Shown in pieces: positions 1 through 64,000 of a stretch of DNA of 64,000 nucleotides (position 1 is the first letter of the stretch; every line of letters begins with the position of its first letter). This DNA is from Desulfatiglandales bacterium (lineage in GTDB: Bacteria > Desulfobacterota > DSM-4660 > Desulfatiglandales > HGW-15). The stretch spans positions 588,874-652,873 of the forward strand of contig CAXXJJ010000004.1 of assembly GCA_963667015.2 (NCBI GenBank), written 5' to 3'. The notes beneath the pieces are model-generated. The model did no database searches and was not told where the DNA came from. It worked only from the letters and a program-made list of their open reading frames with translations. Both the position numbers and the translations under genes were made by a program.

Positions 1-22
1 CTGTGAACCAGTTAATAAGCAC
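1..22 (-). CDS. Probable 5' end of ATP synthase F0 subunit b; the gene runs off the left edge
   Basis: GTG at 22..20 lies 3 nt after the c-subunit stop and reads V-L-I-N-W-F-T. The position matches the b gene in the N-ATPase order atpDCQRBEFAG. Only 7 codons are visible. Confidence 0.3.
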
Positions 23-25
23 GGC

Positions 26-304
26 TTACCCCCCGGCCTGAGAGATAAAGTAGTTCCAGAATGGGTTTGCAAAAATCAGAATCATCGCCACTACAAAACA
101 GTAAATGGCAGTAGATTCAACCATGGCCATTCCAACAAACAGGGTTCTGGTGATGGTCCCTGTCTCATCAGGCTGCTGGGCGATGGCGCTCAATGCCTGT
201 GCAAGAGCCTTTCCTTCACCAAGGGCCGGTCCAATTGCTCCTATACAGATGCACAACCCTGCGGCAAAAATAGAAGCCATGGCCACAAGTCCTAAATTAT
301 CCAT
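26..304 (-). CDS. atpE: ATP synthase F0 subunit c (proteolipid) of an N-type ATPase
   Basis: Lies within track ORF 26..403. The plausible start is ATG at 304 (MDNLGLVAMA...). Two-helix hairpin with helix 1 IGAIGPALGEG, polar loop AQQPDETG and helix-2 ion-site motif MVESTAIY. Confidence 0.9.
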   Translation of the reverse strand: MDNLGLVAMASIFAAGLCICIGAIGPALGEGKALAQALSAIAQQPDETGTITRTLFVGMAMVESTAIYCFVVAMILIFANPFWNYFISQAGG

Positions 305-323
305 AATATTTTCTCCTTTATCA

Positions 324-1001
324 TTATTTGGTTTTCTTCTGTATCTGCATGCCTGCTCCAATATAAACAGCGGCAAGAATGGCGAATATATATGCCTGAA
401 CAAGCCCGGTCAAAAGTCCCAGAAGTTGAATCAGGATAGGAACAAAGACAGGTGCAAGCATCAGTAGAATAGCGACTATCATTGTGCCGCTCATTACGTT
501 TCCGAACAGACGGACGGCAAGGGCGAGGGTCCTGCTGAACTCCCCTATTATATTGAATGGGAGCATAAAAAAGGAAGGCTGAAGATAATTACGAAAGTAA
601 TTAACTAATCCAATTTCGGAAACTGAATAGATAGGCACTGCAATGAATACGGCAATTGCCAATGCCGCAGTAGTTGATAACGAACCGGTTGGAGGTTGAA
701 ATCCAGGTATAAGGGAAAGGGTATTTGAGATGGCAACGAATAAAAAAAGTGTTCCCACAAAGGGCATGAACCTGTCGGGTTCTTTCCGGGTGATTTCCTT
801 TAGCTGCTGCCTGATAGCAGAAACAATAATCTCAAGAAAGTTCTGCCATCGTGGTATACTTTCACCGCTGCTTAGACGTCTTGTAATCAGCCATGAGCCA
901 AAGGTGACAATTACTATTACAATCCAAGTAAACAGAATTGTTGCGTTTATCTGTAAAAAGCCATGCTGCCAGTAAACAAGGCTGTCAGGACTAACATGCA
1001 T
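324..1001 (-). CDS. atpB: ATP synthase F0 subunit a
   Basis: 225-aa polytopic membrane protein. Carries the stator-Arg region LALAVRLFGNVMSG and a C-terminal LVQAYIFAILAAVYI, both typical of subunit a. Sits immediately upstream of the c gene. Confidence 0.9.
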   Translation of the reverse strand: MHVSPDSLVYWQHGFLQINATILFTWIVIVIVTFGSWLITRRLSSGESIPRWQNFLEIIVSAIRQQLKEITRKEPDRFMPFVGTLFLFVAISNTLSLIPGFQPPTGSLSTTAALAIAVFIAVPIYSVSEIGLVNYFRNYLQPSFFMLPFNIIGEFSRTLALAVRLFGNVMSGTMIVAILLMLAPVFVPILIQLLGLLTGLVQAYIFAILAAVYIGAGMQIQKKTK

Positions 1002-1003
1002 AT

Positions 1004-1291
1004 TTATTTCCTTTCACTCCCCGGCCCCAGTTTTTTTGTAATTACAAACCGGGTAATTACAAAGGCAATAAATGATATAATGAAGGGATAAAAACCATAT
1101 TTAACTGTGATCCAGAATCCTGCAAGTACCACGATTGTCCGTATTATAAAACTTATAAACAGGATCGACTTAAGTTTATTACTGCCTGCAGCCAGTTTCA
1201 GGGTATAATAGAGCCCGCCAAAATAAAAAACTGACAGAATGATACCCCATAGAGGTGCAATACAGTATATGACAATATCAGTCTTTGTCAT
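1004..1291 (-). CDS. atpR: Small 3-TM membrane protein in the AtpR position of the N-ATPase operon
   Basis: Lies within track ORF 1004..1345. The likely start is ATG at 1291 (MTKTDIV...), overlapping the upstream gene by 14 nt. About 95 aa and hydrophobic, with an intramembrane Arg (FIIRTIVV). The assignment rests on operon position. Confidence 0.65.
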   Translation of the reverse strand: MTKTDIVIYCIAPLWGIILSVFYFGGLYYTLKLAAGSNKLKSILFISFIIRTIVVLAGFWITVKYGFYPFIISFIAFVITRFVITKKLGPGSERK

Positions 1292-1596
1292 TTTCACGAT
1301 CCTCATTAATTTTGTTTCGCTGCTTATTGATCCAGAACCATGCATTTAGATATCCCATTATCAATCCCAGGACTATCAGCATAAGAGACCATGAATATCC
1401 TCCCTGCCATTTCAGATCTATCCAGATGCCCACAAACGCGCCTATGACAGTAGGAATAGAAACAGACCACCCGACCACGCCGAAGGTTCCAAGGCCAAAC
1501 CACACCTCGTCATAATTTTTATTTCGGGATCTGATTTTTCGTTTTTCACGCACCCCTACGCTGCTGAAAAAGTCCTGCTCTTTTTTTTTCCTGTTA

Positions 1597-1604
<8 letters not shown>
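1278..1604 (-). CDS. atpQ: AtpZ/AtpI-like small membrane protein (AtpQ of N-ATPase)
   Basis: Lies within track ORF 1278..1622. ATG at 1604 overlaps the epsilon stop (ATGCCTGA). Basic N-terminus followed by two TM helices, with GLGTFGVVGW...GAFVGIWIDLKW resembling the ATPase_gene1 family. Confidence 0.7.
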
Positions 1605-3461
<1,857 letters not shown>

Positions 3462-3588
3462 TTACCTATTCTTCCGGTTTATCTTTATTATCGGTCTTTA
3501 TACCAAGTGATTAGGGATACTTAACCGCGTCTTCCAATTTTGCCTGCAAAGGTCCCCAGAGTTCCGGATTATTTCATTTTAAAGTTAC

Positions 3589-3744
3589 CTATATAAAATC
3601 GTTTTTTTTAATTAGATGCATGCCTTCATAATTATTTTCGCTTTTTTCTGCTATCCGGCTGAACCATGTTGCAGGGATTTCTGCGAGCCAGTACAGGAAG
3701 TAACCAATGGTGATTGTAAGCAGAATAAAACTGAGTACAGGCAT
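3589..3744 (-). CDS. Possible 51-aa single-TM peptide (below the ORF-track cutoff)
   Basis: ATG at 3744 is preceded by AAGGAG at 4 nt spacing. Reads MPVLSFILLTITIGYFLYWLAEIP..., with the stop at 3589..3591. No homology recognised. Confidence 0.3.
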   Translation of the reverse strand: MPVLSFILLTITIGYFLYWLAEIPATWFSRIAEKSENNYEGMHLIKKNDFI

Positions 3745-3840
3745 ACATCTCCTTACTGTGACAATTGCTAAGGCAAATACACTTTACTTACAGGAAATAA
3801 GCCTGTCTGAAAACACGGGAGTTCTTTTCAGGCCTTTAAT

Positions 3841-4047
3841 CTAAACAGGCTTTTTAATGTGCTTCAGGTAACTGTTAAATAAAAAGCCAATAACAATTCC
3901 TACAACAAGCAGGATAAACATTAACAGTATTCTTGAAATACTTATTGTCCAGAAATAAAACCTGATATCCACAACAGCCGCATTCTGGACTATAAATATC
4001 ACAGCCATAAATATCAGCACAATAATGGCAGTTAATTTATATTTCAT
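3841..4047 (-). CDS. Small two-TM membrane protein (LapA/DUF1049-like)
   Basis: 68 aa. Two hydrophobic helices flank a short loop (VDIRFYFW), resembling the LapA-domain family. Confidence 0.55.
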   Translation of the reverse strand: MKYKLTAIIVLIFMAVIFIVQNAAVVDIRFYFWTISISRILLMFILLVVGIVIGFLFNSYLKHIKKPV

Positions 4048-4127
4048 ATTTAACCTTTGATAGTGAGTTTAATAAATTAACCCTCTTTAATAATGGAGGA
4101 ATCACGGACATTGACAGTTAATTAACT

Positions 4128-4150
4128 ACCCCGCCTAAAAGAAGCGGGGT
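4128..4150 (-). terminator. Hairpin downstream of the DUF481 gene
   Basis: ACCCCGC-9 nt-GCGGGGT, a 7-bp GC-rich stem about 60 nt after the stop at 4208. The flanking U-run is weak. Confidence 0.45.
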
Positions 4151-4207
4151 TTCTGTATAGATAATGCAACCGGGAGGAGCGGAGAAACTTGTCGGCTTTA
4201 GACTGAT

Positions 4208-5236
4208 TTAATTTTCAAACAGGTACCCCAGTGTGAACATCAGAGCCGTATCGGTATCCTCCCTGCCTGGTGAAGGGGTTTTTTCCCAGTCCCAGTTATA
4301 CTGAAGGGATGCATTGAAGTGCTTGAATAAAGGGACACGTATTCCGGTCCTGCTTTTAATAAACATATCATCCGAATTCTCCAGGCTCATAAATCCTTCG
4401 TGAAAATGGAATAACTGGAAGGCCTTATCGTAAAAGTACCTGTCCCAGGTAATTGCCCACCTGCCTGATGAATATGAATTGTCCGGTGCTGCAATATAAT
4501 TTTCACTCACATAATTTATACCTGCCTCAAGTGAAAGATTGGTTATTTTGGTTTCATAAAACTGATAACCGGACCCGATACCGATTAAAGACCGCAGACT
4601 CAGGTCTTTGAATCTATCCTTTTCAAAAAGTGCATTACTGTAGGCAAACCATTTTTTTGAAAAAAAGTGATCGTATTTAATATAGCCAAGTGTATTATTC
4701 TCTGTCTTTACTCCTTCGTCTTCTGTTCTGTTCAACTGAACACCCGCGGTATATCTGTTTTTCTCTGTTCTTGCAGAGAATTCACCGTCAATATGTTCAG
4801 TATCTTTTTCCGTATTTCCGCTTGTGTAGGTTAATCCCGCGTTTACCCTGACCTTTATCCTTACAGGAGGCTCTTTAGGCGGATTTATCGATTTAACATC
4901 AGCCATGGAAAAGGATACGGGTTCCTGAACCTTGCTCGTTGTGATTATCATTTTGTCCTGTTCAAAGCCCCGGGGACTGCCTTTTATCAGGCTGTCATCA
5001 CTCAACAGGACCGAAATCTCTTTTTCTGTTTTTATATCAGCTATCTCGGTCCATTTGATTCCGATTTCACCGGCGTAGGAGGTTTTTATAACGAGCTTGC
5101 CGTCCTTCATGGTAATGACTTCACCGGAAATCCTGTCGCCGTTTTTTGTAGTTATTTCATCTGCGTCAAGACTGGAAAAGCTAAAGATATTAATTAGTAA
5201 CAGTGTGATTATAAAACATTTATTAAAGGTTTTCAT
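4208..5236 (-). CDS. DUF481-family outer-membrane beta-barrel protein (YdiY-like)
   Basis: Signal peptide MKTFNKCFIITLLLINIFSFSS. Alternating beta-strand pattern, FSKKWFAYSNALFEKDRFKDLSLR and a C-terminal aromatic end ...GYLFEN. Confidence 0.75.
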   Translation of the reverse strand: MKTFNKCFIITLLLINIFSFSSLDADEITTKNGDRISGEVITMKDGKLVIKTSYAGEIGIKWTEIADIKTEKEISVLLSDDSLIKGSPRGFEQDKMIITTSKVQEPVSFSMADVKSINPPKEPPVRIKVRVNAGLTYTSGNTEKDTEHIDGEFSARTEKNRYTAGVQLNRTEDEGVKTENNTLGYIKYDHFFSKKWFAYSNALFEKDRFKDLSLRSLIGIGSGYQFYETKITNLSLEAGINYVSENYIAAPDNSYSSGRWAITWDRYFYDKAFQLFHFHEGFMSLENSDDMFIKSRTGIRVPLFKHFNASLQYNWDWEKTPSPGREDTDTALMFTLGYLFEN

Positions 5237-5386
5237 AACATGCTCCTTCCGGTTACGGGTTCAGCCCCGACTCAAAATTTAGTGTTAGAATTAGTTTTAA
5301 ACTATATTTTTGAAGATAGAATACTTGCTTGCCAAATGGTTAATTTATACTTGCAGGTCTTTTTCTAGTCAACAGTATTTATGATT

Positions 5387-6346
5387 TCACCCTGTATACA
5401 TGCGGTATCCAATATACAATGAGTAGAAAACAAGGAAAACAGCGCCTTCCCATCTGTCCAGTGAATGTTTTTTTAAGGTAAACATACTCAAAAACAGCAG
5501 AATGCTGGCGGCAATAACCACACCTATATCTATATTACTTGATAATGAAAACGGTATGGGTTTAATTACTGAACTGATACCCAGTACAAAAAGGACATTA
5601 AAGATATTTGATCCAACTACATTACCAACAGCTATATCCGCCTTTTTTTTATATGCTGCGGCAGCAGATGTGGCAAGTTCCGGAAGAGAGGTCCCAATAG
5701 CAACAATAGTCAACCCTATAAGGCCTTCACTCATGCCAAAGGATGAGGCGATTTTTACGGCTCCATCTTTTATCCATACCCCCCCTGCGGTAAGGCAGAC
5801 AAAACCGAGAATCACCATTATTAAGGACCTGAGAAACGAGTATTTGCCGGAAGGCACGTGTTCGGCCATCCCGTCTACATCGGAGGCAATTGAACATGAA
5901 TAGTAAATAAATATGGAAAAGAAAAGTAACAGCAGTAATCCGTCCGATCGTGTCAGAATGTTTTGTGCTTCATTATTTATCAACGACCCGTTAACCATAA
6001 TCCCGAGGGCAAGAATAGCAAGAAGGCTGAATGGAATCTCTTTCCATACAGTACCACTGGTTACCTTAAGAGGAAATATCAGTGATGAAATGCCAAGTAT
6101 CAGGAAAATATTTGAGATATTGCTGCCCAGTACATTACCAATAGCCAGGTCAGTATTTCCATTTATACTTGCAATGACATTGACAAACAGTTCAGGTGTC
6201 GAGGTGCCGAATGCCACGACAGTAAGACCGATAACAAGGTCTGACACATTAAAACGTCTTGCAAGAGATGATGAACCTTCAACAAGGATATCCGCCCCTT
6301 TTATGAGAACTAAAAAACCTGCAGCAAAAAGAATATACACGAGCAT
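5387..6346 (-). CDS. Ca2+/Na+ antiporter (CaCA / YrbG family)
   Basis: Two alpha-repeat motifs (GTSTPELFVN...GNVLGSNISN and GTSLPELATS...GNVVGSNIFN) in a 319-aa polytopic protein. Confidence 0.9.
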   Translation of the reverse strand: MLVYILFAAGFLVLIKGADILVEGSSSLARRFNVSDLVIGLTVVAFGTSTPELFVNVIASINGNTDLAIGNVLGSNISNIFLILGISSLIFPLKVTSGTVWKEIPFSLLAILALGIMVNGSLINNEAQNILTRSDGLLLLLFFSIFIYYSCSIASDVDGMAEHVPSGKYSFLRSLIMVILGFVCLTAGGVWIKDGAVKIASSFGMSEGLIGLTIVAIGTSLPELATSAAAAYKKKADIAVGNVVGSNIFNVLFVLGISSVIKPIPFSLSSNIDIGVVIAASILLFLSMFTLKKHSLDRWEGAVFLVFYSLYIGYRMYTG

Positions 6347-6422
6347 TGACAGAGCCTCAGCGAAAGGATCAATATATCTTCATAACCCTTTAATATTATT
6401 TAATTTATATCTGGATAAAAAT

Positions 6423-6701
6423 CTATTTGATGGTTATTAAACTGTTTAATGTGCCGTGCTCATTATAGACAACATTTTCATTTGCCGGGTCATGCCACCA
6501 TTCGTCACCCACAAGATATTTGTACTCATATGTTCCGGGAGGGATGATAACGGTTTTTGTCCAGACACCGTCTTCATTCTGTTTCATATGGTGTTTTCTG
6601 ATATCCCAGTTGTTAAAGGTGCCCGTAAGACAGACATCCTTTGCCCCCGGCGCTGATAGCGAAAATGTAACCCTTTTCCTTTTTACCCTCTTCTGTACCA
6701 T
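6423..6701 (-). CDS. Stand-alone glycogen-binding (CBM48 / AMPK-beta-like) domain protein
   Basis: VTFSLSAPGAKDVCLTGTFNNWD...DGVWTKTVIIPPGTYEYKYLVGDEWWHDP matches the CBM48 pattern. Confidence 0.8.
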   Translation of the reverse strand: MVQKRVKRKRVTFSLSAPGAKDVCLTGTFNNWDIRKHHMKQNEDGVWTKTVIIPPGTYEYKYLVGDEWWHDPANENVVYNEHGTLNSLITIK

Positions 6702-6853
6702 TTTCTTTTCTCCTGTAATCCGGAAAATTCGGTTATAATCGGATTTATTTCATAATGACATTATGAAATGCTTTCGAGGGATAAATATATCATATTAAGG
6801 GTCTGAATATCCAATAATAAACTTCTACAGGAAGGTAAGATCAACTGTGTAGA

Positions 6854-7789
6854 TCATTGATTTTCAACCTCACAACTTACCCCGTTCTTCAATTCAGGAT
6901 CAAGCTGCCTTAAAAGCGCCCAGGCCTCTTCGGCAGTTTCTACAAATTTAAAAAGATCAAGATCTCCGGGAGAAATAGTCCCCTCTTCCACAAACATCTC
7001 AAAATCAATCAATCTCTTCCAGTATTCAAGCCCAAAGAGCAGAATCGGGATAGGCTTTATTTTTTTAGTCTGAACAAGTGTCAGTGTTTCAAAAAGCTCA
7101 TCCATTGTGCCGAATCCGCCGGGAAAGACTATCAACGCCTTTGCCCGCATGAGAAAATGCATTTTTCTTATGGCAAAATAGTGAAACTGGAAGCAAAGCT
7201 CAGGGGTAATATACTTGTTCGGGTGCTGCTCAAATGGCAGGACAATATTAAGGCCGATACTTTCTGCCCCTGATTCATAGGCACCCCTGTTTGCCGCCTC
7301 CATTATGCCGTGTCCGCCCCCGGTTGTAATGACATAGGCCTTTTTTTCAGCCTTCTGGCAGGATAGGGATATCATTTTGGCAAGTTTTCTTGCCTCTTCA
7401 TAGTAATTACTGTTTTTGACCGCCCTTCTGGCCTTATTGAGTTTTACCAGCAGCTCGCTGTCTTCAGGCTGTTTTTTAAGCTCTTCTTCAACCTTTTCGA
7501 GCTCCTTTAATGCGGTTTCGTTATCCAGGGTCCTTGCGCTTCCAAAAAAAATAATCGTCGATTCTATACCCAGTTCCTGCTGTACCAGTTCAGGTTTAAG
7601 CAGCTCAAGCTGAAGCCTGATGGGTCTTAGATCATCACGAAGTATAAATTTGTCATCCAGATATGAGAGTTTGTAGGATTCGGATCTGGTCTGTGGTGTA
7701 TCAGCGGCCTTTTTTGAGGCCTCTGCCTCTTCATGTGCGTGGGAATAGGGACTTGCATTTTTTTTACCTGAGGGCATATAGTTCTCCAT
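6854..7789 (-). CDS. LOG-family (TIGR00730, lysine-decarboxylase-like) nucleotide phosphoribohydrolase
   Basis: GGGHGIMEAANRG and PGGFGTMDELFE motifs. Confidence 0.85.
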   Translation of the reverse strand: MENYMPSGKKNASPYSHAHEEAEASKKAADTPQTRSESYKLSYLDDKFILRDDLRPIRLQLELLKPELVQQELGIESTIIFFGSARTLDNETALKELEKVEEELKKQPEDSELLVKLNKARRAVKNSNYYEEARKLAKMISLSCQKAEKKAYVITTGGGHGIMEAANRGAYESGAESIGLNIVLPFEQHPNKYITPELCFQFHYFAIRKMHFLMRAKALIVFPGGFGTMDELFETLTLVQTKKIKPIPILLFGLEYWKRLIDFEMFVEEGTISPGDLDLFKFVETAEEAWALLRQLDPELKNGVSCEVENQ

Positions 7790-8003
7790 AATTAGTATTA
7801 TAAAATTTCAGCCAGCATATCCCGGCAGAAAAAATGATTCAATTATTAATTTAACTTAATTTATAATATTATTTGCCTACTGCAATTTATTCATGTTAAA
7901 AATATTCCATTAATAAAAATCGACAAGACACCGGCTATGTATAAATATAAATTTAACTCACCGGAAATATTAATGAACCAGATAAAAAGATGAGGATCAT
8001 ATA

Positions 8004-9380
8004 ATGAATCTTCAACGTATGTTAAGACCTCAAAGTATCGCAGTAATTGGTGTTTCTCTCAGTAATGACACTCATCCCGCTAATATAATATTTACCAAAA
8101 ACCATTTCAGGCAGCCTGTTAAGGCATACCCGGTCAATCCAAAGGGAGGAAAACTCCATGGCGATACAGTGTATACCTCCATCTCTGACATCCCTGACAA
8201 GGTGGATCTGGCCGTGATATCGGCCAGGGCTGAATTCTGCCCTCAAATTCTTGAGGAGTGTATCAAATCGGGAGCAGGTGGTGCGGCAGTAATATCAGGG
8301 GGATTTGCAGAGACAGGCAACATTGATCTTCAGAATAAAATGGTTCATATGGCTGAAGAGGCAGATTTCCCTTTTATTGGACCAAACTGTCTGGGATTAT
8401 ATGTCCCCGATGTCGTGGACACCTTTTTTCTGCCTTCCGAGCGCATGGTTAAGCCCGAAAACGGCAATGTAGCTGTTGTCAGCCAGAGCGGAGGAATTCT
8501 TGTTGATCAGATGGTCAAATTTGCAGGCGAGGGTGTCGGCATTTCACTGGGGTTGAGTATCGGCAACAAGGCTGTTATCGGCGAAATGGAACTGCTCGAT
8601 TATCTGATCAGGGACGAAAATACAGATGTTATAACATTCTACATAGAAGGCTTTGGGAACAACGAAGGCCGCGAGTTCATGCTGGCGGCAGGAAGAAGTC
8701 CCAAGCCGGTGGTAGTACTCAAGGCAGGTAAGAGTGCGGGAGGCAGCAGGGCTGTCACAAGCCATACAGCCAGCATGGGAGGAAATTATAAAATATTCTC
8801 GGATATAGCCCTTCAGCATAATGTTATAGAGGCAAAAAATGAGCAGGAGCTGATCTCATTCTGTGAATCTTTGAGCTGTTACCAGCAGTATAATCCGGGA
8901 AGACTCGGGATCATAACCGGCAGCGGCGGTCACGGAGCAATAGCGGTTGATTTCTGTGATGAGAGAGGTCTGTCTGTTACAGAATTTGACAGTAACTATC
9001 AGAATGAACTGCGGACAAAGCTCTCCCCGAGCATAGCGCAGATAGCATCACTGGGCAACCCGCTTGATCTTACCGGAAGTGCGACAGATATTGATTTTAT
9101 TCATATGGCTGAAGCCCTGAGCCGGCAGCCGGATATAGATTGTATTCTATTACTCCTGCTGCCGTATCTACCGGGCATTACGCTGGATATAGGCGCAAGG
9201 TTGAGCCAGGTCTGTCACAATGAAGGAAAACCGATGATTGCCTATGTACCCCATGTTGAAAGATACAGGATGCTTATCGAAGGATTTGAACAGAACAGGG
9301 TACCTGTTTCCCCTTCCATAGAAGGTGCGGTGCTCATGGCTGAGGCAATGAAAAGATGTAAACCATGTGAATTAAGGTGA
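8004..9380 (+). CDS. CoA-binding, ADP-forming acyl-CoA synthetase alpha-type protein (acetate--CoA ligase family)
   Basis: N-terminal CoA-binding fold (PQSIAVIGVS, VNPKGG), SQSGG and a phosphohistidine-loop-like SHTASMGG. No ATP-grasp partner lies adjacent. Confidence 0.75.
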   Translation: MNLQRMLRPQSIAVIGVSLSNDTHPANIIFTKNHFRQPVKAYPVNPKGGKLHGDTVYTSISDIPDKVDLAVISARAEFCPQILEECIKSGAGGAAVISGGFAETGNIDLQNKMVHMAEEADFPFIGPNCLGLYVPDVVDTFFLPSERMVKPENGNVAVVSQSGGILVDQMVKFAGEGVGISLGLSIGNKAVIGEMELLDYLIRDENTDVITFYIEGFGNNEGREFMLAAGRSPKPVVVLKAGKSAGGSRAVTSHTASMGGNYKIFSDIALQHNVIEAKNEQELISFCESLSCYQQYNPGRLGIITGSGGHGAIAVDFCDERGLSVTEFDSNYQNELRTKLSPSIAQIASLGNPLDLTGSATDIDFIHMAEALSRQPDIDCILLLLLPYLPGITLDIGARLSQVCHNEGKPMIAYVPHVERYRMLIEGFEQNRVPVSPSIEGAVLMAEAMKRCKPCELR

Positions 9381-9388
9381 GAGAAATT

Positions 9389-10303
9389 ATGTCAAAAAAA
9401 CAGATTGTCACAATCGTTATTTGTATTGTTATTTTTGGAGCACTTGGATTTCTTGGCTACAGAACGCTTGAATCACACTACAAAACCAATCTTGATGTCC
9501 TTGAACAGGAAAAAATCGAGTGGCAGGCAAAAAATGAAGAACTGACCGATAAAATCGTCTCTCTTAAAAAGACTGTATCTACCCTTACAGGTGATGCAAA
9601 CCTGGTTGAGGATGAGGATATCGTTTCAGAGGATGAGTCAGGTTCAAAGGCACCCGGTGATGATCTGGAGACTGCCGATCCAATTGAGGATGTTGAGCGC
9701 CGTATAGCCGCTTTTTTTGTGCATCTTGACCAGCAGGACTACATAAAAGAATATGATCTGGATGGGAGCTCCTACAACGAGTATGAAGAGATTATCCAGA
9801 AAATATCAGAAAAGCCGCCTCTTTTTGGAAATGAGACCGAATCCCTTTATAACATGTTTGTAAACATTGCGCACTTTTACAGGGCGCTGGGTAAAGAGAG
9901 AATATTCCTGGTTAAGAACGTGCTTGCCCATGAAAACGAGGATATTGAATCTACGATGAGGGATTTTTATTTGTGGTATACATATGACAGCAAGGATAGA
10001 AAAAAAATAAAGGGGCGTCCGTCTCAGCAGACTCTGTATGAATATGCAGGTTTCTTCCTTAACACCATTGGCGGCAGAAACTATCTCATGAGGCAGGAAT
10101 CAAAGATCCGGATACTCACCAGCTACTACAGTGTGCTGATCCTGGACAGGGCAAACGATATGAAACAGAACCCTAACGGGATTGATATAAGGCCATATCT
10201 GAGGCTTGTATTCAGTGATCTGTCCAATAAATCCGGATTTACATTTCACTATGAGTACATGAAAAATCTTAAAAGGCTGAAGGAAAAATATAATATAGAT
10301 TAA
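9389..10303 (+). CDS. Hypothetical membrane-anchored coiled-coil protein
   Basis: Lies within track ORF 9377..10303. ATG at 9389 is preceded by AAGGTGAG. One N-terminal TM helix, then coiled-coil and acidic stretches. Confidence 0.6.
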   Translation: MSKKQIVTIVICIVIFGALGFLGYRTLESHYKTNLDVLEQEKIEWQAKNEELTDKIVSLKKTVSTLTGDANLVEDEDIVSEDESGSKAPGDDLETADPIEDVERRIAAFFVHLDQQDYIKEYDLDGSSYNEYEEIIQKISEKPPLFGNETESLYNMFVNIAHFYRALGKERIFLVKNVLAHENEDIESTMRDFYLWYTYDSKDRKKIKGRPSQQTLYEYAGFFLNTIGGRNYLMRQESKIRILTSYYSVLILDRANDMKQNPNGIDIRPYLRLVFSDLSNKSGFTFHYEYMKNLKRLKEKYNID

Positions 10304-10310
10304 ACATACA

Positions 10311-11444
10311 TCAATATAAGGGGCATACTACAGTAAAGGTTGTGCCTTCCTCGACAGAGGAAAAAAATGTCACTTTTCCCTTTAATATCTTTTCACCAAG
10401 CAGTTTCATGGAGTAGGTCCCGGTGCCTCTGCCATCCTGCCCCTTTGTACTGAAGTTGCGCTGAAAAATCCTGACTGCCACTTCAGGGGGAATTTCTCCA
10501 TCATTCCAGACAGAAAACCGCAGTGATTCATAAAGCCTTTCCAGAGAAACCCTGATAATCCCTTCTTCATCTGTCGCCTCAAGGGCATTGATAATCATAT
10601 TGGACAGGACCCTTATAAGCAGAGTCACATCCGTGCTGAAGCTGATATCAGGATAATTCTCGGTAAATTCAATCTTTCTATCAAAACACAGGGGATGAGA
10701 GCTGAAACATGCCTTAAGCTCCTCAATTATTTCCCTGGTAGTTACCTTCTGTAGAACTATCTTATAGTCGGTTGATTCCCCCTGCAAAAGGAATTTCTGA
10801 ATATCTACCTCCCTTTTAAGCCTCATAACCGCCTTTTTAACCATATCGATAAGCTCAGAGGAGGACTCCAGTGCAAGGAGCTCTGTTGCACCGGACAATA
10901 TACTTATCATATTGTTGAGATCATGAAAAAATGTCCTCTCAAGGGCCGCTCGATGCATCTGCAGTGTAATATCCTGAAGAAACAACAGAATAAACCTTCT
11001 GGTCTCAATATCAATACACTGGGACTTTACCTTCAGGACCATTTCCACATCGGTATTATTCATTCTTGCTGACAATGCACAGATCTCTTCGGAAGGATTA
11101 CCTGATTCAATACTTGACACCATGGCGATTGCTGCTCCGCAGGTTGAGCAGTACCTGGTTGTGCCGCATCCGGAAGGCTCATCATTACAATGGATACAGT
11201 TAAGAATTTCTCCCGGTCTTAAACCCAGGGATTCTGAAGGATCGTCTATACCGAGCATTTTCAGGAAGGAATCATTAAGGGCAACCACCTGACGGTGTTC
11301 ATTTACTATGGCAAGCAGGCCGTTGACTGAAGTGAGCAGACCGGACATCACCGGGCTGCTGCTTATAATATCTATTTCAGATGCAAGCAGGTTACTGTCA
11401 GCTCTTTCAGGTGATGCAAAATATGTTTCCATGCCGAGTACCAT
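10311..11444 (-). CDS. Soluble sensor histidine kinase with a Cys-cluster PAS-like N-terminal domain
   Basis: H-box FFHDLNNMISIL, N-box NMIINALEAT, G-box GRGTGTYSMKL. No TM segments. Cys cluster CIHCNDEPSGCGTTRYCSTC at residues 83-102. Confidence 0.85.
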   Translation of the reverse strand: MVLGMETYFASPERADSNLLASEIDIISSSPVMSGLLTSVNGLLAIVNEHRQVVALNDSFLKMLGIDDPSESLGLRPGEILNCIHCNDEPSGCGTTRYCSTCGAAIAMVSSIESGNPSEEICALSARMNNTDVEMVLKVKSQCIDIETRRFILLFLQDITLQMHRAALERTFFHDLNNMISILSGATELLALESSSELIDMVKKAVMRLKREVDIQKFLLQGESTDYKIVLQKVTTREIIEELKACFSSHPLCFDRKIEFTENYPDISFSTDVTLLIRVLSNMIINALEATDEEGIIRVSLERLYESLRFSVWNDGEIPPEVAVRIFQRNFSTKGQDGRGTGTYSMKLLGEKILKGKVTFFSSVEEGTTFTVVCPLY

Positions 11445-11624
11445 TGTTATTGAACAAATAATGCAGATAAAACTATAACTTACATATGCTATATCTCTGC
11501 CAAATAAGAAACGCCTATATTTTCTCAGGATAAGGAAATTGTGTCAAATAATAACAATATAAGTATCGGTCAGCCGGGATTAATAACTTAAATAAATTTT
11601 TGATATTTCAGCATACTCCTTCTC

Positions 11625-12707
11625 CTACACCTTTGGGACCTTGATCCTTGCATCCCTTTCAAGGCCTGAGACAACTTCAATATTAATACTGTCGGACAGG
11701 CCTGTCTCTATATACTTTTTCTCAAAATTCTGCGGCGTGTTTTCTATTTCAATAAAGGTTTTATTATCTTTATCAAACTGGAGCACGCTCTCATTAACAG
11801 CCAGGACCTGCTCCCTTTTATCCAGCACAATGCTTGCAGTAGCACTGTACCCGGCCCTCACAAAAATGTTCTCAACAAGTTCAACCTTTGCCCTTATCGG
11901 GAAAAGTATGGTGCCGTTCTCCTCAACCCCCTTTGGTGAAATATGTTCGAGAGTGGCTTTAAAACTGACGTCCTCTATAGCGCCGATGGTTATCAAAAGC
12001 TCCATTCCGATTTTAATCTTGCCTATCTCCGTTTCATCAAGTTTGCCTTCAAAAATCAGGTCACTCATATCAGCCACAGTAGCAATAGTTGATCCGGCAT
12101 TAAAAGAATTGCTCTGTATTACAGTGTCACCGATTTCAACAGGAACATCCAGGATCATTCCGTCCATTGTTGACCTTATGAGCGTATTGGTTGTTGTCGT
12201 GTTTTTAGCAACACCTTTTTTAATTATCTGAAGATTATTTTCAGCGGCTTCATACTCTGATTTTGCATTTTTGTAGTCAGCTTCGCTGTTATGGTAGTCC
12301 TGTTCCGGAGTTATGCCTTCGGTATAGGTTTCCTTCTGTCGTTCATACTTCCATTTTTTATTATCCAGGTTTATTTTTGCCTGCCTCACCCTTGCTTCCG
12401 CCGAGTTAAGCTCCTTCATTTCAGGAATAACCTGGACCTTTGCAATAAGGTCATCTCTTTTTACCATCTCTCCTGATTCCACATATATTTCCTGGATAAT
12501 GCCCGGCACCTGAGGCTTTATCTCTACTTCCTTGCGCGGCTTGATGGAACCGGTTGCAACAGTTTTTTTTATGATATCGGTAACAATAGGCTGTTTTATT
12601 TCATATACTACAGGAGCTTTTTTTTCTTTCGCTGCAAGGTATGTAAAAAGATATGCGCCACCTCCCAGCAGGATAATTACAACCAGAACAGTCAATATTC
12701 TTTTCAT
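11625..12707 (-). CDS. Efflux periplasmic adaptor (HlyD/MacA family)
   Basis: N-terminal anchor, a coiled-coil hairpin and lipoyl/beta-barrel motifs (IKPQVPGIIQEIYVESGEMVKRDDLIAKV). Confidence 0.85.
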   Translation of the reverse strand: MKRILTVLVVIILLGGGAYLFTYLAAKEKKAPVVYEIKQPIVTDIIKKTVATGSIKPRKEVEIKPQVPGIIQEIYVESGEMVKRDDLIAKVQVIPEMKELNSAEARVRQAKINLDNKKWKYERQKETYTEGITPEQDYHNSEADYKNAKSEYEAAENNLQIIKKGVAKNTTTTNTLIRSTMDGMILDVPVEIGDTVIQSNSFNAGSTIATVADMSDLIFEGKLDETEIGKIKIGMELLITIGAIEDVSFKATLEHISPKGVEENGTILFPIRAKVELVENIFVRAGYSATASIVLDKREQVLAVNESVLQFDKDNKTFIEIENTPQNFEKKYIETGLSDSINIEVVSGLERDARIKVPKV

Positions 12708-12725
12708 TTTATTCCTTCCTTATAA

Positions 12726-13988
12726 TCAGATTTCAGATCTTAATGCATCTATAGGTTTTATGCTTACTGCCCGCTTTGCCGGAAGCAGTCCGGCGATAGC
12801 ACCGGAGACAACAAGTATTGCGAGTGCCAGCAGGGCGACTTTTATATCCACCTCGGGGTTATAAAAATAGAAAGTCCGGACATCTAATTTTCTGAGTAAA
12901 AATGCAGCCAGTTCAACAAGTCCGATAGACAGAAGCAGCCCCATGTATCCAGCAGCAGTGTTTAGAAAAATTGATTCAGTAATAATCTGCCTTATTATTC
13001 TCCAGGGTGTGGCACCGAGCGCCCTCTGCACACCTATCTCCTTGGTTCTCTCCCTTACAACAACAAGCATTATATTGCTTGTACCTACAACTCCTGCAAA
13101 AAGAGTCAGCGTTCCTACAAACCATGAAAGAAAAGATATACCGGTAAAGAGGACATTTACCTCTTTAACCTGTTCCTCTACATTATCAGTGCCAAAGGCA
13201 AGTTTGTCATCAGGAGAAACCCTGTGCCGCTTTGCAAGCAGCTTTTTCATTTTTTCTTCAATAACCTTTGTAGAAATCCCGTCCTTTGAAAGAACCGAAT
13301 AATACCCGACCCTGTTCCCCATGTTCTGGGTATGCTGCATGGTAGAGAATGGCATGAAGATAGTTTTATTATCCTGGTCACCACCATTATCAGGAGGACG
13401 CCTTGATTTGAATACACCTGCCACCTGATAGTAGATACCGCTTACTTTCAGGAAATCACCTACAGGATCTTCATCAGGCTCATACAGTATTTCACGTACT
13501 CTTTCACCTATAATGATTATCTTTCTTTTAAGCTTGAGGTCCTTTTCATTGATGAATCGCCCGGCGGAAATGTCGAGCGGCTGTATTTTAAGGTAACCCG
13601 GAGTGTCGCCGACAATCCTGAAATTGTCGCTTCTGTTGTCTCTTGATATCTCTACATCCCCGCCGCGTCCGCTTGCCCTGGGGGCCAGCACTTCAATCTC
13701 AGGAATATTATCACGGATCGCCTGTGTATCATCATCGGTAAAACTCCACCAGCGGCCCTTGTCAAATCCTTCGTAGGGAATAGTAGTCGACCTCGTCCAT
13801 ATGTACATGCTGTTAAGGGCCATATCGCCCAATCCGTAAAAGACTCCGTTTTTAAGGCCGTTACCGGCGCCCAGCATTACAACAAGCATGAATATGCCCC
13901 AGAATACTCCAAAACCTGTAAGCAGCGTACGTGTCTTATTCTTTTTAAGTATATGAAAAACCTCCTGCCAGAGGTCACGATCTATCAT
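12726..13988 (-). CDS. ABC transporter permease, MacB/FtsX-type
   Basis: TM1, a large periplasmic domain and a C-terminal FtsX 3-TM bundle (VVRERTKEIGVQRALGA). Confidence 0.85.
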   Translation of the reverse strand: MIDRDLWQEVFHILKKNKTRTLLTGFGVFWGIFMLVVMLGAGNGLKNGVFYGLGDMALNSMYIWTRSTTIPYEGFDKGRWWSFTDDDTQAIRDNIPEIEVLAPRASGRGGDVEISRDNRSDNFRIVGDTPGYLKIQPLDISAGRFINEKDLKLKRKIIIIGERVREILYEPDEDPVGDFLKVSGIYYQVAGVFKSRRPPDNGGDQDNKTIFMPFSTMQHTQNMGNRVGYYSVLSKDGISTKVIEEKMKKLLAKRHRVSPDDKLAFGTDNVEEQVKEVNVLFTGISFLSWFVGTLTLFAGVVGTSNIMLVVVRERTKEIGVQRALGATPWRIIRQIITESIFLNTAAGYMGLLLSIGLVELAAFLLRKLDVRTFYFYNPEVDIKVALLALAILVVSGAIAGLLPAKRAVSIKPIDALRSEI

Positions 13989-13990
13989 AA

Positions 13991-15223
13991 TTATTCATCC
14001 CTCAATGCCACAATCGGTTTAATTTTTGCTGCCTTGCGCGCAGGGAAAAATCCTGCAAGAAGCCCTGCAACGATAAGCAGGATAGTAGCGCTTACAGCAA
14101 TAGTCATATTTACCTCAGGATTATAAAAGTATTCGTTTTTTGGCATTACTCTTCTTATAAATTCCAGCAGCCCGGTACCGCCAAGAAGCCCTATAAATCC
14201 GGAGGCGGATGTTATAAGAACAGCTTCCTGCATTATCATCCCTATAATTGAGACAGGTCTTGCTCCAATGGCCTTCCTGATGCCTATTTCCCTGGTACGC
14301 TCCTTTACAACAATGGTCATAATATTGCTTACACCTACAATACCCGCCACAATGGTCATAATACCTATTACCCACACAAAAAGCCTTATGGAATCAAACA
14401 GGGTCATCATCCTGGAGAGCCTTTCAATACTGTTTGAAATAAAAATAGCCCTGTCATCTTCAGGGTCAAATTTATGTATTTTTGCTATTTGTTTGCGGAT
14501 ACGCTTCTCAATTTCCTGTGATTCTTCCACTGAGGACGATACAGGTATTGTTAAGGCCATATTTGATATGCGCTTTGTCCCTCCATAAAGCAGCTGTGCT
14601 GTTGTAATAGGCAGGACAATTACCTTGTTGTCGCTGTTCTGGTTTTTTGACTTGAAAACGGCAATAACTCTTGCGTAAAAACCATTTATGATAATGTATT
14701 CTCCAATAGATTTATCAGTGCCGAAAAGTTCTTCTTCAACTTCCTGCGTGATAGCGACAACCTTGCGTTTTTCAGAAATATCATATTCGTTGAAGTTTCT
14801 GCCTTTAACGATTTCTTCTTTATTTATATAGGCATAATCAGGATGCACAGACACAACCTGATATTTTACAGACTTTCCCTTGTATGCCACATAACCCTGA
14901 CCGGGAATACTGTACTGTGATGTGATAAGCTCAACTTCGGGCATGCTTTTAACCTGATCATAGTCATCATTATCAAGCCCTATATAACGCCCCTGCTTAA
15001 AACCTTCAAAAGGCTTTGTGGTTTTTCCGCCCCAGATTCTCATGCTGTTTACAAGAGATCTTTCAAAATTAAGCCCCATGGCGTTTTCAAGCCCATTGCC
15101 CGATCCAAGCAGTATTATCAGCATAAAAATACCCCATGCCACGCTGAATCCGGTGAGAAATGCGCGGAGCTTGTTTTTACCCAGCGTACTGAATATTTCC
15201 TCCCACGTGTCCAGACCTAACAT
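13991..15223 (-). CDS. ABC transporter permease, MacB/FtsX-type (paralog)
   Basis: Same architecture as the neighbouring permease, with VVKERTREIGIRKAIGA. Confidence 0.85.
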   Translation of the reverse strand: MLGLDTWEEIFSTLGKNKLRAFLTGFSVAWGIFMLIILLGSGNGLENAMGLNFERSLVNSMRIWGGKTTKPFEGFKQGRYIGLDNDDYDQVKSMPEVELITSQYSIPGQGYVAYKGKSVKYQVVSVHPDYAYINKEEIVKGRNFNEYDISEKRKVVAITQEVEEELFGTDKSIGEYIIINGFYARVIAVFKSKNQNSDNKVIVLPITTAQLLYGGTKRISNMALTIPVSSSVEESQEIEKRIRKQIAKIHKFDPEDDRAIFISNSIERLSRMMTLFDSIRLFVWVIGIMTIVAGIVGVSNIMTIVVKERTREIGIRKAIGARPVSIIGMIMQEAVLITSASGFIGLLGGTGLLEFIRRVMPKNEYFYNPEVNMTIAVSATILLIVAGLLAGFFPARKAAKIKPIVALRDE

Positions 15224-15906
15224 TCTCTACCCTCTAGACCATCCTCTTCAATCAGGCCGTCCTTTAACCTTACAATTCTTTTTGTCATCAGAGATATGTC
15301 TTTCTCATGGGTGACAATAACAATGGTTACACCTTCTTTGTTAATCTCCTGAAGAAGTTTCATAACCTCCAGCGAGGTTTGGCTGTCCAGTGCCCCTGTG
15401 GGCTCATCAGCAACTATTATCCTCGGCTTTGTGATCATGGCCCTTGCTATTGCTATCCTCTGTTTCTGACCGCCGGACAGCTCATTGGGAGTATGATCTG
15501 CCCACTCCTTAAGACCAAGTTTATCAAGATACTCCATTGCAATCAGGTTGCGTTTTTTTCTGTTTATTTTCTGGTAATAAAGCGGAAGAGCCACATTTTC
15601 CAAAGCATTTTTAAAGCTGATAAGATTAAAGGACTGAAATACAAAACCAATCATCCTGTTGCGGAAATATGCGGCCTTTTTTTCGGTGAGGTTCATAATA
15701 TGAGTCCCGCCAAGCCAGTATCCGCCGCTGTCGTAATTATCAAGAATACCGATGATATTAAGCAGGGTGGACTTACCTGAACCGGATGAACCCATAATTG
15801 AAACAAACTCACCTTCTTCTATTTCCAGATCAATACCTTTGAGTACATGAAGAGGACTTCCGCTGAAATAACTCTTATTAATATTTTCCAGTTTAACCAT
15901 ATACAT
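15217..15906 (-). CDS. ABC transporter ATP-binding protein (MacB/LolD-like)
   Basis: Walker A GSSGSGKST, signature LSGGQKQR, Walker B IIVADEPT. Confidence 0.9.
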   Translation of the reverse strand: MYMVKLENINKSYFSGSPLHVLKGIDLEIEEGEFVSIMGSSGSGKSTLLNIIGILDNYDSGGYWLGGTHIMNLTEKKAAYFRNRMIGFVFQSFNLISFKNALENVALPLYYQKINRKKRNLIAMEYLDKLGLKEWADHTPNELSGGQKQRIAIARAMITKPRIIVADEPTGALDSQTSLEVMKLLQEINKEGVTIVIVTHEKDISLMTKRIVRLKDGLIEEDGLEGREC

Positions 15907-16199
15907 TTCCCTGTATGAAGCCAGATGAATCTGAGTTTATTAATTTTTGTCGGAGGAGAATGAACAACACAGCCCTATAAAGATTCATTGCTCAGACTCT
16001 CGGTGTGTTGATTCATTCCAGGATTTTCAAATAGTGATAGCAGAAACCATCCTTTAGTATCTATTGTTAGACAAAAAATACTAAATTTTGTTCAATTTTT
16101 ATATCGCTTATAAAGCAGAAACTATATGATGGGTTATAAAACACAGGATTGGTCTTTTGTCAAAAAAATTGATGGGTATTATTTACATCCGGAAAACAG

Positions 16200-16817
16200 T
16201 TATCGGTAATCGGATTTCACATTTATTTTATTCTTTTTAAGCCAGTTATAAAGATTTGGAGTTGTTGTTTTATATTTTCTTGCAATAAAGGCCTTGGTTG
16301 ATCCGTTTTTAAGGAGGGTAATTATTTCATCCCTGTTTTTATCAAGCTTTGATTTTCCTGGGCCTTCCGGTCGCCCCAGCCTGACACCGGCCTTTTTTCT
16401 TTCCGTCAGGGCCTTTTTTGTCCGCTGACTCACAAATTCTTTTTCAAGTTCTGAAAAAAATGAAAACATGGAAACCATGGTTTCCTGATGCATATCTTGA
16501 TTGTTTAATTCAAATCCATCTTTTACAGAAAAGATATTAATCTCCCTTTCAACAGCTGTTTTTAGAATTTCAAGCACCTCAAGGCTGGATCTGCCAAGCC
16601 TGGTCAATTGAGGGATAATGATCCTGTCCCCGGATTTCAGACTGAAAATTATTTTACCTATTTTTCTCAGCTTCCAGTCTTTTGCCTGATCTGCAGGTTC
16701 TTCAACAAACATCACATTTCCAAATTTTTTCTGTTTTGCATATTTTAATATATCAATTCTTTCTACCCCTGATATGCCCAACCTGAAATAGCCGATATTT
16801 ACCGGATCTCTGCCCAT
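16200..16817 (-). CDS. Resolvase/invertase-family (small serine recombinase) homolog lacking the canonical catalytic Ser
   Basis: GDRIIIPQLTRLGRS, SELEKEFVSQRTKKAL and a C-terminal HTH (GSTKAFIARKYKTTTPNLYNWLKK). The N-terminus reads GYFRLGIS where resolvases have GYaRVSt. Confidence 0.75.
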   Translation of the reverse strand: MGRDPVNIGYFRLGISGVERIDILKYAKQKKFGNVMFVEEPADQAKDWKLRKIGKIIFSLKSGDRIIIPQLTRLGRSSLEVLEILKTAVEREINIFSVKDGFELNNQDMHQETMVSMFSFFSELEKEFVSQRTKKALTERKKAGVRLGRPEGPGKSKLDKNRDEIITLLKNGSTKAFIARKYKTTTPNLYNWLKKNKINVKSDYR

Positions 16818-17225
16818 ACATAAAATTCCTGAAAAACATAAAGTAAAACTTGAAAATTAATTTTAAAAACCAATAAATTTAACCATTAGGACATTTTATC
16901 TATTCTTTATTTTTTCTCAAAATATAGGATAAACTGCACATTTAAAATAATCTTAAACCGCTTTACTCAGGCGCCTGCACCCACAAAGAGAATAAATATA
17001 ATCAATACAAGACACTACACTTTCATAAATTTTTTATCAAACGTTTTCTTTTTACTATATCAACTTAAAACGTATATTTATACTTAATATATTTTGGGAA
17101 ATTTTTACATATAATAATGCACAATAACTGGTCATAATACCACCTGCAGTTTTCCCGCAGGTCAAAGCAATCTGCTTTTCAAATATCATTTTTTTCAAGA
17201 CAAAAGACATGGACAGGAAACATCC

Positions 17226-17253
17226 TTGATTGTGGCACCTCTTTTAGTATAAT
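17226..17253 (+). promoter_or_regulatory. Sigma70-type promoter candidate
   Basis: TTGATT (17226-17231), 16 nt, TATAAT (17248-17253). It lies about 210 nt upstream of the 17466 start. Confidence 0.45.
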
Positions 17254-17465
17254 ATTCAGAATCGATAGTCGATACACCTCAATCCGTATATCCTGATAAA
17301 AAGCAGCTCGTCCCGTTAGGTAAAGCAGCAGGGGAATGGTTATCGGGAGGGCGTATTAAACTGGAATTAGAGGGCTAATTCACTGGCTGATATGGAATGC
17401 TTCCGGCCTATGTCTTTGTTGACGGTGTTGGAAAACGGATATATATCATCTGAGGACTGCAGACA

Positions 17466-17693
17466 ATGAGTGAGAATGTAAATAAAGAAATGAGATTCGG
17501 TGTTGTTGCTATAAATAAGGGATATGTAACACCTGAACAGGTAATTGAAGCACTAAATATTCAGGTAAAGGAAGATATTTCAGCAGGAAGGCATCGAAGG
17601 ATCGGGGCAATACTGCTTGAACTGGGCCTCCTGACAGATATACAGATTGCTGATGTCCTGAAAGAACTGGAAAAACAGATTGATAACAACTGA
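17466..17693 (+). CDS. 75-aa stand-alone MshEN/T2SSE_N-like repeat protein
   Basis: Two copies of the pattern RxGxx(hh)xxG(hh)xxxxhxxxLxx(Q): RFGVVAINKGYVTPEQVIEALNIQ and RIGAILLELGLLTDIQIADVLKEL. GAGGA RBS. Confidence 0.6.
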   Translation: MSENVNKEMRFGVVAINKGYVTPEQVIEALNIQVKEDISAGRHRRIGAILLELGLLTDIQIADVLKELEKQIDNN

Positions 17694-17782
17694 TAGGTTA
17701 TAAGGCTTTTAACCACTGCTCATTTACCGGATACTTCTAAAACCACCGACCTGACAACTGTTTTTTAACCGAGGTTGAAAAA

Positions 17783-18556
17783 ATGCTTCTTGCAGCAGAC
17801 AATATACGGATAACCAGCAGTATAATAGAAAAATCCCTTGACCGCCAGGATGCATTACCCCTTCAGAAATTGGTGACGCAAATACAGGGCGCTGGAGCTA
17901 TTGATATAAATACCGGTCCATTGAAATCCCGCACTGAAGAAAAAATGGAATTTCTTATTTTTTCGATTCAGGAGGTGACTGATCTGCCGGTCATTCTCGA
18001 CACCACAAATCCACAGGCTATAAGGAAAGGGTTAAGTATAAGTAAAAACAGGGTAATCATTAACGGATTTTCTCTTGAACATGATAAACTTGAAAAAATA
18101 CTTCCCCTTGCAGCAGAATTTGATGTAGACATCATTGGCTACCTGTTGGATTCAAATGGCCTGCCGCCGTTCGATACCCAGGACAGACTCAACATTGCAG
18201 TAGATCTATATAAGATATGCCGGGAATCAGGAGTTGCTGAAGAGAGGCTGATAATTGATCCAGTTGTCTCGCCCCTTCTCTGGAATGACGGTGCAGTCAG
18301 AAATATGGAGCTGTTGAACATACTGGGACTTCTTCCCGACATTCTGGGATTTCCAGTTAAAACAATAGCAGGTCTTTCAAACCTGACAAGCGGAATAAAG
18401 GATATGCATAAGAGGATTATTCTACAGGAGGCGTACCTTTCGATGCTCTCTGCCTCAGGACTTTCCATTTTGCTCATGGATATGCTCAACAGACATCTTG
18501 TAGAGATGGCACAGACATGCAACTTACTGACAGGTGAAAAACCTTTCTGTGTATAA
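17783..18556 (+). CDS. Pterin-binding (dihydropteroate-synthase-like) methyltransferase; methyl-THF:corrinoid methyltransferase family
   Basis: N-terminal ...AADNIRITSS...GAGAIDINTGP and a TIM-barrel-length protein (257 aa) resembling MeTr/AcsE-type proteins. Confidence 0.65.
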   Translation: MLLAADNIRITSSIIEKSLDRQDALPLQKLVTQIQGAGAIDINTGPLKSRTEEKMEFLIFSIQEVTDLPVILDTTNPQAIRKGLSISKNRVIINGFSLEHDKLEKILPLAAEFDVDIIGYLLDSNGLPPFDTQDRLNIAVDLYKICRESGVAEERLIIDPVVSPLLWNDGAVRNMELLNILGLLPDILGFPVKTIAGLSNLTSGIKDMHKRIILQEAYLSMLSASGLSILLMDMLNRHLVEMAQTCNLLTGEKPFCV

Positions 18557-18746
18557 ATTATACATTATGTAAATTTATTATATATTGTATTAAAAAAAAT
18601 ATCCCGTTCTTTATTTCCGTCTTGTGTAACGTAAAAAAATCTATTATACATAGTTTATATTCAGAAAATGCTCATTTTTATCAATTTCCGTTTTTTTCAG
18701 CCAGATTCACACTGAACAGGTATCAAACTATTTTACGGAGGAATAA

Positions 18747-19616
18747 ATGATTAAAAAAGTAATAGCTGTTTTTTCAATAGTCCTGCTGTGCATTTCCATA
18801 AACAGTTGTTCAACAACAAAAGTATGTGACAGGGAATGCCTCAAGGGTTTCATAACCCAGTATCTCGATGCACTTTTAGCCCAGAACCCGGATATCCTGC
18901 CTGTTTCTTCAGATGTAAAATTTACCGAAGACTGTAAGGAATTGAAGATTGGAGAAGGGCTCTGGAAGAGCAAAATCAAACTCACAGATTACAGAAGAGA
19001 TATTATTGATATCAAAGAAGGAACTGCAATATCATTCCTGGTGATCGAAGAAAAAGATACTCCGGTCTTCTTTGTCATGAGACTGAAGGTCCAGGATCAG
19101 AAAATCACTGAAATTGAATCAAGTGTAGTTAGAGGTAAAGAAGAAGGAATGCTTTTTGATCCAAGCAATCTCAAGACAATAAGCAAAGAGATGGCCTATG
19201 TTCCCAAAAAGGAGCAGCTCAATACCCGGGAAGAAATGATCAAGATGGCAATTACATATCCCGAGGGTTTGAAAGTGGGAAGTTTTGTAAAAGTGGATTC
19301 GCCAATGGCAGATGATGCATACAGATATGAAAACGGCCAGCTTATGGCAGGTCCGGGCTGTACCTTCTTTAAGGGCTGCGACAATATGAAGACACAGACG
19401 ATACCTACCCTTGCAGGAATCAAATATAAAGTTCTGGCTGTTGACGAAGAAATGGGTGTTGTTGCCATTCGTATGAATTTTGGCCCTGGTTCTCTCTTTT
19501 CCGGTCAGGGCGAACTTGATGTATGGCATTCATTCAAGATTTACGACGGCCTGATACATTCGGCAGAAGCATATTGTGAAAAAGTCCCACCCGGAACGCC
19601 ATTCGGGTGGGAATAG
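18747..19616 (+). CDS. Exported hypothetical protein (possible lipoprotein)
   Basis: Signal peptide MIKKVIAVFSIVLLCISINSC. GGAGG RBS. No family recognised. Confidence 0.6.
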   Translation: MIKKVIAVFSIVLLCISINSCSTTKVCDRECLKGFITQYLDALLAQNPDILPVSSDVKFTEDCKELKIGEGLWKSKIKLTDYRRDIIDIKEGTAISFLVIEEKDTPVFFVMRLKVQDQKITEIESSVVRGKEEGMLFDPSNLKTISKEMAYVPKKEQLNTREEMIKMAITYPEGLKVGSFVKVDSPMADDAYRYENGQLMAGPGCTFFKGCDNMKTQTIPTLAGIKYKVLAVDEEMGVVAIRMNFGPGSLFSGQGELDVWHSFKIYDGLIHSAEAYCEKVPPGTPFGWE

Positions 19617-19718
19617 TACAGGGATTCCCGGGGCCCTATACCGGCAGTTATCTTCGGATGATATTTTCATCCGGAAAAGAGTATCAAGATCACTGTAATA
19701 GCAGGTATTCATTGATCA

Positions 19719-19746
19719 TTGACACCCTGATTATCTCTGGTATAGT
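19719..19746 (+). promoter_or_regulatory. Sigma70 promoter candidate with extended -10, upstream of the FeS/AOR operon
   Basis: TTGACA (19719-19724), 16 nt, TATAGT (19741-19746), with TG at 19738-19739. Confidence 0.55.
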
Positions 19747-19839
19747 ATCCGGGTTCCTCAATATATAGTTGGCCATTTTAAGCAGCGGTTTTTCGGCCTT
19801 AAAATGATATTAACCTGTTATCAATCAAGGAGTTAACTA

Positions 19840-20634
19840 ATGCCAAAAGACAAAAAACCTGACAAAAATGAAACATCAGAAAAGACGATGAACCGGCGGC
19901 AATTTCTTGTCGGCGGCAGTGCTGCACTTGCTGCAGGGGCAATTGCAGCAACCACCGGTGTAAAATCCGCTGCGGCAGCTGAACCCGAATCCTATCCGGA
20001 ATCAAAGGGCTATCTGGTTTATGACAGCAAAAAATGTATCGGCTGTACAACATGTATGCTGAGCTGCTCCATGGTCCATTATGGAGAGCAAAACCTGTCG
20101 CTCGCCAGAATCCAGATAATGCAGGATTCCTTTGGAAAATTCCCGAACGATCTCCAGATATCACCCTGCAGACAGTGTGTAACACCTCCATGTGTTATAA
20201 ACTGCCCGGTAGGAGCCGCTTATATTGACACCGAAAACGGCAATGTCAGAAGGATTAACGAAGATGATTGTGTCGGTTGTGGAACCTGCCTTAAAATGTG
20301 TCCCCAGCAGCCTCATCGACCTGTATGGAACCATATTACAGGAAAATCCACAAAATGCGACCTTTGCATCGATACCCCTTACTGGGATGAAAAAGGTGGT
20401 CCCGGTGGCAAACAGGCGTGCGTGGAATCATGCCCAATGCAGGCCATCAAGTTTGTTACAGAAACTCCTGACCAGAAAGAGACCGAAGGGTATAATGTCA
20501 ACCTGCGTAATGATCACTGGTTAAATCTTGGCCTGGTTGATGACAGCAGGATAATACCACCAAAAATGAAAAATGCGGGACCGATGATGTTTGGCCCACC
20601 AAAAGCAAAACCAAAACCAAAGGCAAAGGGATAG
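19840..20634 (+). CDS. Tat-signal 4Fe-4S ferredoxin-type subunit (multi-cluster)
   Basis: Twin-arginine motif NRRQFLVGG. Cys motifs CIGCTTCMLSC, CRQCVTPPC, CVGCGTCLKMC and CDLC...C. Lys/Pro-rich C-terminal tail. Confidence 0.85.
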   Translation: MPKDKKPDKNETSEKTMNRRQFLVGGSAALAAGAIAATTGVKSAAAAEPESYPESKGYLVYDSKKCIGCTTCMLSCSMVHYGEQNLSLARIQIMQDSFGKFPNDLQISPCRQCVTPPCVINCPVGAAYIDTENGNVRRINEDDCVGCGTCLKMCPQQPHRPVWNHITGKSTKCDLCIDTPYWDEKGGPGGKQACVESCPMQAIKFVTETPDQKETEGYNVNLRNDHWLNLGLVDDSRIIPPKMKNAGPMMFGPPKAKPKPKAKG

Positions 20635-20644
20635 GAGGATCGAT

Positions 20645-22702
20645 ATGAAAGGCGGATATACAGGTAAAATAGCAAGAGTAAACCTGACTACCAAATCGGT
20701 AAGCACGATTCCAACTGAAAAATACATAGAGTTTGGCGGTGGTCATGGAATAGGATCAGCGATTTTCTTGGATCTGGTAGGGGACCAGCTGCCCTTTGAG
20801 GCATTTGATCCCAGAAATTTAATAATAATGATGACATCCCCGTTTTCAGGAACAAATGTCCCTGCTTCCGGCAGATGCGAAGTTCAGGGCCTTGGTCCGA
20901 TGCTTTATCCTATTGAATGGTTTGGCCACAGCAGCTTTGGCGGACGCTTTACTTCCCAGCTAAAGTTTGCCGGGTGGGACGGCATTGTTGTTGAAGGTGC
21001 TGCAAGCGGACCCGTATGGATAAACATTGTAAATGATAAAATCACAATTGAAGACGGGAAAGACGTCTGGGGAATGGATACCTGGGATACTCAGCAGGAG
21101 ATATCCAGGCGGGTAATCCCCGGTCTCAGGCAGGGTGAATGGGCAGAGGTTGCAGATGATGACTACACTACCCAGATACCGGCTGTAGTATGCTGCGGTG
21201 TTGCAGGAGAAAACAAAAGTCGTCTTGGAGCCCTTCTTCATGGACCGGGATCACAGGCTGCATTATGTGGTTTTGGAGGGGTATTCGGTTCAAAAAATCT
21301 GAAAGCTATAAGCGCAATAGGAACAGGCGGTGTAAAGATTGCTGATCCGCAGGCCTTTATGGATGCGCGTTTGTGGTACAGACAGTTTCAGTGGAACGTA
21401 GACAATCCCCGCGAAGCGAAAAGATTTGAGGCCAGTGGATACAGCCTTATCAGCGGTGCACCCAGCGGAGGAAACGTTACAAATGGAAGACCTCCTCTGG
21501 TCCCGGCAAGGGCGGCTGCCTGTGCGTCATGCCCCAGGGGCTGTCGCATGAGAACGGCTACAGGTGACAGTAATGAATCGGTTTGCGCTGGAACAATGGT
21601 TTTTGGAGGATTCGGAAGAGGAAACGCTGCAGAGTCCCGCAGAAATAACGACCTGATGCAAAAATACGGTTTCGGACACTGGCAGCTTATGCCGACTATG
21701 AGATACCTGACGAGTCTCAAATCAAGAGGCCTTATAGGTCCCGGCAAGCTGATGGAATGTGATCTTCCTCTGGACAAGGAGAATACTCCGGGTTTTGCAA
21801 ATATGCTCATGGATGCCATGGCAAACCGAAAAGGGATCGGTGATGACATGGCCGAAGGTGCTGCAAGATGGGCAAAAAAATATGGTCTACTTGAAGATGA
21901 TATGAGCAAAGGAATACTCCGTTTGAGCTACTATGGGACCCAGGAGCACTATGACTCAACCACACAGGTCGAGTGGGGTTTCGGATCTATCCTCGGTGAA
22001 CGCGACCTTATGCTGCATATGATGTCTAATTATCCGCTTCACTGGATGGCCCAGTCGCGTGACCCCTATCTGACAGCAGAGGAAGCTGCCAAGATTTATA
22101 CAAAGGCAATGGTTCCCTATCATGATTATGACGGTCATGAGTTCATGCTTGACTACGGCGATGGTCCAACCGGAATTTATTCTGACCACAAGGTAAAACA
22201 GGTTGCCTGGGTAAAACATTATGAAAAAATGTGGATAGGCGGCGGAGGATTCTGCGGCTGGAGATGGCCAATGTGTATCACAAACAATACAGCAGACAGA
22301 CACGGGCCCACACCCGAGGCAGAACAGAGATTCTGGAATGCTGTAACTGGAGACAACAAAACCTTTGAAGAATCCATGGAACTGGGTCATAAGATCTATA
22401 CCCTGGACAGGTCAATCTGGGTACTGCAGGGCAGGCACAGGGATACGGAAGTATTTCCGGATTATATTTACGACCAGCCCACCAGAGGAAGTGAGCAGCC
22501 CATGTACCAGAATGGCAAATGGGCCTACGAGACCGGTCAGGGCAGAAAGCTGAGCAGAGAAAAATTTGAAGACTGGAAAACCAGGTTCTATAAATTTGAG
22601 GGTTACAATCCTGAAAATGGATACCCCACAAAGAAAACCCTTAAGAAAATGAATCTCGATAAAGTCGCCACGCTTTTGAAGAAGAAGGATAGACTGGGTT
22701 AG
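20645..22702 (+). CDS. Aldehyde:ferredoxin oxidoreductase (AOR) family tungsto-/molybdopterin enzyme
   Basis: Lies within track ORF 20591..22702. ATG at 20645 follows AGGAGG. N-terminus MKGGYTGKIARVNLTT...FGGGHGIGSAIF and cluster motif CASCPRGC (CxxCxxxC). Confidence 0.85.
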   Translation: MKGGYTGKIARVNLTTKSVSTIPTEKYIEFGGGHGIGSAIFLDLVGDQLPFEAFDPRNLIIMMTSPFSGTNVPASGRCEVQGLGPMLYPIEWFGHSSFGGRFTSQLKFAGWDGIVVEGAASGPVWINIVNDKITIEDGKDVWGMDTWDTQQEISRRVIPGLRQGEWAEVADDDYTTQIPAVVCCGVAGENKSRLGALLHGPGSQAALCGFGGVFGSKNLKAISAIGTGGVKIADPQAFMDARLWYRQFQWNVDNPREAKRFEASGYSLISGAPSGGNVTNGRPPLVPARAAACASCPRGCRMRTATGDSNESVCAGTMVFGGFGRGNAAESRRNNDLMQKYGFGHWQLMPTMRYLTSLKSRGLIGPGKLMECDLPLDKENTPGFANMLMDAMANRKGIGDDMAEGAARWAKKYGLLEDDMSKGILRLSYYGTQEHYDSTTQVEWGFGSILGERDLMLHMMSNYPLHWMAQSRDPYLTAEEAAKIYTKAMVPYHDYDGHEFMLDYGDGPTGIYSDHKVKQVAWVKHYEKMWIGGGGFCGWRWPMCITNNTADRHGPTPEAEQRFWNAVTGDNKTFEESMELGHKIYTLDRSIWVLQGRHRDTEVFPDYIYDQPTRGSEQPMYQNGKWAYETGQGRKLSREKFEDWKTRFYKFEGYNPENGYPTKKTLKKMNLDKVATLLKKKDRLG

Positions 22703-22735
22703 CAGGTCTTGGCACTTATTTTGATTTAAAGACGC

Positions 22736-22770
22736 ATTCGCCGGGAAGAATATTCTCCCCGGCGAATTTT
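22736..22770 (+). terminator. Intrinsic terminator after the AOR gene
   Basis: ATTCGCCGGG-12 nt-CCCGGCGAAT, a 10-bp stem followed by TTTT. Confidence 0.8.
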
Positions 22771-22938
22771 CTATGAAAGATATAACTAATTTAATATTTT
22801 TAACCTTATCCGGGTTGAAGATGTCAAATTTCACCAATATTTTTATTATGATCCAGGCATACATTTTTCACACAGTTATCCAACCTTGTATGTGTCTAAT
22901 TTTAAAAATCAATCTAAAATCGATTCAGGAGGCTTAAC

Positions 22939-24672
22939 ATGAAAAGGATATTTACATCAGCTAAATTCCTGCTTTTACTTGCTGCGTCTATCCTTGTGTG
23001 CAGTGCAGCTCAGGGCAGTGAAAAAATTACGGTAATGAATCCGGCAATCGCAAATCCCATGGTGGACCGGGTAGCATTGACAAAACGTCTCGACACACTT
23101 GATAACAAAACCCTTTATCTCGTGGATATCAACTGGGGCGGCCCTGATGCGGCCTACGGTGTTTTCAAGGAAATGGAAATATGGTTTTCTGAAAATATGC
23201 CCAAGGTAAATGTTGTACTAAAGAGAAAAAACGGCAGCTACATGTCTGATGACCCGGCATTATGGAAAGAGATCGGTGAAAAAGGAGATGCCGCAGTTAT
23301 CGGAATATCTGGTTGAGACAGCTGTACCTCGGCCGTGAGCCGATTCTGTAAAACACTGGAAACAACCTATAATATACCTACTGTAGGCGGAGCAGCAGCC
23401 AATATCATGAGTTATGCTGTTGGATATAATATCACAAATGTAACCGGCATGCCTGTCCGTTTTGTCGGATTTCCTTTTCCTGTTGCAGGCCAGCCTCAGA
23501 AAGTCCACAGGCAATATGTAAGGGGAAATGATATGTTGAGCGGTAAACCAATGATGCAGACCATCATTGAAGGCCTTACAAAACCACGGACGGAAGAAGA
23601 AAAATACTCAGGTCCTGCTCCGGCCCCGACTCCGGAACCCAGATTTTTACCCCCGGATACAGAAGAAAACCTTCGTCGTCTTTTCAAGGAGAAGGACTGG
23701 ACCGACTATAATCCAATAATTCTTCCTACTGAAGATAAAGTAAAAGCCATGCTTGAAGGCACAAGTCACGAAGCAGATGAAGTGCTTGTAACCCTTAACT
23801 GGCCTGGAGGAGAAAGAAAATTTACCGTGGAAAAAGCAGCAATCTGTGCTGTTATGGCAGGTGCAAAACCTGAATACTTCCCGCTTATTCTGGCACTTGG
23901 GACGCAGGTAGGAAATTTTGGCAATTCCACCAGTTCAATGGCAAATATAATACTGGTCAATGGACCGATACGCAATGAACTGGGGATGAATTACAAGGGA
24001 AATGCCATGGGCCCCCATAATGAGGTCAACTCCGTTGTGGGCCGTGTCTTCACCCTTATGGCAAAGACAGCCGGCAATATTCATCATGGAGTAACTACTT
24101 TCAGCACACTGGGAAGCAACCTTCAATACAACAATCTCTGCATAGCAGAAAATGAAGAGGCCCTTCCGGAAGGCTGGAAACCCTACCATGTGAGTATGAG
24201 GTTTAAACCCAATGACAGCACGATCACGGTAGGCAGGGGTTGGACCTATATTTCAAGTGTAGGTGAAGCACAGAAGGCTTATCCTCCACACTTCCTCATG
24301 CGTGATTATATGAGATCTCTGGGAGCATTCGGTGGTGCATCCGTAATAATGGACCCGACAGTTGCAAAACTGCTTAAGGATAATTATGAAATGAAAACAA
24401 AAGAAGATCTCAGTAAATGGCTTGCAGAGAATATTGAAAAAACAGTTGATTCATTCTGGGGTAACGGTGTTGCAGCCACAGGAATGCTGCCGATGGCCAG
24501 ACAGGGCCTGCCTCCATATGCAGATTACCTGAATATGCCGGGAGATACGCTGATAAAGCCCTTTAACGCCCGCAGCATCAATATATTAGCTGTTGGCGGT
24601 GAGATTCAGACAACATGGTTTGTTACCGATTTCGGTCTTGGCAGGCCGGTTTCGGTTGATGAGTGGAGATAG
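22939..24672 (+). CDS. Predicted exported selenoprotein (577 aa) with in-frame UGA at 23314-23316 (Sec126) in a G-U-D-S-C motif. N-terminal GrdB/UGSC-like redox domain fused to an uncharacterised ~440-aa domain
   Basis: Track ORFs 22939..23316 and 23335..24672 share one frame and are separated only by TGA plus 6 sense codons. The second ORF has only a GTG with no SD. Reads ...GDAAVIGISG-U-DSCTSAVSRFCKTLE.... Sec-type signal peptide MKRIFTSAKFLLLLAASILVCSAAQG. A hairpin follows the TGA. Confidence 0.65.
23317..23349 (+). promoter_or_regulatory. Candidate bacterial SECIS-like hairpin
   Basis: Inner stem UCGGC/GCCGA (23329-23333 with 23339-23343) and apical loop CGUGA (23334-23338), which begins 17 nt after the UGA. 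A possible outer stem ACAG/CUGU (23318-23321 with 23346-23349). Short by comparison with fdhF-type SECIS elements. Confidence 0.4.
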
Positions 24673-24682
24673 AAAAGCAGGA

Positions 24683-24836
24683 TTCAAGGGTTCGAGGGGT
24701 CGAGGGTTCCAGTGCCTCTGTAATAACCTGAGTAGTTATTTTTAAGGTCTCAATATTATTAAAGTTGAGAAATCAGTTGTAGATATTTTTATTTTTTTTC
24801 GCTTGAACCCTTGAAACCTGGGACCCTTGAACCCTT
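24683..24836. repeat. Imperfect ~28-bp inverted repeat of TTCAAGGGT-type units flanking a ~90-nt AT-rich spacer, followed by a T-run
   Basis: 5' arm ttcaagggttcgaggggtcgagggttcc (24683-24710). 3' arm gaacccttgaaacctgggacccttgaaccc (24804-24833), followed by tttttt. Confidence 0.5.
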
Positions 24837-24860
24837 TTTTAAAAAATTTTAGGAGCAACA

Positions 24861-25280
24861 ATGAAAAAAATAGTTTTATTAATTTTAATGGTTATTTTTA
24901 CTTTTCCGGCACCCGGCAAAGCAGCTGAAGTGGCTCAGATCAAACCCCATGAGTTAAAGCAGCTAATTGATAAAAAAAGTAAATTTATACTTATAGATTC
25001 AAGGGACAGCGGGAAGTATAGCCAGGGGCATATTGAAGGAGCTGTAAATATCCATTTTGATCCTTCAGGAGACCCCAATGCCCGTCAAATGATTCTGATG
25101 GCCCTGCCTATTGATAATCTTATAATTATTTACGGTGATGCCGAAGATGAGAAAGCAGCTGAAGGTCTTGCACTTGAGCTATATGATATGGGCTGTGACA
25201 TGGATAGTCTGAAGATTTTATCCGGAGGCATAGCTCAGTGGAAAAAGCAGGGATTCACTCTTATAACTGCCGGCAATTAA
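24861..25280 (+). CDS. Exported rhodanese-homology-domain protein lacking the active-site Cys
   Basis: Signal peptide MKKIVLLILMVIFTFPAPGKA. Rhodanese pattern ILIDSRDSGKYSQGHIEGAVNI. The active-site loop position reads IIIYGDAEDEKAA, where Cys is expected after the beta-strand. Confidence 0.75.
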   Translation: MKKIVLLILMVIFTFPAPGKAAEVAQIKPHELKQLIDKKSKFILIDSRDSGKYSQGHIEGAVNIHFDPSGDPNARQMILMALPIDNLIIIYGDAEDEKAAEGLALELYDMGCDMDSLKILSGGIAQWKKQGFTLITAGN

Positions 25281-25295
25281 CAGGAGATCTATAAT

Positions 25296-27662
25296 ATGGC
25301 CGACTTAGCAGGTGTAAACGGGCAAAGGAAGGAATTCAGGGTTGTTGGGAAACCAAACCTTCCCGGCAGACTGTCCTATTCAATAGCAACAGGCGTGGCA
25401 AGATACGGCGCAGACTATGTAGTTCAGGATATGCTCCATGCAAAGTTTTTAAGGAGCCCCTATGCAAATGCCATAATAAAGAGCATGAATACAGACAATG
25501 CCATGAAAATCCCCGGAGTTGTCGACATTCTTACCTGGGAAGATGCGGATATCAAAGGGTTGAGTGCAGGCGGGGGATTTATGGGACCCGGCCAGCCTCT
25601 CCTGACTGATGCTGCAGATCAGGAAGGAGGCATTATAGGGGCAATTGTCGTTGCTGAAGATGAAGACATCTGCGATGAAGCCTTAAGGAGGCTTAAAGAA
25701 GACTCTGAGTGGGAAATATTGCCGCATCTGGTAGACATCCTTGAAGGAAGAAAACCGGATGCACCGGTGATTCGCCCCCCTGCCCCACAAACAGGCGGAG
25801 GAGGATTCGGAACAGGAGGAGGAAATAACCCGCCTAAAAAAGGTAATGTTTCCTATTCCAACATAAGCGCGGGCGATATAGAGGCCGGGTTCAGGGAGGC
25901 TGATCATATCATAGAATATGACATAAACCTCCCTGCATTTGCGGGGCATCTCCCGGATCCTGTAGGATCTGTTGCATGGTGGTTTAATGCCCCTTATCAT
26001 GGCGAAGGGAAGAGCCTCAGGATAGAAGGCAATGCCTGGGGCCATGACCAGGTAGTGGGCATGTACAAGATGCCCCCGGAAAAGGTCTTTCAGGAGTGTA
26101 TGCTTGTAGGAGGCAGATATTGTGACTGGGGCATACGCGAATCCCAGTTAATCACACCCCTTTTAGCTAAAAGAACCGGAAGACCGGTCAGATGTGTTCA
26201 GAGCCGCTATGATCAATATGACTTCAACCTTAACCAGCGCTTCATGCATATGAAGATCGGCTTTAAAAAGGATGGCCTGATTACCGCGATAGACGATTTT
26301 TCAATCGCAGACAACGGGGTCCGAAGCAGTTCGGTTTTTGGCACTTCAATGGATCAAACCTATGGCCCCTATTTCACCACAAGGTGCCAGAATGTCAGGC
26401 AAAACATGGACATTGTTGACAGCAACCGCGGCAAGATGTGGCTAAGCGGTCAGCATAATCCAATGAACTGGGATTCAATAACCCTGGCAATACTTATGAT
26501 TGCCGATAAACTTGACAAAGACCCTGTCGATGTAGCAAGGCTTAATCTGCACGGACCCACATCCCAGACTGACCCTGATCCTGTACCCAGCTTTGAGGCA
26601 TGTATTGAAGCCGCAAAGAAAATGATGAACTGGAAGTGGCACAGAAAAGGTGAGAAAAAGCTTAAAGACGGAAGGCTGCACGGAGCAGGCTTCAGGTATC
26701 AGCAGTGTCCCAGACACTCCGGCATGGTGTTCAACCCTAAACTTGAACTCAGAAACGGTGTTGTACACCTTGATTCCAGGGGTCCTGTTATAGGCAATTA
26801 TATAATGGAAGCAAATATGATGGTTGTTGCCGAAGAACTTGGACTGAGGTATGAAGATATCAAGGGTGAACTCGATCACCATGAAATCTATAAACCCTGG
26901 GGTGGAGGAAGTGACGGAACAACCGCTTCTGGCTGGGCATTGAAGGAATGTGCCAATAAATTAAAAAAGCTGATCCTTGAGACTGCGATAGAGGAAGCAA
27001 ATAATCCTGCCCCGACTGGCGGTATTGGCGGATTTGGCCCGAAACAACCTCCCAATCCATTTAAGGATGCAAAACCTTCCGATCTTGACCTGCAGGATGG
27101 AAAGGTTGTGTTCAAAAACAATACCGATAAAGGGCTTCCCCTTGCACAGGCCGTCAAGTCCAACCTTTTTGCAACCTATTCAGGCAGGCCACCCCTTGCC
27201 CTATGGAACGAACGTGGCAAAAAACTGGACACCATGAATGTTGCCATGTGTGAGGTTGCTGTTGATACTGAGACAGGAGAGGTAGAAATCCTCCGCTTTG
27301 GCGTGGTCGCTGATCCGGGCAAGATCATGCGTCGTACCTCGCTTGAGAGCCAGATTCATCAGGTAATGTATTTCAGTGAAGGCTGCCAGCTGTTTGAAGA
27401 TTATATATATGATAATAAAACAGGTGTGAAACTCAGCACCAATATGTTTGAATATAAAAAACCGACTATTATGGATCATGCGCCGGTTGACATGGAACTG
27501 CTTGAAACCCGTGCGGGAAATGCCTGTTACGGGGCTAATGGTATCAGCCATTCACTTGCAAATACCCATCTTGTTATTTCTGCGATATACAACGCGATAG
27601 GCAAATGGGTCGATCCTCCGGCTACGCCGGATAAGGTCCTTAAGGCCCTGGGAAAGGCATAG
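25296..27662 (+). CDS. Xanthine dehydrogenase/aldehyde oxidase-family molybdopterin-binding large subunit (PaoC/CoxL-like)
   Basis: a/b-hammerhead N-terminus (RVVGKPNLPGR...ARYGADYVVQDMLHAKFLRSPYANA). 788 aa. Two Gly/Pro-rich insertions (QTGGGGFGTGGGNNPP and PTGGIGGFGPKQPP). Confidence 0.85.
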   Translation: MADLAGVNGQRKEFRVVGKPNLPGRLSYSIATGVARYGADYVVQDMLHAKFLRSPYANAIIKSMNTDNAMKIPGVVDILTWEDADIKGLSAGGGFMGPGQPLLTDAADQEGGIIGAIVVAEDEDICDEALRRLKEDSEWEILPHLVDILEGRKPDAPVIRPPAPQTGGGGFGTGGGNNPPKKGNVSYSNISAGDIEAGFREADHIIEYDINLPAFAGHLPDPVGSVAWWFNAPYHGEGKSLRIEGNAWGHDQVVGMYKMPPEKVFQECMLVGGRYCDWGIRESQLITPLLAKRTGRPVRCVQSRYDQYDFNLNQRFMHMKIGFKKDGLITAIDDFSIADNGVRSSSVFGTSMDQTYGPYFTTRCQNVRQNMDIVDSNRGKMWLSGQHNPMNWDSITLAILMIADKLDKDPVDVARLNLHGPTSQTDPDPVPSFEACIEAAKKMMNWKWHRKGEKKLKDGRLHGAGFRYQQCPRHSGMVFNPKLELRNGVVHLDSRGPVIGNYIMEANMMVVAEELGLRYEDIKGELDHHEIYKPWGGGSDGTTASGWALKECANKLKKLILETAIEEANNPAPTGGIGGFGPKQPPNPFKDAKPSDLDLQDGKVVFKNNTDKGLPLAQAVKSNLFATYSGRPPLALWNERGKKLDTMNVAMCEVAVDTETGEVEILRFGVVADPGKIMRRTSLESQIHQVMYFSEGCQLFEDYIYDNKTGVKLSTNMFEYKKPTIMDHAPVDMELLETRAGNACYGANGISHSLANTHLVISAIYNAIGKWVDPPATPDKVLKALGKA

Positions 27663-27672
27663 GAATACAGTA

Positions 27673-28062
27673 ATGCAGAAATATCTTACTAAATGGATTG
27701 ATTATAAACTTCCTACTGGTCAGGAATTTTCAGTGGCTGTCTGCGGATACAGCGGGAAGGTTCGGCATTTATACCTTGGAAATGACCCTATACGCAGGAT
27801 GATTGCACAGCATGTTTATGCGGAAGAAGGATTCTGTCAGATAGGTGACCACTGCTTTGCCCTGGACTGCCCCCTTAACAGGGCAGATAAGGAACATCTC
27901 CTTCACATGCTTGACATGACGGAGGATGAAGCAATGGACCCAGAGGCATCCGAACAATGGGGAACCGGAAGTACTCTGGAGGGCTTTCTGTTATTTGCCC
28001 GTAAGATAACCGAATCACTACCCGAAGACCTGAAAAAACCCCAGGCTCCGGTAGAGGAATAA
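27673..28062 (+). CDS. Hypothetical 129-aa protein
   Basis: ORF packed tightly between the Mo subunit and the methyltransferase. Contains a Cys/His-rich stretch FCQIGDHCFALDCP. No family recognised. Confidence 0.5.
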   Translation: MQKYLTKWIDYKLPTGQEFSVAVCGYSGKVRHLYLGNDPIRRMIAQHVYAEEGFCQIGDHCFALDCPLNRADKEHLLHMLDMTEDEAMDPEASEQWGTGSTLEGFLLFARKITESLPEDLKKPQAPVEE

Positions 28063-28081
28063 CAGGGACTCTGGAATATCT

Positions 28082-28933
28082 ATGGAAAAAGTAACAGACT
28101 GGATCGCACTGTGGAAAGAACTTGTCGAAAAGCAGGGGCCATTCTGGAACCATAAAAAAAGATCCAAAGATAACAGGGATAAATGGAAGGACAGGTCACA
28201 GGGATTTTATGACCGTGTCAAAAAAAGATGGTCAAAACCGGATCCTCACAGAGATTTTATTGTCTCCATGATTTCATCGGTCAGTGATGCCACTGTTATT
28301 GATATCGGTGCAGGAACAGGCGCATGGGCTGTTTATTTATCGAGATCAGCAAAAAAGATTACGGCAATTGAGCCTTCTGCTGAAATGAGACAGATATTAA
28401 GGGAAAATATAGAAAAAGAAGGTGTTGACAATGTTGAAGTCCTGGACAAATTATGGCCTGTGCCCGACATGGAAACACATGATTTCTCTCTCGCTTCACA
28501 CTCTGTTTACGGATGCGAAAATCTTCAGGGCTTTGTTAATGCAATGACCAGAGCCACGAGGAATACCTGCTTTATGCTGCTCCGGGCCCCTGATCATAAC
28601 GGTCTTATGGCAAGGGCCGCCAGCAGGATCTGGGGGCAGCCCTATGACAGCCCTAATTTTCAGGTAGCCTACAATGCAATGCTCCAGATGGGCATGTTTC
28701 CCAATGTGCTCATGGAAGAAAGAGGCATGTGGCCAAGATGGACAAATAATAACTTTGAAGAAGCATTTGAAAGGATCAGGTCAAGATTCGGGCTTGAAAA
28801 AGACACAGATTATGATCCATTCCTAAGGAATCTCATTGAGAAGCACCTTAATGAAAAAAACGGAATGATAAAATGGCCTTCCGAATTAAGAACCGGCCTT
28901 GTCTACTGGAATACTTTAAGAGAACAGGACTAG
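28082..28933 (+). CDS. Class I SAM-dependent methyltransferase
   Basis: Motif I VIDIGAGTGAWAVYL followed by an acidic residue after beta-2 (ITAIEPS). Confidence 0.75.
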   Translation: MEKVTDWIALWKELVEKQGPFWNHKKRSKDNRDKWKDRSQGFYDRVKKRWSKPDPHRDFIVSMISSVSDATVIDIGAGTGAWAVYLSRSAKKITAIEPSAEMRQILRENIEKEGVDNVEVLDKLWPVPDMETHDFSLASHSVYGCENLQGFVNAMTRATRNTCFMLLRAPDHNGLMARAASRIWGQPYDSPNFQVAYNAMLQMGMFPNVLMEERGMWPRWTNNNFEEAFERIRSRFGLEKDTDYDPFLRNLIEKHLNEKNGMIKWPSELRTGLVYWNTLREQD

Positions 28934-28939
28934 ACAAAT

Positions 28940-29998
28940 ATGAGCATTAACAAAAAGTGGAAGCAAAAATTTGATATACTGAAAAACTATATAGCAACTA
29001 ACTCTGAAATTATTATAAATACAAACGAAATATCCATACCGGAGCATCTACGTGATAAATTCTACGATTATTTTGATGATATCCGGAATACGTTTGTAGA
29101 GGATTTTTTCACCTCATTACCGCTGGATGCAGACACCCTTTGCAGGAACTATAATCAGTCGGAAAAAGAGCTGATCGACTTTCTAAATCTTGAACGTATC
29201 GACCTGCCTGTGGATCTTATAAGCTTTCTTCATAATCCAAGAGAGGGCATGGTACGCTGGCTCTACAACAGATTGTTCGAAGTAATACAGGAAAAGATAT
29301 CAATAGAAGATTTTGAACAGATTGCGGAAAATGATCTGGTCGCAACAACCGCAGAGATGTACCGGCTTGGGTATGAAACATGGGCAGTTCTGACACTTAT
29401 CCTTTCACTTGACCCTGAAAAGGCATACTCTGTTGAGCTAGATGAGGAATATAATCCTATTGCTGGAGAACTCAAGGTAATTGCCTTTGGTCGTCAGTTT
29501 AATCACAGTACAAAGCGCATACCTGAATTTATTATTCATTCAAAAAAACTTGATTGTTATGTTGCGGTAAAGGTGCCACTGGCAAAGGAAGTTGAGGGAT
29601 ACCATCTCCCCCACGAAGTCCCTAAAAAGATGCTGAGAGACCGCACCGGTGATACATCCTATGTACTGGATTCAAGGATTTTATTTCTTTCAGTGCTAAA
29701 AAACCTGGATGATATTCCTATTTATGCTGAAATATCTGAGCGTAAGATAGAAAGCCCTGACGCAGTAATAGAATTCCTGACCTCAGAAGACCTGAATGAC
29801 GCGGAAAAAATTTCTCAGATTCAAAAACGGTTAAAAATTATGAAACCAGGGCTTGGCGGTTCAGTTATGGTTATGAATCCCGATTATAAAACTGGTTCCG
29901 AACCATCAGCGGAAGGTATTGATATATTTTTAACAGGATTTGATAGAAATAAATTACAGCAGGTTACTCAAAAACTTTTAGTCGGCAAAGAAAGCTAG
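28940..29998 (+). CDS. Hypothetical protein (AT-rich gene)
   Basis: 352-aa ORF. The first 100 nt are about 25% G+C by my count, visibly lower than flanking genes. No family recognised. Confidence 0.55.
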   Translation: MSINKKWKQKFDILKNYIATNSEIIINTNEISIPEHLRDKFYDYFDDIRNTFVEDFFTSLPLDADTLCRNYNQSEKELIDFLNLERIDLPVDLISFLHNPREGMVRWLYNRLFEVIQEKISIEDFEQIAENDLVATTAEMYRLGYETWAVLTLILSLDPEKAYSVELDEEYNPIAGELKVIAFGRQFNHSTKRIPEFIIHSKKLDCYVAVKVPLAKEVEGYHLPHEVPKKMLRDRTGDTSYVLDSRILFLSVLKNLDDIPIYAEISERKIESPDAVIEFLTSEDLNDAEKISQIQKRLKIMKPGLGGSVMVMNPDYKTGSEPSAEGIDIFLTGFDRNKLQQVTQKLLVGKES

Positions 29999-30028
29999 AC
30001 TATACATGGATTGCCACAAGGTATTAAT

Positions 30029-30057
30029 TTGACACATATGTGCCAAACATCTATATT
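30029..30057 (+). promoter_or_regulatory. Near-consensus sigma70 promoter upstream of the 2Fe-2S subunit gene
   Basis: TTGACA (30029-30034), 17 nt, TATATT (30052-30057). Confidence 0.6.
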
Positions 30058-30102
30058 CGATTAGAGATGAAGTAACGTTTTTTCAACTCAATATTAGGAG
30101 AT

Positions 30103-30822
30103 ATGACTATGGCGGATGAGACAAGTAACATAAACCGCAGGAGCTTTCTTAAAAACGCGGGAGTCATAATCGGTGGAAGTGCCATTGGCGCAGCCGGAAT
30201 GACGCTCAGGCCGGAAATGGCGCAAGCCGCTGAAGCCGTTAAAGGGGTCCCCCGGACCGTTACGCAGTTCCGTTGCCCTGTTTGCAGCAAAAATTTCAGC
30301 AGCTTTGCAGAATTAAAAAATCATTTTAAAACGGATCATCCTGAACAAGTAGAGCCCGTCACTACAAAGCTCAATATAAACGGAGAGGAATGCGAGGTAC
30401 TTATCGAACCCCACTGGACACTTCAGCGAACCCTTCAGTTCAAACTCGGTCTTACAGGCGCAAAACACATGTGCGGCCGTGGCGTATGCGGATCCTGCAC
30501 GGTTATTATGGATGGAAGGGCTATCCTGTCATGTACGACACTTGCTGTGGAGTGTGAAGGCAAACACATCCAGACGGTTGAAGGCATAGCAGCAGATCCC
30601 AAATGGAGGCCCCTGATCGATTCCTATTGTAAATGGGATGCCATGCAGTGCGGTTACTGTACCCCGGGGTTTCTAGTAAGCGCCAAGGCTCTCCTGGATA
30701 AAAAACAAAACCCGACCGAAGAAGACTGCAAACAGGCACTGGCAGGCAATATCTGCTGCTGCGGTACATATCACCGTCATCCAACCGCCATCATGGAAGC
30801 CGCTCCTGCAGTAAAGGCATGA
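30103..30822 (+). CDS. Tat-signal (2Fe-2S)-binding small subunit of a molybdenum hydroxylase (PaoA/CoxS-like) with an inserted C2H2 zinc-finger motif
   Basis: Twin-arginine NRRSFLKNAG. 2Fe-2S motifs CGRGVCGSCTV and CGYCTPGF...CCCGTY. Insertion FRCPVCSKNFSSFAELKNHFKTDH. The start could be ATG at 30109, which has better SD spacing. Confidence 0.85.
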   Translation: MTMADETSNINRRSFLKNAGVIIGGSAIGAAGMTLRPEMAQAAEAVKGVPRTVTQFRCPVCSKNFSSFAELKNHFKTDHPEQVEPVTTKLNINGEECEVLIEPHWTLQRTLQFKLGLTGAKHMCGRGVCGSCTVIMDGRAILSCTTLAVECEGKHIQTVEGIAADPKWRPLIDSYCKWDAMQCGYCTPGFLVSAKALLDKKQNPTEEDCKQALAGNICCCGTYHRHPTAIMEAAPAVKA

Positions 30823-30838
30823 GCATAGGAGAAAAAAT

Positions 30839-31798
30839 ATGAAACCATTTAATCATGTAAATGCAACATCACTGGAGGAGATCAGGACAGCCCTTTCCGA
30901 TGGTAAAACAAACATTATTGCCGGCGGTACAGATCTCCTTGGGACACTTAAGGACAATATCCTCAGGACCTACCCTTCAACAGTAATCAATCTAAAGACC
31001 GTTTCCGGCCTTGATCACATTGAGGAAAAGGGCGGCATACTCAGCATAGGTGCAGCAACACGTCTTGCTGATATAGCCGGAAACCCGATCGTACAAAAGA
31101 AGTACACCGCTCTTGCCCAGGCTGCCTCAAGGGTAGCAACGCCCCATGTCCGTGAAATGGGGACAATCGGCGGGAACATAGCTCAATTACACCGTTGCTG
31201 GTATTTCCGTAAACCGGAAAACCGTTTTGACTGCAAACGTAAAGGCGGCAGCACTTGTTTTGCCATGAGTGGCGACAACCGATATCATTCAATCTTTGGT
31301 GCAAAGGGGGGATGTATTGCAGTAAATCCAAGCGATACGGCCCCTGCCCTTATCGCCCTTAATGCAAAGGTGGTTACTGACCGCAGAACTATAGATGCTG
31401 AAAATTTCTTTGATGTTAAACAGCCGGGCAATACTGTCCTGGAAACAGACGAAATAATCAAAGAAATCCAGATCCCCGAGCCTCCAAAGGGTGCAAAGAG
31501 CGCTTTTATAAAATTCGCATTCAGAAAGTCCATAGACTTTCCTATAGTTAACTGCGCTGTCATGGTCGGTGGAAAAAATCCAAGAATAAGCCTTAATGCC
31601 GTGGGTCCCACACCTGTTCGCGCAACAAAGGCCGAAGATGTAATCTCCGGGAAAAGCATAAAAAAAATCAGTGAAAAGGACGCCGAGGCTGCGGGTGAGG
31701 CAGCAGTTGCAGATGCAAAGCCTCTTTTCAAGGCAGCAAAGTTTAAGGTCCAGATTGCCAGAACCCTGGTCAAAAGGGCAATTTTGTCTGTAAAATAG
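30839..31798 (+). CDS. FAD-binding medium subunit of a molybdenum hydroxylase (PaoB/CoxM-like)
   Basis: IIAGGTDLLGTLKD and ATPHVREMGTIGGNIAQ motifs of the FAD_binding_5 family. Confidence 0.85.
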   Translation: MKPFNHVNATSLEEIRTALSDGKTNIIAGGTDLLGTLKDNILRTYPSTVINLKTVSGLDHIEEKGGILSIGAATRLADIAGNPIVQKKYTALAQAASRVATPHVREMGTIGGNIAQLHRCWYFRKPENRFDCKRKGGSTCFAMSGDNRYHSIFGAKGGCIAVNPSDTAPALIALNAKVVTDRRTIDAENFFDVKQPGNTVLETDEIIKEIQIPEPPKGAKSAFIKFAFRKSIDFPIVNCAVMVGGKNPRISLNAVGPTPVRATKAEDVISGKSIKKISEKDAEAAGEAAVADAKPLFKAAKFKVQIARTLVKRAILSVK

Positions 31799-31822
31799 AG
31801 AAGTGCATTATACAAGCTGAAA

Positions 31823-32593
31823 ATGATAGGTGCAATAGCAGGAGATATCATAGGGTCTGTTTATGAGCACAACAGTATCAAGACCAAAGATTTTCCTTTA
31901 TTCAGTGCCTTTTCCAGATTCACTGATGACACTGTGCTGACAGTTGCAGTTGCCTGGTCAATTTTATCCGGAATACCTTACAGGGATGCAATTAAAGAGA
32001 TCGGTAACCGCTACCCCGACGCCGGATATGGCGGAACGTTTATCCAGTGGCTTTTGTCAAAAGACGCAGGGCCATACAACAGCTGGGGCAATGGCTCAGC
32101 CATGCGTGTCAGCCCAATAGGATTTGCCTTTGAAACCATTGAGGAAGTGCTTGAACAGGCACGAATGAGTGCAGAGATCACCCACAATCACCCGGAGGGA
32201 ATAAAGGGTGCACAGGCAACTGCACTTGCGGTATACCTTGCCCGGCGAAAAACCAATAAGAACGGAATAAGAGAAGAGATAAAAAACCGTTTCAATTACA
32301 ATCTGGACAGGTCGGTGAATGAGATCCGCGCGGTATACGCATTTGATATATCATGCCAGGGCACTGTCCCCGAAGCGATAATTTCATTCCTGGATTCCGG
32401 ATCGTATGAAGATACAATTCGTAATGCAGTCTCTCTGGGAGGCGACAGTGATACCCTGGCCTGTATTGCAGGTGGAATTGCAGAGGCATATTATGGACAG
32501 ATTCCTGATGATATTTATAAGAAGGTGGAAGAGATACTGCCTGCTGATTTGATGGAAATTGTAAGAGATTTTTATACTGAATTTATCTTTTAA
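31823..32593 (+). CDS. ADP-ribosylglycohydrolase family protein
   Basis: MIGAIAGDIIGS..., FTDDT, GNGSAMRVSPIG and GGDSDTLACIAGGIAEA motifs. Confidence 0.85.
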   Translation: MIGAIAGDIIGSVYEHNSIKTKDFPLFSAFSRFTDDTVLTVAVAWSILSGIPYRDAIKEIGNRYPDAGYGGTFIQWLLSKDAGPYNSWGNGSAMRVSPIGFAFETIEEVLEQARMSAEITHNHPEGIKGAQATALAVYLARRKTNKNGIREEIKNRFNYNLDRSVNEIRAVYAFDISCQGTVPEAIISFLDSGSYEDTIRNAVSLGGDSDTLACIAGGIAEAYYGQIPDDIYKKVEEILPADLMEIVRDFYTEFIF

Positions 32594-32606
32594 TGGAGAT
32601 TTAAGG

Positions 32607-34883
32607 ATGTCAGGCAACACAAATTTTAAAGGAATTATAAAAACAAGCTATATTGATTCCACTCCATACTGGGAGGAAGAAAAAAGGGCGCCAAAAGACG
32701 CGCCAAATATCATTTATATTGTTCTGGATGATACAGGTTATTCTCAACTGGGCTGCTACGGCTCGCTGGTGGACACCCCCAATATTGATTCAATAGCGGC
32801 TGACGGTCTGAGATACAGAGATTTCCATGTTAATGCCATGTGTTCCCCTACCCGGGCAAGCCTCCTGACAGGCTGCAATAACCATACAGTAGGACTGGGT
32901 TTTCTTTCCAATTATGATCTGGGTGTCCCCCCTCTTTCCGGTAGCCTTGATCACAAATACGGCTATATAAGTGAAACCCTGCTGGAAAACGGTTATTCCA
33001 CCTTTGCCCTCGGGAAATGGCATCTGTGCAAACAAAAGGATATGGAAGGGGCCGGGCCATTCACCCAGTGGCCTCTGGGAAGGGGTTTTGAGAAGTATTA
33101 CGGATTTCTCAACGCAGCGACAAGCCAGTTCCACCCGGCCCTTGTTCAGGATAACCAGTTTATAGATCCTCCAAAACTGCCGGAAGAAGGATATCATTTA
33201 AGTGAGGACCTTATTGATAAAGCCATAGGCTATATAGGTGATCAGAAATCATGTTCGCCTGAAAAACCATTTTTCTGCTACCTTGCCTTCGGTGCCATGC
33301 ACGGTCCACACCATGCTCCCCGGGAATACATTGATAAATACAAAGGAGTATTTGATGAAGGCTGGGATATCTATAGAGAGAAGGTCTTTATCAGACAAAA
33401 AGAGATGGGGCTTATTCCTGAAGATACTGTTCTTACTGAAAGAAACAAAATGGCACCTTCATGGGAAGGGCTTTCCGACCGGCAAAAGAAAATATTTGCA
33501 AGATACATGGAGGCGTTTGCAGGCTACCTTACACACACAGATGATCAGGTGGGCCGTCTCCTGGATTTTCTTAAAGAGATAGGCCAGTACGAAAATACAC
33601 TTATTGTCCTGCTTTCAGACAACGGCGCATCAGGAGAAGGCGGGCCAAACGGCAGTTTCAGCGAATATTATCATTTACTATCCATGAAATGGCCCGATCT
33701 TGCAACAGATGAAGAGTATGAACAGCTCGGCTCTCCCGAGGCCAGTAATAATTACCCTCCAGGCTGGGCATGGGCTGGCAATACCCCGCTCAAATGGTAT
33801 AAAACCTGGGTTCACGCCGGGGGTGTAAAGGTACCTCTCATTATCAGCTATCCGAAAAAGATTAAAGACAAAGGCGCCATAAGAAACCAGTACCATCATG
33901 TTATTGACATTAACGCCACTGTTCTTGATATCTGTAATATTGCACAGCTCGAGAGTATAAAAGGTGTAAAACAGGAGCCAAAGCCGGGCGTAACTATGTC
34001 ATACACATTTGACGATCAGGATGCCTCCGGAGAAAGACATGTGCAGTATTATGAAATGCTGGGCAACCGGGGGATATGGGCTGATGGATGGAAGGCAATA
34101 ACCAATCATGTTGAATCTGACAGTTTTGAAAAAGATAAATGGGAACTTTACAACACTGCAGTGGATTTTTCAGAATCAAATGACCTGGCGGAACAGCATC
34201 CTGAAAAATTAAAGGAGATGATTGATCTCTGGTGGGGAGAGGCCCGTGAATTCGGGGTCCTGCCTATGCTGGAAAGTTATTACAAGAAGAAAAACGGCTT
34301 TGACTTCAACAAAATGCTGAGATTCCCTCCATCCGAAGAAAAAACCAGGTATGTATATTATCCGCAAAAACTGCCCGGAGGTGGAGTACCCAGAATTGCC
34401 AACAAGTCTTTTACCATGACTGCCTACCTGGAGCATAACACGGGGAATGAGGGAGTACTTGTATCCGCAGGCGTGAATGTCAGCGGCTATTCAATGAATA
34501 TCGAAGACAACAGGCTGCATTTTCATTACAATTATCTCAATGAATCGCATTTTCATGTAGAATCCGAAGATGAGCTTCCAACCGGGAAACATTCGCTGAC
34601 TGTTGATTTTATTCAGACAGCCCAGGATCAGGGTGTATGCCGCCTTCTTATAGACGGAATACCATGTTCGAGCGGAATTGATATCTCGACCTATCCTCTA
34701 TTTGCTGCAGCGGGAGGATTTGCCGTAGGAAGGTATGCAACATCCCCTGTTGTTGCATCACACAGGTCGATGGGATATTTTAAATACAGTGGCAATATAA
34801 AAAAGGTTGTATACAATCTTGAAAGACCGGTAAGTGATCATGATTTGATGATAGAACTGGAAGAGGAAGAAAAGAAAGCCTAA
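32607..34883 (+). CDS. Arylsulfatase (Cys-type formylglycine sulfatase), with no signal peptide
   Basis: IIYIVLDDTGY and FGly motif CSPTRASLLTG. 758 aa. Confidence 0.9.
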   Translation: MSGNTNFKGIIKTSYIDSTPYWEEEKRAPKDAPNIIYIVLDDTGYSQLGCYGSLVDTPNIDSIAADGLRYRDFHVNAMCSPTRASLLTGCNNHTVGLGFLSNYDLGVPPLSGSLDHKYGYISETLLENGYSTFALGKWHLCKQKDMEGAGPFTQWPLGRGFEKYYGFLNAATSQFHPALVQDNQFIDPPKLPEEGYHLSEDLIDKAIGYIGDQKSCSPEKPFFCYLAFGAMHGPHHAPREYIDKYKGVFDEGWDIYREKVFIRQKEMGLIPEDTVLTERNKMAPSWEGLSDRQKKIFARYMEAFAGYLTHTDDQVGRLLDFLKEIGQYENTLIVLLSDNGASGEGGPNGSFSEYYHLLSMKWPDLATDEEYEQLGSPEASNNYPPGWAWAGNTPLKWYKTWVHAGGVKVPLIISYPKKIKDKGAIRNQYHHVIDINATVLDICNIAQLESIKGVKQEPKPGVTMSYTFDDQDASGERHVQYYEMLGNRGIWADGWKAITNHVESDSFEKDKWELYNTAVDFSESNDLAEQHPEKLKEMIDLWWGEAREFGVLPMLESYYKKKNGFDFNKMLRFPPSEEKTRYVYYPQKLPGGGVPRIANKSFTMTAYLEHNTGNEGVLVSAGVNVSGYSMNIEDNRLHFHYNYLNESHFHVESEDELPTGKHSLTVDFIQTAQDQGVCRLLIDGIPCSSGIDISTYPLFAAAGGFAVGRYATSPVVASHRSMGYFKYSGNIKKVVYNLERPVSDHDLMIELEEEEKKA

Positions 34884-34890
34884 AAAAAAA

Positions 34891-34919
34891 GGGAACAAGA
34901 TTAATCATTGTTCCCTTTT
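34891..34919. terminator. Bidirectional intrinsic terminator between the sulfatase and MBL genes
   Basis: GGGAACAA-9 nt-TTGTTCCC, flanked by A9 on the left and TTTTATTTTT on the right. Confidence 0.8.
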
Positions 34920-34934
34920 ATTTTTAGCTATAGC

Positions 34935-35798
34935 CTAATCTAAATCCTCATCACGCCATTCCCAGTCTCTTCCGCCCTTGAATACCGCTGCATTCATCTC
35001 ATTACTGAGGAACAGAAGGTTGGAATTGGGAAAACGAAGCGCCATTTCAAGGAAGAACTCACTGGTTGTATCCGTGCTGGCAAGAACTTCTTTTGTGGCT
35101 TTAAGATACTCTTTCATATAAACAAAGCATGATGAGTCAAAAGGCATGCCCGGGCTCTGATGGCCTGGAATTACAGTCTCAGCACCCAGTTTTTCCAGCA
35201 TTTCAACATCTTCAAGCCATTTTTGTCTTTCTTCTTCATTTATCTCACAGGTGAAAGGATGAGATTCATTAAAAAGCACATCACTTCCGTATAGAAGTTT
35301 AATAGAAGGAACCCATACAACGGTATTGTATTTAAGATCGCCCATGATATGAGGCATAATCTCAATTTTATGGCCTTCCAGTTCAAAATAATTATTTTCC
35401 ATGGGCTCGATATTAACTGCCTTTGTGGGAACATTTATAGGTCCGATAATATCTACCCAGTGATCAATTTTGCCAAACATCTGCTTGTTTACAGTATTGG
35501 CTACTTCCGATAAAGCTATAACCTTTGCTTCGGGAAAAGCATCTTTTATTGGACCAAGTCCAAAATAATGATCAGGATGTGCATGTGTCACATACATGTA
35601 CTTAAGGGTTTTTCCGGTTTCAAGGATCTCGGCCACTACCCTGTGACCGTTTGCAAGGCTCCATTGAGCATCGAGTATTGCGCAGTCTTTCTCACCCATT
35701 AAAATTACAGTACAAACTGAAAAACCGGCTTTTTCATCACTAAAAAAAACCTTTGCAGAAAGTTTACCAGGTCCATTGTCAACATATCTTACTTCCAT
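34935..35798 (-). CDS. MBL-fold metallo-hydrolase
   Basis: THAHPDH metal-binding motif. 287 aa. Confidence 0.85.
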   Translation of the reverse strand: MEVRYVDNGPGKLSAKVFFSDEKAGFSVCTVILMGEKDCAILDAQWSLANGHRVVAEILETGKTLKYMYVTHAHPDHYFGLGPIKDAFPEAKVIALSEVANTVNKQMFGKIDHWVDIIGPINVPTKAVNIEPMENNYFELEGHKIEIMPHIMGDLKYNTVVWVPSIKLLYGSDVLFNESHPFTCEINEEERQKWLEDVEMLEKLGAETVIPGHQSPGMPFDSSCFVYMKEYLKATKEVLASTDTTSEFFLEMALRFPNSNLLFLSNEMNAAVFKGGRDWEWRDEDLD

Positions 35799-36001
35799 AT
35801 TATGCCCTCCTGTTAATTTTATGTTATTTCAATATCCTAAGAAGTTATTTGAAATGTTAATTAGAGCTACATACTATACACTATTTTACCGTGTATTCAA
35901 GTATTTTACTTAATCATTGAACGGCTCCCGGTCATGTGTTACAAAACAAAGTCATTACGTTTGTAAAGCCGCCGTTATTCTTAACCGGAGGAGGCATTTA
36001 T

Positions 36002-36808
36002 ATGCATTTAACACCGCCAATCACAAATATGTCTGACGCCTTCAGCGTCAAGGGAAAGAATGTAATAGTAACAGGAGGAAACCGTGGAATAGGACTGGGT
36101 ATAAGCACAGCCTTTGCCCAGAGCGGTGCCAATGTTGTCATCCTTTGCCGAAATATCGAAAAAGGCATGAAGGTTGCCGGGAGTTTTGATCAGTATGGAG
36201 GTAGACACGCCTGCATAAAGTGCGATATCTCTGACAGAAAGAGTGTTGAAACAGCCACAGGCGAAATATATTCATTTTTTGACCATGTTGATGTTCTTGT
36301 TAACAACGCCGGGGTTGCTACAAACATTCCATTTATCGAGGATAAAAATTTAAGCGAATGGCACAGGGTCATTAATACAGACCTTCACGGAGTAGCAAAT
36401 ATGATTCATGCCATTGCGCCGAAAATGAGGGATGCAGGTCTTGGCGGAAGAATCATTAATATTTCATCCATAGGCGCTCAGAACATCGGCAATGCATTGA
36501 GCCACCCCAATGCCCCATACCATGCAGCAAAAGCAGGCCTGGATCATTTTACCCGATACCTGGCGGTTGAACTGGGTGAATACGGCATACGTGTGAACAG
36601 TATCGAACCGGGTCCGTTCCATTCGGACCTTGATAAGGACCTTCCTGAAGAGGCCCATGAATTCATCAGAAGAGAAACACCTTGCCACCGCTTTGGTGAA
36701 CCCATCGAAATCGGTGCCTATTGCGTTTTTCTTTCTTCACCAGCGGGAAGTCACATTACCGGTTCTATATGTGTTCATGATGGAGGTTTACTCTGCAGAG
36801 CAGGCTGA
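36002..36808 (+). CDS. SDR-family oxidoreductase
   Basis: Lies within track ORF 35936..36808. ATG at 36002 follows GGAGGAGG. TGGNRGIG, NNAG and YxxxK (YHAAK) motifs. Confidence 0.85.
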   Translation: MHLTPPITNMSDAFSVKGKNVIVTGGNRGIGLGISTAFAQSGANVVILCRNIEKGMKVAGSFDQYGGRHACIKCDISDRKSVETATGEIYSFFDHVDVLVNNAGVATNIPFIEDKNLSEWHRVINTDLHGVANMIHAIAPKMRDAGLGGRIINISSIGAQNIGNALSHPNAPYHAAKAGLDHFTRYLAVELGEYGIRVNSIEPGPFHSDLDKDLPEEAHEFIRRETPCHRFGEPIEIGAYCVFLSSPAGSHITGSICVHDGGLLCRAG

Positions 36809-36829
36809 TTTTAGAAAAGGAGAAAAGGA

Positions 36830-37705
36830 ATGTCCAATATAAAATATTTCGCACTGGCAGGACAGGGAAATCCGGTAAAAACAAGGGTAGAGCCGAAAAA
36901 TGCCCGGGTTAATGCGGTATGGATGGATGAAGCGATTATAAAAGGATGTATGTTCAACGAGGCTTCATGGTTTTTAAAATCATGTAAAGAACCGGGGCTT
37001 GTAAAACATAATTCAGACAAGGTCATATTTTTATTAGGCGGAAATCCTGACAAACCGGAGAGGCTTAATGCTACAGTCGATTTATGGATAGAAAACGACA
37101 AACTCACACTCACGAATACATGCGCAGTGTTTGTGCCCGAAGGTGCAGCCCATGGAAACCTTGAGGTGAAAGATCTGGAATTCCCCTTCTTCTACTATGA
37201 ATGCCATCTTAATACAGATAAATACGAGGTCTTTCCTGCAGAGGCAACTGCTGCGCCCGGCACCTGCAGCAAATACTATGTTGAAAGGTACGAACGACCG
37301 GATGGGACATTTCCGGAGGCGCCCGAAGGATTTATAAAGTTCCTGGTTTATCTTGATGGTAAAAGGCTTAAAGGTGCACCATATGCCGAGGCAATATGGT
37401 TCTGCGATACAAATGATACCGGTCCGGCCCCGCACAGCCATGATGATTTTGATGAATTCATAGGCTTTATAGGAACTGACCCTGACCACCCTGAAGAATT
37501 AAACGCTGAAGTGAGTTTTTTTATAGAGGATGAAAAGATTTCCATTACGAAAAGCTGCCTGATCTATATTCCAAGGGGTTTGACACACAGCCCAATATTT
37601 GTCCCAAGGCTTGATCGTCCGATATTCCACTTTTCAGGGGGTAATGGCGGGGATTATGCACGCAAGGGAGATGAGCATCGTAATGATAACATGTTTAAGC
37701 TCTAA
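36830..37705 (+). CDS. Hypothetical protein, possibly a bicupin
   Basis: Two internally similar halves (..VFVPEGAAHGNLE.. and ..IYIPRGLTHSPIF..), each preceded by a His-containing stretch. Strong RBS. Confidence 0.55.
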   Translation: MSNIKYFALAGQGNPVKTRVEPKNARVNAVWMDEAIIKGCMFNEASWFLKSCKEPGLVKHNSDKVIFLLGGNPDKPERLNATVDLWIENDKLTLTNTCAVFVPEGAAHGNLEVKDLEFPFFYYECHLNTDKYEVFPAEATAAPGTCSKYYVERYERPDGTFPEAPEGFIKFLVYLDGKRLKGAPYAEAIWFCDTNDTGPAPHSHDDFDEFIGFIGTDPDHPEELNAEVSFFIEDEKISITKSCLIYIPRGLTHSPIFVPRLDRPIFHFSGGNGGDYARKGDEHRNDNMFKL

Positions 37706-37783
37706 TTAAATTGACGAAAATAAGATGGTTATTTATTATCTCTGTAAGTATATTTTATCAGCAGATCAATTCAGGGAATAACT

Positions 37784-38272
37784 ATGGCAGAAGCAAAAAA
37801 AAATAAATCATCAGAAATATCAGATTTTCATCTGAAATATACTAAAGAAATAATATATTCCATCCGAAGGTTGATGCAGGCAGGTGAGCTATATACGAAA
37901 GAACTAAATAAAATTTATAATATAAGTTCTGCCCAGCTCAACTGCCTTCTCACCCTTCACGAAAACGGATCATTACCGCCGTCCCAGATCGCCAAATCAA
38001 TGATGGTTAATTCAAGTACAATAACCGGAATTATTGATCGACTGGAACAGAAAGGTCTTGTGAAGAGGATGCGGATATCCTCTGATCGGCGTGTAATTAC
38101 AGTTGAGCTGACAAAAAGCGGGCAGGTCCTAGCCGAGAATGCTCCTCCTCCTATTCAGCATAAATTGTTCGACGGCCTGAAAAAACTGCCTGAAAATGAC
38201 ATAAAATATATAGCTGAATCTCTGCTGAAACTTACAGATATGCTGGATGTCAAGGATCTGGAAGTTACCTAG
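37784..38272 (+). CDS. MarR-family transcriptional regulator
   Basis: Winged-HTH pattern LSSAQLNCLLTLHENGSLPPSQIAKSMMVNSSTITGIIDRLEQKGLVKR...DRR. Confidence 0.85.
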   Translation: MAEAKKNKSSEISDFHLKYTKEIIYSIRRLMQAGELYTKELNKIYNISSAQLNCLLTLHENGSLPPSQIAKSMMVNSSTITGIIDRLEQKGLVKRMRISSDRRVITVELTKSGQVLAENAPPPIQHKLFDGLKKLPENDIKYIAESLLKLTDMLDVKDLEVT

Positions 38273-38505
38273 TAGAACATTAATTTCAACCATTCCTGTT
38301 TTTTAATATCCTTATATATTAAGCAGTTATACCGGGTCACACCGAGGCGGCTTGACATTTCCCTTGTATTCATATATTTTGAGTTGAAAATATATTTACA
38401 GAAACTGTTTTATCTGAATTAAAAATCATATTAAATGGTCATCTAAAATTCCAAAGCCTTCAGCGGATAACAGGGAGGCTTTATTTTATTGTTAAAGGAG
38501 ATAAA

Positions 38506-40089
38506 ATGTGTGGTATAGCAGGCTGTATAGGCCGAAAAGATGTGGAAACAGTCAACAGGATGCTCGATGCACTTGAACACCGGGGACCCGACGACAGGGG
38601 AGTTCATATCAACGGTAAAAGTGTATTCGGTCATACCCGCCTTTCGATCGTAGATGTTGCAAATGGTCATCAGCCGATAATCTCAAATGGCGGAACCCAG
38701 GGAATTATCTGCAATGGTGAAGTTTACAATTATAGAAAAATCAAAAAAAGACTGGAAAATAAATATTCCTTTCAGACAGATTCCGACTCTGAAACAATTC
38801 TGCACCTTTATGAAGAAAAAGGACCTGACTGCGTAAAGGACCTGGACGGAATGTTTGCCTTTGCCATCTTCGATGATGACAACTTTATGATGGCAAGGGA
38901 TCCTATTGGTATTAAACCCCTGTATTATGGTTATAAACATGGCAATCTCTATTTCACTTCCGAACTGGGAGCCATGTCCCTTGCAGGTCTTGATGAGGTG
39001 CACGAATTCCCTGCAGGTCACTATTATACGCCGAAGGAAGGTTTTGTAGAATTTTACAGAACCCCGGATATTGAGGACAGGCTGCTGACAGACATTGAAG
39101 AGGCAAGCGGCATTATACGGGACACCTTTATCAGGGCAGTAAAAAAACGATTACTGTCAGATCCTGACATCCACGTAGGTTCATTCTGCAGCGGCGGACT
39201 TGACAGCAGTCTCGTGGCAGCTATTGCGGCAGATGAAATACCGAATCTGCACACATTCGTGGTTGGCATGAAGGATGATAATGGTGAATTGAGCGATGAT
39301 ATCAAGGCTTCCAGGATAGCTGCGGATTATATCGGATCAAATCATCATGAACTGGTGTTTACCGAAGATGAATATTATAACGCCCTTCCCAGGGTTATCG
39401 AAAAACTTGAAACATATGACCCGTCCCTGGTCCGATGTGCTGTACCCTGCTATTTCACATGTAAACTCGCTGCTGATTATGTAACGGTTGTATTAACCGG
39501 CGAAGGAGCAGATGAGATTTTTACAGGCTATCACTATATGAAGCATTTCTCCCGCGAAAAGCTGAATATGGAGGCTCGCCGCTGTATAAATAACCTGCAT
39601 AATATAAATCTGCAAAGGGCTGACAGGATGGGAATGCTCTTCAGTCTTGAGCTCAGGGTTCCGTTTCTTGATGAAGAAATGATTGCCCTCTCAATGAAAA
39701 TTCCTCCCGAATTAAAAATCAGAGAACATAACAATGCCAAGATAGAAAAATGGATTTTAAGAAAGGCCTTTGAGGATACAGGTTATCTCCCCCAGGAGAT
39801 ACTCTGGAGATACAAGGTACAGTATACGCAGGGCGCGGGTTGTGAGAGCCTTGGTGAAAAGCTGGCCCATAAACAGATAAGTGAAGACGAATATCAGAAA
39901 ATCAAGGCGGAAAATCCCAATGCAGTTATCAACAGCCGGGAAGCCGCCTTTTACTACAAGATCTTCAGGGAGTTTCACCCCCAGGATTCCATACTTGGTT
40001 CAATAGGCATATGGACCGGGTTTGATTTTGCCGAGGAACGTGAAAAAGTAACGGGCACGGTTGATGGCGAACTGAAGCATGACCTTTAA
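38506..40089 (+). CDS. asnB: Asparagine synthase (glutamine-hydrolysing)
   Basis: N-terminal nucleophile MCGIAG, HRGPDD and the PP-loop SGGLDSS. Confidence 0.9.
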   Translation: MCGIAGCIGRKDVETVNRMLDALEHRGPDDRGVHINGKSVFGHTRLSIVDVANGHQPIISNGGTQGIICNGEVYNYRKIKKRLENKYSFQTDSDSETILHLYEEKGPDCVKDLDGMFAFAIFDDDNFMMARDPIGIKPLYYGYKHGNLYFTSELGAMSLAGLDEVHEFPAGHYYTPKEGFVEFYRTPDIEDRLLTDIEEASGIIRDTFIRAVKKRLLSDPDIHVGSFCSGGLDSSLVAAIAADEIPNLHTFVVGMKDDNGELSDDIKASRIAADYIGSNHHELVFTEDEYYNALPRVIEKLETYDPSLVRCAVPCYFTCKLAADYVTVVLTGEGADEIFTGYHYMKHFSREKLNMEARRCINNLHNINLQRADRMGMLFSLELRVPFLDEEMIALSMKIPPELKIREHNNAKIEKWILRKAFEDTGYLPQEILWRYKVQYTQGAGCESLGEKLAHKQISEDEYQKIKAENPNAVINSREAAFYYKIFREFHPQDSILGSIGIWTGFDFAEEREKVTGTVDGELKHDL

Positions 40090-40195
40090 AAAAAGAAAAG
40101 TAAATTAATACAATCGATCAATAATTTTTTCTGTGTTCATTTCAGGAAATATATAATTTCAATGACGAAAAAACACTCAAAGGAGAGGAAACAAA

Positions 40196-41527
40196 ATGGC
40201 ACTGGAAACCTACTATAAATATATTGTCATAGGAGCCGGAATACATGGCCTCAGCACGGCCTATCATCTGGCTCTGGAGCTTGAAGCAAAAAAAAGAGGA
40301 ACAGGAAAGGATATCCTTCTTATTGATAAATCGGCAATAGGCGCCGGTGCGTCAGGAATCGCCTGCGGTGTTATCCGCAATAACTACTATCAGCCTGCAA
40401 TGCAGGAATTGATCTCACACAGTGTGGGTGTCTGGGAACAGGACGCAGAGGGATACGGATACCTTCCTGTCGGTTACATGCAGATTTCTCCGGAATCAAT
40501 GCATGAAGATGTAAACGACATATATGAAAGGCAGAAAAATATCGGCTACGAGTCAGAGTTTATAGAAGGTGAAAAAGACTGCCTTAAATACATGAGAGAT
40601 TATATTTTTGAAGACTGGCAGGCACAGGGTACAACCTCTATCCTTCACGAAAAAAAAGGCGGATATGCCAATAACACAAAGGCTCTTTATCGTCTTGCCG
40701 ATAAGGCGGAACACCTGGGTGTGAGAATACTGACAGGATGCGAGGTAATCGGTTTTGACACTAACGGATGTATTAGTGGAGTTGAAACAACAAAGGGCCA
40801 TTTCAAATGCGATTATACAATAATCGGCGCAGGTCCATGGGCAAACAGGTTCTGGCAGATGCTGGGGTTTCCGGATACTATAGATGTTAAGGGTCTTGAT
40901 GGAAAAGTGCACCCTGACATAAAGATGTGGACCTACTGGTCCTTACAGGAAGGAACCCTCGGTGTTGAACCCGATTACGGATTTAGCAACAGGGGAAGCA
41001 TGCCTCCGGTTATTCATTTTGATACGGATGCCCCCCTCTATTCAAGCGAAGACAACAGCCTGATCACGGAGGACATGTGGGGCATATATTATAAACCGGA
41101 CTTTCATTTTAACGGTATCCAGGGAGGGACTACACCGGACCTTGTAACAAGCAGGAGAGTTGCAGTAGACCCATACGGAATTGATTCTCCTGATTTTATT
41201 GTAGGACCGGAATTTGCCCATACATGGACATCCGCCCTTGCACACTGCCAGAAGAGATATGAAGATAAGTACCTTAGATATAAAAAAGTGCCGTCAGGCG
41301 GACTGGGCGCCTTTTCACCGGACAACTTCCCTATCTTCGATGTATTCAAGGAAAACTGCTACTTCATCGCAGATTCCAGTCACGGCTACAAGATGATAGG
41401 GGTTGGTAAGCTTGTGGCAAAAGAAATCATGGGAGAAAAACAGAGCCTCCTTGATCCCTTCAGGTTCAAAAGATATGAAACAGGAGAACTTCTGCCGGAA
41501 TCAAACAGCCCGTTTCCATGGAGTTAA
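40196..41527 (+). CDS. FAD-dependent oxidoreductase (DAO / sarcosine-oxidase-beta-like)
   Basis: Dinucleotide fold YIVIGAGIHGLSTAYHLA. 443 aa. Confidence 0.8.
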   Translation: MALETYYKYIVIGAGIHGLSTAYHLALELEAKKRGTGKDILLIDKSAIGAGASGIACGVIRNNYYQPAMQELISHSVGVWEQDAEGYGYLPVGYMQISPESMHEDVNDIYERQKNIGYESEFIEGEKDCLKYMRDYIFEDWQAQGTTSILHEKKGGYANNTKALYRLADKAEHLGVRILTGCEVIGFDTNGCISGVETTKGHFKCDYTIIGAGPWANRFWQMLGFPDTIDVKGLDGKVHPDIKMWTYWSLQEGTLGVEPDYGFSNRGSMPPVIHFDTDAPLYSSEDNSLITEDMWGIYYKPDFHFNGIQGGTTPDLVTSRRVAVDPYGIDSPDFIVGPEFAHTWTSALAHCQKRYEDKYLRYKKVPSGGLGAFSPDNFPIFDVFKENCYFIADSSHGYKMIGVGKLVAKEIMGEKQSLLDPFRFKRYETGELLPESNSPFPWS

Positions 41528-41557
41528 ACTGTTATAATCTGAAAGTCAGAACCACTG

Positions 41558-42685
41558 ATGATTCAATATAATCAAGTATACAAGACCTTTGGTCACGGGG
41601 CTGAGGCTGTAAATGCAGTTGAAAATGTCTCTTTTAAAATAAAAAAGGGACATCTTGTTGCATTCCTGGGACCATCAGGATGCGGAAAAACCACTCTGCT
41701 TAAACTCACAAACCGGCTTATCCCCCTTACAGGCGGAAGCATAAGCATAAACGATCAGGATATAATGGCATGGAAGGGAGTAAAACTCCGTCAGTCAATG
41801 GGATACGCCATACAGGAGATCGGATTATTCCCCAACAAAACCGTTTACGGGAATATTGCTGTTGTTCCCCGTCTTTTAAAGTGGGATGAAAAACTGATAA
41901 GAGAACGTGTTGAGGAGCTTCTCCTCATGATGAGACTGGATCCCGATGCAGTAAGGGACCGCTACCCGGCAGAGCTTTCAGGTGGACAGCAGCAGCGGGT
42001 CGGAGTTGCACGCAGTCTTGCTGCCGATCCGGACATACTTCTGATGGATGAACCTTTCGGCGCGATCGATCCTATTAACAGGGAAGAAATTCAAAACGAA
42101 TTTCTTATGGTCCAGGAAAAACTGAAAAAGACTATTGCCTTTGTAACCCATGATATCCATGAGGCTATAAAGATGGGGGATAAGATTGCCATCTTTCAGG
42201 CAGGAAGGCTTATTCAGTATGATACACCGGAAATAATCCTGACCAATCCCGTTAACCGGTATATATCTAATTTTGTTGGCTCAGACCGAGCACTCAAATT
42301 GCTTGCCCTTAAAAAAGCCTGTGACGCCACAAAAAAAATCAATCTAAATACTGTAAACGGAGAAAACAGTACCCGGGAGGCCCTGAATAAATTAAAGGAC
42401 AATAAACTTGATTACCTTATAGTTCTTGATGAAGACAGACCGGCCGGACATGTAGATGAAGATTCTCTAAAAGGTATTGATACAGCCGTAAAAAAAGCAG
42501 CTAAAACCTTTCCAAGGATCATTAATGAGGGAGAAAGTCTCAGGGATGTACTCTCCTATATGCTGGTGAGCAGGGCCAAATATCTGCCTGTAGTTGATGA
42601 CCGGGGCATTATATCAGGTACCATCAGCTACAGAGATGTCCAAACCTGTATCAGGAATATATATGCAAAAAATGATAACAAATAA
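41558..42685 (+). CDS. Quaternary-amine (glycine betaine/choline-type) ABC transporter ATPase with tandem CBS domains
   Basis: Walker A GPSGCGKTT, signature LSGGQQQR, Walker B ILLMDEPF and a C-terminal CBS pair. Confidence 0.85.
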   Translation: MIQYNQVYKTFGHGAEAVNAVENVSFKIKKGHLVAFLGPSGCGKTTLLKLTNRLIPLTGGSISINDQDIMAWKGVKLRQSMGYAIQEIGLFPNKTVYGNIAVVPRLLKWDEKLIRERVEELLLMMRLDPDAVRDRYPAELSGGQQQRVGVARSLAADPDILLMDEPFGAIDPINREEIQNEFLMVQEKLKKTIAFVTHDIHEAIKMGDKIAIFQAGRLIQYDTPEIILTNPVNRYISNFVGSDRALKLLALKKACDATKKINLNTVNGENSTREALNKLKDNKLDYLIVLDEDRPAGHVDEDSLKGIDTAVKKAAKTFPRIINEGESLRDVLSYMLVSRAKYLPVVDDRGIISGTISYRDVQTCIRNIYAKNDNK

Positions 42686-42715
42686 AATATCCCTGACGAG
42701 AAGGTGTGTGATTAA

Positions 42716-43378
42716 ATGATGAGTGTTCTGGAGTTTATATATAAAAATTCAGATAGGTGCTGGTCTCTGACCCTGGAACATATATGGATCGTTTTTTTCT
42801 CTGTCCTTATCGCGACTGTAATCGCTGTTCCCGCAGGGATACTGATAACCAGAAACGAGACTATCGCCAGAAAGGTTATCAATACGGCAAATATCCTGAT
42901 GACAGTGCCTTCAATTGCTCTCTTCGGACTCATGCTCCCGTTTTTATCCCTGTTCGGACAGGGCCTTGGAAAGGTGCCGGCCATCATAGCCCTTGTTCTC
43001 TATAGCCAGTTACCGATAATAAGAAACACCTATACTGGAATTAAAAATATACCACCATCTCTCATTGAGGCAGGCAGGGGAATTGGAATGGGAAGCTGGA
43101 CAAGGATGTGGCAGATAGAAATACCTGTTGCGGTGCCTGTTATCATTGCCGGCCTAAGAACAGCAGCTGTCATGAACATAGGCATAGCCGCAATAGCCGC
43201 CTATATAGGTGCAGGCGGACTTGGCGTCTTTATTCAGCAGGGCATTGCCAGAGTATATGATGAAATGATACTGGCAGGCGCCCTCCTGGTGGCTCTGCTT
43301 GCAATTTTTATTGATCTGTTTATGGCCCTAATTGAGAGGATATTAACCCCAAAAGGCCTTCAGGTATCAAGAGAGTGA
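42716..43378 (+). CDS. ABC transporter permease (OpuCB/OpuBB-like)
   Basis: BPD-type permease with the EAA-like loop IEAGRGIGMGSWTRMWQIEIP. Confidence 0.85.
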   Translation: MMSVLEFIYKNSDRCWSLTLEHIWIVFFSVLIATVIAVPAGILITRNETIARKVINTANILMTVPSIALFGLMLPFLSLFGQGLGKVPAIIALVLYSQLPIIRNTYTGIKNIPPSLIEAGRGIGMGSWTRMWQIEIPVAVPVIIAGLRTAAVMNIGIAAIAAYIGAGGLGVFIQQGIARVYDEMILAGALLVALLAIFIDLFMALIERILTPKGLQVSRE

Positions 43379-44124
43379 AACAAATGAAGGGAATAACAGC
43401 AAAGGCCTACAGTTTTATACTGCTTCTAATACTTCTTGCAGCAGGTGTATCTCTGGAAAGGACGGGCCTGATTAAATACCTTTCCGATCCATTTGAGATG
43501 CATTTCACCTTAAGTCTTATTAATCAGCATGTAAACATGGTGCTTGCAAGCATGTCCATTGCGACACTGATCGGGCTGTCAACGGGAATAATATTTACCC
43601 GGCCCCGGCTTAAAAAATATTCCGGTGTTGTGATGTATATTGTCGGTCTCGGTCAGACTGTTCCGTCACTTGCAGTTATTGCACTGGCAATGAGTTTTAT
43701 CGGCATTGGTTTTAAGGCGGCTGTTTTTGCACTGTGCATATATTCCATACTCCCTATTGCAAGAAATACGCTTGCAGGTATTTCTTCGGTTCCATCATGG
43801 ATCATTGATGCAGCCAGGGGAATGGGTATGCCGAAATATAAGATCCTGTTTCAGATAGAAATACCCAATGCAATGAAGGTTATACTTACAGGATTCAGGG
43901 TTGCACTGATAATAAATATCGGGACCGCTGCCCTTGCCTTCCTTATTGGCGCCGGAGGGTTGGGAGATCATATATTTACGGGTATTTCTCTCATGAGAAT
44001 GGATAAACTCCTTGCAGGTGCGATACCCATAACACTGCTTGCCCTTTTTGCCGATTACCTGTGTGAACTTCTCGGTCTCTTAATAGTACCAAAGGGCCTA
44101 AGGCTTAGTGAAAAAACAAACTAA
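43375..44124 (+). CDS. ABC transporter permease (OpuCD-like)
   Basis: EAA-like loop IDAARGMGMPKYKILFQIEIP. The GTG start overlaps the upstream stop. An alternative ATG lies at 43384. Confidence 0.8.
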   Translation: MKQMKGITAKAYSFILLLILLAAGVSLERTGLIKYLSDPFEMHFTLSLINQHVNMVLASMSIATLIGLSTGIIFTRPRLKKYSGVVMYIVGLGQTVPSLAVIALAMSFIGIGFKAAVFALCIYSILPIARNTLAGISSVPSWIIDAARGMGMPKYKILFQIEIPNAMKVILTGFRVALIINIGTAALAFLIGAGGLGDHIFTGISLMRMDKLLAGAIPITLLALFADYLCELLGLLIVPKGLRLSEKTN

Positions 44125-44138
44125 AAAGGAAAATTGTT

Positions 44139-45053
44139 ATGTTTAAATTAAAAAAGATCTCCTTTTACATACTGTTAACATTATTTCTTCTTGCATCATT
44201 TTCTTCTGCTGCTTCTGCTGAAAAGAAAATCGTGCTGGGCGGCAAAAATTTTACTGAGCAGTATATCCTTTCAGAAGCAGCAGGAATTCTCTTAGAAAAA
44301 AACGGTTTTAATGTTGAAATGAGAAATGGTGTGGGTTCAACGGTTGCAAGACAATCCCTGGAAAACGGACAGATCGATCTGTACTATGAATATACGGGAA
44401 CCGCCTATACCATATATCACAAGCAGAATGATAAAGGCATTATGACTGATCGTGAGAAATGCTACGACTGGGTAAATAAAGCCGATGCTGCAAAAGGCCT
44501 TCTATGGCTCGATCCGGTCATGTTCAATAACACATACACATTATTAATGAGAAAAATCCAGGCTGAAAAGCTTGGTATCAGGAGCATCAGTGACCTGGGG
44601 AAATTTATTAATAAAAACAGTAAAAAGCTTGTAATTGGTGTGGGTGCGGAGTTCTGGGAAAGGCCGGATGGATTTAAACCACTCATGAAACTGTATGGCT
44701 TCAGTATCCCGTACAGCAACCTTAAGAAGATGGATGACGGCCTTGTCTACAAGGCCTTAAAGGATAAACAGGTAGATGTATCCATGGGATTTGCAACTGA
44801 CGGCAGGATATCCTCATTCGGGTTTGTAGTGCTTAAGGATGACAAGGCATATTTCCCTGTGTACAACCCGGTTCCGGTTGTGCGCAGGCCTGTGCTGGAT
44901 AAATATCCTGAAATAAGAGGTATACTAAGACCTCTTTCGGAAAAACTGACCACAATGGAAATGCAGCATCTGAATGCCCTTGTTGATATTGAACACAGGG
45001 AACTCCGTGAAGTAGTAGAGGAGTGGCTTAAGGGAAAAGGGATCTTTGAATAA
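44139..45053 (+). CDS. Glycine betaine/quaternary-amine ABC substrate-binding protein (OpuCC/OpuBC-like)
   Basis: Signal peptide followed by KKIVLGGKNFTEQYIL...LYYEYTGTAY, typical of the OpuAC-fold family. Confidence 0.85.
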   Translation: MFKLKKISFYILLTLFLLASFSSAASAEKKIVLGGKNFTEQYILSEAAGILLEKNGFNVEMRNGVGSTVARQSLENGQIDLYYEYTGTAYTIYHKQNDKGIMTDREKCYDWVNKADAAKGLLWLDPVMFNNTYTLLMRKIQAEKLGIRSISDLGKFINKNSKKLVIGVGAEFWERPDGFKPLMKLYGFSIPYSNLKKMDDGLVYKALKDKQVDVSMGFATDGRISSFGFVVLKDDKAYFPVYNPVPVVRRPVLDKYPEIRGILRPLSEKLTTMEMQHLNALVDIEHRELREVVEEWLKGKGIFE

Positions 45054-45063
45054 AGGAGATAAT

Positions 45064-45999
45064 ATGAAAGTAGCCGTTTATCAAACCAGTCCAAAACTTC
45101 TGGATCTGAGGGCCAATCTGGAAGATGTAATAGAAAAGATCAGAGACGGGCAAAATAATGGTGCCAGCCTGATAGTTTTTCCTGAACTGGCATTGACAGG
45201 ATATTTTGTAGGCCAGAGATTTCATGAAGTGGCATTAAGACTTGATTCAAAGGAAATCAGACAGATTGTAGACGCAACAAAGGGAACCGCTGCAGTAGTG
45301 GGCTTCATAGAAGAATCTCCTTCAATGAATTTTTATAATTCAGCACTGGTTGCAGAAAACGGCAAACTACTTTTTACCTACAGGAAGCTTAATCTGCCAA
45401 ATTATGGGGTGTTTGAAGAGAGAAAGCTGTTTGCATCAGGAAAGCAAGTCCCGGTGTTTAAACTTAATGATTACAACATAGCCGTCTTTATATGCAATGA
45501 CCTGTGGCATCCGAGCCTGCCCTATCTGGGAGTAACCCAGAAGGCTGATATATTTGTTAGTATTTTCAATTCAAGCCAGGGCTCAATGGGTGAGGAGTTC
45601 AGCAATATTGAAAGCTGGTCAATCATTAACAGTTTTTATTCAAGGATATTCGGTGTCTATAACATATGCGCCAACCGTGTAGGAGAGGAGTCGTTGAAAG
45701 AAAGACGCAGCTCAGACAGTAATATAATAGGGGGGGCAGGACCTGATAGTGAAGAATGCAGGGAAGATATAATAACATACAGCTTCTGGGGGGGAAGTGA
45801 AATACTGAATCCCTTTGGCAAGCACCTGGCAAATGCAGCCCTTCATAAAGAGGACTGTATCTCTGCCGAACTTGAAAAAGACATTCTCAGAAAAAAGAAA
45901 ATCCTTCTTCCATACCTGCGAAATGATGACCCCTATTTTACTCATCGCGAACTTCAACGAATTCTTTATGAAAGCAGCCCGAAGAAAATAGAAAAATGA
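45064..45999 (+). CDS. Carbon-nitrogen hydrolase (nitrilase superfamily)
   Basis: Lies within track ORF 45046..45999. ATG at 45064 follows AGGAG. E-K-C triad contexts: FPELALTGY, YRKLNLP, AVFICNDLWHP. Confidence 0.8.
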   Translation: MKVAVYQTSPKLLDLRANLEDVIEKIRDGQNNGASLIVFPELALTGYFVGQRFHEVALRLDSKEIRQIVDATKGTAAVVGFIEESPSMNFYNSALVAENGKLLFTYRKLNLPNYGVFEERKLFASGKQVPVFKLNDYNIAVFICNDLWHPSLPYLGVTQKADIFVSIFNSSQGSMGEEFSNIESWSIINSFYSRIFGVYNICANRVGEESLKERRSSDSNIIGGAGPDSEECREDIITYSFWGGSEILNPFGKHLANAALHKEDCISAELEKDILRKKKILLPYLRNDDPYFTHRELQRILYESSPKKIEK

Positions 46000-46034
46000 G
46001 AGTATTAAAATCAATCTTTTAAGAGGAGGCATAA

Positions 46035-47492
46035 ATGAATTTATCAGGACTTTCAGGAGGACAGTATAAACCCTTATCACCCGACCAGGTTGAGAAACTG
46101 CACGGAGCAGCGCTCTCTATCCTTGAAAAGACAGGAATGACATTTGAACCGGGATTGGAAGATGTGGCAGAATTACTTGGTTTAAACGGCGCAACCCTGG
46201 ATATGGAGAAGAGGATTATCAGGTTTTCTTCTGAAATGATTGCTGAAGCAGTTTCAAAGGCTCCGGAACAGGTTGTTTTGTATGGCCGGAAGGAAGAAAA
46301 TGACCTCTATTTAGCAAAAGATAAAGTTCATTTGGGAACCGGAGGCGCTGCAATAAAAATACTGGATCTGGACACCGGGGAAATTCGTCCCACAACACTG
46401 GCAGACCTTAAAATGGTTACACAACTGGTAGACAAACTGGAAAATATTCATTTTCTGGTAAGGCCATGTATTCCAACTGATATTGATAAGGCGGATTACG
46501 ATATCAACATGTATTATGCATGTCTTTCCGCAACAGCAAAGCATGTGATGTCAGGCGTCAATGATGAAAAAGGCCTGGCAGATGTAATCAGCATGGCGTC
46601 AATGATTGCCGGCGGAAAGGAAAAGCTCAAGGCAAAACCTTTTATATCAGTGATAACATCCTTTGCGATCAGTCCATTAAAATTATGCACACAATCCACC
46701 CGGATAATGCGTGAGGCAGTCAAAGAAGAGATTCCGGTTGCACTCTCCTGTGCGCCAATGGCAGGGTCTACATCACCCTTAACCATGGCTGGAACCCTGG
46801 CTCAGCTGCATGCCGAACAGCTTGCAGGAGTGGCAATCTGTCAGTTCACCAATCCGGGAGCCCCAATACTTTATGGCGGCATACCCGGAATGGCAAACCT
46901 CAAGACAATGGGATACCTGGGAGGAGCAGTGGAATGCGGAATGATGAACGCCGCTGTTCATCAGTTGGCAGATCATGTAAAGATACCCAATTACAACTCT
47001 GCGGGTTTAACCGACTCCAAGGTATCCGATGGCCAGGCCGCCTATGAGAAGACATTTACAACACTGCTTGCCGCAATGGGTGGATCAAACTATACTCACC
47101 ATGCAGCAGGCATGCTGGAATCCATGCTGACTATTGCACATGAACAGTTCGTTATAGATGACGAGATCATAGGAAATGCCTGCAAGGTATTAAAAGGTAT
47201 CAATTGCGACGAAGAACACCTGGCGCTTGATGTTATTGAAGAAGTCGGAGCAGGCGGTAATTTCATGATGTCCGCCCATACCATGGAGCATCTGTATGAT
47301 GAATATTATCAGGGAAACGGTGTGACCGACCAGAAAGCCCGATCCGGATGGGAAAAGGACGGAAGCCTGGACATCAAAGAGCGGGCACGGAAGATCGCGA
47401 AATCAATTCTGGATAAACCTTCAGAGAGTTATATTCCGGAGGATATTGACAAAGAAATCAGGCAGAAGTTTAAGATTCTTCTGAATCGATAA
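46035..47492 (+). CDS. MttB-superfamily methyltransferase, non-pyrrolysine type (quaternary amine:corrinoid methyltransferase candidate)
   Basis: N-terminus ...PLSPDQVEKLHGAALSILEKTGM typical of MttB-family proteins. Uninterrupted 485-aa ORF with no in-frame TAG. Confidence 0.8.
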   Translation: MNLSGLSGGQYKPLSPDQVEKLHGAALSILEKTGMTFEPGLEDVAELLGLNGATLDMEKRIIRFSSEMIAEAVSKAPEQVVLYGRKEENDLYLAKDKVHLGTGGAAIKILDLDTGEIRPTTLADLKMVTQLVDKLENIHFLVRPCIPTDIDKADYDINMYYACLSATAKHVMSGVNDEKGLADVISMASMIAGGKEKLKAKPFISVITSFAISPLKLCTQSTRIMREAVKEEIPVALSCAPMAGSTSPLTMAGTLAQLHAEQLAGVAICQFTNPGAPILYGGIPGMANLKTMGYLGGAVECGMMNAAVHQLADHVKIPNYNSAGLTDSKVSDGQAAYEKTFTTLLAAMGGSNYTHHAAGMLESMLTIAHEQFVIDDEIIGNACKVLKGINCDEEHLALDVIEEVGAGGNFMMSAHTMEHLYDEYYQGNGVTDQKARSGWEKDGSLDIKERARKIAKSILDKPSESYIPEDIDKEIRQKFKILLNR

Positions 47493-47863
47493 TCGCTTTT
47501 TAAATTCCCCTCCCCTGCTTCTTTAGAGTATTGGAGGGGATTAATCTATCCTGTAACATTGTTTTCCACAGCCTGTGCGTTGCGTCTACAGCCCGATAGA
47601 CAGCCACAAGGCTTGAATCTTCACTCAGCAACCGAAAGCACTCCCCATCAATTGCGACAGTTGAAAAATATGCAGATGCACTGGATTGTCATCTGAAAAT
47701 TAAAGTTACTGCAAACAGCAAAGTCTAAATAAGGATTTGATTATCGTTACAACTATCAACTTAAGACCTGTAAATTGAGCATAGTTTAGATATTCACAAT
47801 ATATCACAACTTTGATTGAAGTTTAGATCATGGCAAGTGATCGGCACCACGACTATTTGGCTA

Positions 47864-47890
47864 ACTGTGAAAAGTGAAGACCTGACACCC
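47864..47890 (+). repeat. Copy 1 of a ~26-nt intergenic repeat ACTGTGAAAAGTRAAGACCTGACAC
   Basis: Matches 54474-54499 with one mismatch and has similar T/C-rich continuations. Confidence 0.6.
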
Positions 47891-47960
47891 TTCTTTGTTG
47901 CTCGGTTCTTAGAGGGCTTGGGGATAGCAATATCCCCCGGCTACCCGGTCTTTCAAATAG

Positions 47961-47993
47961 AAAGGCAAGGTCAACATGAGACCCTGCCTTTTT
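47961..47993. terminator. Bidirectional terminator between the mttB-family and PEP-CTERM genes
   Basis: AAAGGCAAGG-11 nt-CCCTGCCTTT (one mismatch) with an A/T-tract on both sides. Confidence 0.55.
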
Positions 47994-48016
47994 ATTATTT
48001 AATATTTTATAATCCA

Positions 48017-48553
48017 TTATGATTTTTTGAATTTTCGTTTAAATCCTACAATACTGATTAGTCCAGAACCAAGGAGAAGCATGGTCGCTGGTTCAGGAAC
48101 AGGGTCAGCTTGAGTTTGTCTTTGATATATGAGGTTATCTATATCTAGATCATCGCTGTTATTAAAGATTGATACTCGCATAATATCATTTGTACCATAA
48201 TCGAGCCCCATAAAGAAAGGAGCTCTTTCTGACCATGTATATTCTTCAAGAAGAGTATTATTGGTATCGAATAGCGCCATACCAATATTTTGTCCTTTAG
48301 TTCTGGTAACATCCACACCAACAGCACTAATGGCTTCATTAAAGTCAATGTTTATGGTATGCCAAGTTTGATAGGCACCCGTCACAAACCAACCACCGCT
48401 AATTACAAAGTCATTACTATTTGTTGATGAAAAATCAAATAAGATGGCGGCACTGTCAAATTCTGACTGATCGATTGGTACAGCGTCTATGGAAAAAGTT
48501 ACAAATAGTAACATTAGTATTGAAAATAAAAATATTCTTTGCATTAGTCCCAT
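48017..48553 (-). CDS. PEP-CTERM sorting-domain protein
   Basis: Signal peptide and a C-terminal VPEPATMLLLGSGLISIVGFKRKFKKS (PEP motif, TM helix, basic tail). Confidence 0.85.
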   Translation of the reverse strand: MGLMQRIFLFSILMLLFVTFSIDAVPIDQSEFDSAAILFDFSSTNSNDFVISGGWFVTGAYQTWHTINIDFNEAISAVGVDVTRTKGQNIGMALFDTNNTLLEEYTWSERAPFFMGLDYGTNDIMRVSIFNNSDDLDIDNLIYQRQTQADPVPEPATMLLLGSGLISIVGFKRKFKKS

Positions 48554-49247
48554 CCTTTCTTTTGTAATTTATGTTCACTAAATATTTCACTGATATTATA
48601 GAGAATGAATTTATATATAGGCATAATTTAAGCAATCATTATGCCAAAATCAGGGTTTTATAAATAGCTTCAAACTCTTGTTAATTCAGTTAGTTACAGA
48701 GTGTCTGAATTTTGTTGATTTAAAAATATGTAAAAAAATACCAATTCCTCATGTACTTCATTGCTTTTGTTAGGTAAATGATTACATATCCTGACACGGT
48801 TACTTTAAATATAAAGAAGGTTAGATTTATTCAGAGACTTCGTATAATCCCGTTATTCCGTCCAAATTAAAGTTCATGCATTTATATAGAAGTTGAGACA
48901 AAAAATCCGGGCTACTTTTGAGGTCTTTTTTAAAGTATTTTCAGGTAGGGGCAGTATGTTCTAGAGTTCAAGTATACTATAACGAATAAGGATAGATTGT
49001 GCGGAGCCACAATCTTAAACCTGTTGTATGAACAGGAATAAAGACAAAACCTGCAATCACTGCTATTGATCACAGGCTTTTGAAGTGCTCCAAAACGTGT
49101 AATGTCTCCATTGTATCTGAATTACATTTGGTATTAGAAAGCTAGAGTAAGGCAGGTAACAATAAAAGTCATAACTATCCTTCCGATACTGTCAGGTCAG
49201 GTACAGGTCAGGACACATTATCTCTATTTGTCAGCGTTTTCTGTATC

Positions 49248-50225
49248 TTAATCTGTATTCTCAGGCATCTGAGACAGCCGATTTTCCTCCATTTTCATTG
49301 CGGATTTTTGGAGATTGATATACTCATTGAACTCTTTCATCTGAGAATCCGTCATAATTTCTTTAGCCGCTTCGGAGTATTCATTTAATGTTTTTTTATC
49401 AGCCTCCAGCTTTTTCAACCGATCTTCTTTGCTCCGCGAGTTTCCTTTAGATTTTATTTCTCTAATCCCCATAGAATCTTCAACAGCCTGTCTTATTTTA
49501 TAGAATCCAGCTACCAGATCCTTTACCTGCTGTTTATTAAGCTGATTATCTCCGGAAAGTATCCTGCTATTTATAGTTCCTATAAAGTTTCTATCCTGTC
49601 CTGTTTCCCCATACTCCTGATATGCAGTATATTGATCTTCAGATAACAAATTTGATAACTGGATATCATAATCTGCTTCAATATTTTCCCTTTCCTTTTG
49701 AAACTCTTCCTGATCGGCAATTTTAGAGTTTGCATTTTTAAGTTCGAGTTGTCTTTCAATAATGAGATCAATAAATTCTGACTTTTTATTAGTAGAGAGG
49801 TTGTTTTCTTCTAAAAAAGACTTGAAAAATGATGAGATTGACAGTTTTTGTCTTTCGCGAAATTTGTCATCAACCTCTATTTTTGCGCTTTCTTCTTTTT
49901 TCATAGTCGCTTCCAGATAATCCTGCCATTCCTGCATGTCAGCAATCCTGGATTCAAGTTTATTAATCCTGTCCTGACAGTCATTATCAGTTTCTGTTGA
50001 TCTATTTTTTTCCGGAGAAATATTATCAGAGTCGCTTCCTGTCCGGTTTATTTCTGCATTTGATCCGGATTGCTCTTTTTCTGCAACAGCATATATACTC
50101 AATTCGTTTTCTAATCTATTGATGTGTCTGTTCTGAAGCAAAACTGCTATTATTAAAAACACGATAATGATAACGAGAAATATCGGGATAGCCTGATTCT
50201 TTTTAGCTGTTATTTGTTTTTCCAT
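49248..50225 (-). CDS. Hypothetical membrane-anchored coiled-coil protein
   Basis: One N-terminal TM helix (IPIFLVIIIVFLIIAVLL) followed by a long charged helical region. Confidence 0.6.
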   Translation of the reverse strand: MEKQITAKKNQAIPIFLVIIIVFLIIAVLLQNRHINRLENELSIYAVAEKEQSGSNAEINRTGSDSDNISPEKNRSTETDNDCQDRINKLESRIADMQEWQDYLEATMKKEESAKIEVDDKFRERQKLSISSFFKSFLEENNLSTNKKSEFIDLIIERQLELKNANSKIADQEEFQKERENIEADYDIQLSNLLSEDQYTAYQEYGETGQDRNFIGTINSRILSGDNQLNKQQVKDLVAGFYKIRQAVEDSMGIREIKSKGNSRSKEDRLKKLEADKKTLNEYSEAAKEIMTDSQMKEFNEYINLQKSAMKMEENRLSQMPENTD

Positions 50226-50231
50226 TTTTTC

Positions 50232-51215
50232 TCACACATCAAAATGTTTATATATCTCCTGAGCTAACGTCGGTGCATTTCCATTCACCCTGTTGTTCAA
50301 TATAACGTTGCTATAAACTCCTGCTTTAATACCCGCGTTTATAATCTCAATTGTCTCATTAATCATCTCAGGGTTTACGATCTCATCAACCGGTTTATTA
50401 AAAGGGAAGGTCCTGGCATAGGAGTCGTTATAGCTCATTCTTAAGGGCGTCAATAATCGTATTATAGATTGACGTCCTGAGTTGTAAAAGGCCTTTCGGG
50501 CCTTTGTAAACTGTTTCCATAGCGGAGGCAGCCAGGTCCAGTGTGACAGGACATGACCAATACCGCGCCTGTAAAGCATGTCAAAATACTGGTGTGTATG
50601 ATAAAAATCTGTCCTTGTCTCAATATGATATCTTTTATCTTTTGGCAAATTATCAAAGAAATTTTCCAGGTCTTCAACATACTGCTTCGGAGGTATCCGG
50701 TCTGCCTTCCTGTGATATTCCTGTTCAAAAGCAAAGCCAATAATATTTTCTCCAAGAATCGCATTTGCCGGGTCGTAAAACTGGTTTATGAACAATTCGG
50801 AATTTAGGTAATTTTTGTTTTCAACCTGTTTTCCTGCCTGGTATAGAGTTTTCGCAAATATCACCTGTGGGACCTTTAAAATTATGTAGTCCCTGTCTTT
50901 CAGGTATTTGGCGTAGCTTTGCAGCAGTTGATAACTAGAGGTAGGCTCCAGTTTGTTATTGAGCAAAGGCCTGTAAAATGTGAAATCAATTTCAAGAACT
51001 GAGAAATGTTCAAAATACTCTACTACACTTTCAATAGGGAGTACCTCTTCTTTGAATGTCTCATTTCCAACCCTATGACTTCGTGTTGAGGTCTTGTACT
51101 TTCCTTCGGTATATATCTGCCCTATCCAACCTGCATATCGGTCAGAAGCAGTGCCTAAACGGACATCAGGGCGAAGGTTCCTGAAGAAATAGACGTTGGA
51201 TGTTTGTGATTGCAT
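50232..51215 (-). CDS. DUF72 (UPF0759) family protein
   Basis: N-terminal ...RLGTASDRYAGWIGQIY... resembles the DUF72 signature (GxxGWxxxxWxxxFYP-type). 327 aa. Confidence 0.6.
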   Translation of the reverse strand: MQSQTSNVYFFRNLRPDVRLGTASDRYAGWIGQIYTEGKYKTSTRSHRVGNETFKEEVLPIESVVEYFEHFSVLEIDFTFYRPLLNNKLEPTSSYQLLQSYAKYLKDRDYIILKVPQVIFAKTLYQAGKQVENKNYLNSELFINQFYDPANAILGENIIGFAFEQEYHRKADRIPPKQYVEDLENFFDNLPKDKRYHIETRTDFYHTHQYFDMLYRRGIGHVLSHWTWLPPLWKQFTKARKAFYNSGRQSIIRLLTPLRMSYNDSYARTFPFNKPVDEIVNPEMINETIEIINAGIKAGVYSNVILNNRVNGNAPTLAQEIYKHFDV

Positions 51216-51238
51216 TCTGTTTATTTTCCATTTAATTA

Positions 51239-52345
51239 TTAAAAGATTGTACCTCGCTGCTTGTCTGTTTCAAGCTGTGATGCCAGTCTCTCCGCCAGTA
51301 AAAGAAGTTCATCTTTCTTTTCCAGACCATCAATAAAACGTTTAGGGATATTGCTCAATCCAACCTGTGCACCTGTGAGAGCGCCGGTAAGAATAGCCCG
51401 TGACTGGTTCTGTCCCCCACCGTTTACAGCATGCAGAACCGCCGATTCAAAATCGTTATGGAATCTGGCCGACAGATAATATGCAGCCGGAATCATATGG
51501 TAAATTACGCATGACAAACCATAGACAATGGACACCTTCCAGGCTGGTTCGATACGTATATCAGGATCAGATGCAGCCCTGGCCATACATGAAGGTGAAG
51601 TCAAGGCATCAGGTGAGGCAAAGCGTCCTGCCCGCGGGGGTTCAGGATCTCCAGTGCGCGGCGGCTGCATATTTTCACGTACTACCGAATGGAAAGGCAG
51701 CTCCCCTCTTTTTACCAGTTTCATAAGTTTTCCGGAGATCTCCTGGTCCAGCTTGTGTCCCTGGACAAGAAGCCCCAGTACAGATCCAAATGCAACAGTC
51801 ATTGATACAACAGTATCATCAACCTGTGTAAGGATTGTATTGCTGGTAATTTCGGATGCAAGTTTTGCAGGGTTTAATGCGTATCTAACTGCTATGGCAA
51901 GGGTTCGCTCTATTGCTTCTGTAGTGTCTGCATGCCCTCCTGTCTGCCCCCATGGTAACTTCTGCTTAACACGTTTGCGCCATGCTTCACGAATAGACTG
52001 GCTGGTATAATTACTCGGTCCATTTACAGGAGTTCCATCCAGAAGCGGAAAAAGCTCATCATCCATCCGACGGCAAAAATCCAGCTCATTGTATTCCCTG
52101 TTCTCAACAAGTGACCGGAGTAAAAGCAGAAGAATATATCCTGCCTGAGAAGGCTGACCGGCTTTCATACCATCATGGTAGCGACCGGGTTTAGGATCAG
52201 TGTATCCATCTATCCATTCCCCAAAGTCTCTGCGAAGTTCATTAAGGTCATAATACCAGTGGGGGCCAAGACCCAGGGCATCACCAATAAATGCGCCCAT
52301 TATGGACCCGGCAGCACGATCTTTTATACCTGAAGAATCAATCAT
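51239..52345 (-). CDS. ADP-ribosylglycohydrolase family protein
   Basis: GSIMGAFIGDALG... N-terminus and C-terminal GGGQNQSRAILTGALTGA. Confidence 0.8.
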   Translation of the reverse strand: MIDSSGIKDRAAGSIMGAFIGDALGLGPHWYYDLNELRRDFGEWIDGYTDPKPGRYHDGMKAGQPSQAGYILLLLLRSLVENREYNELDFCRRMDDELFPLLDGTPVNGPSNYTSQSIREAWRKRVKQKLPWGQTGGHADTTEAIERTLAIAVRYALNPAKLASEITSNTILTQVDDTVVSMTVAFGSVLGLLVQGHKLDQEISGKLMKLVKRGELPFHSVVRENMQPPRTGDPEPPRAGRFASPDALTSPSCMARAASDPDIRIEPAWKVSIVYGLSCVIYHMIPAAYYLSARFHNDFESAVLHAVNGGGQNQSRAILTGALTGAQVGLSNIPKRFIDGLEKKDELLLLAERLASQLETDKQRGTIF

Positions 52346-52727
52346 GGTTTTCCCATAATTACATATTTTGAGTTTTTATTGAATACCCTTGCAAGGTTGT
52401 TCTTTTTACCTGCTTCCTGTCGATTGATATTTCGAGGCATGTCCTATCGTCCTTATGTCTCAGAGTCCTTAGGTCAATGAGTCAATTACAGATCCCTTTA
52501 TTGAGTAGCATTGCCTCTTCTCTTATTTCCGCAATAGAATCTTGCATAGCAATCTTTAGTGAGTTAATGCGTAATTTAACCGGTATATAGTCTAATTTAA
52601 GAAATCTTAATACAGCTAACAAATCCCATTATCCAACTTAAGGCTATTAAGAAGTTATGTTGGTTAATAATGGATAGTAAAAAACAATTTCATCCTGCTA
52701 AAGTCAAACCAAAAACGAGGAGGAAAA

Positions 52728-52907
52728 ATGAAGAAACAGCAAAGTCATCAGCTACACATTATTTGGGATTATATAGCGTCACCGATAAAAATACCAGCGG
52801 AAACAAGAGAGAGATTGGTTGATTTTCTTAGCGAACTACTGTCGGCCTATTGGCAAGAATGTAAGGAAGACCAAAATAAAGATACAAGGAGGAATGAGAA
52901 TGATTAA
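52728..52907 (+). CDS. Possible 59-aa ORF preceding the recombinase remnant
   Basis: ATG at 52728 follows GAGGAGG. Reads MKKQQSHQLHIIWDYIASPIKIP.... It overlaps the recombinase start. No homology recognised. Confidence 0.3.
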   Translation: MKKQQSHQLHIIWDYIASPIKIPAETRERLVDFLSELLSAYWQECKEDQNKDTRRNEND

Positions 52908-53265
52908 TAAAATTAATGCTGAACATATAAAGCGAAAAGCATTTATATACATTCGTCAGTCAACTACTGGCCAGGTTATACACCATCGTGAGAGCCAACT
53001 ATTGCAATATGGTTTGGTAGAACGAGCAAAGGGATTAGGATGGAATGAGGAAAACATAAAAGTGATAGATAGTGATTTAGGTACGACTGCATCGGGATGT
53101 GTTGATAGAAAAGGATTTCAGGATCTTCTATCATCTGTTTGTGAGGGAAAGGCAGGTGCTATTTTTTCGATAGAAGTATCAAGGCTGGCTCGTAATGGTC
53201 GAGAGTGGCATACGTTGCTTGAGATCTGTGCGCTTACCCATTTATTTCAATACCTTTTCGCTTGA
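52900..53265 (+). pseudogene. Truncated large serine recombinase (N-terminal ~112 aa of the catalytic domain only)
   Basis: AFIYIRQSTTGQV (catalytic Ser context) and SRLARNGREWHTLLEIC. Homology stops abruptly at about 53237-53265 and the frame ends in junk (THLFQYLFA*). Confidence 0.75.
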
Positions 53266-53375
53266 CGCCAATATTCAGATCTACGGAAACCTGTTTTACA
53301 CATTCAATCACAACTTTTGCACTCATTTCATTTACCCTTGAATATGCGGAATAAGGGACATAGTCAAAAAAGTAA
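53262..53375 (-). pseudogene. Fragment of an SF1 helicase-like gene, paralogous to 54100-54215
   Basis: The minus-strand reading YSAYSRVNEMSAKVVIECVKQVSVDLNIGV matches YSRVYEKSAEAVIKCVKQVSGDLGIGI in the 53973..54420 fragment. Nucleotide similarity is visible (ggaaacctgttttacacatt). Confidence 0.55.
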
Positions 53376-53455
53376 ATCAAGTTATTTTATGTCGAGGATC
53401 TGTTCTTTTCCAACTGGCATCCTGCCTCTTTAAACAGAAAGTAAACGTAAATTTA

Positions 53456-53481
53456 CTCGTCCCATAAATTTATGGGACGAG
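53456..53481. repeat. Perfect 26-bp palindrome CTCGTCCCATAAATTTATGGGACGAG
   Basis: Read directly from the sequence. Lies in non-coding debris between the gene fragments. Confidence 0.7.
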
Positions 53482-53773
53482 CAGGAAAATTATCAATAAA
53501 ATTACCTAACTATTTGATACATCTATTATTTTACGAAAACAGGTTTTTGATTTTAGTGGACAGGTAATAATTCATCATCGTAAGCGTCAATTCAATTATT
53601 ATTTGGCTTTCCTATTTAAAAAAGGGAATGATGAGGAATGGAAAGGAAATCTCACGATGCTGGATGTAAAGTGCAATGCGGACGATTTCACTGAGGCCGC
53701 AAGAACGATAAATATTTTTTAATCCCAAAATAAATCTATGTATGGTATAAAGATAAAATTCCGGAGGAATAAA

Positions 53774-53953
53774 ATGAAAGAATTCAGTGTAATAATAGAA
53801 AAAGACGAGGATGGTTTTTTTGTTGCATCTGTTCCTGCTCTCCTTGGTTGCCATACTCAGGCTAAATCCCTCGATACATTGATGAAAAGAGTAAAGGAGG
53901 CGATTGAGCTCTGTCTTGAAACAGAAAAACCGATAACCAGTGAATTCATGTAA
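53774..53953 (+). CDS. HicB-family (UPF0150) antitoxin-like protein; orphan
   Basis: Lies within track ORF 53738..53953. ATG at 53774 follows GGAGG. MKEFSVIIEKDEDGFFVASVPALLGCHTQAKSLDTLMKRVKEAIELCLE is the typical HicB N-domain. No HicA ORF is nearby. Confidence 0.7.
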   Translation: MKEFSVIIEKDEDGFFVASVPALLGCHTQAKSLDTLMKRVKEAIELCLETEKPITSEFM

Positions 53954-53972
53954 AAGATGACGCTGTTAAGTT

Positions 53973-54420
53973 TTAAAGCTTGTACCAATTGGGCTGCTTG
54001 TAAGTGGAACTGGAATGTGGTGTACTGCATTTAATTGGGATTCTATGGTTCGGCTGTTCTTCCTTAAGGAGATCATTTATGTATTTTGATTGTTCGGTAT
54101 ATGGTGTAATAATGCCGATGCCCAGATCACCGGAAACCTGTTTTACACATTTAATAACAGCTTCTGCACTCTTTTCATATACTCTAGAATATGAACCTCT
54201 CCGACGTTTACAAAAAGCCTCATCAAGTGCTACCTGATAAATACTCCTACCCATTGCCTTTTTAACAAATGGATTGTTTGACTGAACCACCGGCGGAAGC
54301 TGCATTGGATCACCAACAATAACCGATTTTTCTCTTGCCATTGTTGTACTGCAGCAAAGAGAAGGGAGCACAGCCATTTCTGCCTCTTCAACAATTATAC
54401 AGTCAAAGACCTCATTTTTT
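53973..54420 (-). pseudogene. Fragment of a superfamily-1 DNA/RNA helicase (motif III-V region only)
   Basis: FDCIIVEEAE...VIVGDPMQLPPVV and ...IGIITPYTEQ motifs. It lacks the Walker A region, and the C-terminus degenerates. Confidence 0.65.
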
Positions 54421-54443
54421 AAAATGTCTCCTGTTTAAAATAT

Positions 54444-54493
54444 AGGCCTTCACTTTTCACATCCTTACTGACCACTGTGAAAAGTAAAGACCT
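54444..54493 (-). terminator. 17-bp imperfect hairpin downstream of the LRR gene; its right arm is copy 2 of the 26-nt repeat
   Basis: AGGCCTTCACTTTTCAC-16 nt-GTGAAAAGTAAAGACCT (two mismatches). On the minus strand it is followed by tatatttta. Confidence 0.5.
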
Positions 54494-54510
54494 GACACTG
54501 TTTCTTTCTT

Positions 54511-57500
54511 CTATTTTATTTTCTCTACTTTATGTGAAGATACTGCTTCACCCTGTTTATATAATTTGTCAAACTTATTAGTATTGATGGTTGTTTTTTT
54601 ATAAGCGTTATCCATAAGCTCTCTGGAATCAAATATATCCAGATAGATCTCGGCAAATTTACCCAGTAAGGGTAATATGTATGTTCCTGTTCTGAATAAT
54701 AATCCTTCAGGATTTTCGTTTGCTTTTACTTCAAGCTTATCAAAACATCCCCGGATAAAATTTGCCAGATCAGGAGCAAATCCTTCCACATGGGTCTGGG
54801 CGCCTTTAAGGGCCTTTATCCAGTTTGTTACCGGCATATATACCTTTTTCCCATCTGCTCCAATCCAGTCCATATGGTATCCTATAAGCTCCTGTGAGCT
54901 GATATTCCCGAATATTCCTGAACCACCTCCGCCACCACCTCCTTCACTCTCGCCTCCATTATTATCTCCATTATCACCTCCATTATTAGGAGGTGGCTCA
55001 CAATCGGTTAATCTGGTCAGGGTAGGATCCCCCAGGATAATTCTGGGGGCGTAATAATAATCCCATAAATCCAATTCTAGTGAATTAAAAAGATAAAACA
55101 GAGGAACATTAATATGAGTCTTAAATGATTGCCCGAAGTTTTTACCTGAATCTAAAGCCGCAGCAATATTATGCCCATAAAATCCCTCAACATTGCTGGG
55201 CATATTACAGGTAACTATATATGTTGAACCCTGTGCAACGACAACCATGCTGGTTGGGCTGTAAAGAATGGATGTTAAGAAGTTATCAACATAATCCAGG
55301 TTCCCTACAGAGCAGCCAGTAGTTGTAAAAAAGGCAGTTTTCACAGGATTATTTTCAACCCATGAAATATCAATTTGCCCGTTTGATGAAGGTGTTCCAT
55401 GTGTATGGGTATTTGTAAAATCAGACAGGCCTGCGGATAAGTCAGCGTAACCCTGCGCAACGGTCAATCCTTGCGAAGGGCTTTCAAAGTATATTCGTGC
55501 GGAAGGAGCATTACTGAAGGGTGTCCAGGCATTGTCTCCATCCTCTAATTCATAAAGGAGATCATTGTGCTCTTCAACTGTTGCTGCTGTGTAAATTTCA
55601 CTGATATGCAAAAAGGCCTCTGGTAAGGTATAGTTGCAGGTGCGGTACTCATGGTTTTTTTTAAAATACCGCTTTAGGGCGCTTACAGTATCAGTAAGAT
55701 TGTCTTTGTAATATGGCAGTACACCCACCCAGATCTCCCATTCCAGATTTCCGCTATGGATATCAAATGAATAATCCTTTCCGCCCGGTGATACATATCC
55801 AGCCGATGTTTCGAATATGCCATCCAGGTCACTATAATATTGATAGCTTATCACTTCATATTCTTCAGGGTTAGAACCAGGGGTTATGTACCATTGATAT
55901 GCATAAGGTATATTTCCTATTAAAATTGCACCTTCGAGCTCTTCATCTGTCTGCACATACAATTCCTGTAGATACTCTCTGATTTCTGGTGGAGTTATAT
56001 TGCTGACCACTTTTTCAATGACTGTATACCCTTCATTGGTTAGATCTGTTTTAAATTGGCTGAGCTCTGAATTGATCTGTGCAGATAACATGGCATCTAT
56101 AATCAAGGCTACAGTGCCATTTGGAGGATTGTTTAACCGGTTGGCGTTAACAGTCAGAAGTTCCAGATTGGTAAGGTTATCCAGTTCAGGAGGTATATTA
56201 CCAGTCAATTGGTTGTTGTGCAGGAAGAGGGATTTCAGGTTTACCAGATTTCCCAGCTCTGAAGGGATAGTGCCTGTTAACTGGTTGTCGGACAGGTCAA
56301 GCGCAGTCAGGTTTATCAGATCTCCCAGTTTTGAAGGGATAGTACCTGTCAACTGATTATCGGACAGACTGAGTTCTTCCAGATTTAGCATATTTTCAAT
56401 AAATGAAGGGATAGTGCCTGTTAATTGATTATTAGACAGGTTAAAAATATTCAGGTTTATCAGATTACCCAGGTCTGAAGGGATTGCTCCTGTTAATTGA
56501 TTGTTGTACAGGTCAAGCACAGTCAGGTTTATCAGATTTCCAAATACCGATGGAATAGGGCCTGTGAGTTCATTATAAGCCAGATCAAGCCGTGTAAGGT
56601 TGGTCAGATTACCAATTTCCAGGGGTAAAGTCCCAATCAGTTTATTGAAGGATAACGATAGCTTCTCAAGGTTTGTCAGGTTACCCAGTTCTGCAGGTAT
56701 GGGGCCTGTTAGTTCATTGCCCATCAAAATCAGGCTCTCAAGGTTAGTCAGGTTGCCCAGTTCTGCAGGTATAGTACCTGTGAGTTCATTACTGTACAGG
56801 GATAAATCCTGAAGATTAGTCAGGTTACCCAGTTGTGCAGGTATAGTACCGGTGAGTTGGTTACCAGACAAGTAAAGGACTTCAAGGTTATCCAGAGCCT
56901 CCAGCTCATGAGGTATGGTGCCTGTTAACTGGTTGTAGGCTATGCTAAGAGATCTAAGATTAAGCAGGTCACACAGCTCCAGGGGTATTGTCCCTGTGAG
57001 ATTGTTAAATGTTAAATCGAGCGATTGAAGATTGATCATATTACCAATTTCCGGAGGTATAGGACCGCTGAGTTCATTGCCCATCAAAATCAGGCTCTCA
57101 AGATTAGCCAGATTGCCCAGTTCAGGAGGTATTGAACCGGTGAGTTGATTATAATCTAAACTAAGCATTTTTAGGTTTTGAAGAGCCTCCAGCTCAGGGG
57201 GTATTGTACCTGTGAGTTCATTGACGCTCAGAAACAGGGTCTTAAGATTAGTCAAATTTCCCAGTTCAGGGGGTATTGTACCTGTGAGTTCATTGCTACT
57301 CAGAGCCAGGGTCTCAAGATTAGTCAGGTTACCCAGTTCTGCAGGTATAGTGCCTGTAAGTTCACTACCAAACAGGTATAGGTCTTTAAGATTTATCATA
57401 TTGCCCAGTTCAGGAGGTATAGTACCGGTAAGTTGATTAGGACCTAAAGCAAGCTTTGTGAGGTTTTGAAGAGCCCCCAGTTCAGGGGGTATTGTACCTG

Positions 57501-57888
57501 TGAGTTCATTGCCCATCAGAGACAGGTTCTCAAGATTAGTCAAATTGCCCAGTTCAGGAGGTATAGTACCGGTTAGATTGTTTTGCAAAAGATCAATATC
57601 ATAGACACTGTCATCTGTTACAGTTATACCAAACCATGTATTTTCAGTGCCGGGCACTGCAAATCCATCCGCATCAACAGGTGCAGCCTTCCAGCCTGAA
57701 TTATCGGTCCAGCCGTCTCCGTTTGTGCTGTTATAAAGCGCTATAAGAGCGGCTCTTTCGGACGCAGGTATTGCACCATAAGCAGCAGAATGGATTGATA
57801 ACGCAATCAGAATGATAAATATCATGGATTTAAATTGTTTAATACCAAAGAGACCCGGTGTAGATGATGCATACTTGGAACAGTTCAT
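54511..57888 (-). CDS. Secreted 1125-aa protein: N-terminal cap, 20 plant-type 24-residue LRRs, clan-CD (gingipain/C25-like) peptidase-like domain, Gly-rich linker and an unknown ~140-aa C-terminal domain
   Basis: AGGAG RBS 8 nt before ATG at 57888. Hydrophobic signal MIFIILIALSIHSAAYG. Repeats follow LxxLxLxxNxLTGTIPxELGNLxN. Candidate His (HTHG, codon 55399-55401) and Cys (TTGCSVG, codon 55312-55314) lie 29 residues apart. Confidence 0.85.
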   Translation of the reverse strand: MNCSKYASSTPGLFGIKQFKSMIFIILIALSIHSAAYGAIPASERAALIALYNSTNGDGWTDNSGWKAAPVDADGFAVPGTENTWFGITVTDDSVYDIDLLQNNLTGTIPPELGNLTNLENLSLMGNELTGTIPPELGALQNLTKLALGPNQLTGTIPPELGNMINLKDLYLFGSELTGTIPAELGNLTNLETLALSSNELTGTIPPELGNLTNLKTLFLSVNELTGTIPPELEALQNLKMLSLDYNQLTGSIPPELGNLANLESLILMGNELSGPIPPEIGNMINLQSLDLTFNNLTGTIPLELCDLLNLRSLSIAYNQLTGTIPHELEALDNLEVLYLSGNQLTGTIPAQLGNLTNLQDLSLYSNELTGTIPAELGNLTNLESLILMGNELTGPIPAELGNLTNLEKLSLSFNKLIGTLPLEIGNLTNLTRLDLAYNELTGPIPSVFGNLINLTVLDLYNNQLTGAIPSDLGNLINLNIFNLSNNQLTGTIPSFIENMLNLEELSLSDNQLTGTIPSKLGDLINLTALDLSDNQLTGTIPSELGNLVNLKSLFLHNNQLTGNIPPELDNLTNLELLTVNANRLNNPPNGTVALIIDAMLSAQINSELSQFKTDLTNEGYTVIEKVVSNITPPEIREYLQELYVQTDEELEGAILIGNIPYAYQWYITPGSNPEEYEVISYQYYSDLDGIFETSAGYVSPGGKDYSFDIHSGNLEWEIWVGVLPYYKDNLTDTVSALKRYFKKNHEYRTCNYTLPEAFLHISEIYTAATVEEHNDLLYELEDGDNAWTPFSNAPSARIYFESPSQGLTVAQGYADLSAGLSDFTNTHTHGTPSSNGQIDISWVENNPVKTAFFTTTGCSVGNLDYVDNFLTSILYSPTSMVVVAQGSTYIVTCNMPSNVEGFYGHNIAAALDSGKNFGQSFKTHINVPLFYLFNSLELDLWDYYYAPRIILGDPTLTRLTDCEPPPNNGGDNGDNNGGESEGGGGGGGSGIFGNISSQELIGYHMDWIGADGKKVYMPVTNWIKALKGAQTHVEGFAPDLANFIRGCFDKLEVKANENPEGLLFRTGTYILPLLGKFAEIYLDIFDSRELMDNAYKKTTINTNKFDKLYKQGEAVSSHKVEKIK
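56130..57600 (-). repeat. Tandem 72-bp coding repeats (LRR units) inside the LRR gene
   Basis: Recurrent blocks such as ggtattgtacctgtgagttcattg and cccagttcaggaggtat at 72-nt spacing. Confidence 0.85.
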
Positions 57889-58318
57889 ATCTCAATCTCC
57901 TCTATTAAAGTAATTCATGTAACATCTTTGCTCATCAATCTATTAACAAAAGGCTATCAGGTTAAAAAAAGGCTCAACCTTATAACGTGCTACTATTCAA
58001 AAATGCTTAGAAAACACTATCTGAAGAATATGAAAGGCCTTCATTATAAATCTTGTTGTATCAGGGGCCGGAATTTACTGTAACTTTAATGCAGAACACT
58101 GTATGTGTAAACATCATAAAATTAACAGATTATTTACAGTAAAAAACTGCATTTGATATTTAGTAATAACTGAAGTAAAAACAGATGTCCTGTGATTGTT
58201 TTCTTATGGTCCAATGGTAACATCGCCTTTGGACGCTCTGCGTCCCTTGTTAAATGTTAATGGAAAAGCCTCTTACCTAGATCATCTTTTAGAATTTTCT
58301 ATCAAGTAAGAAGAAGCG

Positions 58319-61129
58319 TCAGTTGGACCCTTCCCAATAGTCTTGTCGATCAATTGGTGTATGCAGAAGGTAGTATTCGTTACTGTACTTCTTTGTCATA
58401 TTCAAATCGTTTTTATATTCAACCTCATTGCCCATTTTGCGGTATATCTCAGATCTGTATAGATAGGCTAAGGCATTATTAGGATCTTTTTCTATAACCC
58501 TGCTGAAATCAGAAATGGCTTTATCAAGCTGGCCTTTCTTTTCATAAGCCAGCCCTCTATTGATATAACTGGCAAGTGATTCAACAACCATGTATTTTTT
58601 TAATATATTTGCAAACCTCCGTGAGGCTGGGCCATAATACTTGAAGACATACTTAGGAACACTTCTTGTGCTATTAATAATAAGAGAATTAAAGTCCTGT
58701 CCCGCTTTTGGATAAAGTATCGGGTTGATAAATGCATCAGGTCTTTCAGATATTATTTCTATAGCCTTGCTATAATCATTTACAGCTTTATCAAGTTCAC
58801 CAATGTCTTCGTATGCCGTCCCGCGGTTGTTATACGCATTGATAAGATCAGGGTTTATCTCCAGTGCCTTGCTATAATCATCAATCGCCTGCCTGTACTC
58901 GCCGTCACTGTAATATGCATTGCCGCGAAGCAGGTAAGTTCCGGCATCTGCACCATCCAGGTCAAGAACCTTTGAAAAGTCTTTAATAGCCTTGCTAATT
59001 TTGCTACCGAGAAACGGTTGGAGATGTGCAATGCCTCTGCTTAAGTATGCTGATGAGTATTGGGGATCTATTTTAATAGCCCTGGTATAATCGGCAATGG
59101 CCTGTGGATATGATTGTTTTGCGAAATAGGCATTGCCCCGGTTAATGTACGCATTAATATTTACAGGATCAATCTTTATGGCTTTTTTATAATCCTTTAT
59201 AGCCTTTTTAAAGATTTGATCGGCCTGTTTATCTCTCTTCATGCGCTGTTTATATCCCTCTTTATTAGCCCATGACTTTACCTGGTTGATGTATTCGCTC
59301 CTGTTCGCATAGCGTTCTTTCGAGGCATTCACATATGCCAGTCCCCGGTTATTATACGCTGCAGCATCATCAGGGTTTATCTTAATCGCCTTTGTGTAAT
59401 CTTTTATGGCCTGTTCATAATCCTGTTTATCCATATAGTGATTACCGCGAAGTATGTACAGTCTGGCATCCGAATCATTCAGTTCTATCTGCCTGTTTAA
59501 ATCTGCAATTGCACTATCAATATCCACTTTTTTAGTATCAATTGCGGCATCTTCAGGTATGACAGTTGAAATCGCATTATCGGGGACAGCAGCAGAGTTC
59601 AAATCAGGATTTTCCTCGGTTTCATTCTGTGCCAATACTGGATTTTCTGCCTGATCTTTTATTAATTCGGGTTCATCGGACGATTGGACACTGGCTAAAT
59701 CAATCGTTTTTTCATTCTTATTCATTGCCTTTGTATCAACAGATGCCATAACAATAACCGGCTCTTTATTCTCCTGCACCTGATTGTTTGACAATTCTTT
59801 CTGAGGCATTGTTTCGGTATTCGGTATTGACTGCAGATTGTCAGCTTCATTAAAAGCTTTTGGTTCGAGTATATTTTCTTGTACAGGTTTTTGGTCCTCT
59901 TTTGTTATCGAAACAATGTTTATTACTTGTATTGGTTCCAGTAATTCTTTTGCTGTATTGTTGAATTCTACTGACTTGACCCGGGCATGAATACCCGCAA
60001 TGCTAAACGTCAGAACAGCAATGCACACAAATACTATTGTTTTAAAACTCAATCTTGTATTCATGGCATTACTCCTTTTACTGGACAGGATCTGTTCTAC
60101 CCTTTTAATAAGGTTAAAACCTTTCCCGGCCATACCGGAAGCAAATGGTATATTGCTAATCAATGATACCTTTTCTGCCAGGTTCATAAGGCATCTTGAG
60201 TAATCCGCTGGCGAAAGCTCATTTAATACATAATTATCAGATACCTCTTCCCTTGCCTGTTCATGCTCCCTGTTTATGATATATACAAACGGGTTCCACC
60301 AGTGAAAGGCTATTACAAATCGTTTAATGCTCCCTGTTATCTGGTCATAGTGGTATATGTGCGCCATCTCATGAAGAAGGATGCTTTTTAGTTCATTATC
60401 ACTCATAGTATCCAACAGTTTTTCAGGGATAATGATTGCAGGATGTATAAAACCAATAGCCATTGGAGACTCTATCAGGGATGAGCGGTAGAGCCTGGGA
60501 ATAATGCGGCCCTTCCTGAATAATGTTACTGCTATATTATTCAGCATATTATTAAAGGATGCATCCTTTACAGCTTCAAGATTGCCTTTAAACATTCTTA
60601 CTATTATTAATCCATAGCCAAGCCTCAACACCTGGAACAGGACACCCATCAGCCAGATAATACCCAGTGCATTAATAAAAATAATCGCCTGTTCCTTTAA
60701 AGAAATAGATAAGGAATAGGGCTCTGAAACAGCTTGACCAACAATAATGTCATCGGAATATAACAATGGAGCAGATGATGTTGCAGGCGATGGCGCAGGG
60801 GAAACAACAGGCAATTGCTCAATCGGTGATTGCATTTCCCCCACTAGAGGCGGTATTTTTACCATCTCTGTAATCTTTCTTTCATTAAGCCCTGCAGGAG
60901 CATACTGAGTAAAGTCTGCGTCATACAGTCTGTATCCGAAGAAGATAACAAACATAAGACCCAGGGCTGCCATTGTCGCAGAGCAGACAAGACTCCGGAC
61001 AGGCGCAGATCGTCTGGAAAGGAGTCTGATTGCTGCAATCCCGATAAGGGAAACCAGAGTAGACTGCAGGGCCAGGCTCATAATATAACCTGCAAGCTCC
61101 TGATTCGATATAAAAGAGGGAATAACCAT
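58319..61129 (-). CDS. M56 (BlaR1-like) membrane metalloprotease-sensor fused to a long TPR domain
   Basis: N-terminal TM helices, HExxH (LLHEMAHIYHYD, around 60361-60385), a further TM helix and many TPR units (..AYNNRGLAY.., ..AYINRGNAYF..). GGAGG RBS before ATG at 61129. Confidence 0.85.
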   Translation of the reverse strand: MVIPSFISNQELAGYIMSLALQSTLVSLIGIAAIRLLSRRSAPVRSLVCSATMAALGLMFVIFFGYRLYDADFTQYAPAGLNERKITEMVKIPPLVGEMQSPIEQLPVVSPAPSPATSSAPLLYSDDIIVGQAVSEPYSLSISLKEQAIIFINALGIIWLMGVLFQVLRLGYGLIIVRMFKGNLEAVKDASFNNMLNNIAVTLFRKGRIIPRLYRSSLIESPMAIGFIHPAIIIPEKLLDTMSDNELKSILLHEMAHIYHYDQITGSIKRFVIAFHWWNPFVYIINREHEQAREEVSDNYVLNELSPADYSRCLMNLAEKVSLISNIPFASGMAGKGFNLIKRVEQILSSKRSNAMNTRLSFKTIVFVCIAVLTFSIAGIHARVKSVEFNNTAKELLEPIQVINIVSITKEDQKPVQENILEPKAFNEADNLQSIPNTETMPQKELSNNQVQENKEPVIVMASVDTKAMNKNEKTIDLASVQSSDEPELIKDQAENPVLAQNETEENPDLNSAAVPDNAISTVIPEDAAIDTKKVDIDSAIADLNRQIELNDSDARLYILRGNHYMDKQDYEQAIKDYTKAIKINPDDAAAYNNRGLAYVNASKERYANRSEYINQVKSWANKEGYKQRMKRDKQADQIFKKAIKDYKKAIKIDPVNINAYINRGNAYFAKQSYPQAIADYTRAIKIDPQYSSAYLSRGIAHLQPFLGSKISKAIKDFSKVLDLDGADAGTYLLRGNAYYSDGEYRQAIDDYSKALEINPDLINAYNNRGTAYEDIGELDKAVNDYSKAIEIISERPDAFINPILYPKAGQDFNSLIINSTRSVPKYVFKYYGPASRRFANILKKYMVVESLASYINRGLAYEKKGQLDKAISDFSRVIEKDPNNALAYLYRSEIYRKMGNEVEYKNDLNMTKKYSNEYYLLHTPIDRQDYWEGSN
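59762..60600. repeat. Near-identical block shared by the two M56-TPR genes (copy A)
   Basis: Aligns without indels to 62679-63517 (constant offset of 2917 nt), with only scattered substitutions. Confidence 0.85.
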
Positions 61130-61133
61130 TTAT

Positions 61134-64000
61134 TTACCTCCATAAATCTGTTTCCGTTCTAAGGTATTCCTTTAAGAAGTGATAAGAAGAGTCAGGGGAT
61201 CCTTCCCAATAACCTTGTCGATTATTTGGTTCATGCAGATCGTTGTATTCGTTACTGTACTTCTTTACCATATTTAAATCGTTTTTATATTCAACCTCAT
61301 TGCCCATTTTGCGGTATATCTTAGATCTGTATAGATAGGCTAAGGCATTATTCGGATCTATTTCTATAACCCTGCTGAAATCAGAAATGGCTTTATCAAG
61401 CTGGCCTTTTTTATCATAAGCCAGCCCTCTTTTGATGTAGCTGGCAAGTGGTCCCATAACTATGAATAGTGTATTTATTACTTGATCGTGGTTATACCGG
61501 GTATCTCTTCTATTGTAATAATCACCGTAACGATCGTTGTAATCATAAGGAGGGTTAAGAAAATATACATGAGAAGTATAATAAGAAAAGGGCTTTTGAA
61601 TAACTTTAGAATAAAAATTCGGGTTGATATTGGTATCAGGGTTTTTAGAGATTATCTCTATTGCCTTGCTGTAATCATATATTGCTTTATCAAGTTCACC
61701 CATGTCTTCGTAAGCCATCCCGCGGTTGTCATATGCATTGATAAGATCAGGGTTTATCTCCAATACCTTGCTATAATCATTAATCGCCTGCCATAGTTCG
61801 CCGTTACTGTAATATGCATTGCCTCGAAACAGGTAATTTCCTGCGTCCCTACCACCCAGTTCAATGGCCTTTGAAAAGTCTTTAATAGCATTGCTGAAGC
61901 TGTTATCCGCGAAATAGGCAATGCCCCTGTTTATGTATGCTAATGAGAATTCGGGATCTATTTTAATTGCCCTGGTATAATCGGAAATAGCCTTTTTATA
62001 CGATTGTTTCGCGAAATAGGCATTGCCCCGGTTAATATACGCATTAATATTTTCAGGATCTTTCTTTATGGCCTGTTTATAGTCCTTTATTGCCTTTTCA
62101 AAAAATAACTTATCGGCCCATTTCCAGTTTCTCATGAACTGTTTAAAAAAATCCTTTTGAGCCTGTTTATTGTCCTTCATGGCCTTTTCAAATTCCTCTT
62201 TATTCATATATGCCTGTTGCGGGTATATGATTTCTTCCCACATATTCACATATGCTAGTCCCCGGTTATTGTACGCTGCAGCATCGCCAGGGTTTATATC
62301 TATCGCCTTAGTGTAATCATTTATTGCCTGTTCATAATCCTGTTTATCCATGTGGAGATTACCGCGAAGCATGTACAGCCCGGCATCAGATTCATTCAGT
62401 TCTATTTGCCTGCTTATCTCTGCAATTGCAGTATCAATATCCTGTTCTTTAGGATCATTTGCGGCATCTTCAGGTGTGACATTTGAAATCGCATTATCGG
62501 GGACAGCAGCAGATTTCAAATCAGGATATTCTGCGGTTTCATTCTGTGCCAATACTAGATTTTCTGCCAGATCTTTTATTAATTCGGGTTCGTCGGATGA
62601 TTGGATACTGGCTAAATCAATCGGCTTTTCAATCTTATTCATAGCCTTTGTATCAATAGACGCCATAACAATAACCGACTCTTTATTCTCCTGCACCTGA
62701 TTGTTTGACAATTCTTTCTGAGGCATTGTTTCGGTATTCGGTATTGACTGCAAATTGTCAGCTTCATTAACAGCTTTTGGTTCGAGTATATTTTCTTGTA
62801 CAGGTTTTTGGTCCTCTTTTGTTATCGAAACAATGTTTATTACTTGTATTGGTTCCAGTAATTCTTTTGCTGTATTGTTGAATTCTACTGACTTGACCCG
62901 GGCATGAATACCCGCAATGCTAAACGTCAGAACAGCAATGCACACAAATACTATTGTTTTAAAACTCAATCCTGTATTCATGGCATTACTCCTTTTACTG
63001 GACAGGATCTGTTCTACCCTTTTAATAAGGTTAAAACCTTTCCCGGCCATACCGGAAGCAAATGGTATATTGCTAATCAATGATACCTTTTCTGCCAGGT
63101 TCATAAGGCATCTTGAGTAATCCGCTGGCGAAAGCTCATTTAATACATAATTATCAGATACCTCTTCTCTGGCCTGTTCATGTTCCCTGTTAATGATATA
63201 TACAAACGGGTTCCACCAGTGAAAGGCTATTACGAATCGTTTAATGATCCCTGTTATCTGGTCATAGTGGTATATGTGCGCCATCTCATGCAGAAGGATG
63301 CTTTTGAGTTCATTATCACTCATAGTATCCAACAGTTTTTCAGGGATAATGATTGCAGGATGTATAAAACCAATAGCCATTGGGGACTCTATCAGGGATG
63401 AGCGGTAGAGCCTGGGAACAATGCGGCCTTTCCTGAATAATGTTACCGCAATATTGTTCAGCATATTATTAAAGGATGAATCATTTACAGCTTCAAGGCT
63501 GTTTTTAAACATTCTTACTACTATTAATCCATAACCAAGCCTTGATAACTGAAAAAGTACCCCGATAATCCATATGAAGCCCAGAATGTTTATAAGGATA
63601 ATTAAGGTAGAGGATAAACTGATAGAGTATGGAAAATGTGCCAGGGCCGGAGTCGAATAACCTGTATCGTTAATTAATGGAGTATATGATTGTGTAATAG
63701 GGAATTGTGCAGGTTCAATCGGTGATGGTTTATACTGAATCGGTAATTGTTCATCCTGTTTTAAAACAGGTATAACATCTGATATCGTTTTCTGCTCAAT
63801 AACAGGGTTTGGTTTACTTTGCCATGATATGTCAGCTAAACGAACACCTGTAAAGATCACAATGAGTAATCCCATTGCAATTATTGCAGCAGCACAGACA
63901 AGGCTGCGAAGAGGGGCAGGTTTTTTGGAGAGCATTTTTATCAGAACAAGCCCTGTTATAGATATCAGGATAGACTGTACTCCCAATGTTATAAAAAAAC
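61134..64000 (-). CDS. M56 (BlaR1-like)-TPR protein, tandem paralog; the 5' end probably runs off the window
   Basis: Same architecture and the same HEMAHIYHYD motif. The frame stays open to position 64000, and alignment with the paralog suggests about 15 more N-terminal codons. The track start at 63986 is a TTG. Confidence 0.8.
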   Translation of the reverse strand, partial: FFITLGVQSILISITGLVLIKMLSKKPAPLRSLVCAAAIIAMGLLIVIFTGVRLADISWQSKPNPVIEQKTISDVIPVLKQDEQLPIQYKPSPIEPAQFPITQSYTPLINDTGYSTPALAHFPYSISLSSTLIILINILGFIWIIGVLFQLSRLGYGLIVVRMFKNSLEAVNDSSFNNMLNNIAVTLFRKGRIVPRLYRSSLIESPMAIGFIHPAIIIPEKLLDTMSDNELKSILLHEMAHIYHYDQITGIIKRFVIAFHWWNPFVYIINREHEQAREEVSDNYVLNELSPADYSRCLMNLAEKVSLISNIPFASGMAGKGFNLIKRVEQILSSKRSNAMNTGLSFKTIVFVCIAVLTFSIAGIHARVKSVEFNNTAKELLEPIQVINIVSITKEDQKPVQENILEPKAVNEADNLQSIPNTETMPQKELSNNQVQENKESVIVMASIDTKAMNKIEKPIDLASIQSSDEPELIKDLAENLVLAQNETAEYPDLKSAAVPDNAISNVTPEDAANDPKEQDIDTAIAEISRQIELNESDAGLYMLRGNLHMDKQDYEQAINDYTKAIDINPGDAAAYNNRGLAYVNMWEEIIYPQQAYMNKEEFEKAMKDNKQAQKDFFKQFMRNWKWADKLFFEKAIKDYKQAIKKDPENINAYINRGNAYFAKQSYKKAISDYTRAIKIDPEFSLAYINRGIAYFADNSFSNAIKDFSKAIELGGRDAGNYLFRGNAYYSNGELWQAINDYSKVLEINPDLINAYDNRGMAYEDMGELDKAIYDYSKAIEIISKNPDTNINPNFYSKVIQKPFSYYTSHVYFLNPPYDYNDRYGDYYNRRDTRYNHDQVINTLFIVMGPLASYIKRGLAYDKKGQLDKAISDFSRVIEIDPNNALAYLYRSKIYRKMGNEVEYKNDLNMVKKYSNEYNDLHEPNNRQGYWEGSPDSSYHFLKEYLRTETDLWR
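62679..63517. repeat. Near-identical block shared by the two M56-TPR genes (copy B)
   Basis: See copy A. The block covers the protease core, the following TM helix and the linker. Confidence 0.85.

Follow-up and report, generated by a model that had tools for sequence, protein, structure and literature searches.

Gene content of the locus

The window, a 64,000-nucleotide stretch of the genome of a Desulfatiglandales bacterium, contains a conserved cluster of about 14–16 kb that extends from 18747, in a gene for an exported protein with tandem NTF2-like domains, to at least 32593, in a gene for an ADP-ribosylglycohydrolase-family protein (Table 1). A sequence-only reading of this DNA had placed nine items, from a polyferredoxin to an FAD subunit, in an island at 19719–31798. 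All nine are present on the + strand at those positions, but the cluster is longer, and the DUF8021 gene and the 31823..32593 gene also belong to it. The four export signals claimed by that reading are likewise present (signals were called here from motifs and HMM matches), and the DUF8021 protein adds a fifth exported product. The cluster is modular, and each of its three modules also occurs alone: module A (DUF8021 protein, Tat polyferredoxin and YdhV-like AOR, or "Class V WOR"), module B (UGSC-domain selenoprotein and rhodanese-like protein) and module C (a PaoABC-like enzyme of a distinct subfamily). By its promoter-like and terminator-like signals the island has at least four transcription units, and it is neither a single operon nor one obligate system. 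A resolvase gene and a stretch of AT-rich DNA lie at the left edge. On the right, the ADP-ribosylglycohydrolase-family gene also follows the FAD gene in loci L016 and L088 and occurs in L007 as well; the co-directional sulfatase gene 13 nt 3' of it has no orthologue in the related clusters and other loci examined.

Table 1. Features of the cluster and its right flank, in window coordinates
Feature	Position	Strand	Evidence or remark
Exported DUF8021 protein, tandem NTF2-like domains, N-terminal signal or lipoprotein-like peptide	18747..19616	+	
Promoter-like site 5' of polyferredoxin gene	19719..19748	+	TTGACA-16-TATAGT with TG, 11/12
Tat-signal polyferredoxin, 4x[4Fe-4S], NrfC/HybA/YdhX-like	19840..20634	+	Fer4 families, TAT_signal
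AOR-family W/Mo bis-pterin subunit, YdhV-like	20642..22702	+	AFOR_N E 7e-47, AFOR_C E 2e-26
Intrinsic-terminator-like hairpin and U-run, 3' of AOR gene	22736..22775	+	fold
Exported selenoprotein, 577 aa	22939..24672	+	single frame through TGA; Sec-type signal peptide
UGA selenocysteine codon	23314..23316	+	TGA at homologous position in 62/62 family members
SECIS-like hairpin UCGGC-CGUGA-GCCGA	23329..23343	+	12 nt 3' of UGA
Inverted arrays of 8-nt units (AGGGTTCR / YGAACCCT) around AT-rich spacer	24674..24840	.	selenoprotein–rhodanese intergenic
Exported rhodanese-fold protein, signal peptide, acidic active-site loop	24861..25280	+	Rhodanese E 4e-14
Xanthine-oxidase (XO)-family Mo subunit, distinct subfamily	25296..27662	+	three XO-family domains
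129-aa Cys/His-rich cytoplasmic protein	27673..28062	+	
Class I SAM-dependent methyltransferase	28082..28933	+	Methyltransf_11/25/23
352-aa AT-rich protein	28940..29998	+	G+C 0.38–0.40 vs 0.46–0.50 in neighbours
Promoter-like site 5' of Fe-S subunit gene	30029..30057	+	TTGACA-17-TATATT, 11/12; consensus match only
Tat-signal 2x[2Fe-2S] subunit	30103..30822	+	Fer2_2, Fer2, TAT models; zf-C2H2 matches
FAD subunit, PaoB/HcrB-type four-Cys insertion (predicted [4Fe-4S])	30839..31798	+	FAD_binding_5, CO_deh_flav_C
ADP-ribosylglycohydrolase-family protein	31823..32593	+	PF03747 E 9e-37; 24 nt after FAD gene
Cys-type sulfatase (CSPTR motif), without signal peptide	32607..34883	+	Sulfatase E 5e-55

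The polyferredoxin–AOR module

The polyferredoxin has four 4Fe-4S motifs and the Tat motif NRRQFLV, matches the NrfC model (E 5e-31) and is 28% identical to E. coli YdhX, Tat region included; no C-terminal membrane helix is present. The AOR subunit has no signal peptide and contains a CxxCxxxC motif, and classical AORs in the PDB align to its residues 5–240 only. Its start is ATG 20642; an upstream TTG (20591) was considered and rejected. By the published definition it would be a "Class V WOR". This pair had been credited with its own promoter and terminator, and suitable signals are indeed found on both sides: the site at 19719 is the best promoter match of the region (a consensus match only), and the hairpin behind the AOR gene has a dG of -24.9 kcal/mol (z -3.58), a stability reached by 0 of 200 shuffled sequences. 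The DUF8021 assignment comes from a precomputed Pfam match (PF26061) on homologues, and orthologues (75–84%) lie upstream of the Fd–AOR pair in 10 genome loci. The top Foldseek matches of the AF2 model of this protein (pLDDT 83.6) are the epoxide hydrolase Lsd19 (3RGA, E 1e-6) and the folds of SnoaL, ketosteroid isomerase and limonene epoxide hydrolase. DUF8021-like genes are also found next to selenoprotein genes, in 20 of 83 loci.

The selenoprotein and its rhodanese-like neighbour

The selenoprotein consists of a Sec signal peptide, a UGSC domain (34.2 bits against a Pfam cut-off of 25, E 3e-8) in which the TGA lies within GISG-U-DSC, a linker and a C-terminal domain of ~350 aa. Comparative evidence shows that the TGA at 23314 encodes selenocysteine, because all 62 family members from GTDB loci have TGA there (their motifs include 27 UDGC, 25 UDSC and eight UHGC), because the Cys-form homologue P0022 reads GISGCDSCTS, and because the hairpin behind it shows compensatory changes in L013 (U-A), L038 (C-G) and L048, L054 and L076 (A-U). 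The hairpin is otherwise almost invariant across 61 sequences, synonymous sites included, and the three pairs predicted by RNAalifold are standard in every one of them. The putative exported UxxC selenoprotein of the sequence-only reading is thus well founded. It has >2,597 homologues (63–90% identity), almost all annotated as truncated "hypothetical" proteins of 421–447 aa. The C-terminal domain is highly conserved, yet without a conserved Cys or His, and a structure search with the AF2 model (pLDDT 92.4) returned no PDB neighbour for it; in the model, the only candidate redox centre of the protein is the U-x-x-C, which opens a helix of the flavodoxin-like UGSC domain. Some relatives carry fused cell-surface domains, fn3, FIVAR and Cu_amine_oxidN1 among them.

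The rhodanese-like protein of this genome has Gly where the catalytic Cys would be; among 13 aligned rhodaneses the position is Cys in nine, Gly in the window, L014 and L017 and Asp in L016, and the Arg of CX5R is present in none. The selenoprotein–rhodanese pair is kept in loci of Gammaproteobacteria and Terriglobia (L032, L047, L067, L070). Between the two genes lie inverted arrays with arms of 39 nt that are 77% complementary, and their 8-nt unit recurs just 3' of the selenoprotein genes of L009, L011, L013, L086, L124, L051 and L055.

The xanthine-oxidase-family enzyme

The Mo subunit, in which no signal peptide was found, carries the signatures GGRYCDW and GISH. The His of the latter aligns with the catalytic Glu of NdhM, HcrA, MOP and PaoC, and it is conserved in the orthologues and in L069 and L071. 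The subunit reaches no NCBIfam equivalog cut-off. It had earlier been described as PaoC-like, but the catalytic Glu of PaoC is missing, and because His replaces it, the enzyme may not carry out canonical hydroxylation. The Fe-S subunit has the Tat motif NRRSFLK (TIGR01409, 18.3 bits against a cut-off of 16.7) and, between signal and Fe-S domains (aa 55–80), a C2H2 zinc-finger-like motif; 32 of 37 Fe-S subunit matches contain (F/Y)RCPxC...HxxxxHP, whether or not they have a Tat signal. The FAD subunit aligns continuously with PaoB (5G5G_B) and 5Y6Q_B, all four Cys included, and CutM lacks the four-Cys segment. Members of this subfamily that are cytoplasmic occur as fusions with GltD-like NAD(P)H modules.

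Module C comes with accessory genes for cytoplasmic products, namely the 129-aa protein, the methyltransferase, the 352-aa protein and the ADP-ribosylglycohydrolase-like protein. Of these, the gene for the 129-aa protein always adjoins XO-type genes and is 76–93% identical among orthologous clusters, with no match in Pfam, NCBIfam, PADLOC or PHROGs. The 352-aa protein, with no family match in Pfam or NCBIfam and no PDB sequence match, is the least conserved of the cluster (58–66%), and the methyltransferase gene is missing from loci L093–L095.

Conservation of the linkage

Scattered orthologues would have spoken against the island; instead they co-localise. In Desulfatiglans-like bacteria the gene order is conserved at about 17 loci from genomes or metagenomes; the linkage is kept in 11 GTDB species-representative loci (L006–L017) and six metagenome loci (L086, L093–L096, L124) among them, with identities of 73–87% for the AOR and 73–90% for the selenoprotein. 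Three arrangements are seen: the Mo gene lies between the rhodanese and 129-aa genes (the window, L008, L009, L011, L012, L017, L086), a canonical FeS-Mo-FAD set is placed downstream (L016), or two divergent groups, [Rhod-Sel-AOR-Fd] and [129aa-352aa-FeS-Mo-FAD], face away from each other (L093–L095). The flanking genes differ from genome to genome, and the rhodanese, Mo and methyltransferase genes vary in presence within the lineage. The cluster is thus real and conserved in uncultured sulfate-reducer-like bacteria, and it pairs two exported Mo/W enzymes with an exported selenium-containing protein.

Partial combinations occur farther afield. Selenoprotein paralogues adjoin a Tat polyferredoxin, an AOR or the same type of Mo subunit in L094', L167, L057, L071, L064 and L098, cases that come from deep paralogues and Acidobacteriota. 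L094 and L095 hold a second set, Sel' (53%)–Tat Fd' (48%)–AOR' (37%)–cytochrome c; in L167 an AOR (70%) is flanked by two UGSC-fusion genes and a c554-type cytochrome; in L057 the selenoprotein gene is convergent with an AOR gene (66%); L071 has a GISH-type Mo gene, a Tat Fd (53%) and a selenoprotein gene in tandem; L098 has DUF8021-like, Tat aldo-keto reductase, GISH-type Mo and selenoprotein-like genes; and L048 has FeS, a canonical-Glu XO-family Mo subunit (29% identical to the window's), selenoprotein and DUF8021 genes. Multihaem cytochromes of c554 type adjoin paralogous sets. On the other hand, the Fd–AOR pair stands alone in five of six paralogue contexts examined and lacks a nearby selenoprotein gene in L166, L168, L169–171, L172 and L173; about 30 FeS-Mo-FAD operons, the normal setting of the Mo enzyme, have neither selenoprotein nor AOR genes nearby; and in about 85% of selenoprotein loci no pterin enzyme is encoded within 10 kb. 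The suggestion that the island is a candidate redox system is partly supported: the conserved linkage stands, but the transcription units and the lone modules do not fit one operon or one obligate system.

Possible functions

We tentatively favour, at a little below an even chance, a periplasmic oxidoreductase system of two pterin enzymes that acts on aldehyde-like or other carbonyl compounds, with the selenoprotein as partner. The linkage of the genes is an observation, as are their export motifs, the selenocysteine recoding and the atypical active sites, and the chemistry is inferred from them. The Tat polyferredoxin would carry the signal-less AOR across the membrane, and such hitch-hiking and periplasmic aldehyde oxidation have well-established precedents in E. 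coli PaoABC and YdhV/YdhX (PMC13328260). Both enzymes would work outside the cytoplasm and oxidise compounds of aldehyde type, or related carbonyls or heteroaromatics; because the cluster encodes no membrane anchor or quinone-linked subunit, electrons would pass through Fe-S chains to soluble periplasmic carriers. Together with the DUF8021 and rhodanese-like proteins, the selenoprotein would be a functional partner of the polyferredoxin-linked pterin enzymes, and it could share their substrate stream or swap electrons with it; we know of no direct reduction of a selenenylsulfide by polyferredoxin Fe-S clusters. The NTF2-like fold of the DUF8021 protein, and the Tat aldo-keto reductases and tannase-like esterase near relatives, suggest that the substrates are small carbonyl compounds, organic or aromatic. 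This substrate class is proposed by analogy, since Class V WORs (PMC13328260), UGSC proteins (PMC13188914) and this XO subfamily all lack a known activity.

Coupling of this kind may not exist at all if unrelated modules have been juxtaposed by shared ancestry in one lineage or on a mobile island, with no common task. We consider this somewhat unlikely, although every module stands alone elsewhere, strict co-transcription is at odds with their separate promoter-like and terminator-like signals, genes have been gained and lost inside the cluster (with an IS110 in L007), the left edge has its resolvase gene and AT-rich stretch, and the full cluster is seen only in relatives at about 73% identity or more. 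Against it, the adjacency has outlasted three rearrangements, one of them divergent; the deep paralogue sets repeat the Sel/Tat-Fd/AOR linkage in another gene order, at only 37% (AOR') and 53% (Sel') identity; and parts of the combination recur in Acidobacteriota (L071, L167, L098, L048, L064), in many cases as immediate neighbours that share a strand. About 144 non-orthologous loci contain four immediate adjacencies where roughly 0.5 would be expected, a rough estimate from paralogue copy numbers that involves small counts.

If the modules do cooperate, they might instead form an aldehyde-driven periplasmic reductase, in which electrons run from the AOR and polyferredoxin to the XO-like enzyme (entering by its PaoB/HcrB-type [4Fe-4S]-FAD subunit), the Se-S centre of the selenoprotein, or both, to reduce an extracytoplasmic substrate. 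The acid/aldehyde couple has a very low potential (about -580 mV), and in 4-hydroxybenzoyl-CoA reductase the [4Fe-4S] insertion of HcrB, which the FAD subunit shares, admits low-potential electrons. The Mo subunit lacks the base required by canonical oxidative hydroxylation, a Tat polyferredoxin lies directly beside the selenoprotein with no AOR between in L071 and L094', and the missing membrane anchor and quinone-linked subunit also suit such a reductase. We nevertheless judge it distinctly improbable, since PaoB shares the [4Fe-4S] cluster and PaoABC is an oxidase/dehydrogenase, transfer from polyferredoxin to selenoprotein has no known precedent, and the XO-like operon usually occurs without any AOR; the GltD-like fusions of the cytoplasmic relatives fit either direction. 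The sequence-only reading had also raised cofactor sulfuration or selenation. In such a role the selenoprotein and rhodanese would add sulfur or selenium to the Mo=S/Se or W cofactor of the neighbouring pterin enzymes or restore it, or else would handle Se/S species. A rhodanese fold and a Sec/Cys redox motif do lie beside two pterin enzymes, XO-family enzymes need a labile terminal sulfido ligand, and an FdhD-like sulfurtransferase has been suggested for one Class V WOR (PMC13328260). This role is very unlikely, because both proteins have Sec-type signal peptides and would act outside the cytoplasm, where Tat substrates arrive with cofactors already inserted, and because the rhodanese catalytic Cys is missing in the window, L014, L016 and L017, in an acidic loop without the CX5R Arg. 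Most selenoprotein family members, moreover, have no pterin enzyme nearby, and the fusions to cell-surface domains also argue against it. The repeated pairing of selenoprotein and pterin enzymes is a testable lead on three proteins without known function.

Comparison with known systems

The literature searched describes no pathway of this composition, as had been stated earlier; the parts nevertheless belong to named families of unknown function. As in E. coli YdhYVWXUT and Class V WORs (WOR clade 41; PMC13328260), a signal-less AOR large subunit stands beside a Tat polyferredoxin, a layout that implies periplasmic orientation, and the physiological role is unknown in both. The best NCBIfam model for the AOR is PRK09849 (YdhV), but it scores only 224 bits against a cut-off of 868, and the AOR is only 25% identical to YdhV (full length, E 2e-47). 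YdhU-like membrane cytochrome, YdhW and YdhT are absent here, and the associated genes encode instead the selenoprotein, rhodanese-like and DUF8021 proteins.

Module C resembles E. coli PaoABC(D) in its Tat 2x[2Fe-2S] subunit, its FAD subunit with the four-Cys [4Fe-4S] insertion and its signal-less Mo subunit, which in both would have to hitch-hike. It differs in that PaoC E692 is His and the Mo subunit has GGRYCDW, the Fe-S subunit carries the zinc-finger-like insert, the Mo gene is three genes away from the FeS and FAD genes, the cluster has no XdhC/PaoD-type chaperone gene, and all NCBIfam equivalog scores are far under cut-off. HcrABC is likewise an XO-family enzyme of anaerobes with a [4Fe-4S] insertion in its FAD subunit (TIGR03195 covers residues 3–251 of the window's in one stretch), but Hcr works in the cytoplasm on CoA thioesters and has retained the Glu; we rejected an orthologue because of the Tat signal.

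The N-terminal domain of the selenoprotein belongs at Pfam threshold to the UGSC-containing family of Zhang & Gladyshev (GOS; PF24696, NF041046), with which it shares the place of the U-x-x-C motif, the alternation between Sec and Cys and a bacterial SECIS-type hairpin; PMC2398784 mentions a "UGSC/Unknown_1 fusion" (Fig. S1A). Unlike the thioredoxin-like fold proposed for that family in 2008, the predicted fold is flavodoxin-like, and unlike its canonical members (~147 aa, motif UGSC), the family described here has UDSC, UDGC or UHGC, is exported and carries the extra ~350-aa domain.

Gene content and transcription signals

Scans against Pfam and NCBIfam bore out every item that a sequence-only reading had listed for an island of exported redox enzymes at 19719-31798, where ten tightly spaced reading frames lie on the + strand between 19840 and 31798 (table below). 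For the AOR gene, whose product is YdhV-like, ATG 20642 is the likelier start, as it lines up with the start of YdhV. The spacing of the genes suggests at least four transcription units: polyferredoxin-AOR, the selenoprotein gene, rhodanese-Mo-129-aa-methyltransferase-352-aa (gaps of 6-19 nt), and FeS-FAD-ADP-ribosylglycohydrolase-sulfatase (gaps of 13-24 nt). The top promoter-like matches of the region are at 19719 and 30029 (each 11/12), and a strong hairpin with a U-run lies 3' of the AOR gene (dG -24.9, z -3.6). No tRNA genes were found in the window.

Reading frames of the cluster, with positions in the window
Product	Position	Strand	Family match
Polyferredoxin, four clusters, Tat motif NRRQFLV	19840-20634	+	
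AOR-family enzyme	20642-22702	+	PF02730 E 7e-47, PF01314 E 2e-26
Selenoprotein, TGA-interrupted single frame	22939-23313 + 23317-24672	+	
Rhodanese-fold protein with signal peptide	24861-25280	+	PF00581 E 4e-14
Mo subunit, xanthine oxidase (XO) family	25296-27662	+	
129-aa Cys/His protein, family-less	27673-28062	+	
Class I SAM methyltransferase	28082-28933	+	
352-aa AT-rich protein, family-less, G+C 0.38-0.40	28940-29998	+	
Tat-signal 2x[2Fe-2S] (FeS) subunit	30103-30822	+	
FAD subunit	30839-31798	+	

Rfam, run over the whole window, gave no Moco or other riboswitch or RNA near the cluster; its sole match is PYLIS_3 at 47 kb (62.9 bits, 47007-47106), in an MttB-family methyltransferase ORF at 46035-47492. 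This ORF has no in-frame amber codon and so is a non-pyrrolysine MttB relative; its neighbours at 38.5-47.5 kb are an OpuA-type glycine-betaine ABC transporter, a DAO-family oxidoreductase and a CN-hydrolase.

Between the selenoprotein and rhodanese genes (24674-24840) are inverted arrays of an 8-nt unit, AGGGTTCR x3 and YGAACCCT x3, whose 39-nt arms are 77% complementary and enclose an 89-nt AT-rich spacer. The same unit lies just 3' of orthologous selenoprotein genes (L009, L011, L013, L086 and L124) and of paralogous ones (L051 and L055); the arrays could serve as a terminator or attenuator, or bind a protein. Just upstream of the cluster, a serine-recombinase (resolvase) gene (16200-16817, - strand) lies within AT-rich DNA (16000-17500, G+C 0.33-0.35), and together these may mark an island boundary or be a trace of mobility. 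A gene for a pterin-binding (MeTr/CdhD-like) domain protein (17783-18556) directly precedes the DUF8021 gene; it is kept there only in L006 and L009, the other relatives having a different upstream block. Downstream, a Cys-type sulfatase gene (CSPTR motif, no signal peptide; 32607-34883) follows the FAD and ADP-ribosylglycohydrolase genes closely on the same strand, and is missing from all related clusters examined. The MarR gene at 37784 was rejected as a conserved regulator, since the MarR proteins near the relatives are about 31% identical to it and thus not orthologues.

Conservation of the cluster as a unit

The window's proteins were compared by tblastn with 85 loci of the selenoprotein and 80 of the Mo subunit; L086-L165 stem from peat, wetland, sediment and bioreactor samples. 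The order DUF8021-polyferredoxin-AOR-selenoprotein-[rhodanese]-[Mo]-129-aa-[methyltransferase]-352-aa-FeS-[Mo]-FAD-[ADP-ribosylglycohydrolase] is conserved at 11 loci of species-representative genomes and at 6 from metagenomes. Protein identities are 58-93%, and three arrangements occur, of which that in L093-L095 is divergent. The orthologues therefore do co-localise in related genomes, which was the check proposed with the sequence-only reading. The flanking genes vary among sub-lineages, a subset of Desulfatiglans genomes having a common upstream block. This conserved order between differing flanks indicates that the unit starts at the DUF8021 gene (18747) and ends no earlier than the ADP-ribosylglycohydrolase-family gene; the range first proposed thus describes its core, but not its limits. 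All carriers that we saw are uncultured.

The selenoprotein

The selenoprotein is real, and its UGA is recoded with a SECIS element. Its gene is a single frame at 22939-24672 with a TGA inside, whose product reads GISG-U-DSC and matches the UGSC domain PF24696 (34.2 bits against a cut-off of 25; motif U-D-S-C). TGA is found in 62/62 members that could be located by the motif, and 12 nt 3' of the UGA is a hairpin, UCGGC-CGUGA-GCCGA, that hardly varies, synonymous sites included, and in which five loci carry compensatory changes. The protein has 577 aa with an extra domain, and it does not reach the NF041046 equivalog of ~147-aa UGSC proteins (22.1 bits against a cut-off of 125).

More than 2,597 relatives, 63-90% identical, came up in a homology search, and one of them is a full-length Cys form (P0022, GISGCDSCTS). 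Nearly all are annotated as "hypothetical proteins" of 421-447 aa that start after the UGA; in the public databases gene callers split the protein into an N-terminal piece of ~125-135 aa and a piece of ~420-447 aa that begins at an internal GTG or ATG. Because of this systematic truncation, neither the signal peptide nor the U-x-x-C motif is present in thousands of database entries. GTDB species representatives carry the family at 223 places. The genomes behind all 80 loci obtained from this set were assembled from metagenomes or single cells; they belong to Desulfatiglans/Desulfobacteraceae and Acidobacteriota, along with some Gammaproteobacteria, and each has 2-4 paralogues. Listed since 2008 among the most abundant selenoprotein families of aquatic metagenomes, UGSC selenoproteins still await characterisation (PMC2398784, PMC13188914).

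An AlphaFold2 model was made on the natural Cys homologue P0022 (pLDDT 92.4, pTM 0.88). In it the UGSC domain has a flavodoxin/Rossmann-like alpha/beta fold with U-x-x-C at a strand-to-helix junction. The C-domain of ~350 aa has no PDB neighbour by Foldseek or profile search (best sequence E-value 0.27); the best Foldseek TM-scores, 0.17-0.19, come from the N-domain only. The C-domain belongs to a very large superfamily of 3,038 clusters at 50% identity, in which some proteins are fused to cell-surface domains. Neither Cys nor His is found among the near-invariant columns of a broad C-domain alignment, so U-x-x-C is the sole evident redox centre.

The pterin enzymes

The AOR-family enzyme contains the [4Fe-4S] Cys-ligand motif CxxCxxxC as CASCPRGC and can be aligned along its entire length with E. 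coli YdhV (25% identity, E 2e-47), whereas classical AORs align with its N-terminal domain only; on PRK09849 it scores 224 bits against a cut-off of 868. The polyferredoxin gene stops 8 nt short of the AOR start, and its product resembles YdhX, with the Tat region aligned as well (the TAT_signal match, E 0.006, is below the gathering threshold). By the published criterion of a Tat signal on the small subunit, the pair is a putative "Class V WOR", a member of a Tat-linked AOR family with no assigned activity or physiological role (PMC13328260); pairwise and HMM comparisons were used to relate the AOR to this family, whose phylogenetic place is WorL clade 41.

The XO-family enzyme has all three of its subunits, and the FeS subunit carries a Tat signal (TIGR01409, 18.3 bits against a cut-off of 16.7). 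The NCBIfam equivalogs are not reached (PaoC 100.5 bits against 1180, PaoA 114 against 322), and Pfam and NCBIfam find no PaoD/XdhC-type chaperone among the cluster proteins. In the Mo subunit, the place of the catalytic Glu close to the C-terminus (E692 of PaoC) is taken by His (H752), as seen in all five PDB alignments shown, including PaoC, MOP, NdhM and HcrA, and this His is conserved subfamily-wide. Unlike PaoABC, the window enzyme also has a Mo-site segment that reads GGRYCDW and an Fe-S subunit with a C2H2 zinc-finger-like motif, the latter present in 32/37 Fe-S subunit hits, in Tat-signal and signal-less versions alike. The His and the zinc-finger motif define a widespread XO subfamily, with more than 370 metagenome relatives. 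Its signal-less versions are cytoplasmic with a GltD-fused FAD subunit, so that the subfamily exists in cytoplasmic and periplasmic forms; at L144/L145 (12365-14707) and 11 more metagenome loci this FAD subunit is joined to a GltD-like Fe-S/NAD(P)H-type domain (~781 aa). An identity as 4-hydroxybenzoyl-CoA reductase was ruled out, the window enzyme being Tat-exported.

The usual gene order of the subfamily is FeS-Mo-FAD, and the separation of the window's Mo gene from FeS and FAD is a lineage-specific rearrangement. L008 has two Mo genes. In L016 a different Mo gene lies between FeS and FAD, and between the rhodanese and 129-aa genes is a remnant of a Mo-gene C-terminus (12382-12624; 81% identical, CISH in place of the GISH signature), which is a footprint of rearrangement inside the cluster.

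Accessory proteins

The model of DUF8021 shows NTF2-like domains in tandem, best matching the Lsd19 epoxide hydrolase and then SnoaL, ketosteroid-isomerase and limonene-epoxide-hydrolase folds. The NTF2-like fold typically belongs to proteins that bind small hydrophobic organic molecules or act on them as enzymes. Neither DUF8021 nor the 352-aa protein has a PDB sequence match. The rhodanese-like protein has an acidic active-site loop without Arg; the catalytic Cys, present in 9/13 aligned rhodaneses, is Gly in the window and is lost in 3/12 others. The 129-aa protein, methyltransferase and 352-aa protein have no signal peptides, and their genes accompany XO-type genes in the window's lineage. 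A defence or phage cassette was considered for these three and rejected, as a generic match to SAM-binding proteins was all that PADLOC and PHROGs yielded, and a restriction-modification reading was dropped since the methyltransferase has no (D/N/S)PP(Y/F) motif.

Partial combinations and a possible shared role

The modules also occur alone: polyferredoxin-AOR pairs are found in unrelated contexts, there are stand-alone FeS-Mo-FAD operons, and acidobacterial selenoprotein genes adjoin HflX, ECF sigma/FecR or ABC genes. Partial combinations far from the window's lineage are suggestive evidence against pure coincidence. These include Mo(GISH)-Tat polyferredoxin-selenoprotein in tandem (L071), DUF8021-like-Tat aldo-keto reductase-Mo(GISH)-selenoprotein-like (L098), FeS-Mo-selenoprotein-DUF8021 with an XO-family Mo subunit that has the canonical Glu (L048), convergent selenoprotein and AOR genes (L057), and selenoprotein-rhodanese pairs kept in Gammaproteobacteria and Terriglobia. 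The commonest real neighbours of the selenoprotein are DUF8021-like genes (20/83 loci). Immediate adjacencies number ~4 against ~0.5 expected, a rough estimate that is suggestive rather than rigorous.

Two further combinations belong with these. On the L094 contig (13187-19410, - strand), and likewise on L095, a deep-paralogue set accompanies the orthologous cluster; it comprises a selenoprotein (53%), a Tat polyferredoxin (48%), an AOR (37%) and a fusion of a Pfam-less N-terminal region of ~270 aa to a c554-type cytochrome c with four CxxCH motifs. On an acidobacterial chromosome (L167, 2770-12396) an AOR 70% identical to the window's lies between two UGSC-fusion selenoprotein genes, together with an IclR regulator and a c554-type multihaem cytochrome and with no adjacent polyferredoxin gene.

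The export signals that the sequence-only reading placed on four products are there, but five products carry such motifs. The two signal-less pterin subunits stand beside Tat partners, on which both pterin enzymes may be exported by hitch-hiking. Outside the cytoplasm they would act on aldehyde-like, carbonyl or heteroaromatic compounds and pass electrons to soluble carriers, c554-type cytochromes accompanying the paralogous sets. We infer the export, the substrates and the electron route from the analogy with PaoABC and YdhV/YdhX and from the relatives' neighbours (NTF2-like proteins, aldo-keto reductases and a tannase-type esterase). Most likely the selenoprotein is a functional partner of the pterin enzymes, the coupling being electronic or metabolic. 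A more specific idea, which we put forward tentatively and hold to be rather doubtful, is that the UGSC-fusion selenoprotein is the missing third component (substrate-handling or electron-accepting) of a three-part extracytoplasmic redox system (pterin enzyme, Tat polyferredoxin and selenoprotein), a previously unrecognised class of which Desulfatiglans-like bacteria and Acidobacteriota would have several paralogous copies. If true, this would be the first physiological context for Class V WORs, for an abundant orphan selenoprotein family and for the His-for-Glu XO subclade. Three families without an assigned function converge here (Class V WORs, UGSC selenoproteins and an XO subclade departing from the catalytic signature), and their recurrent genomic link opens concrete experimental tests.

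Comparison with known systems

Each component family has a name but no assigned function. A literature search on Desulfatiglans with AOR and XDH, and on Glu-to-His XO enzymes, found nothing relevant. Class V WORs have at least one further subunit, as a rule a membrane or cytochrome one that gives membrane association. In contrast to E. coli ydhYVWXUT, the window cluster encodes neither a membrane nor a cytochrome subunit: no such gene lies in 18747-34883, the polyferredoxin has no C-terminal helix, and c554-type cytochromes occur only beside the paralogous sets. As in PaoABC the Tat signal is on the Fe-S subunit, and as in PaoB the FAD subunit has a [4Fe-4S] insertion, with all four Cys aligned (5G5G_B; also 5Y6Q_B). 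As far as our searches reach, the combination is undescribed, as are the His/zinc-finger XO subfamily and the long exported UGSC fusion with its unmatched fold, for which the "UGSC/Unknown_1 fusion" of GOS Fig. S1A may be a precedent.

Follow-up and report, generated by a model that had tools for sequence, protein, structure and literature searches.

The window, that is, the whole stretch of 64,000 nucleotides that was analysed, carries on its plus strand two adjacent open reading frames, 22939..23316 and 23335..24672, which begin 396 nt apart and share an identical frame. The TGA at 23314-23316 is the sole stop between them, and it is followed by six sense codons (GAC AGC TGT ACC TCG GCC, encoding D S C T S A) before the GTG at which the second frame is annotated to start. 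Read across the TGA, the junction passes from KGDAAVIGISG through the TGA codon into DSCTSAVSRFCKTLETTYNIPTVGG. The first frame is preceded by a Shine-Dalgarno sequence, AGGAGG, and a purine-rich sequence of this kind was looked for 5' of the GTG and not found; the GTG itself (23335-23337) is a valine codon lying inside a conserved hairpin loop. These features, apart from the place of the GTG in the loop, were part of the basis on which the first-pass annotation had proposed that the two frames form a single selenoprotein gene, and all of them were confirmed in the sequence. The features of the locus are collected in Table 1.

Table 1. Features of the 22939-24672 locus and its neighbours, with positions numbered along the window.
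Feature	Position	Strand	Basis
NrfC-like 4x[4Fe-4S] protein with twin-arginine signal (MNRRQFLVGG...)	19840..20634	+	conserved upstream neighbour, nine Desulfobacterota loci
AFOR-family tungsto/molybdopterin oxidoreductase	20645..22702	+	conserved upstream neighbour
Shine-Dalgarno sequence AGGAGG, 6 nt 5' of the ATG	22927..22932	+	direct sequence reading
Proposed single coding sequence, 577 codons plus TAG stop, with UGA126 as selenocysteine	22939..24672	+	same frame, one TGA; homology
Predicted Sec-type signal peptide, about 24-26 residues, MKRIFTSAKFLLLLAASILVCSAAQG, then conserved mature start SEKITVMNP	22939..23016	+	heuristic rules
UGSC domain, residues 32-195, predicted flavodoxin-like alternating beta-alpha, carrying U-x-x-C	23032..23523	+	PF24696; model
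In-frame UGA, putative selenocysteine codon 126 (G-I-S-G-U-D-S-C)	23314..23316	+	column conservation; Cys in P0022 and in CxxC long forms
Possible extended SECIS, lower stem ACAG (23318-21)/CUGU (23346-49)	23318..23349	+	MFE fold, total -7.7 kcal/mol; tentative
Cys129, probable resolving Cys of U-x-x-C	23323..23325	+	kept in all family copies but one (Ser in L024)
Candidate SECIS core hairpin, stem UCGGC/GCCGA, apical loop CGUGA at 23334-23338	23329..23343	+	synonymous constraint, covariation, bSECIS rules
C-terminal domain, approximately residues 236-577	23644..24669	+	no Pfam, NCBIfam or PDB relative
Cys303 (VEKAAICAVMAG), clade-specific, in core family motif	23845..23847	+	89% conserved in selenocysteine clade
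Cys401 (NNLCIAENEE), clade-specific, in core family motif	24139..24141	+	91% conserved in selenocysteine clade
Exported rhodanese-like protein, active-site loop without Cys or selenocysteine	24861..25280	+	downstream neighbour, six loci

Genes of the clade that carries the TGA, here called the selenocysteine (Sec) clade, occur widely in Desulfobacterota and Acidobacteriota, and a locus may hold as many as three copies. They fall into three paralog subfamilies, which in Acidobacteria adjoin ECF-sigma/FecR genes and in Desulfobacterota a Tat-exported NrfC-like/AFOR module; the NrfC-like/AFOR association is absent from the Acidobacteria loci. A Desulfobacterota-like origin of the window is supported as well. 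The rhodanese-like protein encoded downstream is related to a rhodanese (seleno)protein family. Elsewhere in the window no other TGA-interrupted gene was found to be credible, and a candidate pair at 50234 on the minus strand consists of two genes, each with its own ATG. A search of the 64-kb window for tRNA genes returned none, and an apparent CRISPR array at 57 kb is the coding pattern of a 24-residue leucine-rich repeat.

That the two frames encode one polypeptide, as had been supposed, is borne out by comparison with relatives. The Pfam UGSC domain, PF24696, runs across the TGA and scores 34.2 bits, above its gathering cutoff of 25, and it is matched by 27 of 27 diverse relatives. The homolog P0022 (585 aa) is uninterrupted and 63% identical from end to end, with GISGCDSC at the junction, and uninterrupted single-chain homologs of approximately 550 aa number in the thousands. 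The codons between the TGA and the annotated GTG are conserved among relatives at the protein level as D[SG]C[TS]SA. In essentially all the relatives found, and in every public record examined, the gene has been cut at the conserved UGA to give hypothetical proteins of about 125 aa and 419-447 aa, with inconsistent downstream starts and gaps of 18-126 nt.

The TGA occupies the same alignment column in all 39 orthologous instances and in 54 of 61 family copies from 40 loci in genomes of Acidobacteriota, Desulfobacterota and Gammaproteobacteria. The 54 copies take in two paralog subfamilies, in which the motif reads U-S-Q-C or U-S-V-C, and U-D-G-C is a further variant among relatives. All of the best 120 N-terminal matches end at this column. 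A metagenome scan was made with the site degenerate as TGH, such that TGA, TGC or TGT was permitted, and TGA was present in 119 of 120 matches; 118 of these are family members, every one of them with TGA, and no Cys form (TGC or TGT) was found among the 118. A recurrence on this scale far exceeds chance. Such retention, when one base change would give Cys, argues that Cys could not take the place of the encoded residue. Only one Cys-form member, P0022, was found in the close clade. Of 120 long forms sampled at greater distance, 102 carry CxxC there, as do P0245, P0246, P0251, P0264, P0288 and P0371. A UGA conserved at a single alignment column and a Sec/Cys pair in homologs, both of them criteria for a selenoprotein, are found together, and single-polypeptide homologs with Cys at position 126 do exist. 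The TGA very probably encodes Sec within U-D-S-C, as the first-pass annotation had it. The same annotation described the geometry as that of a classic redox centre with a further cysteine. The U-x-x-C portion of that description holds; the further cysteine does not, as C137 alternates between C, A and S in relatives, which rules out a UxxCx7C site with a conserved third Cys. Many distant family members have no Cys whatsoever at the site, so that the UGSC domain is not redox-active in every case.

The short hairpin downstream of the TGA had been put forward as a selenocysteine insertion element (SECIS) with a weak stem, and its conservation is consistent with this role. Its arms, at 23329-33 and 23339-43, enclose a loop that begins 17 nt from the UGA. 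At codons +5 to +8 the entropy of synonymous codons drops to 0-0.07, the lowest stretch of the gene, whose mean is 0.815. The positions of the hairpin are paired in 88.9% of alignment cells, compared with 20-35% in slid controls, and compensatory changes occur: pair 15-31 is found as GC, AU or UA, and pair 18-28 switches from GC to CG. Over 119 unique sequences, pairing reaches 99-100% at 19-27 and 20-26, and the GC-to-CG swaps at 18-28 are independent. In the paralog subfamilies the hairpins differ but their spacing does not, and every loop contains G(U).

The constraints published for bacterial SECIS (bSECIS) elements are an apical loop of 3-9 nt with G in one of its first two positions, an upper stem of 4-16 bp, a UGA-to-loop distance of 16-37 nt and an MFE of -7.5 kcal/mol or lower (PMC13188914, Fig. 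2). The window hairpin falls within all of these, with a loop of 5 nt in which G is second and followed by U, a stem of 5 bp and a spacing of 17 nt. Its MFE of -7.7 kcal/mol (nt 4-45 after the UGA) passes the energy limit narrowly and is thermodynamically marginal, in keeping with the weak stem noted earlier; 98% of the 119 relatives lie at or below -7.5 kcal/mol. The wider region around the hairpin folds no better than shuffled sequence (z=0.02), and Rfam, searched at the gathering threshold and at E<=10 on the local region, gave no match to a SECIS family; its weak matches, to s2m and others, are noise. A competing hairpin between nt 5-11 and 17-23 can form in 71 of the 119 sequences. It was rejected as the SECIS, showing no compensatory change, and the substitution G18C covaries with C28, the proposed partner, and not with U10. 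A lower stem of fixed register was likewise set aside, with 36-63% pairing and a register that differs across lineages.

The N-terminus has K2 and R3, a 12-residue hydrophobic core with the stretch FLLLLAASILV, then SAAQG and the conserved start SEKITVMNP. By a simple rule of hydrophobicity and charge, this amounts to a basic n-region, an h-region and small residues near the cleavage site, as are seen in Sec-type signal peptides. With the same heuristic, 96 of 98 members of the Sec clade have signal-peptide-like N-termini, compared with 6 of 120 CxxC long forms, which agrees with the signal peptide called in the first pass. The protein is thus predicted to be exported, unlike its mostly cytoplasmic CxxC relatives. 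The products of neighbouring genes carry Tat, lipoprotein-like and Sec-type signals.

An AlphaFold model of P0022 made with a deeper alignment is confident (pLDDT 89.7), and supersedes an earlier model from a low-diversity alignment (pLDDT 69) that gave an uninformative fold search. In the confident model the UGSC domain is formed of five parallel beta-alpha units, and the site is flanked by a strand (129-135) and a helix (138-153), midway within a single alpha/beta domain. When this model was compared with the PDB by Foldseek, the best matches were lumazine synthase-type and other flavodoxin-like folds, with TM scores of 0.59 or less on the target, and no thioredoxin-fold match was returned. 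The redox domain is therefore predicted to be flavodoxin-like and not thioredoxin-like. The remainder of the protein had been described as a domain of about 440 residues that could not be assigned. No relative was found for it: the C-terminal domain has no match at E<=1 in Pfam or NCBIfam, a profile sequence search of the PDB was negative, and Foldseek on the confident model found nothing beyond the N-domain. Its size, in contrast, has to be revised to approximately 340 residues, with the redox domain reaching approximately residue 195. The family alignment of the C-terminal domain shows the motifs WTD..P(I/V)..PTE, VEK..NAVMAG, VNGPIR, GR and ENEE..P.GW.

A UGSC-containing selenoprotein was known previously (NF041046, for example Hyphomonas neptunium ABI76733.1), as described by Zhang & Gladyshev 2007/2008 (PMC1976440, PMC2398784). 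It resembles the present protein in its homologous PF24696 domain, in Sec as the first residue of U-x-x-C, in having Cys homologs and in being functionally uncharacterised. Members of NF041046 are single-domain proteins of about 150 aa with U-G-S-C, whereas the window protein has 577 residues, two domains, U-D-S-C and a predicted signal peptide. The read-through protein scores 22.1 bits against the NF041046 equivalog cutoff of 125, and the long forms also lie under this cutoff (P0022 37.3 bits, others 37-64 bits). The link to the UGSC family drawn in the first pass therefore stands as a relationship, through the Pfam domain, but not as membership of NF041046. For the fold, a thioredoxin-like structure was proposed in 2008 (PMC2398784), whereas the present model is flavodoxin-like.

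Closer in architecture are the long-form CxxC proteins of Proteobacteria that are annotated as 'UGSC-like domain-containing' (Ramlibacter, Bradyrhizobium, Xanthobacteraceae), which share both domains and the motifs of the C-domain at 30-43% full-length identity. They differ in having Cys in place of Sec (consensus GHCSTCAPAV), in mostly lacking a signal peptide and in mostly having Asn at the position of Cys303. A few long-form CxxC records are named 'UGSC family (seleno)protein'. From the GOS metagenome, PMC2398784 reports a 'UGSC/Unknown_1 fusion' selenoprotein (Fig. S1A), a UGSC domain joined to a conserved domain of uncharacterised function, which may share the present architecture; the motifs of the window protein were absent from the portion of that paper's sequence dataset that was searched.

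A resemblance to the GrdB-type reductases, also suggested in the first pass, did not hold up. GrdB, GrdF and PrdB (PF07355) do share a U-x-x-C selenocysteine motif, but differ from the window protein in size, context and cellular location. PF07355 had no match at E<=1 in the window protein or the 27 diverse relatives, and the one weak match, to the GrdF model, has E=0.1 and 11 bits against a cutoff of 800. That match would presumably place U126 near the Sec position of GrdB. The exported DsbA-like, DsbG-like and thiol:disulfide interchange selenoproteins likewise have UxxC and are predicted to act in the cell envelope (PMC13188914). These are, however, proteins of the thioredoxin fold, whereas the window protein is predicted to have another fold and has a large extra domain.

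Taken together, these observations make it highly probable (approximately 0.9) that 22939-24672 is one gene for an exported, 577-residue selenocysteine protein of the UGSC-domain superfamily. The annotation as it stands would instead have two real genes, a 125-aa protein ending at the TGA and a 445-aa protein starting at the GTG, perhaps associating as a split protein. Gene callers draw the boundary there in essentially all public records, and elsewhere in the window TGA acts as an ordinary stop, closing 10 of 37 long open frames. Yet the GTG has no Shine-Dalgarno sequence and is the Val codon of a conserved loop, the downstream start varies among relatives, the inter-ORF codons are conserved, neither the Pfam domain nor the alpha/beta domain of the prediction is broken at the TGA, and the Cys-form homologs are single chains, all of which leaves two genes very improbable. 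Read-through without Sec, either by near-cognate insertion of Trp or Cys stimulated by the hairpin or through an alternative sense codon, would fit the small hairpin and the lack of an Rfam SECIS match. It is nevertheless hardly credible, given that the aligned residue in uninterrupted homologs is the Cys of CxxC, the classic partner of Sec, that the hairpins of both the window and the paralog subfamilies obey the bSECIS spacing and loop rules, and that the 118 metagenome sequences all hold to TGA one base away from Cys. Moreover, other long frames of the window do end at TGA, and the relatives belong to Desulfobacterota and Acidobacteriota, which are not TGA-reassigned lineages. A pseudogene, or a sequencing error in a Cys-encoding gene, is usually signalled by just such a single in-frame stop, and a few long-read relatives (L008, L040) do contain frameshifts; this explanation is effectively refuted by the recurrence of this TGA in over 150 independent sequences, which come from different phyla and assemblies, by strong purifying selection on both halves and by the selected RNA structure downstream.

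The single-gene reading also admits another chemistry, in which a metal or cofactor is bound by U126 and C129, possibly together with C303 and C401, or these residues hold a persulfide or selenium species. The two extra cysteines of the Sec clade lie in the most conserved motifs of the C-domain, the neighbours include metal-pterin, Fe-S and rhodanese-like proteins, the redox domain is predicted not to be a thioredoxin fold, and Cys is missing from the site in many family members. Against this, a UxxC or CxxC placed at a helix N-terminus is the usual arrangement in dithiol oxidoreductases, and the Pfam and NCBIfam searches matched no known metal-binding family, so that such chemistry is considered unlikely.

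The product is probably a selenol/thiol oxidoreductase. Translation would start at the ATG behind the AGGAGG, and the hairpin, acting as a bacterial SECIS, would recruit SelB with Sec-tRNA(Sec), whereby UGA126 is decoded as Sec. The 577-aa preprotein would then be directed to the periplasm by Sec-type export, and the mature protein would present U126-x-x-C129, flanked in the UGSC domain by a beta-strand and a helix N-terminus, alongside the C-domain of about 340 aa with C303 and C401. Sec126 may attack the substrate or a C-domain disulfide, after which Cys129 would resolve the selenenylsulfide, and substrate specificity would be supplied by the C-domain. In Desulfobacterota the protein may cooperate with the adjacent Tat-exported NrfC-like/AFOR module. 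Because the C-domain has no characterised relative, both the substrate and this cooperation are conjecture. A bolder and rather doubtful proposal is that the exported, obligately Sec-containing long forms of UGSC constitute a distinct class of periplasmic selenoenzyme, with a catalytic C-domain and with Sec126/Cys129 feeding a site formed by Cys303/Cys401. If so, the protein would shuttle electrons, or sulfur or selenium, and would represent a new redox activity of the envelope rather than a generic thiol-disulfide exchanger.

The family represents no new principle but a branch, so far mis-annotated, of a selenoprotein kind already known, and the understanding of how selenoproteins work is unchanged. 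The C-terminal domain recurs in thousands of uncharacterised proteins and merits structural and biochemical study. As these genes are split in every public record examined, the selenoproteomes of Desulfobacterota and Acidobacteriota, abundant phyla of soils and sediments, are under-counted, and NCBI's current UGSC model would miss such genes. The cytoplasmic cousins of the Sec clade manage with CxxC, and the persistence of Sec throughout the 118 sampled sequences argues for a catalytic need for selenium in the exported protein.

The open reading frames 22939..23316 and 23335..24672 lie in the same frame, and when the region was read and translated the TGA at 23314-23316 was the sole stop between them, in agreement with the first-pass annotation, which had proposed a single exported selenoprotein. 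The codons between this TGA and the annotated GTG start are all sense (D-S-C-T-S-A), the junction reads ...AAVIGISG-TGA-DSCTSAVSRFC..., and an AGGAGG sequence (22927-22932) precedes the ATG, with nothing resembling a ribosome-binding site upstream of the GTG. Elsewhere in the window TGA acts as a normal stop, ending 10 of the 37 open frames of at least 250 codons, and read-through at this position therefore requires a dedicated mechanism. With Cys substituted at codon 126 for domain searches of the read-through protein, residues 32-195 score 34.2 bits (cutoff 25) with the Pfam UGSC domain PF24696, a match that spans the TGA uninterrupted; searched alone for domain families, neither half of the split gene gave a match.

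Nearly all of the 2597 homologs have been called as proteins of ~420-447 aa that cover the downstream part alone, and with the N-terminal part as query the best 120 matches are ~125-aa fragments, all stopping at one column. The single-polypeptide homolog that was sought is P0022, a 585-aa protein that aligns end-to-end at 63% identity and has the junction GISG-C-DSC. An exhaustive search with P0022 returned 3247 clusters, including many uninterrupted ~550-aa relatives at 30-43% identity. When these are aligned, several place the first Cys of a CxxC at the Sec position and others have a residue other than Cys there. CxxC occupies this column in 102 of a further 120 long forms, with the consensus GHCSTCAPAV. 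Two genes, as the calls would have it, non-Sec read-through or a pseudogene are together very improbable alternatives to a selenoprotein gene, given a domain and a homolog that both cross the junction and the constancy of the TGA itself.

For that constancy, five contigs reached via homologs and 36 genome loci (Acidobacteriota, Desulfatiglans, Desulfobacteraceae and Gammaproteobacteria MAGs) were sampled, and TGA occupies the Sec column in 39 of 39 matched instances. When all family copies in the sampled loci are counted, TGA followed by xxC is found in 54 of 61; the other seven are truncated, carry frameshifts or have variant motifs such as U-D-G-S. The copies form three paralog subfamilies with the motifs U-D-[SG]-C (to which the window's gene belongs), U-S-Q-C and U-S-V-C, and in Acidobacteria they are often adjacent. 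Nine Acidobacterial loci hold two to three copies each (U-D-G-C, U-S-Q-C, U-S-V-C), every copy being TGA-interrupted and having its own downstream hairpin. A metagenome scan that accepted any of TGA, TGC and TGT at the Sec codon, with no constraint on the hairpin, found TGA in 119 of 120 matches (118 are family members and the lone TGT match is unrelated), which argues that Sec is effectively obligatory in this clade. The gene is a single open reading frame with a conserved UGA, a Sec/Cys pair and a UGSC domain. The sole close-clade Cys form found is on the P0022 contig (JGI sample 3300075153), where P0022 adjoins another uninterrupted UGSC paralog of the long form (574 aa) and a gene resembling that of cytochrome c554. 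In its organism, Sec seems to have been replaced by Cys in both paralogs, as expected of a non-Sec user.

The hairpin UCGGC/CGUGA/GCCGA that had been proposed as a SECIS is present at 23329-23343, its loop beginning 17 nt past the UGA. Across 37 orthologs aligned by codon, the relative entropy of synonymous codons has a mean of 0.815; codons +5 to +8 (TCG GCC GTG AGC) fall to 0.07, 0, 0 and 0.07, and the lowest windows gene-wide begin at codons +3 to +5; this drop, precisely over the hairpin, points to selection at the RNA level. The structure is also conserved in orthologs, as the proposal demanded, with 88.9% of cells paired in 33 distinct sequences against 20-35% in controls with a shifted 3' arm. 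Among these sequences pair 15-31 (positions counted from the UGA) is GC, AU or UA and pair 18-28 changes from GC to CG, with GU wobbles too. Across 119 unique sequences, pair 20-26 is formed in 118 and pair 19-27 in all, the loop CGUGA occurs in 105, and pair 18-28 is GC in 114 and CG in three, the swaps including one Acidobacteria-type and one Desulfobacterota-type sequence. The U-S-Q-C and U-S-V-C paralogs have their own hairpins despite different downstream amino acids; their loops open with G(U), 17-21 nt past the UGA, and the U-S-Q-C group displays GC-to-AU compensation.

The minimal SECIS of E. coli fdhF is reportedly a minihelix of 17 nt separated from the UGA by 11 nt, the same spacing as that of the window's 17-nt element (nt 15-31). 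The window's hairpin is thermodynamically marginal (-7.7 kcal/mol when a short lower stem is included), and energies at or below -7.5 are found for 98% of relatives; the wider region around the hairpin folds no better than shuffles, and a search of Rfam found no family matching it. With a loop of 5 nt whose second position is a G followed by U, an upper stem of 5 bp and a spacing of 17 nt, the hairpin agrees with the published constraints on bacterial SECIS elements (PMC13188914). The annotated GTG start is a Val codon inside the SECIS loop, which is why gene callers pick it and why starts vary in relatives.

A competing hairpin, pairing nt 5-11 with 17-23, is possible in 71 of the 119 sequences; its pairing is perfect in many relatives from Acidobacteria, for about half of which it is also the MFE structure. 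No compensatory changes in it were found among the 119 sequences, and in the G18C variants C28, not U10, changes in step, so selection acts on the proposed hairpin. The alternative may be incidental or a competing conformer.

A signal-peptide-like N-terminus, which the first-pass annotation had also recognised, recurs in the clade: a basic start and hydrophobic core precede the conserved SEKITVMNP in 96 of 98 members, compared with signal-like N-termini in 6 of 120 CxxC long forms, which argues that the Sec clade is the predicted exported branch of a mostly cytoplasmic family. A first structure model was poor; with a deeper alignment, P0022 was modelled at pLDDT 89.7 and pTM 0.87. The N-domain of this model consists of five beta-alpha units, in which the Sec/Cys follows strand 129-135 and lies at the N-terminal end of helix 138-153. 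In a Foldseek search of the PDB with the model, the N-domain alone was matched; the matches have flavodoxin-like folds, lumazine synthase among them (TM at most 0.59 on target), and include no thioredoxin. The C-domain (~340 C-terminal residues) has no match in the PDB by fold or profile, and no Pfam or NCBIfam model covers it in this protein or 27 diverse relatives. Cys303 (VEKAAICAVMAG) and Cys401 (NNLCIAENEE) are each ~90% conserved in the window-type clade and lie in the two strongest family motifs; the Cys303 position is mostly Asn in cytoplasmic CxxC forms. The further Cys noted earlier, C137, proved variable, being C, A or S among relatives.

SelB-dependent insertion of Sec at codon 126 and export by the Sec translocon would deliver a protein in which Sec126 attacks and Cys129 resolves, and this selenol/thiol redox cycle would serve the uncharacterised C-domain. 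The main mechanistic rival, in which the Sec and Cys residues serve as metal ligands or as carriers of sulfur or selenium, is unlikely.

The gene follows an NrfC-like Fe-S protein and an AFOR-family pterin enzyme in nine Desulfobacterota loci, that of the window and eight more (two of them Desulfobacteraceae); this pair suggests a Tat-exported periplasmic AFOR complex and recalls E. coli YdhX/YdhV. The best NCBIfam match of the rhodanese-like protein is 'rhodanese-related (seleno)protein' (38.5 bits, below cutoff); its active-site loop, IIIYGDAEDEK, is without Cys or Sec, and it may be a non-catalytic binding module. Acidobacterial paralog clusters adjoin ECF-sigma and FecR-like anti-sigma genes instead. 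None of the neighbours in the loci compared accompanies the gene from one phylum to another, and a functional link between the selenoprotein and any of them is therefore conjectural.

Features of the window and of related loci
Feature	Location	Strand	Remarks
DUF8021-family protein	window 18747-19616	+	lipoprotein-like signal ...SINSC; upstream of Fer4/AFOR pair, kept in 7 related loci
NrfC-like 4x[4Fe-4S] protein and AFOR-family tungsto/molybdopterin enzyme	window 19840-22702	+	twin-arginine signal MNRRQFLVGG... on the former, directly upstream of the latter
Alternative hairpin ACAGCUG / CGGCCGU	window 23318-23336 (nt 5-23 after UGA)		mutually exclusive with SECIS stem
Rhodanese-like protein	window 24861-25280	+	predicted exported; often downstream neighbour
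PYLIS_3 (mttB pyrrolysine insertion sequence)	window 47007-47106, in ORF 46035-47492	+	Rfam, 62.9 bits
Paralog locus	L002 9666-11429	-	Acidobacterial; TGA-interrupted copy
Paralog locus	L004 12674-14404	-	Acidobacterial; TGA-interrupted copy
Further paralog loci	L007, L008, L014, L016, L019, L028, L040		Acidobacterial
Motif variant	L024 ~5175-6911		U-D-G-S, without resolving Cys
Motif variant	L039 ~6001-7764		U-W-G-C

PYLIS_3 is the sole Rfam gathering-level match in the window. The ORF that contains it encodes an uninterrupted 485-aa MttB-like protein with no in-frame TAG, probably a non-Pyl MttB-superfamily methyltransferase, and the match probably reflects coding-sequence homology. The window also holds a ~2.9-kb tandem duplication (~58300-60000 and ~61200-62900, copies 84-90% identical) and, at ~56590-57600, a 72-nt periodic repeat of at least nine units, similar throughout the unit and coding on the minus strand for the 24-residue leucine-rich-repeat pattern ..L.G.IP.ELG.L..L; a CRISPR array was rejected.

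The UGSC-containing proteins were recognised as a selenoprotein family in 2007-2008 (PMC1976440, PMC2398784), and a 2026 catalogue still lists them solely as the short NF041046 form. The suggested likeness to this NCBI 'UGSC family (seleno)protein' stands for the shared domain and fails for the NF041046 cutoff, motif and architecture, so the protein is related to that family without belonging to it. A 'UGSC/Unknown_1 fusion', known from a mention in 2008, may be the same architecture, and a few uninterrupted long forms are publicly named 'UGSC family (seleno)protein' already; the protein is therefore a variant within the UGSC kind. What appears to be new is a long-form UGSC clade that is predicted to be exported, obligately Sec-containing and systematically mis-annotated. 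For the specialist this is useful rather than surprising, the most interesting aspects being the uncharacterised C-domain and a possible new periplasmic selenoenzyme activity.

Follow-up and report, generated by a model that had tools for sequence, protein, structure and literature searches.

What does a classical C2H2 zinc finger do in a bacterial molybdenum enzyme, on an iron-sulfur subunit with a twin-arginine (Tat) export signal? The classical C2H2 finger is seen as a means of DNA binding in eukaryotes, and the Ros/MucR domain, which differs in fold and spacing, is the accepted bacterial counterpart. The question is raised by one small-subunit gene in the 64-kb stretch of DNA analysed here (the window). 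A preliminary description of the sequence had placed a finger motif between a Tat signal and the 2Fe-2S domains, and this layout is borne out by the translation, by the Fer2 and Fer2_2 matches and by a TIGR01409 score of 18.3 bits in the NCBIfam scan, which passes the cut-off of 16.7. The 239-residue product is ordered as Tat signal, lead-in, C2H2 finger, tether, Fer2 and Fer2_2. The finger reads F56-R-C58-P-V-C61-S-K-N-F65-S-S-F68-A-E-L71-K-N-H74-F75-K-T-D-H79 and begins at most 14 residues past the predicted signal cleavage site, the A-Q-A of the signal being residues 40-42. Positions 30274-30339 encode exactly C58 to H79, with F56 and R57 just upstream at 30268-30273. Every position of the consensus (F/Y)-x-C-x2-C-x3-F-x5-L-x2-H-x4-H is occupied as first described, with C58, C61, F65, L71, H74 and H79 at the conserved sites.

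Table 1. Features of the finger-bearing locus, with coordinates in the window.
Feature	Position	Strand	Basis
Small (iron-sulfur) subunit gene, S, 239 aa	30103..30822	+	ORF list, Pfam/NCBIfam scans, 120 homologues
Twin-arginine signal peptide, residues 1-42 (N-R-R-S-F-L-K, hydrophobic core, A-Q-A)	30103..30228	+	TIGR01409
13-residue lead-in, residues 43-55	30229..30267	+	Alignment; P50 and T52 at least 90% conserved
C2H2 finger, residues 56-79	30268..30339	+	Translation, conservation, AlphaFold2, Foldseek
8-residue conserved Pro-rich tether, residues 80-87 (P80, V83, P85, V86)	30340..30363	+	Alignment
Plant-type [2Fe-2S] domain (residues 88-165) and helical [2Fe-2S] domain (166-239)	30364..30819	+	Pfam, PDB
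Medium FAD subunit, M, 319 aa	30839..31798	+	Pfam FAD_binding_5, CO_deh_flav_C; TIGR03195
Large molybdopterin subunit, L, 788 aa	25296..27662	+	Pfam Ald_Xan_dh_C, MoCoBD_1, MoCoBD_2
352-aa protein without signal peptide, recurrent neighbour of finger-bearing small subunits	28940..29998	+	
Tat-signal 4Fe-4S protein, upstream	19840..20634		
Aldehyde:ferredoxin-oxidoreductase-type protein, upstream	20591..22702		

The host protein is a small subunit of the xanthine-oxidase family, with Fer2 and Fer2_2, both sets of cluster cysteines, and Moco and FAD genes nearby. Pfam recognises Fer2, Fer2_3 and Fer2_2 in it, NCBIfam groups it with the xanthine-oxidase-family small subunits with no equivalog cut-off reached, and its PDB matches include 4zoh_C, 1t3q_A, 1rm6_C and 5g5g_A (E values from 1e-43 to 1e-34). 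The Pro-rich tether connects the finger with strand 1 of the ferredoxin domain. In the medium subunit, a four-Cys loop (HRCWYFRKPENRFDCKRKGGSTCF...GGC) follows a GTIGGN motif, and TIGR03195 (4-hydroxybenzoyl-CoA reductase beta) aligns with the subunit as one stretch (3-251) that includes this Cys-rich loop. We take the loop to be of the HcrB/PaoB type, holding an extra [4Fe-4S] cluster. The 788-residue large subunit is the presumed partner of both, and three genes lie between it and the small-subunit gene, which encode a 129-residue protein with no family match, a methyltransferase (MT) and the 352-residue protein. The clade is PaoABC/4-hydroxybenzoyl-CoA-reductase-like in composition: S has two [2Fe-2S] clusters, M has FAD and a four-Cys loop of the [4Fe-4S] type, and L has Moco.

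The window enzyme resembles PaoABC (PDB 5G5G) in the Tat signal on S, the two [2Fe-2S] domains and the four-Cys loop of the FAD subunit, but the signal peptide of PaoA runs straight into the ferredoxin domain, with no finger between them. The statement in the preliminary description that E. coli PaoA has no such insert is thus correct, and the term insert is apt: the solved small subunits, including PaoA (5g5g_A), align only from residue ~86, position 45 of the PaoA NCBIfam model aligns with query residue 80, and the finger domain is absent from every solved small subunit among the PDB matches. PaoA is exported by the Tat pathway with L and M as hitchhikers (PMC4273604), and by analogy the L and M subunits of the window enzyme would presumably be co-exported in the same way. 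The 4-hydroxybenzoyl-CoA reductase HcrCAB (PDB 1RM6) shares the S/L/M composition and a medium subunit matching TIGR03195; unlike the window enzyme, it is cytoplasmic and uses a CoA-thioester substrate, and HcrC (161 residues) has no N-terminal extension. The window proteins score 114 bits against the PaoA equivalog model (cut-off 322), 100 bits against the PaoC model (cut-off 1180) and far under the equivalog cut-offs of the 4-hydroxybenzoyl-CoA reductase (4-HBCR) models. Judged by these scores, the window enzyme is a separate, uncharacterised clade, neither PaoABC nor 4-HBCR at the equivalog level. A literature search on zinc fingers in Tat-exported, periplasmic or molybdenum/xanthine dehydrogenase-family enzymes yielded no paper on the domain in this enzyme family.

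The finger motif is not a chance match. The PROSITE-type pattern C-x2-4-C-x3-hydrophobic-x8-H-x3-5-H, here C58-x2-C61-x3-F65-x8-H74-x4-H79, has a single match among the six-frame ORF segments of at least 60 residues in the window, and a mean of 0.01 matches is expected from codon-shuffled windows. As for profile models, the Pfam C2H2 families match residues 55-80 just below their gathering scores (zf-C2H2_4, E=6e-5, 23.8 versus 27; zf-C2H2, E=2.8e-4, 21.6 versus 25.2). Across the family, zf-C2H2_4 matches 87 of the 121 members at E<=0.01, with a best value of 2.7e-7, and some database entries of homologues already bear automatic PF13894 hits.

Conservation was assessed in the best 120 homologues among 5.8 billion proteins (68-96% identity, ~240 residues), aligned with the window protein as 121 sequences. 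The pattern C-x2-[C/D]-x12-H-x4-H is kept in 120/120 of these homologues and in 80/80 loci of a genomic scan described below; 96 of the 120 have C-x2-C-x12-H-x4-H, and the other 24 have C-P-[IV]-D with both histidines. C58, H74 and H79 are found in 121/121 sequences, and position 61 is Cys in 97 and Asp in 24. The framework is similarly constrained (F56, P59 and L71 in 120/121 each, F75 in 119/121, P80 in 118/121, F65 in 107/121), and position 68 is always Phe or Tyr. R57, K63 and K72 are conserved surface residues. The expectation that a true domain would be retained in close orthologs, with Cys and His positions that do not vary freely, therefore holds in both sets. Elsewhere in the alignment, R12, R13 and F15 of the signal and the [2Fe-2S] cluster cysteines are invariant, the RR pair is present in all 120 best homologues, and PF10518 matches 72 of the 121 family members. 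At the nucleotide level, the ligand codons vary synonymously (TGC/TGT, CAT/CAC) across 60 genes, in which the non-synonymous difference is 0.19 for the finger, 0.24 for the signal, 0.26 for the lead-in and 0.07-0.09 for the cluster domains; since synonymous sites are saturated (pS ~0.7), regional dN/dS is qualitative only. These sequence comparisons indicate strong purifying selection, in six phyla, on the four ligands and on the hydrophobic residues of the framework (F56, F65, F/Y68, L71 and F75).

AlphaFold2, run on the 121-sequence alignment of the full-length small subunit, predicts the beta-beta-alpha fold anticipated for the finger, with strands at residues 56-57 and 64-65 and a helix at 68-78 (DSSP). 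The pLDDT is 81-95 over the finger and 91 over the tether, with no dip, and residues 1-46, which include the signal, are disordered (pLDDT <50). When residues 43-93 were modelled alone from the same alignment, the beta-beta-alpha fold was retained. Leaving out the ferredoxin domain lowers the pLDDT of the finger from 91-95 to 74-81 and that of the tether from 91 to 44-59, and because of this fall the models hint that the finger and the tether pack on the ferredoxin domain. A Foldseek search with the finger-only model returned almost only classical C2H2 fingers, with rmsd values of 0.4-1.4 Å over 25-34 residues; ZNF524 superposes at 0.9 Å over 28 residues (probability 0.99) and BCL11A at 0.4-0.5 Å, and Kaiso, Tramtrack, Zif268 and CTCF are further matches. 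The E values of these matches (0.08-0.9) are not significant because the domain is so small.

With the classical C2H2 families (PF00096/PF13894), the window finger shares the C-x2-C-x12-H-x4-H spacing, the F/L framework and the predicted beta-beta-alpha fold. It differs from them in standing as a single copy (or two) on a bacterial redox-enzyme subunit that is often exported, in the Pro that practically always follows the first Cys, in a second Cys that can be Asp, in an invariant H-x4-H, in two extra conserved aromatics (F/Y68 and F75) and in the absence of basic DNA-contact residues. Positions 67, 69, 70 and 73, which contact DNA in classical fingers, are here T/S, A/G, E/A/D and N/S/Q. The Ros/MucR finger belongs to a DNA-binding regulator and combines a shorter Cys-to-His spacer (~x9) with H-x4-H. 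Its difference in spacing had been pointed out, and the comparison agrees: the spacer is x12 here, and the Pfam scan of the window protein, with matches listed up to E = 1, gave no ROS_MUCR match. The Ros domain comprises 58 residues folded as beta-beta-beta-alpha-alpha, its second ligand is naturally Cys or Asp, and Ros87_C27D keeps tetrahedral Zn/Co coordination (PMC5745721). The alternation of Cys and Asp at the second ligand is common to both, but the window finger, with its predicted 25-residue beta-beta-alpha fold, is not a Ros/MucR domain. We conclude that it is a genuine classical-type Cys2His2 mini-domain (Cys-Asp-His2 in some lineages) and a fixed part of the iron-sulfur subunit of its clade.

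The genomic scan, with one genome per species, gave 175 loci, of which 80 were kept, and the finger is present in 80/80 of them. Together with the more distant relatives described below, finger-bearing proteins span six phyla, Desulfobacterota, Acidobacteriota, Planctomycetota, Spirochaetota, Bacillota and Chloroflexota. The phyla that carry the finger are anaerobes. The loci closest to the window belong to Desulfatiglans and Desulfobacteraceae, with 83-93% identity, the same gene order and several paralogues per genome; one Acidobacteriota genome holds at least four copies, and Sedimentisphaerales, Leptospirales, Spirochaetes, Oscillospiraceae and Clostridiales are further sources. A profile search of 1.84 billion cluster representatives reached more distant relatives and found 12 finger-bearing proteins among the best 150, including small subunits with Thr-rich linkers that bear a Tat signal or are Tat lipoproteins. 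Two of these distant proteins are annotated as Dehalococcoidia: P0129, with two fingers (CPIC and CPFD) and an S-L-M operon with the four-Cys loop in M, and P0203, with one finger (CPFD). In P0137, a degenerate finger copy without Cys precedes a CPYD copy. The same search also drew a 3179-residue protein, probably one with many fingers, in which 38 stretches matched.

Many related Tat small subunits have the Thr-rich linker alone, among them P0123, whose core is 75% identical to Acidobacteriota members of the window's clade, and for this reason the finger is patchily distributed among related Tat subunits in a coarse neighbour-joining tree. Within the best 150, the finger-bearing proteins outside the Tat-less derivative described next (seven, plus the window's clade) carry the RR motif, some of them with lipoboxes. 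The finger seems to have originated among small subunits exported by Tat.

The RR motif and the hydrophobic core are both missing from the small subunit in 19 loci, which belong to Bacillota, Spirochaetota and Leptospirales. The alignment reveals a clean deletion of just these two elements: the Tat-less proteins keep the finger with its complete ligand set, the lead-in before it and an 'FT.E...A' that resembles a c-region. In one Leptospirales protein the signal is decayed but still of full length, with NS in place of RR. The M subunit of these loci is enlarged to ~780 residues versus ~316, in 15 of the 15 loci (out of 19) with M inside the fetched DNA; one of them, cut at the contig end, measures 735 residues. 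The additional 460 residues consist of Fer4_20 and Pyr_redox_2, a glutamate-synthase-small-subunit-like NAD(P)H oxidoreductase module sited inside the four-Cys loop. The Tat-less form is thus a cytoplasmic, NAD(P)H-linked derivative of the enzyme that keeps the finger, and a cultured isolate, Sporobacter termitidis DSM 10068, has this cytoplasmic finger-bearing form.

The neighbouring genes were compared as a source of possible partners. The order of the window, L-129aa-MT-352aa-S-M, recurs in one locus (L005), and its L-129aa-MT-352aa-S part recurs in four others (L001, L003, L011 and L019), where the fetched DNA stops at S or a second large-subunit gene follows S. Elsewhere among the 80 loci the commonest order is S-L-M, and S, L and M are the only genes common to all finger-bearing operons. 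No natural S-L or S-M fusion with a finger was found among the best 150 representatives. A highly conserved N-terminus of the large subunit (MADLAGVNGQR...) was considered as a co-occurring feature and dropped, being absent from the Dehalococcoidales operon. Homologues of the 352-residue protein adjoin 21 of the 61 Tat-type loci (in Desulfobacterota and Acidobacteriota) and 0 of the 19 Tat-less loci, and one is also found in the Dehalococcoidales operon; at the other 40 Tat-type loci no such neighbour lies within the fetched flanks. The association with Tat-type loci is confounded by phylogeny and far from universal. The protein has no Pfam match below 1e-3 (the best, DUF6849, with E = 0.0026, falls short of its cut-off), nothing in the PDB matches it at E <= 1, and it may possibly be an accessory or maturation factor. 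A PDB sequence search with a 445-residue neighbour found nothing.

The reading that we favour, with slightly better than even confidence, is that the finger, stabilised by zinc and rigidly attached, forms a contact module within the holoenzyme. The finger would take up a single structural Zn(II) while still in the cytoplasm, before the S-L-M complex, already folded, leaves by a PaoABC-type hitchhiker route; it would be held at a fixed position against the N-terminal ferredoxin domain, a neighbouring subunit or both, and would serve as a protein-contact and stabilising element; binding nucleic acids, redox chemistry and a task specific to Tat would not be its function. A structural Zn(II) site agrees with the pattern of ligands, with the predicted fold and with the exchange of Cys and Asp at the second ligand, which has its analogue in Ros/MucR. 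We favour a contact module because no gene other than S, L and M is present in all finger-bearing operons, so that a universal partner should lie inside the complex. Against it, PaoABC and 4-HBCR work without a finger, which is therefore not required by the basic architecture. The tandem fingers on long Thr-rich linkers in Dehalococcoidia and the patchy distribution resemble a portable module on the surface more than a clamp that is buried. The tandem fingers on their flexible linkers, together with the conserved surface residues R57, K63 and K72, would also suit the main alternative, itself rather unlikely, in which the finger and the lead-in form an exposed docking handle for an outside partner, either a cytoplasmic maturation or export-timing factor or the physiological electron acceptor or donor of the enzyme. 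The 352-residue family offers a candidate factor that could act like a Tat proofreading chaperone, in keeping with its lack of a signal peptide and its occurrence next to Tat-type but not Tat-less loci and in the Dehalococcoidales operon. However, most Tat-type loci have no such neighbour in the fetched flanks, the association tracks phylogeny and may reflect nothing more, and the Tat-less enzymes keep the finger without the 352-residue gene.

The preliminary description had offered an extra Zn or redox-metal site, a docking module and a folding checkpoint for Tat export; a structural metal site or a docking module stays the best reading, and the other two fare less well. A fast-folding metal domain close to the cleavage site, apparently of Tat-exported origin, could report or enforce folding, or delay export until L and M are bound, but as a general function this checkpoint is improbable: lineages of Bacillota, Spirochaetota and Leptospirales that have lost or degraded the signal, with the NAD(P)H-oxidoreductase insertion in the Tat-less enzymes, keep an intact finger, which is thus not tied to export, many close Tat small subunits have the Thr-rich linker and no finger, and PaoA is exported without one (PMC4273604). 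Two Cys and two His on an electron-transfer subunit could in principle bind mononuclear Fe or Cu, or an Fe-S cluster, and so extend the electron-transfer chain, yet such a redox-active or catalytic site is very improbable. The Cys/Asp exchange among close relatives (24/120) would drastically alter a redox centre and argues against one; in one distant finger copy both Cys are gone, and a compact, single-metal beta-beta-alpha unit is predicted. In plant-type ferredoxins, moreover, the N-terminus of the fold may lie away from the cluster. The least credible reading is a moonlighting nucleic-acid-binding or regulatory finger, or a recent, functionless transfer from a eukaryote, although the Pfam zf-C2H2 models match and the nearest structural neighbours are DNA-binding fingers. 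Here one finger stands alone on an exported subunit of an enzyme, and the residues at its DNA-contact positions are small, acidic or polar; DNA binding, already thought implausible in the periplasm, is excluded for practical purposes by these surface residues and the exported location. Conservation in six bacterial phyla at saturated synonymous divergence means that the finger is neither recent nor neutral.

A bacterial molybdenum enzyme that is often Tat-exported has, as a conserved component, a finger with exact eukaryotic spacing and a predicted classical fold. There is a small chance, below that of a docking handle in general, that bacteria possess an old lineage of classical beta-beta-alpha Cys2His2 (or Cys-Asp-His2) fingers with tasks other than DNA recognition, frequently beyond the cytoplasm, which give Tat-exported redox enzymes a zinc-dependent handle for assembly or for control of export, to be read by a dedicated factor in the cytoplasm, the 352-residue family. 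If true, the fold would have a novel protein-protein function in prokaryotes, and Tat substrates a maturation signal of a new type. The clade provides a natural Cys/Asp series for studies of metal-site tolerance, and the role of the finger is directly testable because Sporobacter termitidis DSM 10068 is in culture. The finding adds a protein-level role for the C2H2 fold in prokaryotes, and the finger marks out an enzyme clade that is abundant, uncharacterised and, in Desulfatiglans and Acidobacteriota, represented by several paralogues per genome.

Loss of the Tat signal on the small iron–sulfur subunit (S) accompanies an enlarged FAD subunit in all 15 Tat-less loci in which the gene for the latter is present. 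The FAD subunit is about 780 aa long wherever its gene lies inside the fetched DNA (15 of the 19 Tat-less loci; in the remaining four it is off the contig), with one truncated copy of 735 aa. In the Tat-less FAD subunits, an insertion of about 460 aa interrupts the four-Cys [4Fe-4S]-type loop; it is a Fer4_20 and Pyr_redox_2 module of the GltD-like NAD(P)H oxidoreductase type.

The N-termini of Tat-less S proteins were compared with that of the window (30103-30228) in five loci (L050, L059, L061, L064, and L079). The stretch homologous to the signal c-region ('FT.E...A') is retained, together with the lead-in between the signal peptide and the finger. In the Leptospirales protein (L050), the signal is decayed but full-length, with the RR replaced by NS. 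From the sequences, export looks to have been lost stepwise in Tat-less S.

Residues 1-25 of the large subunit read MADLAGVNGQRKEFRVVGKPNLPG (window 25296-25370, + strand) and are nearly identical from Desulfatiglans through Bacillota. Neither the Dehalococcoidales enzyme nor an ordinary Cox-type operon in L031 has this conserved, clade-specific peptide. The last cluster motif of S (at residues 218-220, window 30754-30762, + strand) is G-N-I-C-C-C-G-T-Y, versus the usual G-N-L-C-R-C-T-G-Y; at least 90% of clade members have its middle Cys, and Bacillota have Ile there. Separately, a second S copy on an Acidobacteriota contig (L024:14634-15366) is out of frame across the signal and the first finger ligands, reading '...IPLPHCGKNLATFAELKNHFATAH'; a frameshifted pseudogene or a fault of the assembly is the probable explanation.

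Genes neighboring the small and large subunits and enlarged FAD subunits
Feature	Location	Strand	Remark
4Fe-4S protein	window 19840-20634	+	own twin-arginine signal (MNRRQFLVGG)
Aldehyde:ferredoxin-oxidoreductase-family protein	window 20591-22702	+	after 4Fe-4S gene
445-aa protein	window 23335-24672	+	after aldehyde:ferredoxin-oxidoreductase-family gene
129-aa Cys/His-rich protein	window 27673-28062	+	without family match
Class-I methyltransferase	window 28082-28933	+	
352-aa protein	window 28940-29998	+	without signal peptide
Enlarged FAD subunit, Sporobacter termitidis	L064:13050-15380		Fer4_20 and Pyr_redox_2 insertion
Enlarged FAD subunit, other loci	L050, L057, L059, L061, L063, L066-L068, L071, L073, L074, L076, L079, L080		

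In several loci of the Desulfatiglans type, the first three genes of the table recur close to those of the Mo enzyme, and some Acidobacteriota loci hold the Fe-S and aldehyde:ferredoxin-oxidoreductase pair without the 445-aa gene; the trio suggests a second exported aldehyde-type oxidoreductase. Placed between the large-subunit and 352-aa genes, the 129-aa and methyltransferase genes are conserved as a pair in L001, L003, L005, L011, and L019; the 129-aa gene occurs by itself in L014 and L049. For the 352-aa protein, the Pfam scan gave no match below E = 1e-3 and the PDB sequence search none at E ≤ 1. Its homologues adjoin Tat-type finger-bearing S in 21 loci, and also in the Dehalococcoidales operon (L081:10997-12247); the hosts of this neighborhood are Desulfobacterota, Acidobacteriota, and Dehalococcoidales; none was found beside S in the Tat-less loci among those compared. 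The 352-aa protein may be a maturation factor.
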